Source of the DNA: Podarcis filfolensis
Taxonomy: Eukaryota
Length of the DNA stretch: 64,000 nt
Assembly: GCA_964270895.1 (NCBI GenBank)
Contig: OZ185442.1
Strand: one strand, 5' to 3'
The position numbers were made by a program, and so were the translations under genes. The notes under the pieces are model-generated. The model saw nothing but the letters and a program-made list of their open reading frames with translations. It had not been told where the DNA came from and searched no databases. Positions within the stretch are counted from its first letter, which is position 1. Each line of letters opens with the position of its first letter. Shown piece after piece: positions 1 through 64,000 of the stretch.

Positions 1-144
1 GGGGGACTGACTCTTTTTTCCACCTGCTTCTGTTTTGCATTGCTACTATATCTGTCCTACCAGGACCTAAGAGTTTTGTGTTCAGCCTGCCCCCACCCCC
101 CAGGAATCTGCCATATCAGTGTGCTGTCTGGGTCTTTATTGCAG

Positions 145-625
<481 letters not shown>

Positions 626-3271
626 TGCTGTGCCTATGAGGAGCAGCGGTGATGGGGGGCATTTTACCACGGACATGTGTGTAGACAAGGCCCTTTGTGC
701 TGACAGTGGACTGTGCCAAGCAGAGGTTAGCATCCAGCTTACTACTGAATCTGTCTCTGCTTGGGGCACCTGTTTGGCTGGGGAAGGAAGAGGATGAGGT
801 GACACAGCCTCCATTGCTACTCTGGGAGATGGACACAAAGGGGAGAAGGCTGAGCCCAGCCCACTCTGGTTTTTTCCCATCCAGACATCCCTGCCTTCAT
901 GGTTGCTCTTTCATTCCCCCCCCCCCTAACGCTGCTTGGCTTGTTTATATACAAATAAAAACAATCCGAAACTTCCACTATACCGCAACCCTTTTTTCCT
1001 GAGACCCCTTCCAGCTCCTGTGGAAGCAACACCTGGTGCCACCCCAAAGAGAAAACCGAACTGGCTTCACCTAAGGCCATTGCTTACTCCTTGAAATCTG
1101 AAATGCTGCACTTCCAAGCTTGAGCTGAACTTTGAAGAGTGCGGCCTTCTTCTGGCTCAGCCAAAGTGGCAGGAAGCTCTCCAAGTGAGAAATACACTCC
1201 AAGGCTTAACTAATGCTCAGCTCTCTCCTGGAGTTGAGGTACTCATGTTGGAAGTGCTGTCCAAGAAGCTTACCTTGCCAAGGCCTGATTTGTTGCATGG
1301 TTTGAGGTACGGTATCTGAAAATGAGCTCTGCCCCACAGGATGCTGTGTTGCTGCAGAATTTATTGCCCTTCAGCTCTGTAGCGTTTTGCATGTGTGGCA
1401 CAGAAAAAGCAGAAGGGGAGCAGAACAGGGATGAGGAGGGCTGCAGCTCCAAGCCCCTCAGCCTCACCCTGGCACTGTGGCTCAACCCAGCAAGCCTGCT
1501 GCTTCTCAGAAAGGGATGACGTCTGCTCTTCCAGCTGTGGCACAAGAGGTGACAGTACTAAGGAATGCAAACTGGGCACCTGTCAGCACACAGGTGCTGG
1601 CAAAGTCCTGCAAAAGAGATGGAGCTTTCCCGCCTTTGCAGCTGCAGCATGTGGGAGATCTGCCTCCCATTCCCCCCCATGGCTCCTTTGCTCACGGTTG
1701 GGCCTCTGCTGGTGTGTCTCTGCTGCAATCTGGGGCTCTAGAGTGTCTTTTTAAAAAATCCATGCCATGGGGAGGCAAAAGACTCATTTATTCCACCCCA
1801 TTGGCTCTAGGCAATGGCTCTTGTGCCACAAGTGGAGGAGGCTGGCAATGCTCAAGCATAGGCTTCTACTTACAGCAGGGTTTTTGCTTCCCTGAAGGTA
1901 ACTGCTGATTCCTAATTCAACAAATCCACCTTTCTCGGCCACTAAAGCTATCTTCTTGTGCTTTAGTCTTCTTGTCTTAGTACTACTGAGGAAGGCATGT
2001 AGGGGAGGGTGGGAGCTCTTGGTCTCTAGAAATTCAAGTGAATAGCTGTGAGAACCTCTTAACTGTCAAGGGGTTTAGCGGCCTGAACACCCCCTGCCCC
2101 CTTTCTTGTCATGTGTACATAATTTTGAGTTGATTCCAGTGTGGGGAGGGACAGTTTATGGAAGAATAAAGTGTTGAACTATTTGTCTCTTATATATTCA
2201 GCTGATTTTTTTACAAGCAACATACAATGGTACAATTTGTTTCACAGTTTCTCTACAGGAGATGAAAGAAGAGGCAGTCTCCTTTGTTCTGCTTAGTCTT
2301 ATCTCCTTCCCACACCACAGATGCAATCCACATCCCTACAAGCTGAAGGCGCTAGAGCCTTGAGGCCAGCAGCTCTGTGCACAATTTAGCTAGCTAGGAG
2401 GAGGTTGTAGGTGCATTTAATCTGTAAATCTCTTTAAGAGGTTTTATTAAAATCAAGAGGTTTATTTTATGAGTTGACTGTTTAATTTCTATACTGCTTA
2501 ATCTATTAAAAATATCTGTAAGCGGTGTACAGAAGACTGAAGCAAAAACAGACAACTTAAAACATTACTAAAATACAGTTACGTATTATGTTGTGAAGTA
2601 AAACATGGTGAGGTATTACAGGTGAAGAGGTGGTCAATGCCTTTTTATTGTGAATTGCTATGAAGTTTTAGTTGGTGTCTGTTGCTTTTAACAAGTGTTT
2701 GCCCACCTTCCCACATGCTACTTCACTAGTCAAGGTAGAAGTTGGAGAAGGCCATCTCACAGGATCAGCCTTGCTTTTTCTTCTTGAATTTTGCCCCCCC
2801 CCCAAAAAAAATGAGCAGCTGGAGAGAGGCCCCATTAGTGGATGATCAAGTTGTTTAGGGTTGGTTTGGAGAGGCTCTGTTTGGAGCTTCCACTGGCTGA
2901 AATTGGACAAAGCCATTTTTCTTCAAGGTACTGTACAGTGCACTGGCCAAGAGAGTGGCATGCAGTAGTTGAAAGATACTGAATTACGACCCTTTAACAG
3001 CTTCTGCTTTCTTAGTACCCCCCCAACTCCTGCAGCACCATGTGGGGTGGGGGCAGGGCATGCTTATGTCCAGCTTACCTGCCCAGCTTCCACTCCTCAT
3101 GCCACAATTAGGGAAAGTAAAGATGACAAACAGTAAAAACATCATTGAACCCCCTCACATTGGAAGTGTCCACCTTCTCTTTCTATTGTCGCTTTCACTG
3201 GTTTGGACATACTTAGGAACAGCAGGCAGAGAAAAAGTGGCCTCTCTCTCCGCCCCCCCGGGCCCAGTCCT

Positions 3272-4629
3272 TCACTCATTTAGCTGTTCCCACTGCAGAT
3301 TCACAAAAGTTCTGCTGTCCATCTTGTCAATATACAACACACCCTGCAGATGGTCCATCTCATGCTGGATGATGCGGGCTGCCCAGCCACTTGCCGGCCA
3401 GCTAAACTGCTCCCCGACTTCATTCAGACCTGAGGAAAGGAAAAAGAGGAACTCCAGTGAGAAATGCAGCTCTAGAGTCCTGCCATGCCTTAATGACTCA
3501 CTCCCCATGAAGGAACATGTATATCTGACTGAACTTTCCCCAAGCTGTAGGCCCAGTGCAGACTCCCTGCACCCAGAGAATATCTACCTGTCCCTGCTTT
3601 TTGCTGGCACTTATTGAAACCAGCTGTCCCCCTCAGTCCTGTCAAAAATTAGAAAAGTGACACTTAGGAAAGATTCCACAGCAGGACAGCATAAGCAAGC
3701 AGGAGAAACTGATGCTCCTGATGTTCTACCCACTCACTCTCCCCATTCCATTTTTCATACATAAATTGTCCCTTGCTACACCTCCTGTCTTCAGTCACAC
3801 CAAATAACAGAAAAGCAACATGTGAGTGTGCTACTGATGAAAGGCTTTGGCATAAAAACATGCACATTTTGACAGGCAGTGTGGGAAGAAGTTGTTTGGT
3901 GCCATGAGTTTGTACTTAGCTACGTTCCCACAATCGGAATGCATAATGTAGATTCCCGTTTGCATTAATAACACCTCTTAAGATCAACATAGAGCCAAGT
4001 TTGAACACCTGAGGCTCGCCACACACTTATACCAGCTCCAAAACTCGCACCTCATCCAAGTGTGTTAAAGCTACAAGGAATAACATTGCCAGCTTACCGG
4101 AAACTGCCACGGCTTGGTATCTGGCGACGCAAGCAGAGAAGCCACTGATGCTTTTACAGCCCTCGGGGAAAGAGACCAGTTGGGAGTCCAGCACCCTCAT
4201 GGATGGATTCACTACCACATGCAGGGGGAAGGGGGCCATCTGGCAAGCCTGGCGCATGCTGGGGGTGTGCTCATGAAAGAGCCTCTCAGGGAACTCCGCC
4301 ACAAAGATCTGGAGTGGCACACCTACTTGAGGAGCACTGAGACCCACACATTGTTCTTTCCTCATCACGCGAACCAGAGTACGGATGAGGGTCTGCACCT
4401 CACTACTGGCAATCTGTGAGGGCTCCACGGGGGCAGCCAGGGAGCGCAGAATGGGGTCCCCCACCTGGCAGACATGGCTGTAGGGTGGGGTGGGAGGTTT
4501 CAAGACTTTGCGCCGCAGATATTGCCAATAGGTGCGCTGCTTCTCTGCTGGAGAGGAACAAGTGTGGCTGCAACTTCTGCATGGTAAAGGTGCCAGGAAA
4601 GCTCTGTTCCAAAGGAGGCTGTCCAGCAT
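3272..4629 (-). CDS. PDF: Mitochondrial peptide deformylase; coding exons 4629-4098 and 3429-3272; 229 aa
   Basis: All three PDF motifs are present: [12 protein letters not shown] and QHEMDHLQG (HEXXH). The intron is phase 1 (G|GTAAG ... CCTCAG|GT). The first in-frame ATG is at 4629; an in-frame TGA at 4677-4675 rules out an upstream extension. Confidence 0.95.
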
Positions 4630-4821
4630 CCAGGCCAAGCCAGGCCTTAGCCTACAAACTGCCAAAATTGTGCTTCAGCCACAAAGCCATCTGTCCAAAG
4701 AGCAAATAAATATAAGATGAGAAAATAAAAACAATGCAAAGACAACAGGTGCAAGCACTCCCAAGGGTTACTGCTGGAAAGATTCTAGAGTCAAAGGGTG
4801 GCCTAGCTAAGATCACTGGGA

Positions 4822-5029
4822 GGGGAAGGGCTGGAGGCTGGCGCTCGGGCAGAGCATCCGCTTGGCTTTTGTATGATCCCAGGTTCAATACCCAGCAGTG
4901 TCGCCAAGTAAGGGCTGGAAGAGACACACAGAGACCCAATAGGAAACCCTGGAGAGCTACTGCCCATCAGCATAGCCAGTACTGAGCTAGATGGACCAAG
5001 GATCTGTCTACTCTGTATGGCATTTTCCT
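4822..5029 (+). mobile_element. Degenerate tRNA-derived squamate SINE (Squam3-like)
   Basis: It has a B-box-like GGTTCAATACCC and the 3' part TACTGAGCTAGATGGACCAAGG shared with the copies at 24614-24780 and 27995-28178. Confidence 0.6.
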
Positions 5030-5189
5030 GTGACTCTGCAGAGATGGAAAAAGCGGGCTTCTCTGCAAAAGAAATACAGAAAGATTCTAAGATTTGCAGC
5101 AGCAAATCTAACATTTGCAGCAGCAAAATTAGGAGGCGGAATGTTCTGTACCCCTTCCAATTAAATTTTGGATACCTCTCTTGTATATA

Positions 5190-5370
5190 TTATCATCATC
5201 TATTTATTTCCCTCCAAGCAGCTCACATGGTTCCTTCCCACCGATATTTTAATTCTCCCAATAACCCGGTGAGGTAGGGATATGCTGCGGGAGAATGAAG
5301 GGTCCAAGGTCATCCGGTGAGCATCATAGGAATGAGCGGAGGACTTGAACTCAGCTCTCCCAATGCACTC
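5190..5370. mobile_element. MIR/CORE-like SINE fragment
   Basis: The stretch AATAACCCGGTGAGGTAGG...CCAAGGTCATCCGGTGAGC...GGACTTGAACTCAGCTCTCCC resembles CORE-type SINEs (recalled). Confidence 0.5.
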
Positions 5371-5500
5371 TTGACCAGCAAAAGGCCAGAACTCTGCTGC
5401 TGGGCTTCTACTTGCAGGGAGGCTCGTTCTAATTTATTTTAACATCGAGGAGTGTTTCAAAATGTGGGTCCCCCACCCGCAACCAGGACCTCAGCCCTAC

Positions 5501-5581
5501 CTGACTCCAAGTCTCAAGTTTCAATGGGGCCGCCCAACTTCCTGTCTTGACAAACCACGCGAAGAGAGGAAACCGGAAGTG
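5501..5581 (-). promoter_or_regulatory. Candidate PDF promoter and non-coding first exon
   Basis: This is a small CpG patch with ETS/GABP motifs ACCGGAAGTG (5572-5581) and ACTTCCTG (5537-5544) and a GC box. A minus-strand donor CAG|GTAGGG sits at 5501/5500 and pairs with a polypyrimidine acceptor at 4691/4690. Confidence 0.55.
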
Positions 5582-5938
5582 CCCGTGGATGCTGGGAAAT
5601 GTAGTTCTCAAAACAAAGAACGGCACCACTCCGTGGCAGGCGGGGTTCTTGCAGACGCTTTAGGTCAGCTTCTTCCATAAGAGGATGCGGTTGTGTAGCG
5701 AAGGGGAGAATAACATCCCTCTTGAAGTGACAGGTTTTCCCCATCATATCATTGGTGCAGCTGCCTCAGGCTCATCTGCTTCACCTCAGCCCTGCTGCTA
5801 AAGTCTACAACAGCAAGTTTAAGCCCTGAATATTTGCTGCATTTCCACAGATGCACCCCTCAACTACCTGCTAGGGGGGGAAATCCTTCCAACCAATCTA
5901 GACAAAAATTGTTCTAGCCTTTTCTGTGCAGAGACTTA

Positions 5939-6865
5939 CCGTATTTTTCGCACCATAGGGCGCACTGGACCATAGGGCGCACCCAGTTTTTAGGGGGGGG
6001 GGAATCAAGGGGAAAAAAATTCCCCCCCAGCCCCAAAGAGCAGCGTACAGGCTGCGCACAACCTCTCCCTGCCGGAGGGGTTGCGCGCGGCTATGGCACA
6101 AGCCAAGGCAGCGAGCAGGATGGATCCCGCTCGCTGTTTTGGCTTCCCCTTTAGCCCCGTGCAGCCTCTCCTTGCCAGGAGAGGCTGCGTGGGGCTAAAG
6201 ACTCCATAGCCCCGTGCAGCCTCTCCTTGTCGGAGGGGTTGCGCGCAGCTATGGAGCAAGCCAAAGCAGCAAGCGGGATGGATCCCGCTCGCTGTTTTGG
6301 CTTCCCCTTTAGCCCCGTGCAGCCTTTTCCTCCCGGGAGAGGCTGCATGGGGCTAAAGAATCCATAGCCCCGTGCAGCCTCTCCTTGCCGGAGGGGTTGC
6401 ACACAGCTATGGAGCAAGCCAAAGCAGCAAGCGGGATGGATCCCGCTCGCTGTTTTGACTTCCCCTTTAGCCCTGTGCAGCCTCTCCTTGCCAGGAGACG
6501 CTGCGCAGGGCTAAAGAATCCATAGCCCCGTGCAGCCTCTCCTTGCCGGGAGACACTGCGCAGGGCTTTCCTGAGAGGTGGGGGGATTCACCCACCTCCC
6601 GCAAAACCAGCAGAAGCCGCGCAACTCCTTTAAAGAGATCGCGGCTTCTCCTGGCTTTTCTGGGAGGTGGGAGAAGGGACTGATGCGGCCAGTCAGTCCC
6701 TTCTCCCTCCTGTGGAAAAGCCCGCAAGAGCGCACGGAGCTTGTGTGCAGCTCTTGGGGGCTTTTCCCGCCTGCCTCCCCCCTGCATTCGCTCCATAGGA
6801 CGCACACACATTTTCCCTTGCTTTTTAGGAGGGGAAAAGTGTGTCCTATGGTGTGAAAAATACGG
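5939..6865. mobile_element. Non-autonomous TcMar (Tc2/Kanga-like) DNA transposon, 927 bp
   Basis: The 27-bp TIRs are CCGTATTTTTCGCACCATAGGGCGCAC and CCGTATTTTTCACACCATAGGACACAC (24/27 match). TA target duplications are at 5937-5938 and 6866-6867. No transposase ORF is present. Confidence 0.85.
6062..6560. repeat. 158-bp GC-rich tandem repeat, 3 full units plus a partial, inside the MITE
   Basis: Units start at 6062, 6220, 6378 and 6536. The marker GGATGGATCCCGC recurs at 6118, 6276 and 6434, a period of exactly 158. Confidence 0.9.
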
Positions 6866-7194
6866 TAATCCAATTAAGACTCCCTCACACTTACCTGCTA
6901 CCTTTTTAGGACACAGTCCACCCTTCTCTCCCTGCCTCCTGTCCACTTTGCTTAATATCCCCCCCCCAAAAAAAGAGAGAATTTTGAAGCATTCAAAATC
7001 TCACTCACTTGTTGTCCTGAGCCATTTTAACTTGCCCTGGTGATGGAGCTGTTGTTTTAAATTTGTTTATTTCTAATCTACTAAAGCTCAGACAAACCAG
7101 GATCTAAACTCTTCGCCTCCCTGTGGAATGCCCTCCCTTCAAATGTCAAGGAGATAAAGAACTACAGAATTTTTAGAAGACATCTGAAAGTTTT

Positions 7195-7283
7195 TAATGT
7201 TTGATGTTTTACTATGTTATATATGCTATAAGCTGCCCAGAGTGGCAGCTTATAGCATTTATTAATTATTATTATTATTATTA
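7195..7283 (+). repeat. 3' tail of a LINE/SINE ending in (ATT)n, containing a 15-bp perfect inverted repeat
   Basis: GCTGCCCAGAGTGGC followed by (ATT)n matches the tail at 30803-30876. The inverted repeat spans 7223-7258. Confidence 0.6.
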
Positions 7284-7703
7284 AAACCTCATTTCTTGGA
7301 CTTCAACTGCAGATGATATTGGCCTTGGCTAGCAGGTTTCCTCTTCCTGTAATTACCCTCTTCTGAAGGGACAGCTACAACCCAAAGCAGTTGGTAAGAA
7401 CAGTGGGATTCCTGCACTCAGCAAGTTGGACTTACCAAAGAAGAAATTCATACCTAGTCTGAGACATCAATGGAAAACTGGCAGAGACACATTTTATTCT
7501 GCAGCTTAAGGCATCAGGCAATTCCAGAGGAGAGGAAGATAAGGATGACACACGAGCATTTTTGGTGAATGGGGAGGCCCAGAAAAAACTGGTACTGACT
7601 GATACCTAAAGCAACTAGCTTTGAGAGAGAAGATTCAGGGGCCCACTCTTTTCACAGTACAGCATAGTGAGGTACAACACAGAGAACCAAACAAGCAATC
7701 AAG

Positions 7704-7709
7704 TTTATT
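7704..7709 (-). terminator. Candidate COG8 poly(A) signal AATAAA
   Basis: TTTATT on the + strand lies about 220 nt past the COG8 stop; a second one is near 7492. Confidence 0.5.
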
Positions 7710-7926
7710 CAAACCCTGATCCACCTTCACCAAAATTCCTTCCTCCCAGTGTCCACACCCAACTTCCTTCCCATCAGAGCAATGAAAGCTCAACTCAGTC
7801 TGTCCTTGAAGTGCTGAAGTAGAACCCAAAACCAAGAGCTGTGCCTGCCCATGGCAGGAATGAGTCTCTCCTCAGTCAGGTTCAAGTGTCATGGAACCCC
7901 GGAAAACAGGCAAAATCCAGTGAAAA

Positions 7927-10900
7927 CTATTCTAGAGGAGCACTCAGCAGCAAGGCATCACCAGAAGCTGCACTGCTCTCTTCTGCTTCCAGAACAGGGA
8001 CTGGGGCACTGGGATCTGCCTCCTGCCTGGCATCAGGGAGTTCCAAGTCCAATGGAGGAGGTGCTAGGCTTTCTTCAGTCAGCCTTTTCTCCTCAGACAA
8101 GGGAGATACAGTCTCTTTCTCCGGCAGGACTGAGGCCAGGAGCTCCTGAATCAGCTGCTCATCCACACAGCCAAGACTGCCATATTTGTGCAGCTGTGTT
8201 GGGGGAACACCTAGCAGTAAAAAAAGAAAATATATTAAAATGAGAAGTTAAAATCTTACATCAACCCTGAGCTAGAGAACATTCCCTGTACTACTGCCAA
8301 TTCTCTCTCTCTCCCTTCCCCTGGCAGTAGCCTGAGCTGTTGAGCACAGATTTCAATGACTTGCAGGCTTACAAGGACCACCACCAAGCAACCCCACCCC
8401 ACCATGTGCTGTTCACAAAGTCACAAGCAGAAGCCACTCATCCACCACAGGCCAGGGCTCAGCTGCAAGCTCCTTCCCCACCAAAAGTATTCAAGCAGCC
8501 ATACCCAAAGTCTGTGCAATTTGTGCTGGGGGAAAGAGGAGCTGCAGACAACGGTTGAGGTAGGGCACCAAGTCTTCCAGAAATGCCATGCAGAAGTGAA
8601 TGAACAGCTCTTGCTCTCGGCTGCTGAAGGCCACAGCCTCTGCCCGGTGGAAAACCAAAATGACCTTTGTCACCTGCAAAGAGAAAAAAGAGAAGCTAGA
8701 ATTTCTTGGTTTGGTGTCCAAATGGAAGGAAGGGTCTGCAGTACTACTCAGCATGCCAGCCTCATCAAATGGTCAAAATAAAAGCCCAGCTAATCGGTCT
8801 GGGACACACCCAGAAGCTGAGTGAAAAGATGTCACATACTACCTTATAGAGCAGGGACTGAGAACCTTTGATCTCTCAAGTGCCACAGTCTCCTGGCAGG
8901 CAATCCAGCAGGGGCCATTTGCTGACTATGGGTGGTTAGAGCTAGTGGTGAGCAAGTTCAGTAGCAAAAACAGGCGAGGTCAACCACTTTCTCCTTCCTC
9001 TCTCTCTCTCTCCCCCAGCCCACCCAAAGCAGGGACTGATTGCTGTTGTCAGATGCCTGAACTAGTTGCTTGCAAAGGGCTTCTTGAAATAAGGCAGAGG
9101 CTCATCCCTGAACAAACAGACAGCAGCAACATGAGAGGGAACAAGCATAAACTCACAAACATGACCTGCCAAGTTGCTGAAAAGGGCTAGGAAACTCCAA
9201 GGAGTATGACTAAAGATAAGGCTGCAAGCAGCTAAAACTCTGCTGCTAGCAAATTCCTGTCCTGTCACCTAGACATCTGGAGCATTTTTAATCCAGCCTC
9301 TTGGTGCACATGAGCAACAGAGAGCCCCACCTGGCCAAGTGCATCCTCCAGGGTAGCTGCCACGTCTGGGGCAAGAGCCACAGGGCAGCAGAGGCGCAGG
9401 TCGTTGAAGGCTACCAGGATGTTGTTGAGAAAGCAGGCGAGTGGTGGGAAATCTAGCAGCACCATGGGGGGCTGCAGGGTGCCTGGCTGGGTAGAAGGAG
9501 CCACTGCTACAGGGATGGTGCTGCTGCTGCTGCCCAAGGCAGTTGGCACAGAGATTAGCGTGTAGGAGTTCATCTCCTCCTGGAATTTGTTCACAGCTTC
9601 CTGCATGGCTCTCTTGAAGGTGACCAGTGCCACCCGCTGAAATATGGGGATGAGCAGGCCCCGGAAGTCCGCTCCAACACGGCTGAACGAGAGGCCAAAG
9701 TACATGCACTGGCCCAGCAGGGAGTCCAGGCGGCTGCCCACACCACGCTGCAAGTCACGCTCAAGCACCAGCAGGAACTGGGAGACCTTCTGCAGGACCC
9801 ACCCATGGAAGATGGCACTTTCATTGAGGGTGTCCTGCCCAGGGGGAGGCACCAGCGGCTCCTCGTCAGCAAAAATGGCACGGTACTGCGTGACAATGTC
9901 AAAGAGGTGCACGCGGCAGGCCTCGATGGTCTTGGTAATATGCACGTAGGGGTCGTCACCAGGAACAGCAGCAAGGATAGAACGTAGCCAGATGTCCCGT
10001 GCCTGCAGAAAAGTAATTCGTAGCTCAGCCTCAGTGAAGACATCCATGCAGCGAAGGTAGCCAATGATGCGCAAGCAGGCTGGCAGCTGAATGTTGGTGC
10101 GAAGCTGCTGGATCAGCTGCGTAAGCATGAGCTGTGTGGACTGGCGCACCTCTGCCACTATGCCCTGGGAAGGAGAAGAGAGACAAAATAAACTTCTGTT
10201 ACCCATGGTACCCAATCCATGCTGATCTCAATACTGCACAAACTATTTTATTTTCACTAGAGTCCTTATGGTCCATCCATGTGATCACTTAAGAAAGGGT
10301 CTACAGGTCACTGATAGATATACGTGTTTGATATACTAGCTATACTCTGGCTGCCAAAGTAGACAATATTGGGCTTAGTGCATGGTCAAACCTGGTATAA
10401 CTGCATGTTATAATGATGTGTACTTTTGGGAACTTTTAAAGAGGTATAACTTGCTGTTATCCTGAGTTCCTTTGGGAGGAAGAGTGGGATATGAACGTGG
10501 TAAATAAATAAAGTGTTGTGACCTTAAGAATGCATTCTTCTTTGCAGATGGAAGAAGGGCTTTACTGGATCAGAACAGGGCCTGCCTCATCTCAGCTTTC
10601 TGTACAAGAATCCCTGCAACTAGCAAATTAGACATTAGCCAAGAGTTGTTAGTCAGTGATGGGGTGTGGTCTACCTTCTATCTACCCCTGCTTTACAGAT
10701 TGCACTTAAAGAGATCAGTGGCTTGTATCCTGCTCTTGTTTAAAGTCAAAGAAATAGATCCCCTCAGCACGTGCACAAACCCTGGCTGCAATAAGCAACA
10801 TAAGCACTTAGTCAAGAAAAAAGGCAACAAGAGAAGAAGCCTCAGATCCAGAAATATTCTGGCTTCTACAAAGAGAACATGACAGCTCATGATGGTCCAG

Positions 10901-11892
10901 GATTGTGGGCCTCGGGTATCACCTGGATCAAACTTAGGAAACCAGCACAGAAGCCACACTACCTCTGCCTCTGTGAGCCATGGCAGAGAAAACAAATGCA
11001 AAGGGTTGGAGATGCCTTTCTTCGCTAAGCTTTTGCTCAGGTCCTGAAACTCTAGTAGCAAATGGTTGGGACCTACTATCACCGTATGGCTTAAGGCAGC
11101 TCTGGCACCTGCTAGGCTCAGAACATGTCTGCACCTGGATGACAGGGATGGTGGCATGCTTCTTCTCCAGGCGGCGGACGTAGGACACCAGCTCCAGGGC
11201 CTCCTCGTAGTAACTGTTGCGGACACAGGTGTCCATCAGCTGGGGGATCTCCAGCACTTCCAGGATCTCTGTGTGGAGGTTCAGAGTCAGGCTGTTCATA
11301 CGGCGGTTCTGAGCGATCTGTTCAGCCTCCTGCATGAAGTTCCTGGAGGCAGGAGCAAAAGAAGAAGAAAGCAGGTTAGGCCAGGAAAAGCAAAGGGGGA
11401 AGCCAGCCAGCCAGCCCCCTCTAACCCACCCATTCCAATGGCAGTGAGTTCCATAAGTTAACTGTGGGGCGCCCCAGGATTATTCCTGCCCCCAAAAGGA
11501 GTGTGGCGGCAGCCTTGGCCTCCAACTCCTCCTGCTCACCGGCAGGCCTCGGCGAAGGGTGGGAGGCGGCCCAAGAGGCGGTCGAGGCCCTGCTCGATGC
11601 CACCGAAGCCGCGACGCGTCTCAGCGGTGCATTCGGCGGAGCGGATGAAGGTCTTGTAGTGGGCGAAGGCCAAGGCACGCGTCTGCGCCCCGAGCTGCGC
11701 TCGTTCCTCCGCCAACCGGCCGGGTTCCCTCCGCAAGGCCTCCAGGCCCAGCCCTGCCAGCGCCGACAGGTAGGTCGCCAGCTCCGCGTCCCCCGCCGCC
11801 AGGGGCGGAGGCAGCGGCGAGGTCGCCCCGCGGAACAGCCATGCCAGCAGGCTCGCTTCCTCTAGGTCCGCCGAAGGCTCCGGGGCCGCCAT
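7927..11892 (-). CDS. COG8: Conserved oligomeric Golgi complex subunit 8; exons 11892-11540, 11342-11135, 10164-9331, 8673-8505, 8210-7927; 615 aa
   Basis: Five GT-AG exons join in frame (1848 nt). They contain Dor1/COG8 motifs LAFAHYKTFIRSAEC, LEIPQLMDTCVRNSYYEEALEL and LLGQCMYFGLSFSRVGADFRG. The stop TAG is at 7929-7927. Confidence 0.95.
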
Positions 11893-12244
11893 CGGGCCTC
11901 CCTCGACGTGGACCAGGAAGTGATCGCTATGGCAACCGGGAGGCCGCGCTAGCCAGAGGCGGAGGCTAGTCCTCCGTGGCAGATCCGGGTGCCGCTCTGC
12001 CCGAAACCTCTGTGTTCGTATGACGTAACCGGGAGGTCACGCTCCGACGCTCCGACATGAAGATCACTTGCACTCTATTGTGACCATAGACATATTTCTG
12101 TGTGTCAGCCTAGAGAGGGAAGAGCCTATGAGTGTGGGACACCCGAACTTAGTTTGATGTTGCAACTTCCGCTTCACGTCTTTGATCCGAGGCTTCCTTG
12201 AATTGGAACCACGCGGGTCTCCGGCGTCTGTCTCGGGAGGTGCG
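11893..12244. promoter_or_regulatory. COG8/NIP7 bidirectional CpG-island promoter
   Basis: Only 352 bp separate the two divergent ATGs. The region is CpG-rich, with ETS motifs CCAGGAAGTG (11913-11922) and ACTTCCG (12165-12171) and a CRE-like TGACGTAA (12021-12028). Confidence 0.8.
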
Positions 12245-14770
12245 ATGCGGCCCCTCACGGAGGAAGAAACGCGCGCGCTCTTCGAGAAGCTCTCCAAATA
12301 GTAAGCGGGGTGGCTGTGGTGGCATTTGTGTTCTCTGGGTTCATTAGGCTTTATGATTAACCCATGGAACTCACTGACACAAGATACCCGGATCCCCACC
12401 CAATGGACAGAGGGAATTAGAGAAATCAGTGAAGGAAGGGAAGTCTGTCTCTTGCTGTTGGCCCAGAAAGTAAAATGGAAGCGTCATTGAACCATAGCGG
12501 TGGAAGATACCGCAAAGGTCCTCTAGAGTCTAGCCCACCCCAATGGATGTAGAGAATCACAACATTATAGGCAGGCAGCAACCCATGCTCTGCTGCGAGG
12601 AAGGGGGCACCCACCTTCCCATACAGACTGTACCAGTGTGGAATAGCTCTTCTTAATCTTCCACGGAATACCACTAGCTGGGAGACAGCAGCAGGAGAAC
12701 TAGATGGGTCGTGTTTAACACAGAAAAATAATTACAGGGATTATAGGGAAGTCAGTATAATAGTTTAAAATTGAAGTCTTCATATACAGAGGCAGTATGT
12801 CTTAGAAATGGCTGCTGTTCTCCACCCTGCTTGCTGGCTCCCTGCAGGCATTTGACTTGCTTTTGCCAGGAGGAGGAGGCTGAACTAATTGGGCATTTGG
12901 TCAAATCTAGCATAAGAGGGCTGCTCTCATGTTTTTTGGGGACTGCCTGACAGTGTGTCTCTTTGTTCCAACCTTTTTAAGTATTGGTGAGAACATCCAG
13001 CTCTTGGTTGACCGGCCAGATGGTGCCTACTGCTTCCGCCTGCACAAGGACCGTGTCTATTACCTCAGGTGAGGAGGCCCTAATACACCCTGGGGCATGT
13101 TATTAACATTAACACCTTCATCCATAACACACATTAAGTAAAAAAAAAGGATGGATCTTTGAACATGTGTAAGGCTCTCTTCCTCTTCCAGAATGTACCC
13201 ACGTCTTTGTGGGTGGGGAGAAGAGTAGAGGCATCTATGGGGGAAACGAAAGGGCCTGTTTTCTTTTGTAAGATGCTGCTTGTTCTCACTACAGAGCTGC
13301 AAGGTGCTGGGAAAGAGATCTTGTTTCCCTTGTGTTTTTAGCAGCAGAAGAGCAAAAGATGTAAAAGGAGCAGAACTGAACTAAGGGAAGCTGTACTCAT
13401 GGACAGTCTTTCATATGCAAATGAAGGACAGAGAGGAGGGACTTGGTCTCATAATTTAACTCTTGAGCTCCCGTCTTGTCTGATCCAGTTTTTGGCACAT
13501 TTTATCACTTCCAGTGCAAGTGCACCACATTGTATTTGGGGACCACGAGTGGCTATAAGGTCTTGTTTTAGGGTTGCTTGGATTAAATCCCCAAACCTGC
13601 CTTTCCATCATCTCAGTATCCCCAATTTGGTTTAGGTACCTTAAAGCTTCTCCTCTCCCCTATGGAAGCATATCACCAAAAAGCCACAATATTGGCTGCA
13701 GGTACTTGGAGAGTGCCTCAGGCCACAGCATGGTTCAGTGATGCTCTGATGGTGACTTCGGAGCTTCTGAATCTGGAGAGACCGAGTCCTAATGATAAGT
13801 CTTTGCTTTCTGTTTCTTAGTGAGAAGATTCTGAAGCTTGCTACAAACATCCCCCGGGAGAATCTGGTGTCTCTTGGCACCTGCTTTGGAAAGTTCACCA
13901 AGAGCCAGAAGTTCCGACTCCACATCACTGCCCTCGATTACCTTGCTCCCTACGCCAAGGTAAAGATGGCACAGAGGACCATTTATTTGAGGGGCACTAT
14001 CCTACCAAAATAGGTACCGCTCTGGTGGGAAGGTAAATGGTGTTTCCATGCGCTGCTCTGGTTTCGCCAGAAGTGGTTTAGTCATGCTGACCACATGACC
14101 CGGAAACTGTACACCGGCACCCTTGCCCAATAAAGCAAGATGAGTACTGCAACCCCAGAGACGTCTGCAATTGGACCTAACGGTCAGGGGTCCCTTTATC
14201 TTTACCTAGCCTACCAAAAATGTCAAAACACCTCTAGTGCTGTGTGGGGTGGGGACCTGCTAGCTGTTTATTGGGAAGGAGGGTATTTTTTTTCCTTGTG
14301 CTAATCTAAGGAGGACAAGAAAGGGAACCCGTGTAGTGGTACATTTAATGTAACTCAAAGAGGATATCTCTCATTTTTTTTCTCGTGCAGTACAAAGTGT
14401 GGGTGAAGCCTGGGGCAGAGCAGTCCTTCCTTTATGGGAACCACATACTGAAGTCTGGCTTGGGGCGCATCACAGAGAGCACTGCCCAGTACCAGGGTGT
14501 GGTGGTATATTCCATGGCTGACGTCCCCCTGGTGAGTGACACCTAGTGGGTAGGTGGGTGGGTTGGATGGTTGGACCCGAGTGAATTTGAAGTTAAGACA
14601 ATGCCCCTCCAAGGTCTTAATGCCTTCCTTGTTCCAATTGACCTTCTTAGGGCTTTGGAGTGGCAGCCAAGTCCACCCAGGAGTGCCGGAAAGTGGACCC
14701 CATGGCGATCGTGGTTTTCCACCAAGCGGATATTGGAGAATACATACGGCATGAAGAGACGCTGACATAA
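12245..14770 (+). CDS. NIP7: 60S ribosome biogenesis factor NIP7; exons 12245-12300, 12982-13068, 13821-13959, 14391-14531, 14651-14770; 180 aa
   Basis: The spliced product reads [33 protein letters not shown]...[29 protein letters not shown]...[15 protein letters not shown]. It is 543 nt and all introns are GT-AG. Confidence 0.96.
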
Positions 14771-15630
14771 ATGGCAGGGCAGAAAGCCCCAAAGACTGAC
14801 TTCCCCTCAGATAGAAGCTGCAGGCTTTCAACCAGCCTGTGCCCCTTTTCATGCAGACTGTGGAAGGCGCAACTGTGTAGGTTGCTAAACTGCCAGCAAA
14901 ATACCTGTCTACCTCCTGGTGGCCACAGTGAGACTGTAGATGAGTCACAAAACTTTGGGATGTAGCTGCAGGCCTGGCAGTTCTAGGGACACAGCTACAA
15001 TTCTGACACAGTAAAGCTATTTCATTTTTCTCCTTTCATTGTCTTGAGTCATCTGGTGTTCAGGGAACTGATTACATTAAAGCCTCTTTTATTTTGCCCT
15101 GGGCTTTGGGGCTGGGGAACCAGAGGTGTTTTACAAAGCCACGGAGAACCAAAAGCTAGAAGTTCTCTTTTCCTCTCACCTTCCCTGCTGCAGCTGCCTT
15201 TGCTTCCAAGCTGGCTGCCTCTAAAGGAAGAGGAAGGAATCTTGAGTTTGGTGGTGGTGGTGATCGTGTGTGTCTGCATGCGCACCCCCATTTACTAACT
15301 ATGCCCTTAATGTACCTCTTGATCAATGTAAAAATCTCACATACCTATGCTGTGGTTGCAGCAGGACTCCCGCATTTTGAGTCATGTTTATTTTAACTTG
15401 GGGCAGTTTCATTTCAAGTCAACTAACCCCCTGTGGCTCCTCTGGAAGAATACTTGGATTTTTCAGCCAACACCCCTCCCCCCACCAAAAAAGAAGCCGC
15501 ACCAACAGGTGGACGTGCCCTTGCTCTCCTTTGCTGCTTGCAGGTATTTAGTCAGTTGGGTGTTAAGAGGGTGGCAAGGAGAGAGCAGTTTGGCTTTTCA
15601 GCCTGGCATAAATAGCCTTCTGAAGCATCC

Positions 15631-19594
<3,964 letters not shown>

Positions 19595-20939
19595 CTACCT
19601 GCTGCTTGCCAGACTTCTTGGACTGCAATTCCCATCAGCCCTAGTCTCAGATGGTTGTGCTGATGTAACCTGTAGTCCAAGAGATCTGGAGGCTAGGGCA
19701 GGCAGGGGTAAAGTGTTCCTTCAAGCACAAGCCTCTTGCAGCAGTTGAGCAGCAGAGCACTAGGTCCTGTACAGGTGAGGCAGCCAAGGGGCAGACAGAA
19801 CATTGATTCCTCACCTTTCCTCCTAAGATCTCCAGGTGGCATACCTGGTTCCTCCAGCACCATCTTTTTCATAAGCACCACCCTGTGAGGTTGAGAGGGT
19901 GCCTGGACCAGGCTGACCCAGGGAGTTTTCCTGCTCAGTGCTTTGAACCTGGCTGGAACCAGTTCCTCATAGCCTGACACTCTGGCTAATTCAACCACCA
20001 CACTGGTACTCTTTGCTGCAGGTTTCCTGTTGGGGCATTTGGCTGGCCGCTTTGAAAACCAGGTGCTGGACTAGATGGGCCCCTATTTGACCAGATTATT
20101 CAGCTGCTGCAGGGCTCTTCTGATACCTTTATGCTAAAAGGCAACAGGAAATGGTTGTATCTATTCTGTCTCAGACGAAGGCAGGTTACCCAACAGCAAA
20201 AAGCAGAGCGATCAAATCTGCTATACTAGAGGGTAAGCAGGTCACACTTTCATTACTTCAACTCACACATACTGCATTTTAAGTCCCAAGACTGCAGTTT
20301 GATTTAAATAGTATCTCTTTCCTATTAAAGCCCTTTGTTGTGAAAAACTGCCCTAACTAGTTTACCCTTTTCTTTGCCCAGAGTGTGGCTGCATTCCATT
20401 CCACCCACTTCAGCGCAAATCCTTCTTGTCTCCTTGTTACTCAAAAGTTCTCCCAAAGCACAAACTCTGCTTGCTTGTAGCAGCTGGTGCTTGAAGGACA
20501 AAGTGTGTATTGCAGGAGGAAGTTTTCCCAACAGCTGAGATAAGAGAGGGGGCACCTCTGGGATAAAATCTGCTCATGGAAAAAAGAGATAGCGACTTTC
20601 AAGATCTGTGTAGTTTTGGTGGTGAGGCAGAGGGAAAGCACAGCCACAACCCATTTTGCATGTGGTGTCTGGCTCCATCCATGCTACACAATCAACCGCT
20701 TCTTGGACTCACAGAAGCCAGCATGTCCTCCAACACATTTGAAGTTCAAGCAGTACTACCAGCTAAAAAAAAGGAACAGGAAAAACAGTGGTGACAGGAA
20801 CAGTCTGCCCCCAATGGGAGAACAACTAGCAACACCTTTGTCCTGTCCCAGAACACATGGAATGCTAGTGCCAAACCAAATAGCATGGTGGAGATTCCTT
20901 TTAATTATCATGGGAAGCAGCGCCTGTTAAAGGAACACG

Positions 20940-23640
20940 AAATACAAAAGTTAGGGGGGAAATGCACTTTGAAACAGCTTCTAATGAAATCCTTAGAAAA
21001 TTGGAACACAAAAGATCAGAATTAGAAGTGTTATATATGGAGAGAATAGGCAAATCCATGCTCTTTGTGAGTCAAAAATTATATGAACATGGTAATAAAC
21101 ATTCCAAATGCTAGCCAGGGCTCTCAAAAGTAAGCAATTTATTTAAATAATTACTTTAAATATGGAACTTTCACTCATGACTAAAATCAGATTAGCAATA
21201 TGTTTATAGAGTTTTATAAAGAGCTATATAACCCAAATAACCCTTTACCTGAAAAAAATTAAGTGAGAAGATGTGTTATCAAACCTTTCATAAAGAAAGC
21301 ACAACAACATTCTGCAGAAGAAATTGATCAAGCTATTAAAATAACTGAAATACTGTATATGAGCCCTTGACCCGATGGGCTTGGCAACACATTTTTTAAG
21401 AAATACAGAGACCTACTCACACTTTATATTTGTCAACTTTATCCATTTGGCAAGAGCAATCAGGCGCTGATACATAGGCATTGATCCAGAATAACTGTCC
21501 TTCTAAAGCCAGGCAGAGATAAAGCACAGGTGTGCTCATACAGGCCAATTACCTTATTGAATCAGGACCAGACTATCTTCTTCTCAATTTTAGTTGCACA
21601 TTTAAATCTAATAATTAGGAATTTAATCCATACAGATGAAACATGCCTCTTGGGCATATCTTGGATCCCATAAGACTGTTCTTCTTGGATTTATGTTCCT
21701 TAGAAATTTACAAAGCCTTTGGTGGTCTGGAATGGTGTTATCTCTTAACATTTTGTGGACATGCCAACTAGGTAATCACCTTATTACAGCAATAGCTATT
21801 CAAATAATTCAGCTACTCTAAGAATTAATAACATGGACTCCTCAGCAATTGCAATCTGGAGGGGGACAAAAAAAGAGAAGACTCCTCATCTTCTCTTTTG
21901 AACCATTCGCTAATATCTTATGTCTTAATCCAAATGTAAAAGGATATTCGAGAAAGGGCGAAGAGCATCTGTTGACAATGTATGCAGATGATATTGTTGT
22001 GATGATGAAAGGCCCTAAGGGGTCAGCCTGTGCATTAAAGGAAGGATTAACATCTTTTTCTGAAGTGGCAGGCTTAAAAATAAACACTGGAAAATCAATG
22101 ATGTTTTTCAGTCTTCCACCACTGATTCAAATACACACTTGTCATATTCTTAATACACCTATGTGCTGCTCTGCATTTGGAGACTTGGGTGTGCCAATTC
22201 TAAAAAACATGAACCATGAATCTAAACTGAATTATTCCATTATTTTAAAAATGAACATGGACTTTTAAAAATGGAACAAATTTAACCTTTCCCTTTTAGG
22301 CTCTATTGCAGCAGTACATATCATGTTAATTCCCCTTTTCTGTCCCTCTTTCAGGTAGGTCCTCCTTACTTTTCTCCAACGTCCAAATGGCAAACTAATA
22401 TTGTTTCATATTTCACGATAAGTCTTCAAGGTTGCCCATGAAATCTTACTTTCTTTTTTTTTTTAAATCAAAGTTGTTGGGGTTTACCAAACCTCTCGGT
22501 ATATCATGATGCGTTCCAATTGAGACAGCAGGCTTTCATGATTATGAAGGATGGTAAGAAATGGATCAATTTGGAAGAAAAACAAATAGCTCTAGGTCTG
22601 CTATGTGCTTTATCTTTCAAAAACCTTAAAATGATGACCCAAATGAATAACCCATATTTACAAACTAAATTGAGGATATGGAAAAAATGGAAGTTGACTC
22701 TCCCCAGGTTGTTCACCACTCACTTCTCTGCAGACATATGCCAGTCTGAAAGATGATACTTTAAAAGCTAAAATAAAGAAAAGGGTAAAATTGGGTTATT
22801 TCAGACTGTGATTTTTATTTTTTTTACAGAAGTAAGACCAGTAACTTTAAATGTACCAAAAACGGGAATTAACTTTAAAGAGGCTTCAAATTCTACAAAT
22901 TAAACATTTACTAAAGGATCTGATAGTTAAATTGCATGCAACTAATTTTGAATGATCCAAGGTGCCACTAGGTAATGGAGGTAAGGAAGTAGTATCAAAA
23001 ATTTATGGTTACTTAGTACAGAACTAATTTGGGGACTTGTCTAGCCTAAAATCAATATGGGAATATGATGTAAAAGTAACAATGGAAGCCTCAATTTGGA
23101 AAGGCATATGCATGAAGAAACCCTTTAAGTCAGTGTCTGCAAATATTAAAGAACTTTCACTCAAAATCTTCCACAGATGGTATAGGACTCCATCCCAACA
23201 TCACATCAACTATAAGCCCCTTATGTTGGTGTGGATGTGACACTAAGGGGACAAATATACATTTATGGTGGACTTGTTTTTGAATAAAAGTTGTTTGGTC
23301 CCTGGTTCACATTCACTCCATAGCTTTTTATTTTAACAATGTTCCAAGGTATAAATAAAAAAGTACTATCTAAAGAACTCATCATTTTACCAACTGTAGC
23401 AAGGCGGTCTATTGTCCAACACTGGAAATATTTCGTGGTATAAAAACATGTACAACACTGCAATTTCAGCAAAAATTACATTTAGTTTTCAATTAATTGA
23501 AGTTGAGGCATAACCTATGGATTTTGGTGCAGTGTGGTGGGATTTTATATAGTATGTTATTAATACTAATTGAAGTAACTTGATTCCACAAGTAAATAAG
23601 AATGTTTGCCTATTGTGAGACTGTAAGATGATGTCATCCT
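20940..23640 (+). pseudogene. Decayed LINE-1 ORF2 (reverse transcriptase) relic between TMED6 and TERF2
   Basis: Frameshifted remnants include YEHGNK, YRPITLLNQD, IFSFEPFA, YADD (21981-21992), GLKINTGKS, WYRTP and HLWWTC. The region is AT-rich with many stops. Boundaries are approximate. Confidence 0.8.
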
Positions 23641-24072
23641 GTTTGTGGATAGAATATATCTTATTCTACTGTCTTTTTACTTTAACCTTATTTATAGCAT
23701 TTGTACTCCAGAAGATTATGGCATAATACCAGTTTATTAATATCACAGCAGACCTACAGTGAAAAATAACATTTATAAGAAAATAAAAAATTGAAATGAC
23801 GTATTTTTTATACTGTAAAATGTGCACTTTCCATACCAATTGTTTACACAAGGTTGAATCTGTATTTTCAGTACTGAACACTAAAAGGGGGAAAAAAAGA
23901 AACAAAATGGAGAGAGGGGGAGAGCCTATGTCAGAAAGCAGAGGGAGAAGCCTCCAGTGATGCTAAGAGATTGTGGCCATCAGCCTGCTGGCCCAATGCA
24001 ATACACTGCAAAAGTACCTCTGGCCCACCCTGTGTCCACATAGCGTTGGAGCTCAGGCACTTGCCCCCAGGT

Positions 24073-27000
24073 TCACAAGAGCCCCAGATTCTTCATCGTC
24101 CGCCATCGGTCCTTGATCGCCACAGGAGTGCGGTTCTTAAAGGGGAATGCCTGGGAAATGGCTTTCCACCTCCCTTCCCCAAACTTCTTCACGCCTTCCT
24201 TAATCCACTGAGACTCCTCTGAAGTCCAGATCTAGAAAGAAGAGAGCATAGGCTCTCATGAGCAACCATCAAGTGCTGCAAGACTTGCCCCTTGTCCCCA
24301 TGACAGAACAACAGATACACCACCCTCTGGAGATGGTTCCATGGCTGTTGCTAACAGAGGATTGCCACTGACATGGGATGTAGCCCAGTAACTCGCAGCA
24401 GGCAAATATCCAGCCCCTATTTCAAGACATTAAACCCAACTTGGTGGCACACTTAGTCCTCCTTCTGCAATATGTGGGTAATAAAAATAAAATTCTGCCT
24501 CCTTAAAGTGTGGTTGAAGAGGCCATCAACGATAGCAGATATAACGTGCTGAGATTGCCCAGGCTTCTTTGAAACACCTGGGTATCCAAGACCCTTGATT
24601 ATTTAATTAATTAGGAGAGGCCCCTTAGTCCAGTGGTTGAACATGCAGAAGATCCCAGCTTCAAACCTGTGACATCTCCAGGTAGAGCCACGAAAGAGAC
24701 ACCTGGCCTGAAACCCTGTAGCACAGACAATACTGAGCTAGACGGACCAGGATTCAGCATATGGCAGCTTCCTATGTTCCCATTAATGGGGATTTCATCA
24801 GTTATTTCATTTGGGAGAGCGGGTCCTCATCAACTGGCCTCCATTTAGAGAGGTCTTGTCAAGGCAGGCCTATTTCTCCCCACTGGAGTGCTCAGCTCCA
24901 GACTGGGTGTAGGCTTGGTTACCTTCTTTTTCGAACCAAAGAGGGAAGTGTTGATGCTGCTGCTGCTTTCTTCCTTCGATTCTGAAACACAAATTCATTT
25001 ACAAACTTTATGGGATGCATGGAACCACTCTCAGCAGTTGGGAGGTTTTACCACTACTGCACCTCATCAGAAATCCAGGGTAGTGGTCAAATTCCACCCA
25101 GCCCTTGGCATGATGTGTACAGTCAACTACTGATGGAACTATGTTAGGGTTGCCATACATCCAGGGCATCCCAGACATGTCCTCTTTTGGGGGGCCAACA
25201 GGCCCATCCAGGGGGATTTTTACATTTTAAAGGAAATGTCCGGGGTTGTAGGGAGGGGTTATTTATTCATTTATTGCTTGGCCAACTCTACACACCACTG
25301 CTGCCGCCAGCCCAAGCTGGGAAAAGAAGAATGTAGGTGCACTTCCTTCCCTGGCTCAGGCTGTCCTCTTTTTTGCTCTTTAAGATATGGCAACCCTAAA
25401 CTATGTGGCAAACAGTCATCCATGTTCACTCACAGTTGCCATCTCATTCTAGCACGGTTCACAAAATTTATCACTTTTTGCAAGATGTTTACCAGGTTTT
25501 GAGAGTTTTGCTTTTAGCTAGTCTGGGCATTGCCTAAGCAAGCCTCCTGAAGGACCGCAGTTAACAGTTCTCTTTGCTTGCCATGCTGGCAATGTTTTTC
25601 CCCATGTCATGGTGATGTCACTGGGTAATGCAATGTGAGAAGCCATCAAAACTGCACAGCTGCTTTAATTAGAAGAGTGCATGGAGCTACAATTGAGCAT
25701 CATGCAGAACAAGAAGCCAGTCTGAGGCAAAAGGCAGTAATTTTGGCAGTGCTGCTGCTGTGCACTTGGGAGTAGGTAGTCCAAATATTTTACTTTTCTG
25801 ATCCAAGAACTGTGCCCCCAAATCCCTCTGCTTACTGTATACAGGATACTAGCTGCTTACCAAAAAGTTCATCCTCATCACTCCAGACCTCCTTTTCTTC
25901 ATCCCGATTTAAACAAATTAGTCTCCTCTTTGCTAATCTGAATGCAACAGAGAAACACAAGTAAGGAAAGACCTACCCCACAAGGAGATGAGACGGGACT
26001 GAGCTGCATCAATTAATGTCGCACACAACCAGGATTATGGAGATGCTGGGTTAGTATCAGAAAAGGAGCGAGGTTAATTTGTCACAGCAAACACACCACT
26101 GCAGAGACCTATGGCAGCTTAAATATGAGCAAATAGCTGGTGGCAGAAACACAAACCCTTATCCTTGGTACAGACGGAAGGAGGGAGGGGGGAGAGAAAT
26201 AACGTTTTCTACCTTCTGTCTGGCAACTGAAGCTAACATTCCAGGCATCTGACAAAGCAGAGTCCGGCACAGGTGTTTCTGTCACAATAAATTTGTTTAG
26301 CAATCTTTAATGGGGCCAGAGACCGTATTGTCAATTCTGCTATCTTTGCAATCTGAGTAATAAAAATTAAGACAAGGTATGTGATCCAGATTCTCTCGCA
26401 ATCTGCTTCTACTAGCTGGGGGAGAAGATACACAGCGATGCAACCCTACCACTGCAAACCACCTTTGCCTTCCTTGGAGCTTCTGGGCTGAGGCCTAAGG
26501 CCTTCTAATGGATTCCTTGCAAAGGTGAAAGTTGCACCAAATGCCTCATGCTGTGCCAGTTCCCCAGCAGACCCCACAGCAGTCATAGCCTCTTACCTGG
26601 GATATCGGGAGGTATCATCAGGCTGGGTGGGTTTTTGGGGCTGTGCAGGCCGGACAACCAAAGTTGCCACAGGCCTCTTGGATGGAACTTGGCAGGAAGT
26701 TGGGGGGTTCCAGCTCTCTGACCCCATAACCAATGTGCTTATGGACACTGAGCGTTCACTGGGGTGCGGCCTGGAGGCGGCACGGTTCTTCTCCATTTGG
26801 CACTTGGCTGCGTGGAAATCAGAAGCCAAACATGGCTTGGGGAAAGTCCAGTCCAACTTGTCCAGTTTTGAAAACTCTTCATCTGCATCTGTGGAATTGG
26901 ACAGGATCTTGAAAGCATCCCTCAGAGTAGAAAACCCATACGAGCCCATCCTCTTAGGCGAGCATCTGCAAAATAAAGAAACATCAGAAGGTTGCTCCAC

Positions 27001-30000
27001 AAGTTTTGCCAATTTATGTTGCTGACCTCACCCCCAAGACTTTGCTCCCCTGGCAGCAGGTGCAATTTGAGTCTAAGTGCTGAGAGCCAGAAGTTGTATG
27101 GCAAAACAGCTGCCCAGCATGGCAAAGGGAGTCAAAACTGTAAGAGGCCATAGGCTGCTAACCTGTCAGAGTCACTGGAAACTGCTGAGACAGTGGCAAC
27201 AGAAACCACAGCAGGCTCTGCAGCTCCACTGGTTTCTTCTTCTGGCTTTGAAGCTGCCTGGCACTCATCAACCACTTTAGCAAGCTCCAAAACAGCTCCC
27301 TTTGCCTCCATCAAAGGCTTTGCAACTGTCTCACGGCCTCCCTCCAGAGACTTTGGCTGTTCTTCCACTGTATTTCTAGGCCCTGCCTCAGGCCGGGGCT
27401 CTTCCAAAGTCTCATCAGATCTTCCCACAGATTCAGGTTTATCTGCTGCTGCCACCTCTGAGGTTTCTTTCACCATTTCCTCCTTGCTGGCCATTTCCAA
27501 AGGATTGAGCCTGGTCTCTATCTGATCATCCGAATACCTTTTTGCCATCTTAAACAGAGAATGTGAACACAGTTACTAGAGAACACTTCTCAACTTTATT
27601 TTCTTTTTTCTAGTTATATACAGCAGCCATGCCCAAGCTGGTGCCCTGAAGATGCTTTACCTACAAATCCCCTAATTGTAGGGCCTCATGATGCTGGAGC
27701 ACAGCCTCATGATGCTGGAGCTGTTGGGAATTGCTAGTCCAAAACATTGTCAGGTTACAAGCTTGATATATGTCAAATGTGACATTGGAGCCCTGTGCTG
27801 TTCTGCTGTGGGCTACTTTGCTCTTCACAAAATATTTCCCAAACACATAATAGTTTGGCCAGGGAGGCTTCTGTCTTAAGCCTCAGGTGCTGAATGTACT
27901 TTTTTGATCACAGTGTTTAGACGGCAAGAGTTCTGCTGTGGCAATGTGGGTGATATTCAAGTGCTCCAGCAACACACAGAAATATATGAAGAAAGAAAGC
28001 TGCCTTATGCCAAGCCAGACCAATGGTTCATATAGTTTCTTATCACCACACATTGAGTGACAGCGGCTCTCCAGGGTTTCAAGCAGGGGACATTCCCAGC
28101 CCTACCTAGAGAGCCCAGGGATTGAACTTGGGACCTTCTGCATGCAAAGTAGATGTTCGACTACTAAGCTATACTCCCACTACAACATCCCACATCTCAA
28201 TCAAGCAGCACTCCACACCCTTGCTTACCTCTAAGAGAAAGGGCTCAGAGTCACTCAAGCAGCTTTCTAAATACAGAAGTATTCTCTGCTGGAAAGCTTT
28301 ATAGGAGAAGTTCCAGATGGCTGGATGAGCGAAGTTTTTTTCTCGGATGATGCTCTGGAACATCGACCTCATTTTCTAAGCAAGGGGAAATGTTTTTCAG
28401 TACTTGCAAGCAAATTGCAGCACAGGGCAGAGATAAAAGCAATTTTTGCAGTCATTAGAAGTTTAAACAAAACAAGCCAAACCACCAGAGCAGTCTAGGT
28501 AATGTCAAAAATGCATGAAAGTAATGATGACTAGAGATGTGGACCACAATCTGTAGCAACATGGGCTGCTTGTGGATGCAATTTTTCTCATTGCGTAAGG
28601 GGGACAATAAACTCTCAAGTATTTAAGACACTCACTGAATTGGAGAATGTGGGAAGGACAAACCATGACTCTGCTTTGCAGTGAAATGACCCTATAAGAG
28701 GCACATTTCAACAACAACAGTGACATGAACTCATACCTGCTGAAAGCTCACCTGGGAACTTGGGTCCTTTGACATGTGTTTCCTCAAGATCTTGCTGGCT
28801 TGTTCATATTCTTTGTTTTTTAGACAGGTTATAACAGCCTGGAGAAGAAAGACAAAATAATGGTTTGCAAGGAAGACTTTGGGGGAATGTTCCTAATCTA
28901 AGAAGATACTGTTCGAGAGCTATCCCTCTGACAATTTTCTAGATCTGCTTCACATTTTCAACCCAGTGTGTTTTCATTGTGTAATATTAGACCACTTATT
29001 AAAGAATTAAAAAAAAATTCAAGTAAGGCAAGTTACTTAAATGTCTGTAGGCTAACAACATTGAAATAATGTATGCCTTAGGAATGTCAAGAAGCCAGCT
29101 TTTCCTGGATTGTCCCCGAAGGAAACAAGTTTTCAAAACATGCTGAGTTCCAATAAACTCAGGCACTTCTGAGGAGACATTTCTCTTTCATTTGATCCCA
29201 ACATATAGGAATCGTGCCTCCTTGCTTCTATTAACTTTTGTGAACTTATTTAAAAGTCCAATTTAAGCATGGAGAAAAATAGGCAAGAGTTAATCCTGGC
29301 ATTGAATTAGCACCTTAATTAAACCCTTTCCTAAATATACTGCATTTTGAAACTCAAGACAGCTGTCCTCATACTAACTAGGCTGAGAAACAGTAATCAG
29401 TGCCTACAGAAGAGGAAATGCTAACACTTACTGCTTCCTTTATTTTATTTCTTATTTCTTCTATTATATCAATGCCTATGTCCAATTCATTCTTCATCTT
29501 ATCCAAAAGAACAAGGGCATATTCAAGAGGTGTTAACTTGGTCTTGGTATCAATGGTCCAATCTTCTTCAATCCTAGACAGAAGCTGGATAATCCGCAGC
29601 TGAATGCCAATGCGTTTCTCTAGCACTAGGGGCCTTGCAAGCACAGCTGGAGAAGAACAAGACAGTCAAAACAGCCACTAAGCAAAATCAGATAGTTCAG
29701 CAAACCAAAACAAGGCTTGGGCCAGGGCACCAAAGCCCTGTCCCATATCTTGTATCCCTGGCCATATACAGACAGACGGCTTCATCCCAACATGGCTCCT
29801 TTGGCCCAGGAGTCACTTTGCATTTGCTTGTTTTTTTTGTGTGTGTGATCTACAATATCCTTTAGTATCTATATATACACAAACACTTTTTTTTTTAGTG
29901 TCTTAATCTTTGTGGTGAGAGATCTTGCTGGGGCTCGTTTTGTGGGGCAGAAATGCAGTATGTACAGATTTTATTTATAGACACACAGAAGTAATTACTG

Positions 30001-31186
30001 TAAGAAAATGAATGGTAAAGTACAGTAGTTGAGATTCTTAGAACTACACTCCAAAGGTGCTAGGCCATTCTTAACGGTTGGCTTCTGGAAACCAGCACAC
30101 TCAACTACAGCCCACACCCAAAACTCATTAAACTCAATCTCTTAATACACACATCAACATTCTCCAATTTGAAATAGATTTCAAGAGGGCTCTGAAATTT
30201 TCATGTACTTAGGAGGCTAAAGGCAGCCGGGGGCGGGGGGGGGGGGATCCTGACCATCTGTGATGGGCTTTAGGAAGCATTCATTTAAGGGGGCATATAT
30301 GTATCCTAACCATCTTCCTGAGAATCACAGCTGGCTGTTTTCAGACCGACCTTCTGGGTTCTGTGCTGTTGGTTAGTTGTACTTGGTGCATTTTCTTTAA
30401 AAATCATTATTGGATGAATTTCCCCCTAAACTGATTTTAGAACTTTGAATTGTTATTCACGCTTTTATACTGTATTTTATGCTGTTTTTTTTTTTGTTGT
30501 ATCACAATTGTTTTAAATTTGTTAGCCACCCTGAGCCCGGTTTTCTGAACCGGGAAGGGCGGGGTATAAATAAAAATTTATTATTATTTCCCTTAATTTC
30601 TAAAGGCAAATGACAAACGTTCCAGGGACACAGACTGTATTATATTTTAATTTGCTTTAGGTTCATTATTTCTTAAATGGAAACACCTAATGACTATTAA
30701 ATGTAATATATAAATGTAAATAAGCAACAGTGACATAAGTGGAACCAGGGCTATTACGTGACATATTTTAATGCTTGATGTTTTAGTATGTTCTGATATG
30801 TGCTGTGAGCCGCCCAGAGTGGCTGAGGAAACCCAGCCAGATGGGCGGCGTATAACTAATAAAATTATTATTATTAGTTATTTACACTCACGTTCCTTAG
30901 CAGGAAATACAGTTATTTAACCCAGCGAGAATGTTCCCCAAATGCCCCTTTCGTAAAACAAACTGGTCTCCTCACCGTATATGACGTCGCGCAGCTGGCG
31001 GAAGTCCTGGCTGCGGCCGGCCCGGAAAGCCTGAAGGGCCCGGTGGGCGTAGAAGAGGATGGCCCACCGGTTCACCGCCTCCTCCAAGGCCTTTTCGCGA
31101 GCCTCCGCGGCTCCTTCGGGCGATGCAGCAAGAGACGCTCCAGGGCCACCGCCGCCGCCCGCCATCTTCCCTCTCCCGCGCGCCAT
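24073..31186 (-). CDS. TERF2: Telomeric repeat-binding factor 2; 9 exons 31186-30976, 29646-29432, 28838-28752, 28375-28229, 27548-27163, 26965-26597, 25937-25861, 24981-24923, 24231-24073; 569 aa
   Basis: It has a TRFH domain ([32 protein letters not shown]), a RAP1-binding motif ([13 protein letters not shown]), a TIN2-binding-like SISTLVM, and a telobox Myb domain ([21 protein letters not shown]...IKDRWRTM). Splice phases are consistent and the total is 1710 nt. Confidence 0.93.
24614..24780 (+). mobile_element. Squam3-like SINE in the last TERF2 intron
   Basis: It has a tRNA-like head (TAGTCCAGTGG...CTTCAAACC) and the 3' end ACTGAGCTAGACGGACCA...GGCAGCTTCCTATGTTCC. Confidence 0.6.
25145..25398. 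mobile_element. hAT-family MITE, 254 bp, in a TERF2 intron
   Basis: The 13-bp TIRs TAGGGTTGCCATA / TATGGCAACCCTA are perfect. The 8-bp target duplication AACTATGT is perfect at 25137-25144 and 25399-25406. Confidence 0.92.
27995..28178 (-). mobile_element. tRNA-Ala-like SINE (Squam3-like)
   Basis: The minus strand begins GGGAGTATAGCTTAGTAG...TTGCATGCAGAAGGTCCCAAGTTCAATCCCTGG (A and B boxes) and continues into a SINE body rather than a tRNA 3' stem. Confidence 0.7.
30380..30876 (+). mobile_element. Two LINE/SINE 3' tail fragments ending in (ATT)n (about 30380-30590 and 30770-30876)
   Basis: Both end in the pattern AGCC(A/G)CCC..AG...GGGCGG(G/C)GTATAA followed by TTATTATT. Confidence 0.5.
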
Positions 31187-32369
31187 CCCGCGGGTCCTTC
31201 CCCTGACGTAGTCGGTGGGCGGGGCAGGAGGGGGGACCGCGGAGAGCAGCGCTGGCTCAGAGCCTGGGACCCTGTAGTCTCAGCACCGTCCCGGTCCTAG
31301 CAGTGCCCTCTCTGCTCGCCCCTCTGCCTGGAGGCCCACAAAGCGCAGAGGGTTGAAGGGAAGGCTATGGGCAGCTCGCCCCTCGCCGTGGCGCTGCTTG
31401 CCCAGGGAAATCAAGGGGGCAGCCGGGCAGATTCCAACAGACAGAGGCAGAGAAAGCGGACTTGGGGAGGATAGAGGACGGAGCACGAGGGCCGAGTCCG
31501 GGACACTGTCTCTGGCAGGGGGTTTCTAGGGTGATGGTTGCTGCTGCAGTTGCGCTGCACGTCCGAAGTCACCAGAGAGGGGGATCAAGATGCCCCGACG
31601 GCTGGGGGGGTGGGATCATCTGCAGCAGTTGCCAGATGCTCCCGTGTTGTCTCTTGTGCCTCTTCAGCCAATCAAAGGGAGCTGCTGTTTCTCCCTCTCT
31701 CGTTTCATGCTGGCCAGCTTCCTTCACGCCTATCCGGCCTGCCTCGCCCCTTCCAGGAAGGCGCCCTACGCCTCTGCCTCGGGCAGCCTGAGGAACGGGT
31801 CCCGGAGATCGGTCCTGCTTGGTTGGCTGGAGGAAGGGACTTGGAGATGAAGGCGGTGGGGTAAAGCCCCACCTGCGATTTCTGGGTCGGGAGACGAGTT
31901 GCATATGGGGCTGGGCTCCATAAGGACTTCGGACTGCCCATAATTTTTCTTCCGTTGTTGATATCCTTTTCGTTTCATATCACTCTGCGAAGTCTTAGCA
32001 CCCGACACAACATTGCGAAAAAACAATGGGCAACTATTCAAACTAGACCAAAGGGAGTGAAGCTGCATTAAAAGGGTTTTATTTTGCATGGGAAATGCGA
32101 GCGGTTTTTAAATACTATAAAACGCAACTTCTCGGCATGCACACGGCTTTCGGCTGCCCCTGAGCGCTAGATCTGCAGCCCTGCTGGGATCATTCCGGGG
32201 GGGAAGGCAGAATCTAATCGAGGCTGCCCCTAAACTCGGGAATTGAGAGACTATAAAAGAAGACGGAAGTTTTGCCTCTTATCTGTTTATAGTGCAGCGC
32301 GCTTCTTTGTAGCTCAGTTTCCGGCTCTCTGCCGGAAGTGGAGCCCATGTGCAACCTCCTTTTGCTGCC
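31187..32369. promoter_or_regulatory. TERF2/DHODH divergent CpG-island promoter region
   Basis: 1183 bp lie between the opposed ATGs. A CRE-like TGACGTA is near 31204, and ETS motifs are CGGAAGT (32264-32270) and CCGGAAGTG (32332-32340). Confidence 0.7.
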
Positions 32370-35300
32370 ATGGCGGGAGCTGCGGGCGCGTCGCTCTGGG
32401 TGAGGAAGGTCGCACAGTGGGCGGGCGCTGGGCTCAAGGGAGGGCCGTAGCTTCGTGCCAGAGCAGGCATTTTGCAGGCCGAGGTACCCTGTGAAGAAAG
32501 TGCCTTTGCTCTGCCGGGGAGAGCCTGGAGGGAGGCCCGCCTTTGCCAGTCAGAGCAGGCGATACTCGATGGGCAAATTATTTGCCCCCCGCAGCGCTCT
32601 GCGCGCGCGCACCCACCCACCCGTGTTGCTGGTTTGAAGCAACTAATGGGGAAATGCAGAGTAGATTATTCTGTCTTGAGGCGGGGCTAGATGCTCTGTA
32701 GGACGATATGCAGTCTTGCAGCTGTGGTTGCCCAGAAACAGGATACCAGCCTCCAATTCAAGGGGAAAGTTGCAACTCCTTCACTACTGTGACACCTATA
32801 AAAGCGTTTAACTCCTCTTACTGCTTGAAAGGGACTAAGCGAAGTTTGCAGGACAGGTATCATGCCTTCGAGAGAGGAAGGAGCCGATGCCAGTCAGAGC
32901 AAGCAGCCCTGACCTAGGTGGTCCAAAAATCTGTCGGGGGGGGGGGGCGGGAAGCAGCTTCTTGCCATTCCTGAGTGAACCGTGCAGCTTGAACGTAGTT
33001 GCTGGGAGGGCTCCAGTGGCCAGCTGTGAGAGCAAATCGTGTGTTGCTCCTTTGGGGTAGGCTGGAGCAACAGCCAAGGCAAGCAGAGGTTGAGCGGGTG
33101 CAGCCTTTGCTGAGCAGCAATGGTTCTGCCTGCCTGCCATGCAGCTGCTGAAGAGCGGGAGGCAGATTGCTTTACCAAAATGTCTCCTGTCAGATCCGGG
33201 CAGCCATTGCCAGGAGCCAGTAGTAATTGGAAGCTATGCCTTCCTTGTGTTTTGGCATCTGAAATCCTCCCCTTTTGCCATCCCAGGTAGTACCAGCAGC
33301 TCTTCAACAGGATTCCTGCTGCGTTTAGCCCTTTCAGAGTGCCCCATGCGGACCAGCTGCTTTCTCAGTTTTAGGGTCAGTATTTATCCCGACTGGGGTG
33401 ATGAGGCAGGGTAGCTTGGCCAGGTCTAGCCAAAGCCAACTTGGGGCTTTAACCCAGATATTCCAGACAGAGTTCTGTGGGTGTGTTAGGGTGGAGCAAG
33501 GTGGTAGACCTTCCTCCTCCTGTTCTCCAGGGGTTGGGTGGGCTGTAGGCTTGGGGGTGTATCTCACTCTCTTTGCTCTCCCAGCGACGCTTTAAGGAGG
33601 CAACAGTGATTCTCGGTGGGGGCAGCCTGATCTTCACCTCATACCTGGTGGTCAAGGGAGATGAGCACTTCTATGCTGCGCAGCTGATGCCACTCCTGCA
33701 GAGAGTGGTGGGCCCTGAGACAGCCCACAGGCTGGCTGTGCGCTTTGTGGCTCTGGGGATCCTGCCCTGCTCAAGCCAAGCTGACTCGGATGCATTGGTG
33801 CGTAAACTATGCAGGTGACTGGCGGTCAGAGGCTGCTGTGCTCCTGCTTTGGGCCCTGCCTCACATCCTACTGCTCCCAATCCCTTCCTGTGGGCCCACC
33901 ATGCCCTTTCTCTCCTGCGACAGGATGGGGCCTTGCCTGTCTCTTCTGCTGCCTAAGGCTTTCTGCTGGTTAACAGGTGCTTAATTGGCTTCCCAGGCAG
34001 TGGAAGTCTTTGGGCGCCGGTTTCGGAACCCTCTTGGCCTGGCTGCTGGTTTTGACAAGCATGGAGAGGCTGTAGATGGACTCTACAAGATGGGATTTGG
34101 CTTTGTGGAGGTGGGGAGTGTCACCCCAGAGCCCCAAGAGGGGAACCCCAGGCCCCGTGTCTTCCGGCTGCCAGAGGACCAGGCCATTATTAACAGGTAG
34201 GAGGCTGGAACAGAGGTGGGTGGCGAGGATGAGCCTTTGACAAGCCTCTCCTGCAGTGGAGGAGGAGGTGATGCATTGGGGAAGAGAGGGGTGGTGGTAT
34301 TCACCTGAGCTGTGTCCACAACTTTCTAGGTATGGGTTCAACAGCCATGGGCATGCAGTGGTGGAGCACAGACTTCGAGCCCGACAAGAAACTCAGCGTC
34401 AGCTCAGCTCAGGTGAGGTGGCTTGTGTCCTCCCTGCCCATGAGCCATGGAAAATCCCGGCCCCCTTCTTCCCCCCACCCAATTGCTGCTGTACTAGTAC
34501 ATGCTTGTGGCAGTCAGATCTGGAGAGGAGCTTTCAGGGAACGTGAAGAGTGGCAAGGAGCAAATAATGTTGCAGTTGATTAGTGGAGGATTTCTGGATC
34601 CTGCCCTGGACCCTTCCCAGAGCATCTCTGGTCAGGAGTGGTGCCTGCCTGAGTGCCAGTGGCTGCTTTCTTTTACCCAGCCCTAACAGGCCCACCGTGG
34701 CCCTGTGCTCTCCCTGGGGAAATCTCTTATGTGTCTGCCCCCTCATCAGGGATTCCTCATGTAGCAGTCATCTTTGCTCTGGCCTTCCCTGTCTGACTGG
34801 CTTCTGTTTGTGCATCCTCTCCCTTCCTAGCGGGGATGCCTCTTGGAATAAATCTTGGCAAGAACAAGGCCTCTGTGGATGCAGCAGCTGACTACGTGGC
34901 AGGTGTGCGTGTGCTGGGCCCACTGGCTGATTACCTGGTGGTGAATGTTTCCAGCCCCAACACACCGGGACTGCGGGCCCTTCAAGGCAAAGCCGAGCTG
35001 CGCCTCCTGTTGGCCAAGGTGGGTCTCTTGCCCCAAGAGCATTTCCTGTCCTCTCGGTCCCCTCCAGTAAGCAGCCAGGGTGCCCTCTGGCACACATTTC
35101 AGCGCCTGCTCTCTGGGCCGAGGGCAGCAGCTGCTTGGAGCAAAGGAGGAGCAGCCTGCTGCTCCCATTTCACATTTATTGAACAGTGCCTGGCAAAAGA
35201 AGGCCAGGGCTTTGCTGGTACATTGTTCACAAATCCTACTGCAGGAGTTGAGTGCATGCCTGATTGAGAACCTTGTACAAGTGCGGCAGCCTTGCCTCCA

Positions 35301-38300
35301 GATGTTGGTGGTGGACCAACAGGAGGCTGCTTCTATCTCGCCCTCCTTCCATACCTGCCCTTTGGATCCTGCTGTCGAGCCTCTCCTGCTCTGCAGAGCT
35401 CAGCTTCTGTCCCTAGTTCATAGCAGGGGCAGTTCCCCTCTCCCAGCCGTGTTGTGCTGCGCTCCATGGCTTGTAATCATGTGCCCTTTTGGGCAGTGTG
35501 AAACTTATGCCCTTCTGAGCAGTGTGAACGTGATCTTTGGCCAATGGCTGTGTGCTTCTTGGCAGGTGCTGGCTGAGAGGGACGCCTTGGCATGCAAGCA
35601 CAAGCCGGCTGTACTGGTGAAAATTGCTCCAGACCTCACGGCCCAAGACAGGAAGGACATTGCCAGTGTCGTCTCCGAGGTGATGCAGGGGTGGGTGGGC
35701 AGGAGTGGTTCTGTCTGGCTGCTGCCTCAATTATGCCTCGTTGGTTTGGCCTTTTATGCCTTGTTCTAGAGCAGCTCCCTTAAGAGATCACCTTGCCCCA
35801 TGTGGGCCTCTTTGATCACTTCCATCTGTGGAACTTGCACTTTTACACCTGCCACTCTGCACTCCTCGCAAGAGCAATCTTGTGAGCATAGCAGCACTTG
35901 GAACTCCCTGCCTCTTGATACTGGGCAGGCACCCTCACCATATTGCATTTGGCAAGCATACCCAGACATGTAATTTAGTCACCTATATCAGTTTTAAATA
36001 TTTATTGAATTTATCGTTGTTCTGAACTGAGGTAGCTGAACTGTGGATTTCAGCTGTGTTTTAGCTTAAGCTATATTTGTACGCTACTTGGGAGATATAT
36101 AGATTTTTGATTAAGTGGTCTTATGCATTTCCCTTAAATAAGAGTGAGAATGGGGTAGGGCTAGACTTTCAGGGCCACCAGCCACCACTATGGGAAGGAG
36201 GGCAGCGCATAGGAGGAAGCTGTGACTCTGAGGCTTGACTGTGCTCCCTTTTCCCCAGTTAGGCGTTGATGGACTGGTGGTCACCAACACCACTGTGAGC
36301 CGCCCCAGCACCTTGCGTGCAGCTCTTCGTGGGGAGGCTGGGGGTCTAAGCGGAGCTCCCCTGCGAGAGCTTTCCACTCAGCTGGTCAGCGAGATGTACT
36401 CTCTCACCCAAGGTAAGGAGACGGGCTGGAGGGAGGGAGGGGATGCAAGTGGGAGGGACTCCAGAATCCCTCCCACTAGCAGCCTCTTCTTGCCCCCCAG
36501 GACGGGTCCCCATCATTGGTGTTGGTGGAGTCTCCAGCGGGCAAGATGCCTTGGACAAGATCCGTGCAGGGGCCTCCTTGGTGCAGATGTACACTGCCCT
36601 CACTTACCGTGGGCCACCTGTGGTGGGTGCTGTGAAACAGGAGCTGGAGGCTCTGTTAAGGTGAGTGCCAGGCTGGGCCCAGCTTCTTGATGTCCCAAAC
36701 TCAGTGTTTGTGTGTGTGTGTGTGTGTGAGAGAGGGGGGGGGAGGGGTGCACCTAACGGACCCTCAATCCAGCTGTGTGTTACAAAAACATTATGCTGTA
36801 ACTTCAGATTCAAGCAAAGTTGTGCTGATTAAGAAAGCACAGCAGAATGAGATTGCTGCTAGCATGAGATTAGGCTGTAGAGGGAGCTGAGCAGACCACA
36901 AAACTGTCTGTCTCCCACCTAGGTTGTCATGCTGGGCTCCTTATTGCATGTATGCTCTCCATTTTCACCTCAAGAAGCTGATCCCTGTTACTCTTTACAT
37001 CAGCTTCAAGTACCCGGTCCTCCTTGCTTGATGTTCTGTGTCTCTCGCTCTGCCTCTTACACCCATTCCTTCTCTTCCTCCTGTTAATGGAGGAATCTGA
37101 GGGCTCCCTTGGACAAAAAACAGACACCAACCAGGACAATTTGGAGCAAAACAGCAGCCTGTAGGCGTGGCCTTTATTGGAAACTGTTGCGACAGGACTC
37201 CCACCCACAACAAGATGAAGCAAGATGGAAGTCCAGAGCAAAAGAAGTCTCCAACTTTTATTAGTTACTAATCCCCCAAACTACACCCCTAAAACTACAT
37301 CACAACTACATCATTGATACATCACAAAAAGGAGGGGTTGAGGGAGGAGGGGTGGCGGTAATCTGAGTGTCCCGTCAGCTGGCTGGTTCCCCCTTTCCCC
37401 CTCCTCATGAGTACTTTCCAGGTGACAAAGGGGAGTTTGCAGTTTCCTGCCCCCAGAGGGAAGAGCTGATCATTGTCCTTTGTTCCAGCCCGTGCTGAAT
37501 CCACTCCTATATGCAAGTTCTTTGTGACCTTGATGGTCTTCTGTGTAGGACCATCAGGGTTGGCATAGCAGCTGGGCAGGGCTCCTGTGTATGTGCTGGT
37601 ATGCTCAAGGGATTATGGCTGCCCTGTATCAAACCTCCATTTTTTAGTCCTTCCTTCATGGAGTAAAATAAAAGTGGAACGGTGCAGATCCGATGTATGG
37701 TTGATTTTCTATGAATTTATAATAGAAGCGTAGTGTATGTTGTGTGTGAGTGTGAGTGTGTGTGTCGAGTTTGTACAAACTGAATGATTGGGGGGGGGGG
37801 GTTCCTGCGACACTCCCACATTCTGCTTGCCAGCCAGCCTGCCTTTCCTCCAGATCTGCTTCCTAGCCCCTGGCACATCTCCTCTTGGAAGCCCCTGCTG
37901 CTGCCTATTCTTCCACCTGTCCCTTATCTCCAGTCTCAAATTACCTTCCACCTCCACCAAGACAAATTACCTTTTCTCCACCACAGTTCCTTTGTGTCAT
38001 TTTGTGGTCTGTGGAGCCCTGGCAGCATTATAGCAGTTGATGTCTGGGACAACAATAGTCCCAAAACAAATAATGACAGACCTTACTTTCTATTCTTTAT
38101 ACCCGTGCATCTGTTGCCTTATCCAAACAATCATATATGTACTACGTAGAGGAGAAAGTGGTCTTGATCCTGTGGGTATTTCACATCCTTGGTTTCCTGT
38201 GACTCGCCTGCAGGTCACAAGTCCCCTCCCCACAAAGTACAAGGTTCTGCTCTACAGGCATAAGCTTTTCTGGTTACCTTTTGTAGCTGGGGAGGGAGGT

Positions 38301-38500
38301 GGGGACCCAAGTGGGGAGCTGGTATCTTAAGCAAATAAGGACTTTGCTTGGGTTGAGGTTTTATCTTTCTAGGTGCCAAGAAGACTGCAGGGCCAGAGAC
38401 AGCTACCTGGTCTACTCACTCTGTGCTGTTTTCTCCTTTGTGCAGGGAGCAAGGATTCCAGAGCGTGCAGGATGCTGTGGGTGCAGATCATGGCCTCTGA
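32370..38500 (+). CDS. DHODH: Mitochondrial dihydroorotate dehydrogenase (quinone); exons 32370-32399, 33585-33797, 33997-34196, 34330-34412, 34831-35018, 35566-35679, 36259-36412, 36501-36660, 38446-38500; 398 aa
   Basis: Motifs include [67 protein letters not shown] and IIGVGGV. Nine GT-AG exons join in frame (1197 nt). Confidence 0.96.
36706..36728. repeat. (GT)n microsatellite downstream of the DHODH exon 8 donor
   Basis: Read directly from the sequence. Confidence 0.85.
37185..37812 (-). mobile_element. Possible solo LTR in DHODH intron 8
   Basis: It has TGT...ACA termini with near-inverted ends, and a minus-strand AATAAA (37262-37257) about 70 nt before the 3' end. I could not find a target-site duplication. 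Confidence 0.35.
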
Positions 38501-39112
38501 GGACTCCTGGCATGGGCTTAGTGTGACAGCAGGCACTCTGTGGGCACAGAGATGCTTGTTTGCCCAGGTCACTGTGGTAGCATCCAGCATGTTTCTGCTT
38601 GTAGTCCTGCTGACCCCCTCGTCTTCCCCTACATGAGGGCAGGGGGGCTTCCAGCAAGGAACAAAAAAGTGCCTCCCTTAAGAGCTTCACAGTGTACTTC
38701 TTAATGCAAACTTTTGCAGTCCAGCAAGTACTAAGTGTCCCTGGAACAGGATGAGCAAACATTGAGTCAAATAGGCCAGGCTGGGGCTGGCTTCTTTCAT
38801 CAGAAACTATCAAGCAACGCAGAGGGCCAGGATCTGTGTGTATCCTCAGCCAAGACAAAGTCAAGGAATTCCCCTCATCTGCTGAGACCCAACAGAGTCA
38901 GGTCTGCAGTGTAATTCAGTCCCTCTCAGGTGGGATTAAGTAAAATGGGAGTATGGCAGAAATATTTTCTCTGTTTCATCCCAGAGCCCCACTCTTGATC
39001 TTAGGACGCTGAAGAGGATGGGGGCACAATCAGCATTGCTCTGAGGGGCTGTGGGATTTTGTTCCCTGCTTTGCCTTCGGCGGGAGGTGGATCTTTTTCT
39101 GGGTGGTCTTTC

Positions 39113-39118
39113 AATAAA
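39113..39118 (+). terminator. DHODH poly(A) signal AATAAA
   Basis: The canonical hexamer lies 613 nt after the stop and is followed by a U/GU-rich tract. Confidence 0.75.
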
Positions 39119-39599
39119 GCTTTTGTTTATTTGTTTAAACTTGTTATTTTTATTTTGTTTTTAAATTTGGTATTACAATGCCATATGACAAGTGCATTTC
39201 ACTTGTTTTATGATGGAGATCAGCATACAAAAGGTTAAAAAACATTGCCAATGGTGGGTGGGACTTCTCTTTAATTATTAAAAGTAAATCTAAATAAGAG
39301 CATATTGTTTCACTTCTAAGGCCAGGCACAGGCACCTCCCAAGGGTAGAAGTTCTCTCATGGAGAAGGCCCCTGCAGCTGCCCTCGGACCCGAGGCTTGA
39401 GGAAGAGGTGCCAGTTCCAGGGGTAAATCTGCAGAGTCCTGAGAGCTCTGGTGAGGGGAGAGGGGCATCTTTTGAAGACCCAGTTTGTTTGTATTTCAGT
39501 GGTAAGGGGGTTGTGCCCAGGCACCCAATGCAGGCTTTGTAGCAGTGACTGGGAGATTATCCTAGGAATTGCACTCATGCAGAATAAAAGGGGGGCAGC

Positions 39600-40672
39600 T
39601 GGGCGCAAAAGGCGTCAGACCCAAGGAGTGACTCGCAAGGGCGAGAACAGCGTAAGTCACCCCACCAGACTATCCAGCAGCGGGAAGAGGGGCTAATTTG
39701 GCTCTGACGTAGGAAGGGCGGGAGGAGGCGGACCTGGAGAAGCCCCGCCCCCGGTCCAAGAGGCTCGTCTGTCGCCGGGGCAACGGTTTATGTCACCCTA
39801 GACATAAGAAAGGGTAAGAGCGGCCCTTCTGGTGCGCGGGATTTTCGGGCTCCTGAAAACCCATCCGGCTGCAATCCGAGCTGCTTTGGGTAGAGAGCGC
39901 GGGACTCGCGTTTGCCCCTCTGTGGGCTGCAAGTTTCCTAGACCTTTTCAGTCTCTGGACCCGCCTTTAACCAAACATGCATTTGAGGACCAATCTTGTG
40001 ATCGTTTACCACACATTTGCACAGCGGTGGCGCTGCTGTTGCGACCCACCTCGGATCAGGCCGTGACCCACAAGCGGGTCTCGCCCCACCACCACTTGGA
40101 CTAGATGACCCCCGCGGCCCCTTCCGACTCCACTATTCTATGACCTATGGCTGGGGAACTTCCGGCCCAGCAGAGGATGGACGGACTACAATTCGCATCC
40201 TCGTCTCTGGCCACACTGGCTGCTGGGAGCTGCGGTCTCTACCAGCATCTGGAGGGCCATGAATGTCCCCGCACAGCTCCCCATCCCTGCATTAGCCCCG
40301 TTCCCGCCCACGATCTCGAACTGCTTTCGCAGCTGTCTGAGGGAGCGGCATCCCCCTCCTCTTCTGAGGGGAAACTACTAGTTCTGCCGCCTTCCGTTCC
40401 AGCTGTGCGGAAGTCCGGTAGTTCCTTGCGCAGTTTCCTGTGGGCGGCTTTTACGTTCCCTCCTCCGGGCGGCTGCAATCCGGAAATTCCGCCTCCGCGC
40501 AAGGGCTCGGTCGGTCGGTCTAGGAGCCGCGCTGCTGCACATTCTATAACGACTCTATGGCGCGGGGAGAGGCCGTCGCAGCTGCCGTCGCGGGGCATTG
40601 TGGGGCGGGCAATGGCGGCGCCCGGCAAGCGGAGGGTCAGGCCTTGAAGCGGCGGCCGCGCGGCGGCGGAGG
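39600..40672. promoter_or_regulatory. DHX38 CpG-island promoter and non-coding exon 1 (donor at 40673)
   Basis: It contains GC boxes, TGACGTA (39705-39711), ETS motifs ACTTCCGG (40158-40165) and CGGAAGT (40408-40414), and a ZNF143/THAP11-like ACTACAATTCGCA (40185-40197). Donor G|GTGAGG pairs with the acceptor at 40938/40939. Confidence 0.65.
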
Positions 40673-40949
40673 GTGAGGCTGAGGCGGGCAGGGCTCTGCC
40701 CCCGTTTCTGTCCCGAAGGCGAAGCGAGGCCGGGCAGCGGGTTGGGCGGCGCTGCTGCTGCTGCTGTTGCTGCCGCTTTCAGCGCGGTGTGTCGTCCAGT
40801 GGCAGCGCGTCCCGCGGGAGTCTGAACGGCCGAGCAGCCCCTCCAGCAGACCGATTCCCCCCGCCGCCGTTAGGCGCCACCCCCCTTGCCGCCCGGTCCC
40901 CGTCCCGCTGACTCGCGTGCCTCATTGCCTCCTCGCAGAGAGCCCTGCA

Positions 40950-52927
<11,978 letters not shown>

Positions 52928-54590
52928 CCCCTGCCCTCCCAGCTCTGTACAGAAGACCCTGCTGTGCTTAGTTGGGCAGAGCCCACCTTGGATGGACATG
53001 GAAAAAATAATTTTATTGTTTATATAAATGTTGCTGCTTCCTGACCTGATTTTGAGCAGTTGCTTTTGTTTGGCCTCTTCCTTGGTGCAAGGTTGGGGGT
53101 GAGGCTGGAGCAAGGTGTGTTTGGGGTGTACCTGTGGGGAGCCCTGTCCTCTCTCGGCCCATCCTGCTTTCTGCCACCTGCCTCCCTTTTGCCTTATACA
53201 CGCTCACAGCATAACATGTGGTTTTTTTGGGGAAAGTGGCTCAGCACTTCCCCATTTATTAGCTTAGTATCTGCACAAGTTCTTTTTTTCTTTCTTTCTT
53301 CTTCTGCATCAGAAGTCACATGATTAGTCGATCGGCCGGTCCCTGTCCAAATATTCACTGGAGCCTGGCGCGGCAGGCACCAAGGTGTGTCCTCTGCTGG
53401 GCAGGGAGGGAGCCAGCGTGTGTGGCGAAGAGTAGGTATCCAGCAGCCGTGGCGGGGCTAGGACAGGTTCCACTTTGTAGCCAGCACTTTGCTTTGTTTC
53501 CGGCTCAAGCAGTGAGAGCTGCAAATGGTAATGATGATGATGATTTGGGGTGGGTGGGGGAGGTACAGCAGGAATGGCTTTCTACATCCATGCTGCTTGA
53601 CTTGACTAACAATCAGTTTGCTCAGGGAATCTCTACAGGAGACTGAAAATAAGATAGCATCTATTTGAATGCTATTACTTCATTTTAGACTATTGTACAC
53701 AGCATTGGTCCTCTTAAGAAAGGGCATGTTTGCACCCACCATAAATGATTGAGAGGGAGTGGAAATGGCTTCTGTACACCCAAGGACTAAAGTCAATTCT
53801 AGACATAATGTTGGATAAAGAGTTTATTTAAATACTTTTCCCTCCCAATACTGGTATGTAACTCCATTAGAGGTCAGTTGGGGAACTGTGGCCTGGTCTG
53901 CTACCGGCCCCTGGCTTTAAGCATGTGGCCCTCTGGATGATGATAGATTCCATCAGCCCCAGCCACTATTGCCAGGAGTGAGGGGAGACAGAACCTCACA
54001 ATAGCCAGAGGGCTACAAGCTCCCCACCCTTGCAGGAAAGCTGTGGGGCGGGGGGGGGGGGTATTTGCCCAGGGCCCATCTCACTGGCTGCTGGAAAAAG
54101 ATTGCTGTATAACAGAACTCCATAGCCTGCTATACCAGGCAGTTCCTTACAGAGGCTTCACCACACTGCTTTTGCAGGCTTTTCAGAGGTTTCTGGTGCT
54201 TTGTGTAGGGTGCTATGATGCCCCAGCCTGCATGTGTGAGCCGAGAAAATAACTTTTTAAGCCAAGCTTGTGCAAAGTGCCTTCCTGCCATCAGAGGCAT
54301 CTTTTGCCTCAAAAGATTGGTCCAGGCAGTCCCTGGCTTGGAAGTTAACTCACGTCACTGAAGGAGGTTGTGAGTCAGCAAGTCCCCTGAAGGCAGGGAA
54401 GCGCCTTGGTGCTGGCATTGTCCAAGGAGAGGAGTGGGGGAGAACAGAAGCACTTACTCATCCGCTGGGAACGTAGGCCAAGGCTGTGGTAGTACAGCAC
54501 CTGGGTCCAAATCACTGCTGTGAAAAGCCTGCAACCAGAAAGAGGAGACTTTGTGTGTGTGTTATTTCCCTTAAGATTTCATTAAGGCGC

Positions 54591-55540
54591 TTTTTTTGTA
54601 ATACAATACAATACAATACAAAATGAACAAAAACGAAAAGAGAAAGAATAATCCCAATAATGTCCCAGAGTAGAGGACAACAAGGAAAACAAAAGGAAAA
54701 AAGAGGAAGGAATATAAAAGGAAAAGAGATGTGAAAGGGACTTCTGATCTTCTGTCTCTGCCAGCTCAGGATGTCCATGGCTTCATTCCATTCCTTCAAC
54801 ATCATAACTCGTGCCATTTGGGTGTTTCATTCCTCTAGATACTGGTGTGAAGGACTTCTCCATTTGCTACCTCCAACTCTACCATTTCACTCTCCTGTTC
54901 TGGAAATCCTTTTTTGATATTGTTCTCCAAAGTCTCTGTGCCCTCTTTAATACCATTTTCCATTTCATCCTTCTCTGGTCCATTTTCATTCACCATTTCA
55001 TCAATCTCAGCTCTGATCTCTCTTAACTGCTCATCCAATAATTGCTGTAAGATGGCGACAGTCAATGGAGTGTCCAACAATGTATTTGCCATACTGAGTG
55101 TTCTTAATCTTATTAACAGTTCAATACGCATCTTAAAAACTTAAGACCTTAAGGTCTTCACAGCATTCCTTATCAAACCACATTTCTTTCCCTCAGTGAC
55201 ATAGAAAAAATACTTTCAGTTTGAAGTCAACAGTTTTGTCAAAAAAAAAACAGAATTAAAAATAAAAGATTTCTAACAATCCGAACACCCTTGATCATTA
55301 AATGATAAACTCTTCTTAAGAAGGTAGCTCACACACCAGATGTAAATTTCAACTGGCAGACAGAGAACCTCTCAGTTGTAATTTATAGCAGTCTTGAAGG
55401 TAATTGGAGAAAGGGAGGCTTCGCTCACCTTATGCCCTGAGGGTGTTATGTGGTTTGGGGGCAGAATGAAAATTCTTCTCTAAGTCACTCACCTCCATCT
55501 GGGTTCTCAGCTGCTCAGTCTCCAGACATGGAAAGCAGCT
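54591..55540 (-). mobile_element. L1-related element: 5' region and ORF1-like coiled-coil fragment followed by a T-rich region and short A tail
   Basis: The ORF at 55131-54835 (LQQLLDEQLREIRAEIDEMV...) is acidic and heptad-like, is frameshifted, and is AT-rich compared with its GC-rich surroundings. No TSD was found. Confidence 0.45.
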
Positions 55541-56112
55541 TTTCTTTTTCACACTATTTTTCCAAAATAAATTCAATAGCTAAGATTTATGGCTTTGGCT
55601 ATCATGAATCACTACGTAATCATCTCTGTTGGTGAACCATCCGCTGTTCCTCCTCTGGCAGTCCGAGGATCTGTGTTTTCAAGGAGTGGATTTGCGCAAC
55701 ACACAGGCTCTGTGGTCACTACCAGGCACTCCTTGTGGGTTGGATGCTGGAAGCCTACTTCTCTGTGCTCTTGCTGCTGAACTGCAAAAGCCTCCACAAC
55801 AGCACTTGTTCAATGCCTTCTCATTAAATGATGTGGGTGGTCTGGGGAATCCTTGGGGTTGTCCCATCTTCTGCCATGTCTCCTGTTATGGCAATATTGG
55901 CCCACTCTGCATTTGTGGGTTTAGGGTTCCAGAAGTACTTTACTTCAAATAATAAATGCCTGCCTTGCAGGCTCACAGAACACCTTGCCACTCACTCATT
56001 ACCTTCCCTGCTGGGAAACTGAGGCAGCCTACTGAGAGTGCCTCAGGGTGTCACTTTCTGCCATCTGGACCCCTGGGATTATTGGCCCTTCACTACCGAG
56101 CCTTCCACTCAC

Positions 56113-59100
56113 CTTGAGGCGCTCACACTCAATACGCCGCTCATCCACTTCACTTTTCAAGCGTTTATTCTCTTGCTGGAGTCTCTCCATTAGCCCATGG
56201 AGGTGGCTGTGGAAAGAACCTGCGTTAACAAAGGGGAACTAACAGCCATGCAGCAGCCTTTGGACTTAAACATGAGGATAATAGGACAAGGAAAGGAGGA
56301 GCGCCTGAATTTTAAAAACACCTCTTGTCCTGCACAATATTTGGAGATATGGGGTAGAGGCAGGGGAAATTGGGACCCGCAGGTGAGCCTGCTGCCCACC
56401 CCTTGAGGAAGAGCAGAAGTGTGGGAGGCCTGGAGGAGCCCCCCCCCCCCGCCCGTGTCAGCCTGCTGCACTTACTCCCTCTCGCCCGTCAGCTGAGCAA
56501 TTTGCTTGATCTGGTCCCGGATCTTGTCGCCCAACTTCTCGTTCACCTGCCTGCAACGAGACACCAGTTGGGAGGAAGTAACAAGGGGCAAGGAAAGGTG
56601 GTAAGCAGTACTGCTAGAGCCCATTCTCACCCACCCCAGGAGGAGGAGGCGGCCAAGCCAGGTGGCACAAACTCACTTCTGCTCCTTCACCCACTGGCTG
56701 ACGTTGGACACCACCAACTCACTCTCATGATGCAGGCGGTAGCTGTCGGCCCGTGCTGTCTCCAGGGAGGTCTGCAGGGATTCCACCTGCCAGGTAAGAA
56801 GAGGGCAGTCTAGGAAGGCCACCCTGGCATGGTTCCAGAAGTGCAAAGCAACCTCCACTGGCCCCTCCCCTCTCTTGCCCCTAAACTATTCTGAAAGGGC
56901 TAAAGAATGAAGAGCAGAGCCAGATGCAAACAAGACTCCCAAATGGCAACCACAAGGTCTCTGGTGAGCCACAGACCAAGAGTCCTGCTGCAGCAGGCTC
57001 AGAGCTCCACCTGGTGCAGCATCTGGGGGTCCAAACCAGGAAACCCAAAGGCAGAGGATCAGGTCTAGAACATTTCCCAGTGCCTGGTATTCAGAGGTAG
57101 ATTGCCTCTGGACAAGGAGGTTCCACAAAGCTATCATGGCCAACACCTACTGGCACATCTCTTTGTCTTGAGGTTGTCTACTGCCCCATTTAAACCATTC
57201 TAATTGGCAGCCGTCAGCACACCCTGTGGCAGTGAGTGCCATCGAGTTCTACGTTGTGTGAAAAGGAACCTTCTTTGGTCTTCTGCAAATTCATTTGCTT
57301 GCCCCCCCAATCTCAGTGGGTGGTCTCACTGTGCCACCAGCAAAACCTCAACCTTGGTCAAGTTCCACTTGAGGACAGCATCAGACCTTAGAGAGGATGT
57401 GGACAAGCGGAAGAGGATGCAAAGGAGAGTATCAGAGATGCTCAAGAACTTGGCAGGGCAACCGGCCCTGAGGAAAGGCTGGAGGAGAGCAGCAGCGGGT
57501 GAAGGGAGGGACAAGACAAAGCTGGAGGAAGCTGAGCAACAAAGAGAAGGAAAGGAGAGAAAGAACGAGATCAGCTGAGCTCTAACTCTGGAGAGAAGAA
57601 TAAACCAAGGCTTATAGGGGCTGAAGGGTGGGGAGGGGAGGGAGAGAGTATTTGCTGGGCAACCTCAGTGCATGGGGTGCAACCAGCTCTGGCTTTGAGG
57701 CTAGACAGGCTTGTTGCTTTCACAACTCCCTGAGGCAACCAGCCCAGCCTGCTGTGACCTTTGTTGTCACCTCAGCTTGTGAATGTGCCACCCAGAAGCC
57801 ACGAGGACTCTCTTTGGATGCTTCGCTTAGGGCCTTCTTCCCCAATGACTTGGGATCTGCTTTCTTCCTAGGGCAGCAGAGGTGGATGGTGCCCCTGGGG
57901 AGTCCGGGGGATGAGTCTCCTCCCCAAGCTTTACTTACGTCCCGGCTGGAAACCACAAACTTCTGCCGGAGGACGTTGACTTCGTTCTGCAGCTCTTCTC
58001 TCTGCCAAAGCAGCCCCAGGAGAGGACCAAAGGAAAAGCATCAGCCACCTGAGGAGGACTTGGCTGTGTATCCCTCCACCCTGCAGGGAGCCCCTCGTCA
58101 CCTCCTCTGTCGCCTGGTGACACTTCTCCTCCAGCGAGGCCAGCTCCACCTTCATCACCACCAGCTCCTCGTCCTTTTCGGCCAGAGCCCGCTCGGCCGC
58201 CCGGTGCTCCTGCTGCCAGTGCTGCACTTGGCTGCCCAGGGCGCTCAGCCGCTCCTCGGAGGCACAGGCCTGTGAAGACAGAGGAGTTGCCCGCTGGGTG
58301 AGCTTGGGCTGAGCAAGAAGGCCCCTCCAGCCCTCCCTCCCTGGGCCAGGGATGCTCACCTCCTGCTCCCTCTCCCTCTGCATGGCCAGCAGCTGCTGCA
58401 GCTGTTCTCGGGAGCCGCTCAGTTCTTCCTCCAGATGGTCTGCCCTGTGCTGGGCAAGCTGCAGCTCCGCCTGCAGGCAGGACACCTCCCGGGTTCTCTG
58501 CTCCAGCTGCCAAGAAGGGAGGATAGAGGTCATCTCCCGGCTGGCTGTCCTCCAAAAGGTGCTCAGGTTTGGCTTGGCCTTACCTGCTCCACCGCCTCCC
58601 TTTGGCTGGCCTGGCAGGACGTGGCCTGCAGCCGGAGGTCCTGGGCAATGTTCTTGGCTGCAGCCAGGGACTGGTTGTTCTGGCGCTCCTTCTCCTGGGC
58701 AGTGTGCAGCTCAGTGTGGAGCTGGGAGAGGGTGGCCTCCTGGCGCAACACCTGTGGAGTGGGGTGGGGGAGGCAAGCCTGGTCAACCTGCAGGAAGACA
58801 GGCGAGGGCGGGGGGAGGTGGCAGTGGCAGCACTCACCTCTGCTGTCTCCTGCTGCAGCTGCAACTGGGCGTGTTCATACTTTCTGTGGAGCACCTCCAG
58901 CTCCGTCTTCTGCTGTTTCAGCTGCTCACGCAGAACACGGCTCTCTGTCTCCCGCTCTGTGGCGCAGGTGTGCAGGCTCTGGGCTTTCCACTCTTCCTCC
59001 TGCAACTGCAAGGCCAGGGGGCTGTCAGCTCCTGGGAGACTTGGCACATGCCTCCTCCCTGCAGCCCTGCCCAGTGGCTCACCCTGCACTGGCTGCTCTG

Positions 59101-62100
59101 GAGCTGATGCTGCAGCTCCTTGCATTGCTGTACCAGCTGGCTCTCCTGCTCCTTGGCCCTTCGCAGCTGCCGCTGCAGCTCCTCCTCCTGGCGCTTCTGC
59201 TGGCCCAACTCTGCCTGCAACTCATCCAGCACCGACTGGTTCCCTTGCACCTGTGGGCGGCACATACCAGAAGGCTTCAGGCTGCCACCAGGCAGAAGCA
59301 ATTGGCTTGGCTGAGATGGCAGTTGCCCTTCAAGCCCTTCCACTTTCCCCTTCCCCACCTTCAGCTGCAGGCTCTTCAGCCCTTCCCGGCTGCTCTGTAG
59401 CTTCTGCTGCAGCCGAGATGCCTCCTTCTGGTGCTGCTGGGATTCTTGCATGGCTGCCTGGTGCTGCTGCTTTGACTGGCTCAGCTCTCCCATCAGTTGC
59501 TCCAACAGTTCTCTGGGGAAGGCAGAATCAGCAGCAAGAATAAAAACACTGGGTCAAAGTGGTTCCATCTAGACCAGCCTCCTCTTGCTGACAGCAGGCA
59601 GCCCATCACAATGCCTCAAGAGAAGCCCCAAGTGGGACCTGAGGACAACAGCTCCCTTCCCACTGCTCTTTGATCCTTCACAACTAGTAGCCACAGAAGG
59701 CGCCCCTCCTCTTCTGCAATCCTTTCCCCCCATAGAGACTCATGTCAGGGCCTAAGGAGACCCCCACCCCCTGCCATTTGCCACTGCAGCTGCTACCTTT
59801 TCTGCTCCAGCTCTGCTTCAGCAACGGAGAGCCTTTCATTGAGAACCCGGAGCTCTGCCTCCAGCCGGCGGCCAGCCTGTGTCTGATGTGTGAGCTCTGT
59901 GAGCCGCTCACTCAGCTGCTCCTGGGCGTTGTGCAGGCTGCTCTGGGCCAGCAGCACCTGCTCTTCCTGCTGCGCCAGCTCCTGGGCTGTGGGGCGGAGG
60001 GAGGGTCTGAGATGCTGGCAGGAGCCCCAAAGGGGAGCAGAAGAAACCAGCAGGTGGGCTGGCTGAAGCATCCCACAAGGCTCTGGGGAGGTGGGAGAGG
60101 GGATGGGTCCTCGGCTTGCTTCTCACTCCCACCTTTGCTGCTTTGCTCCAACTGTTGCCGCTGCCCAGTATTCTAGTCTCAACGATACTGACAGGAATTT
60201 CCGGCCTCCAGCCTCACACGTCCTGGCCCCACTCACCAGTTTTCTGGTGCTGCTCCTGGCTCTCGTGCAAGTTCCGCCGCAGGGCCTGCACCTCGGCACA
60301 CAATGTGGCACACTCTGCTCTGCTGTGCTCCAGCTCCCGCTGGGCCTTCTGCAGGCTGGCCTCCAGGTGATGGGCACGGGCACGCTGCTGCTCCACTTCC
60401 TGCCCCTTCTCCTGCAGGGTGCTGCAGGCGTGCACCATCTCCGCCTGAGACTTTCGCAGGATTGCATCTCGCTTCTGGATGGCCTGTGGGAGGGAGGGAG
60501 TGCAGAGAGGGAGTCAGCCTCAGACAAGGACCCACACACCCCAGCAAGCCTCCCAACAAAGGAAGGCAGAGGTGCTCACCTGCTCCCTTTGAGCAACCAG
60601 CTTGCGGCTTTGCTTGAGCTCCATCTGCAGCTGCTGGACCTGCTGCTGCTGCTTGTCCCTCTCAGCTGCTGCCTCCTCATACAGGCTTTGCAAGTTCAGC
60701 TCCAGGTGAGCCAAGTCTGGAAAAAAAGGTGGCCTCTTGCTCAGCACCGGCCGAGCCCAGCCCGACGTCTGCCCAGGCCAAGAGTGGGAAGGTCTGGCCT
60801 ACATCCTTGCTACTTCCACTCATTCCTACCGTTCAGAGCGCTGCTCTTCTGCTCAGTGACCCTCACCAGCTCCAGTTTTAAATCCTGCACCAGGCCCTGG
60901 TACTCCTCAGCCTGCCGCTGGTGCTTAGAGCTCTCCTCTTCCTCTTTCAGCAGCTTCTGCTCAGAACAAAGAGAACCGCGACTCAGCCTGGAGCCCTACA
61001 TCTCCAGGGCTCCCCCCAGCACCCCCCAACAAGTGTTGTGGCCCGAGAACAGGGCCTACCTGCCTGAGGGTCTCTGCGGCGACTATCTGGCTTTCATAGC
61101 TGCCGTTAGAGCAGCTGTGAGTTGCTTTGTAAGAAGCGAAGTCCCTGTGCAACGTGGCCAGCGCCGCCTCTTGGTCTAGGAGCTGAAGAGCACACAGCAG
61201 TCAGTCAGAGGAGGCTCCCTCTTCTGCTGCCCGTGGGGTTGGGGGCCGAGGCCAGGCTCACCTGGACACGGTTGGCTGCCAACTGCTCCTGCAGCGCCTG
61301 GATGGTCTCTTCAGAATGGCAGGCGAGCTGCCGGCTCTGGGCCAGCTCCACCTGGGTGTCGCGCAGCTCCCGCATCAGCTGGTCGGCGGTGTCTTCCGCC
61401 CGGCTGGCCTGCCAGCATTTGCCCTTCAGCTCCTCCTGCAGGATCTGCTGCTCCGCTTGCAACCTATAGAGGGCCTCGTCCTTTTCCTTGGCCTGCGACA
61501 ACAGGGCAAGCGCAACTTAGGGCCAGGAGAGCAGCCAGGCTCCCATTGCCACCGCCTTCCCCTCTGAACCGGGGCCCCTACCTGGCAGGCGGCCTCCTCC
61601 TCCAGGCGCTGCAACTGGCACTCCAGCTCCCCGGCTCTGCTCAGCGAGGCCTGGAACTTCTTCTTGTAGAGCTCCAGGCTACCCTCCAGGAGGGTGCTGC
61701 TGCTCTCCACCTGGCCCAGCTGCTCGTGCAGGTGCCGCTCTCGCTCGCTCTGGCAGGACAGCTCCCGCTCCTGCTTCTGGGTCACTTCCTCGTAGTAAAG
61801 GAGCTGTGGGGGGGGAAAGGGAGGTAGGCAGCTCTGGGTGGGAGGGTAGGAGTGGGGTGTGGGGTGCAGCCAGCTGGCTCGGCTCACCTGCTCCTTGAGG
61901 ACCTGGCACTGCTGAAGCAGCATCTCCAGGTCCAGCGTCTGCTTCTCGATCCGGCACTCGCGGGACTGCAGCTTGCTCAGGTTCTCCTGGTTGCGCCCCT
62001 TGCAGATATCCAGCTCCTGCTGCAGGCGCTGCAGCTTGTCTTGCAGCTGGTCCATGTTGGCCTGGTGGTCCTGCCGGGCAGAGAGCTGTTCACCCCGCAG

Positions 62101-64000
62101 CTGCTCCAGGGCGGCGGCCTTGCTCTGGCTCTGCAAACAGCACAGCCGGGGGGGAGGTTGTCATGTGAGTAAGAGGAGGGGTGCCTTGGAGCTTGGTCTC
62201 CTCTCTTCCCCACGCAGCAAGGAATAGATCTGGCCCCAAATTGGCTCCTTCTCCCTGCAGTCAGGGGTTCTGGGTGTGCACCTGGAGGAGGGGCAGCCCA
62301 CAAGAATGCAGGGAGGCTGCAGACCGTTGAAGGGAAGGGACTCAAACTTTAGGGGGTGGCAGGAAACTGAGATCAGCTGGTAGGGAAATGGGGGCCAAAC
62401 TGAGTTTGCAACCACTCCCCACCCCCACCCCCCGCCAGAGGGAACAGACCTTGCTGAGGGAGGACTCCTTCTCGTGCTGGAGCTGGCAGATGAGCCGAGT
62501 CTGCTCCACTATTGCCTTCTCCTGCTCAGAGCAAGAGTCTCGCAGGCTCCTCAGCTCATCCTGCAGGTGGTGGAGCTGCCCCCTGAGGTGGTTCACTTCG
62601 GCCTCTTTACCTGCAAGCTGGCAGTGCCAGGGGACAGATGAGCATCCTCAGGAGGCTGCCAGGCAATCCACACATTCAGACCATCTCATCCTGCCCCTTC
62701 TCTCCCACTCCTGGCCTGGCTCTTTTCCTCTGCGCTATGTGAGGCAAAGTCCTCCGGACCCTCATCCTCGCACTATGGCCCCAACTGCTGCTTGTCAAGA
62801 TAGATCCTGAGCTGCCGACTTATAGTCATTCCAGCTTCTGGAACAGATGAGAGCCCAGGGAACTTCACTGTGTGTTGCCCTGCGATTTGCCTGCCTGTTT
62901 CCAAACACCAACCTGCTGAGGACACACAAGCACCTCCTGTGACCTGCCCTTTGGTGATTGATCCTCTGCTGTCCTTGGGACTCTTCCCCTGCTCAGAGAA
63001 CACTGGGGAGGGAGGGGGGCCTGGCTGCTGGTCACCTTGGGAGCTCCACCCTTTGTGGGCTACTTTTTCAAGACTGTGACAAGGAGGCTCTCCGTCCCCA
63101 AAATGTCACCTCATCCTTCCCTTGCACTCGCTCCTCCTCAGCTGCTTTCAGACATCCCTGAAGTTTCACAATCGTCTGGTCACGGAGATCGACCTGGGGG
63201 AAGAAGGGCCTGACTAAGAACTGGCAGCTTGAGGGGGGGGGGATTCCAGAGACAATGCCTAGAACTTGGAACCTTCCTTGGGTGCTGCTGCAGCAACCTT
63301 CTCCCTCTGGCAGAAAGAGCAGCAGGAGGCTGCTGGGCCAGGAAGAGCCTCGCCTGGGAGGCCTGCAGCAGCTAGCCAGCCTACCTCTCGCTTGAAGGCT
63401 TCCTGCTGCTCCACCAGCGCTGCCATGCTCTGGGCCAGTTGTTGGTGCTCTGCGTGGGCGTCAGACAGCCGCTCCTGGCATTGGGAGAGCTCGTCCTGTG
63501 CTGCTTGGAAGTCGGCCTCCTTCTGCTCCGCCCGCTCTTCGCTCTGCTGCAGCTGCATCCAAGGCCAGGCAAAGCACCACGTGAGAGGATGTGGAGGGAA
63601 GGAGGCCACAGAGAGGCACACCAGGGGGAGGTCTGCCACACACAGAAGTCCCAGTTTAGAGGTGGAAGAAACTGGGGCAAGCTGGGCTGGGATTTGGAAC
63701 AGAGTCTCTCTGGGCTTGGAGTGAGAGAGGAGCAGGAGGAGGAGGAAGAGGAAGGCTCACCTGAGTCTGGCAGGTGGAAAGCTGCTCTTGCAAGGAGGCC
63801 AGCTGCTCCTTGGTCCTCTGGGCCTGGCAAGAAAGAGAGAGAAGGGCTGAGCAGAGGCCTCAACCCCTGAGCACTTGGCAGGGACTTTGAGCTTCAATTG
63901 CCCAGCCGTCTCCCTCCAGTGTGCCTCTTGCTCACACACAACCTTCTGCAGGGCACTTAGCTCCTGGTCTGTCTGTCTGCAGCTCCTCCTGTCTGCAGAG
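56113..64000 (-). CDS. PMFBP1: PMFBP1-like long coiled-coil protein, partial. In-frame exon chain: 62610-62450, 62130-61888, 61803-61582, 61492-61262, 61182-61060, 60956-60830, 60716-60580, 60483-60237, 59986-59797, 59512-59359, 59250-59083, 58999-58838, 58751-58584, 58506-58360, 58269-58102, 58001-57939, 56786-56677, 56550-56476, 56206-56113. Upstream exons: ~63992-63943, 63823-63761, 63552-63385, 63193-63110. The 5' end, the 62611-63109 link and the final exon are unresolved.
   Basis: Nineteen consecutive GT-AG exons keep frame over about 996 Q/E/L-rich codons. The C-terminal [43 protein letters not shown] matches recalled PMFBP1 ([27 protein letters not shown]). The gene is convergent with DHX38, as in mammals. 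Confidence 0.8.

Follow-up and report, generated by a model that had tools for sequence, protein, structure and literature searches.

Does a TRF2 protein that has lost the phenylalanine of its docking site still recruit partners through that site, and if so, by what means? This question is raised by the TERF2 locus in the window, i.e. the whole stretch of 64,000 nucleotides of Podarcis filfolensis DNA that was analysed, where isoleucine occupies the position of human Phe120. F120 (F162 in the long-isoform numbering) is the standard separation-of-function residue of TRF2. In the complex of human TRF2 with MCPH1 the proline of the docking motif stacks on the F120 ring (PMC7672075), and the F120A exchange abolishes the binding of SLX4 and MCPH1 peptides to human TRF2 (PMC7672075 for MCPH1). 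A preliminary description of the stretch had noticed the isoleucine, a shortened adjacent loop and a new tryptophan, and had proposed that this lizard may have lost or rewired the recruitment of TRF2 partners, or that the tryptophan may substitute.

Using tblastn with lacertid TRF2 proteins as guides and GT-AG splice assembly, we obtained a gene which is free of internal stops and has the following layout.

24073..31186, minus strand: TERF2 gene, nine exons, product of 569 aa
31186-30976, 29646-29432 and 28838-28752, minus strand: TERF2 exons 1 to 3
28375-28229, 27548-27163 and 26965-26597, minus strand: TERF2 exons 4 to 6
25937-25861, 24981-24923 and 24231-24073, minus strand: TERF2 exons 7 to 9

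The product is identical to the main TRF2 of Podarcis lilfordi (P0032) at 548 of 569 positions (96%), whereas the lacertid TERF2-like paralogue P0002 shows 76-81% identity to the window gene, which argues for an orthologue and against a paralogue. The Rap1-binding motif (TERF2_RBM, PF16772) is encoded in exon 6 (26964-26599; E = 8e-16, 57.7 bits against a cutoff of 27) and the Myb/telobox DNA-binding domain (PF00249) in exon 9 (24231-24076; E = 7e-15). Pfam returned only noise with exon 2 alone, this exon being too short for the TRF model; that the TRFH domain is of the TRF2 type is indicated by the matches to human TRF2 structures given below, together with the PF08558 domain found in the Podarcis relative P0032. 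By these sequence comparisons the window gene is the intact main TERF2 orthologue, distinct from the lacertid TERF2-like paralogues.

Exon 2 of the window represents exons 2 and 3 of other amniotes in fused form. It contains the part of the TRFH domain in question.

29432..29646, minus strand: exon 2, 215 nt with ag/gt flanks, encoding, within the TRFH domain, the last part of helix 2 followed by helix 3, loop L34 and helix 4
29564..29572, minus strand: codons for I110-E111-E112; the 12 nt for G113-E114-N115-L116 are absent at the 29564/29563 boundary
29558..29560, minus strand: TGG, tryptophan where human TRF2 has Cys118 (Cys160 of the long isoform)
29552..29554, minus strand: ATT, isoleucine where human TRF2 has Phe120 (Phe162 of the long isoform)
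29522..29551, minus strand: remainder of loop L34 and start of helix 4 ([10 protein letters not shown]), variable in squamates and (nearly) invariant in other amniotes

On the minus strand, 29572-29522 starts with the codons att gaa gaa, continues with gat tgg acc att gat and acc aag acc aag, and ends with tta aca cct ctt gaa. The translation is [17 protein letters not shown], with the core IEE-DWTID. The isoleucine codon at 29554-29552 and the tryptophan two residues upstream are thus read exactly where the preliminary description had placed them. Each of the two exchanges amounts to a single base, TGC to TGG for C118W and TTT to ATT for F120I.

The assignment of the isoleucine to position 120 depends on how the shortened loop is aligned. 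In a phmmer search of exon 2 against PDB chains human TRF2's TRFH domain was matched with E = 4e-8; the alignment places a gap of four residues after IEE and sets DWTID opposite human DCSFD. Two MAFFT alignments, one with 16 and one with 48 sequences, gave the same gap and the same pairing of residues. In addition, a phase-1 intron splits the Asp117 codon at the identical point in turtle, gharial, kiwi, Anolis and Gekko. With a slash at the splice site, exon 2 of turtle, gharial and kiwi ends with GAG GAG GGN GAG AAY YTA G/gt and the next exon starts with ag/AY TGC ACC TTT GA. The upstream exon of Anolis and Gekko ends with GAA GAR R/gt, and the downstream exon starts with ag/AC TGG ACC GTC GAT in Anolis and with ag/AC TGG ACT ACC GAT in Gekko. 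Because the position of this intron is shared, the five codons on its 3' side are positionally homologous. The replacement of F120 is therefore real, as had been claimed: phmmer, MAFFT and the intron anchor all align the isoleucine with human F120. An alternative alignment with the tryptophan opposite F120 was ruled out, since the start of exon 3 is fixed by the conserved phase-1 intron; the single-base differences between D-C-T-F-D and D-W-T-I-D also speak against it. An insert 'DENK' in an old Anolis gene model (P0048) consists of 12 intronic nt with no AG acceptor and is treated here as an artefact of that model.

To what extent the loop is shortened was judged from AlphaFold2 models of a near-identical Podarcis TRFH domain (pLDDT 84.7) and of the turtle TRFH domain (pLDDT 84.0), which were built with the same 42-sequence alignment. 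The loop blocks of the lizard model have pLDDT values of 80-88. The lizard model superimposes on peptide-bound human TRF2 TRFH with TM scores of 0.89-0.91 (52-54% identity) and on TRF1 with 0.75-0.79 (24-28% identity). Helix 3 is three residues shorter in the lizard model than in the turtle model, while the segment from Asp117 to Thr127 comprises 11 residues in both, so that the missing residues are those of the final helix 3 turn and the beginning of the loop. The claim of a loop shorter by four residues is thus correct as far as the absence of four residues is concerned, but the loop between Asp117 and Thr127 still has its 11 residues in these models.

The gene structure bears on the origin of the loss. 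The missing 12 nt are the exact 3' end of the ancestral exon 2, with the intron phase being the same. The intron between exons 2 and 3 is absent from the window and from Lacerta agilis (L004), and is present in Anolis, Gekko, turtle, gharial and kiwi. Imprecise loss of the intron as the cause of the 12-nt loss was rejected, because Anolis and Gekko keep the intron and yet do not have the 12 nt. Codon 113 of kiwi is GGT, which forms a latent in-frame donor (G/GTGAGA) that precedes the active donor by exactly 12 nt. One could imagine that a switch to such a donor took place, which would delete exactly G-E-N-L and regenerate Asp117; a plain deletion of 12 nt would fit the data equally well.

The preliminary description had treated the altered site as a feature of this lizard. 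To determine its distribution, we combined an exhaustive profile search with two indexed ones, which gave at least 209 TRF2 gene products. The squamates among them cover geckos, skinks, a cordylid, lacertids, a tegu, an amphisbaenian, anguimorphs, iguanians, boas, pythons, vipers, elapids and colubrids. Among the matches listed, the loop IEE-[DN]-W-x-[ITVM]-[DN], which has no G113-L116, is found in all 27 squamate species with 53 gene products, and GENLDC[ST]F[DE] is found in 143 of 143 non-squamate products, which come from tuatara, turtles, crocodilians, birds and mammals. The ancestral loop of the tuatara was read in two products (P0168, P0169). The state is therefore not particular to Podarcis. 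The reptile-wide comparison that had been proposed as a check also makes clear that Ile or Leu at this site is not common in non-mammalian TRF2, since tuatara, turtles, crocodilians and birds have Phe. As an aside, two of the 143 non-squamate products additionally contain a read-through insert.

The change is present in every squamate examined and in no other amniote, tuatara included. The deletion, C118W and the replacement of F120 therefore arose once, in the squamate stem, and have been kept since; the direction of change is polarised here by amniote outgroups only. By the same distribution the event postdates the separation of squamates from the tuatara lineage and predates the radiation of the squamate crown, which puts it on the order of 200 million years ago.

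Which partners could be affected by this change is a matter of when their motifs appeared. Myler et al. (2021) dated the TRF2-binding motifs of Apollo and PNUTS to amniotes, that of NBS1 to placental mammals, that of MCPH1 to primates and that of SLX4 to haplorrhines (PMC8653790). The suggestion that the lizard lost or rewired the recruitment of SLX4, MCPH1 and NBS1 is not tenable in this light: the motifs are mammal-only (PMC8653790), and as they were acquired within mammals a lizard cannot have lost their docking. In RAP1 a YRLGP motif, which is conserved in vertebrates, is a weak binder of the same TRF2 site (PMC4770236). From this literature the relevant old partners would be Apollo, PNUTS and the YRLGP motif of RAP1. 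For the motif-binding site of TRF2, high conservation among vertebrates has been described (PMC4770236), as has its occurrence across vertebrates (PMC8653790), and our literature searches found no report of a squamate exception to the conserved TRF2 site.

The contacts between groove and peptide, for which we rely on PMC7672075, PMC4334113 and PMC4770236, are known in detail from human TRF2. In the complex with MCPH1 they comprise a cleft for the tyrosine formed by L101 and R102, hydrogen bonds of E94 and S98, a backbone clamp by R109 and a further clamp by D81 (PMC7672075). A bioRxiv preprint on covalent TRFH inhibitors (10.1101/2023.02.01.526591) places Cys160 near the proline of the bound peptide, where it can be captured by an electrophile positioned on that proline. 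In the short numbering Cys160 is Cys118, as F162 is F120. Positions 118 and 120 hence both flank the same motif proline, which makes a swap of the aromatic residue from C...F to W...I geometrically plausible.

What squamates have kept of this groove was studied by comparing TRFH columns between 27 squamate species and 22 other amniotes. Position 118 is Cys in 22/22 non-squamates and Trp in 27/27 squamates; among the TRFH columns this one alone (C118W) is fixed in both groups for different residues. Residue 118 is aromatic in the lacertid paralogues too (W in P0002, F in P0004). Position 120 is Phe in 22/22 non-squamates; in squamates it is Ile in 19 species, Thr in five, all of them geckos, Val in two and Met in one. 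The intervening position 119 shows six different residues among squamates. Only 30 of the 198 TRFH columns (15%) are invariant within squamates. None of the 27 squamates departs from D81, L101, R102 and R109, all of them published peptide contacts, or from Q105 and S108; E94 is kept in 24 of the 27. S98 is variable in squamates and likewise in birds, and Q84, which is invariant elsewhere, is highly variable in squamates, where the invariance of S131 has been lost as well. The best-conserved TRFH element in squamates is helix 3, which forms the main wall of the groove and keeps seven of its ten invariant sites. In the pocket for the motif leucine the squamate residues are I or L for M83, V for L86, A for V88, I or V for M104 and Q for L100; the pocket-lining changes at M83, L86 and M104 appear conservative, with hydrophobic character kept. 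Nothing in these data shows that recruitment was lost; the tyrosine cleft and the polar clamps are conserved in squamates.

Taken together, we favour, at about an even level of confidence, the reading that Trp118 may now be the proline platform and that docking persists in altered form. The groove for Y-x-L-x-P motifs would have remained in continued use, with its tyrosine cleft (L101, R102, E94), the clamps D81 and R109 and a hydrophobic leucine pocket retained. The aromatic ring would have been shifted by two residues along the loop, from Phe120 to Trp118, and position 120 would have been demoted to an ordinary, variable position. The old partners Apollo, PNUTS and RAP1 with its YRLGP motif would still be docked, probably with changed affinity or specificity. 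The earlier idea that the tryptophan may substitute for Phe120 thereby gains support: Trp118 is invariant in 27 species, residue 120 varies, and human Cys118 adjoins the proline that is stacked on F120. The original interpretation as a whole is partly supported: F120 is replaced, four residues are missing and the substitution idea is strengthened, whereas the restriction to one lizard and the mammal-only partners need correction and the loss of recruitment is not supported.

Several observations count against Trp118 as a platform. The tryptophan could instead fill the space in the structure left by the deleted Leu116, and the variability of the whole loop L34 could mean relaxed constraint. A polar threonine is found at position 120 in geckos, and Q84 is highly variable. 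The experimental mutant record at positions 118 and 120 consists of F120A only.

Alternatively, docking may have been lost or relaxed, so that the site would have no useful affinity for Y-x-L-x-P motifs and Trp118 would serve only to pack the helix 3-loop junction in its shortened form. In that case Apollo would reach the telomere by another route, or its role at leading ends would be covered differently. We regard this explanation, with its consequence for Apollo, as possible but somewhat unlikely. In its favour, F120A abolishes binding for all motif peptides that were tested in human, and the loop itself has become variable: L34 shows the largest shift, its mean column entropy rising from 0.34 in non-squamates to 1.18 in squamates, and of the eight sites that had been invariant there squamates keep none. 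Moreover, of 70 columns that are invariant in non-squamates, the squamate majority residue is different or missing in 14, and this divergence clusters in residues 81-131 (11/30 invariant columns versus 3/40 elsewhere; Fisher p = 0.005). The threonine in all geckos and the lost invariance of Q84 and S131 point in the same direction. However, squamates show no change at the polar surface contacts D81, R102 and R109, nor at Q105 and S108, in a domain in which only 15% of the columns are invariant, and helix 3 is its best-conserved element. Trp118 is invariant too, and the residue is aromatic even in the paralogues, and the motifs of Apollo and PNUTS were reported in amniotes (Myler et al., PMC8653790).

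Less still can be said for a near-neutral change, in which Ile, Val or Met at position 120 would be hydrophobic enough for the proline, Trp118 would be a structural compensation for the deleted turn, and docking would be essentially unchanged. Squamate proteins are fast-evolving in general, and the identity of the TRFH domain to that of turtle is 47-58% in squamates versus 77% in tuatara; position 120 is aliphatic in most squamates (I 19, V 2, M 1) and the remaining groove is conserved; these points speak for such a change. Nevertheless we consider it improbable. F120 and C118 are invariant in the 143 non-squamate products listed, from mammals to tuatara, so that the site is not freely replaceable, and geckos have a polar threonine at position 120. 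Three coupled changes within one loop, after which the tryptophan was frozen, suggest a rebuilt site rather than drift.

An artefact, i.e. a pseudogene or paralogue exon or a misalignment with another residue as the true counterpart of F120, could be suspected because TERF2-like paralogues (P0002, P0004) exist in lacertids and some database gene models (P0010, P0048) deviate at exactly this junction, but appears effectively refuted, and for practical purposes excluded, by an intact window gene with 96% identity to the main Podarcis TRF2 as opposed to 76-81% for the paralogue, by the concordance of three alignment methods and the phase-1 intron position, and by the same state in independent assemblies of 27 species.

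Squamate TRF2 offers a clean evolutionary case of a rebuilt protein-docking site, with a swap of the aromatic residue from position 120 to 118 as the hypothesis. Here a whole amniote order of about 11,000 species is without F120, and the loss is coupled to a deletion and to a tryptophan that is new and invariant, while its sister lineage, the tuatara, and all other amniotes examined keep the ancestral loop. The group thus provides a natural variant for asking how strictly the recruitment of Apollo needs the canonical platform. A more far-reaching proposal is that squamates abandoned docking of the Phe120 type, which is regarded as universal and as indispensable for bringing Apollo to TRF2, with Apollo either bound by a site centred on Trp118 that has its own motif grammar, or leading-end processing being independent of TRFH docking; this we put forward tentatively and consider rather unlikely from the comparisons at hand, but if true it would make squamates a natural separation-of-function experiment for TRF2. 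Irrespective of this, squamate TRF2 should not be assumed to be mammal-like in studies of motif peptides or inhibitors, and covalent inhibitors aimed at Cys118 (Cys160) have no target residue in squamate TRF2.

Among the known systems, the docking site of human and mouse TRF2 (PDB 3BUA with Apollo, 4M7C with SLX4, 5WQD with NBS1, 7C5D with MCPH1 and 4RQI with RAP1) belongs to the same family and has the same fold. L101, R102, D81 and R109 are identical in squamates, E94 is largely kept and the leucine pocket appears to have stayed hydrophobic. In contrast, squamates are without G113-L116, have Trp for Cys118 and have I, V, T or M in place of the proline-stacking Phe120, and the loop is variable within squamates but invariant across the other amniotes of the sample. 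The TRF2 proteins of tuatara, turtles, crocodilians and birds are encoded by orthologous genes with equal exon phases near the site and have an equal set of domains; they differ in that GENLDC[ST]F[DE] is unchanged there, the rebuilt loop being found only in squamates.

The docking site of TRF1, which accepts the F-x-L-x-P motif of TIN2 and also serves TERB1, PinX1 and Fbx4, is a paralogous groove with an equivalent phenylalanine (F142) in L34 (Myler 2021, PMC8653790). As F142 of TRF1 is the equivalent of the TRF2 phenylalanine, the aromatic platform is old in vertebrate TRFH domains. Unlike TRF1, the lizard domain is of the TRF2 type, with the better TM score to TRF2 and with TERF2_RBM encoded in the same gene.

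Exons 2 and 3 of other amniotes are divided by an intron that is precisely absent from the TERF2 gene of the window (29432-29646, minus strand) and from that of Lacerta agilis (L004:1604-1819), while a phase 1 intron is retained at this position in Anolis (L002:4106-5288), Gekko (L003:2350-2817), turtle, gharial and kiwi. Because the intron is missing in the two lacertids but still present in Anolis and Gekko, its loss represents a later, lacertid-side event, and this event is separate from the 12-nt shortening of the docking loop, which is found throughout the squamates. As for the shortening itself, codon 113 of kiwi is GGT (L006:691-721), so that this gene contains a latent in-frame donor (G/GTGAGA) 12 nt upstream of the used one. 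A switch to a donor of this kind would remove exactly the residues G-E-N-L. The gecko intron begins with gtgagt (L003:2337-2360).

An old Anolis protein model (P0048) has an additional D-E-N-K between IEE and DWTVD. The corresponding 12 nt (L002:4823-4834) lie within the Anolis intron and are preceded by AA, not AG, and followed by GT. Probably these residues represent a micro-exon forced by homology, a genuine but rare micro-exon being conceivable as the less probable reading. The junction also differs among the database models of Varanus komodoensis (P0010, P0027 and P0091 versus P0029), the Ensembl models reading G-ECGEPTEQT and the NCBI model showing another stretch of 11 residues. Four Sceloporus NCBI models labelled TMED6 (P0005, P0020-P0022) include the TRFH domain of TRF2 and are therefore read-through models joining neighbouring genes.

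Two further features were found in the window:
49892-50332, minus strand: stretch of 147 aa without stops, similar, by eye only, to the C-terminal portion of the ORF2 protein of a LINE
about 57300-63900, minus strand: GC-rich region with several long stop-free stretches, coiled-coil-like and rich in Gln, Leu and Glu
The stop-free stretches of the second region are probably exons of a neighbouring gene.

TERF2-like paralogues are located on other chromosome-sized contigs in Podarcis lilfordi (P0002), Zootoca vivipara (P0004) and Vipera latastei (P0049/P0051). The sequence of P0002 continues into intron-2 sequence shared with the TERF2 gene of the window, which points to an origin of this paralogue by duplication at the DNA level. 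Position 118, Cys in human and Trp in squamate TRF2, is likewise aromatic in these paralogues, namely Trp in P0002 and P0049/P0051 and Phe in P0004.

Follow-up and report, generated by a model that had tools for sequence, protein, structure and literature searches.

The closest described counterpart of the gene analysed here is vertebrate TERF2/TRF2, represented for human by the TRFH chains 1H6P, 3BU8 and 3BUA. A lizard gene in the window (the whole 64,000-nt stretch of DNA under analysis) agrees with vertebrate TERF2 in its TRFH domain, its C-terminal Myb exon, its TMED6 neighbour and every intron position other than that of intron 2, but has nine coding exons rather than ten. Human TRF2 also contains the residues GENL, C118 and F120, whereas the squamate form is without GENL and has Trp and Ile in the other two places. 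Like the exact intron losses known elsewhere, the TERF2 case leaves the flanking exons intact, affects a housekeeping gene that is presumably germline-expressed and involves an intron of modest length (469-1184 nt in relatives). Losses of the reverse-transcriptase type classically show a 3' bias, the co-loss of neighbours or both, whereas TERF2 has suffered a single 5'-proximal loss. As with other rare genomic changes that serve to mark clades, such as indels or the presence or absence of an intron, the character is discrete, low in homoplasy and polarised by outgroups, although it corroborates a clade that sequence phylogenies already recover rather than resolving one.

Comparison of exon structures and protein sequences across amniotes points to what were very probably two events behind the arrangement in the window: exon 2 became 12 nt shorter on the stem of squamates and, much later, intron 2 was removed exactly along the branch leading to Lacertidae and Amphisbaenia. 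Searches of the literature on TERF2 intron loss and squamate intron loss returned nothing relevant. The loss of intron 2 is an apparently undescribed example of ordinary, clean intron loss rather than an amniote-level oddity.

The TERF2 gene in the window

TERF2 exons were placed in the window by tblastn with database TERF2 proteins, one exon at a time and unspliced, whilst comparisons of whole proteins used the database proteins rather than a spliced model of the window gene (Table 1). The acceptor of the fused exon, tcttctccAG, follows a polypyrimidine tract (AG at 29648-29647 in the window letters, minus strand), its donor GT lies at 29431-29430 in the context gtaagt, and the frame read from 29644 comprises 71 codons with zero stops. 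When compared with PDB chains by phmmer, residues 1-71 matched human TRF2 TRFH chains end to end (1H6P, 3BU8, 3BUA and others; E ~2e-7), and the sole gap spanned four residues after SRIEE, where the human protein reads GENL. A Pfam scan of the 71-residue piece alone, which is too short for the purpose, returned no significant family; PF08558 is present in those full-length lacertid proteins that agree with the window in each exon, and the Myb/SANT telomeric DNA-binding exon lies in the same gene as the TRFH exon. These results bear out the sequence-only reading in several respects: an uninterrupted 215-nt exon with a clean acceptor and donor is present, it falls 12 nt below the mammalian pair (96 + 131 = 227 nt), and the missing codons are those for GENL. 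The exon lengths of 96 and 131 nt, which that reading had given for human, were verified at non-human loci, in Ursus americanus and a turtle.

Table 1. Positions of TERF2 and neighbouring features in the window (a slash marks a splice junction or the former intron site)
Feature	Position	Strand	Basis or detail
TERF2 exon 1, coding part: short basic N-terminus and TRFH start	30976..31186	-	donor G/gtgagg
TERF2 intron 1, retained	29647..30975	-	tblastn and window letters
Fused TERF2 exon, homologue of amniote exons 2 + 3, part of TRFH	29432..29646	-	215 nt
Former intron-2 site, phase 1, G/AT of GAT (Asp) codon, between G (29563) and A (29562)	29562..29563	-	junctions of relatives and window letters
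Intron homologous to amniote TERF2 intron 3, retained	28839..29431	-	tblastn and window letters
Next TERF2 exon, homologue of exon 4, 87 nt	28752..28838	-	tblastn and window letters
TERF2 exon, homologue of exon 5	28229..28375	-	tblastn and window letters
Last TERF2 coding exon, Myb domain	24076..24231	-	100% identical to Podarcis TERF2
TMED6 exons, downstream of TERF2, same strand	15634..19390	-	same neighbour in turtle and gecko loci

Lacertids also possess TERF2-like copies, to which the fused exon is 81% and 71% identical, compared with 98.6% for Podarcis lilfordi TERF2. Because TMED6 adjoins the gene as it does in turtle and gecko, and because of this 98.6% identity, the window gene is, on locus and sequence, canonical TERF2 from a lacertid close to Podarcis and not the TERF2-like duplicate. 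Of its nine ancestral introns, intron 2 alone is missing, with the eight others kept (introns 1 and 3 among them), and this is the only intron by which the window gene differs from the gecko gene model. Across the join the window reads GAA GAA GAT TGG, as does the spliced skink sequence, and contiguous sequence is likewise found in the RefSeq models for Podarcis muralis and Lacerta agilis. On the strand opposite to TERF2 and upstream of it, ORF fragments at 33900-36700 (+) and 40900-42300 (+) resemble DHODH and DHX38 exons, to judge from their translations alone.

TERF2 exon 2 and the GENL codons across amniotes

Splice junctions around TERF2 exons 2-3 were mapped in ten genomic loci besides the window, with the black bear (Ursus americanus) rather than human DNA providing the mammalian gene structure; within Laterata, the sample, with the window counted in, comprised one amphisbaenian and three lacertid loci. 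Exons of 96 + 131 nt flank intron 2 in Ursus (648 nt) and Chelonia (1443 nt), and exons of 84 + 131 nt flank it in Gekko (469 nt), Lerista (984 nt), Anolis (1184 nt), Crotalus (513 nt) and the Komodo monitor, Varanus (663 nt). Gekkota, Scincoidea and all three toxicoferan groups in the sample therefore retain intron 2, and at each of the seven loci that have it, from bear to monitor, it is a GT-AG intron in phase 1 within the same Asp/Asn codon. The intron is absent from the window lizard, Lacerta agilis and the worm lizard Rhineura floridana, which each have a single exon of 215 nt, equal to 84 + 131 with no exonic bases gained or lost, and it is absent from the TERF2-like gene of Zootoca, in which the single exon measures 209 nt.

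Several database and contig records touch on the same intron. A database model for Phrynosoma platyrhinos leaves out precisely the 84-nt exon 2, which betrays a retained intron, and one Varanus komodoensis model reads into intron 2 (EEGECGEP) without splicing. Two Logan contigs (2192 and 1092 bp), one snake-like and one gecko-like, contain the 131-nt exon alone with intron read-through on both sides; such ORFs would be expected if additional snakes and geckos have kept intron 2.

At the protein level, an exhaustive HMMER search with the fused exon yielded 17 representatives, and further named orthologues were obtained from name searches. All named HMMER representatives were squamate save one turtle protein (Chelonia), and the squamate matches aligned to the fused exon free of gaps whilst the Chelonia protein contained GENL. 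The four residues were likewise present in tuatara (two Ensembl models), alligator, crocodile, kiwi, tinamou, ostrich, two turtles, platypus, possum and bear, the non-squamate amniotes sampled reading E-GENL-DC[ST]FD after SRIEE. The tuatara evidence consists of proteins and so informs GENL, not the intron. GENL was absent from 19 of 19 squamate sequences, which read EE-[DN]W.. instead and spanned three geckos, two skinks, a cordylid, Rhineura, a tegu, lacertids, two anguimorphs, two iguanians and two snakes. Since all squamates sampled are without GENL and the other amniotes sampled keep it, the four-codon deficit is, on this distribution, a squamate-stem character acquired after the tuatara split and not a peculiarity of the window lizard.

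Order and possible mechanisms of the two changes

The deficit and the missing intron do not occur in the same taxa, the former being squamate-wide and the latter confined to Lacertidae and Rhineura. Because five squamate lineages have an 84-nt exon 2 together with the intron, the 12-nt deficit predates the intron loss, and because the fused exon equals 84 + 131 nt exactly, the loss itself was precise. A single imprecise event, be it an intron loss or a genomic deletion, that took intron 2 along with the terminal 12 nt of exon 2, as the sequence-only reading had proposed, would account for the adjacency of the two differences from mammals when the window is considered alone, but it is contradicted by the same five short yet intron-bearing lineages and by the exact sum of the fused exon, and their gene structure and the tree argue against all five loci being mis-assembled or paralogous. 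That reading was right that an intron had been lost; its imprecision was not upheld, the chance that one event removed both segments now being very slight. It had also allowed for outgroups already in the short state, and such outgroups were found for the GENL part (gecko, skink, anole, rattlesnake and monitor), although they keep the intron.

The existence of a second TERF2-like gene in lacertids lends some plausibility to the idea that the fused exon is an artefact, either of an assembly collapse or of a partly processed paralogue having been taken for the working TERF2. We consider this highly improbable, given that the gene has zero N (24000-31400 of the window), keeps its eight other introns, has TMED6 downstream as in the canonical turtle and gecko loci and contains a fused exon that matches the annotated P. 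lilfordi TERF2 protein at 98.6% identity; moreover, the collapse that had been envisaged at 29563 is countered by the recurrence of the same single exon in the independent assemblies of Lacerta agilis and Rhineura. Nor is there more than a negligible probability that the single exon is ancestral in squamates, the other lineages having regained the intron, a formal possibility and nothing more, as bear, turtle and five squamate lineages have the intron at one position and in one phase, which would need several identical insertions.

In the two-event reading, the 3' end of exon 2 first became 12 nt (GENL) shorter on the squamate stem with intron 2 kept, giving 84 + 131 nt, and intron 2 was subsequently deleted to the base on the branch of Lacertidae and Amphisbaenia, giving the single 215-nt exon. 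This second step left introns 1 and 3 untouched and both the reading frame and the protein unchanged, and since the protein is unchanged, the intron loss was most likely neutral.

Loss mediated by cDNA classically shows a 3' bias and the removal of multiple adjacent introns, and a shelterin gene is expected to be transcribed in the germline. Neither 3' bias nor co-loss of adjacent introns was found in the window gene, where one 5'-proximal intron is gone and introns 1 and 3 stay. Transcript- or cDNA-templated repair, which predicts exact removal of the intron between intact exons, is the usual explanation of such loss in mammals, whilst for worms and flies a case has been made for end joining at junction microhomology (PMC3698931). 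Intron 2 of TERF2 could have been removed when a spliced transcript of the gene, or its cDNA, served as the template for repair or gene conversion, or alternatively by a junction-to-junction end-joining deletion. Junction microhomology amounts to 0-2 nt in five intron-keeping squamates, no more than the AG/G consensus provides, the lacertoid intron itself being gone; such low microhomology would make a weak case for end joining. We lean towards removal by a short transcript-templated conversion tract.

The shortening of exon 2 may have followed either of two routes. Outgroup exons end GAG GAG GGG GAG AAC CTC G/gt and squamate exons end GAR GAR G/gt gag t.. in the same register, such that in an ungapped alignment the squamate intron start GGTGAGT falls on the outgroup exonic letters GGGGAGA, although any consensus donor shows such letters. 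By the donor-shift route, a synonymous change from G to T at the third position of the Gly codon (GGG GAG to G/GTGAG) would have placed a near-consensus donor 12 nt upstream without altering the phase or the Asp codon. A plain in-frame 12-nt deletion would have produced the same exon, and the aligned intron starts are too diverged to separate the two routes.

Placement on the tree, the docking loop and the lacertid duplicate

In a quick maximum-likelihood tree of TERF2, Rhineura groups with the lacertids (SH-aLRT 98), and in the NCBI taxonomy Lacertidae and Amphisbaenia (Rhineura) are sisters (Lacertibaenia). The parsimonious reading of the loci sampled is a single loss on the stem of Lacertidae and Amphisbaenia. 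The node of the loss is bounded rather than fixed and could be older, on the stem of Laterata, of which teiids and gymnophthalmids form the other half. That intron 2 was instead lost twice, separately in Lacertidae and in the lineage of Rhineura, gains some credence from the sampling of one amphisbaenian and from the recurrence of intron losses in germline-expressed genes (PMC3698931). We nevertheless regard two losses as unlikely, as the two groups are sisters in both the taxonomy and the TERF2 tree, no other sampled squamate lineage has lost the intron, and one loss is more parsimonious.

The suggestion that the change might serve as a phylogenetic marker holds for Lacertidae plus Amphisbaenia rather than at a higher level. 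For this pair, the loss of intron 2 is a clean, polarised, low-homoplasy character of modest value that offers independent support for Lacertibaenia, a grouping recovered by sequence phylogenies and, to our knowledge, not by morphology.

The exonic change may have consequences of its own. Window positions 29552-29563 encode DWTI, of which Trp and Ile align to C118 and F120 of human TRF2. Canonical TERF2 of every squamate sampled has Trp at the C118 place and Ile, Val or Thr at F120, whilst all other sampled amniotes keep DC[ST]FD in this region, and the four-residue shortening in squamates adjoins the residue aligned with human F120. In human TRF2, F120 is required for binding the SLX4 and Apollo motifs (PMC4334113). 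More speculatively, and with low probability, the loss of GENL together with the changes of F120 to Ile, Val or Thr and of C118 to Trp may have rewired partner recruitment (Apollo, SLX4) by squamate TRF2. If true, the squamate-wide change in the docking loop may matter more than the loss of the intron. The shortening of the TRF2 docking loop is in any case dated to the squamate stem, with possible functional consequences for telomere biology.

The TERF2-like gene of lacertids, detected in Zootoca vivipara (positions 3001-11162 of the locus on contig OY735916.1) and Podarcis lilfordi, is itself intron-bearing and lies on a different chromosome-scale contig from TERF2. Its protein gave no match to PF16772 (RAP1-binding motif). 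Within the quick tree, the TERF2-like copies branch among the lacertids, later than the divergence of Rhineura, and because they nest there and share the fused exon, the duplication is placed after the intron loss; a later lacertid duplication copied a TERF2 that was already fused. The duplicate gene evolves faster than TERF2, and the Zootoca copy has an extra 6-nt deletion in its 209-nt fused exon and Phe instead of Trp at the C118 place.
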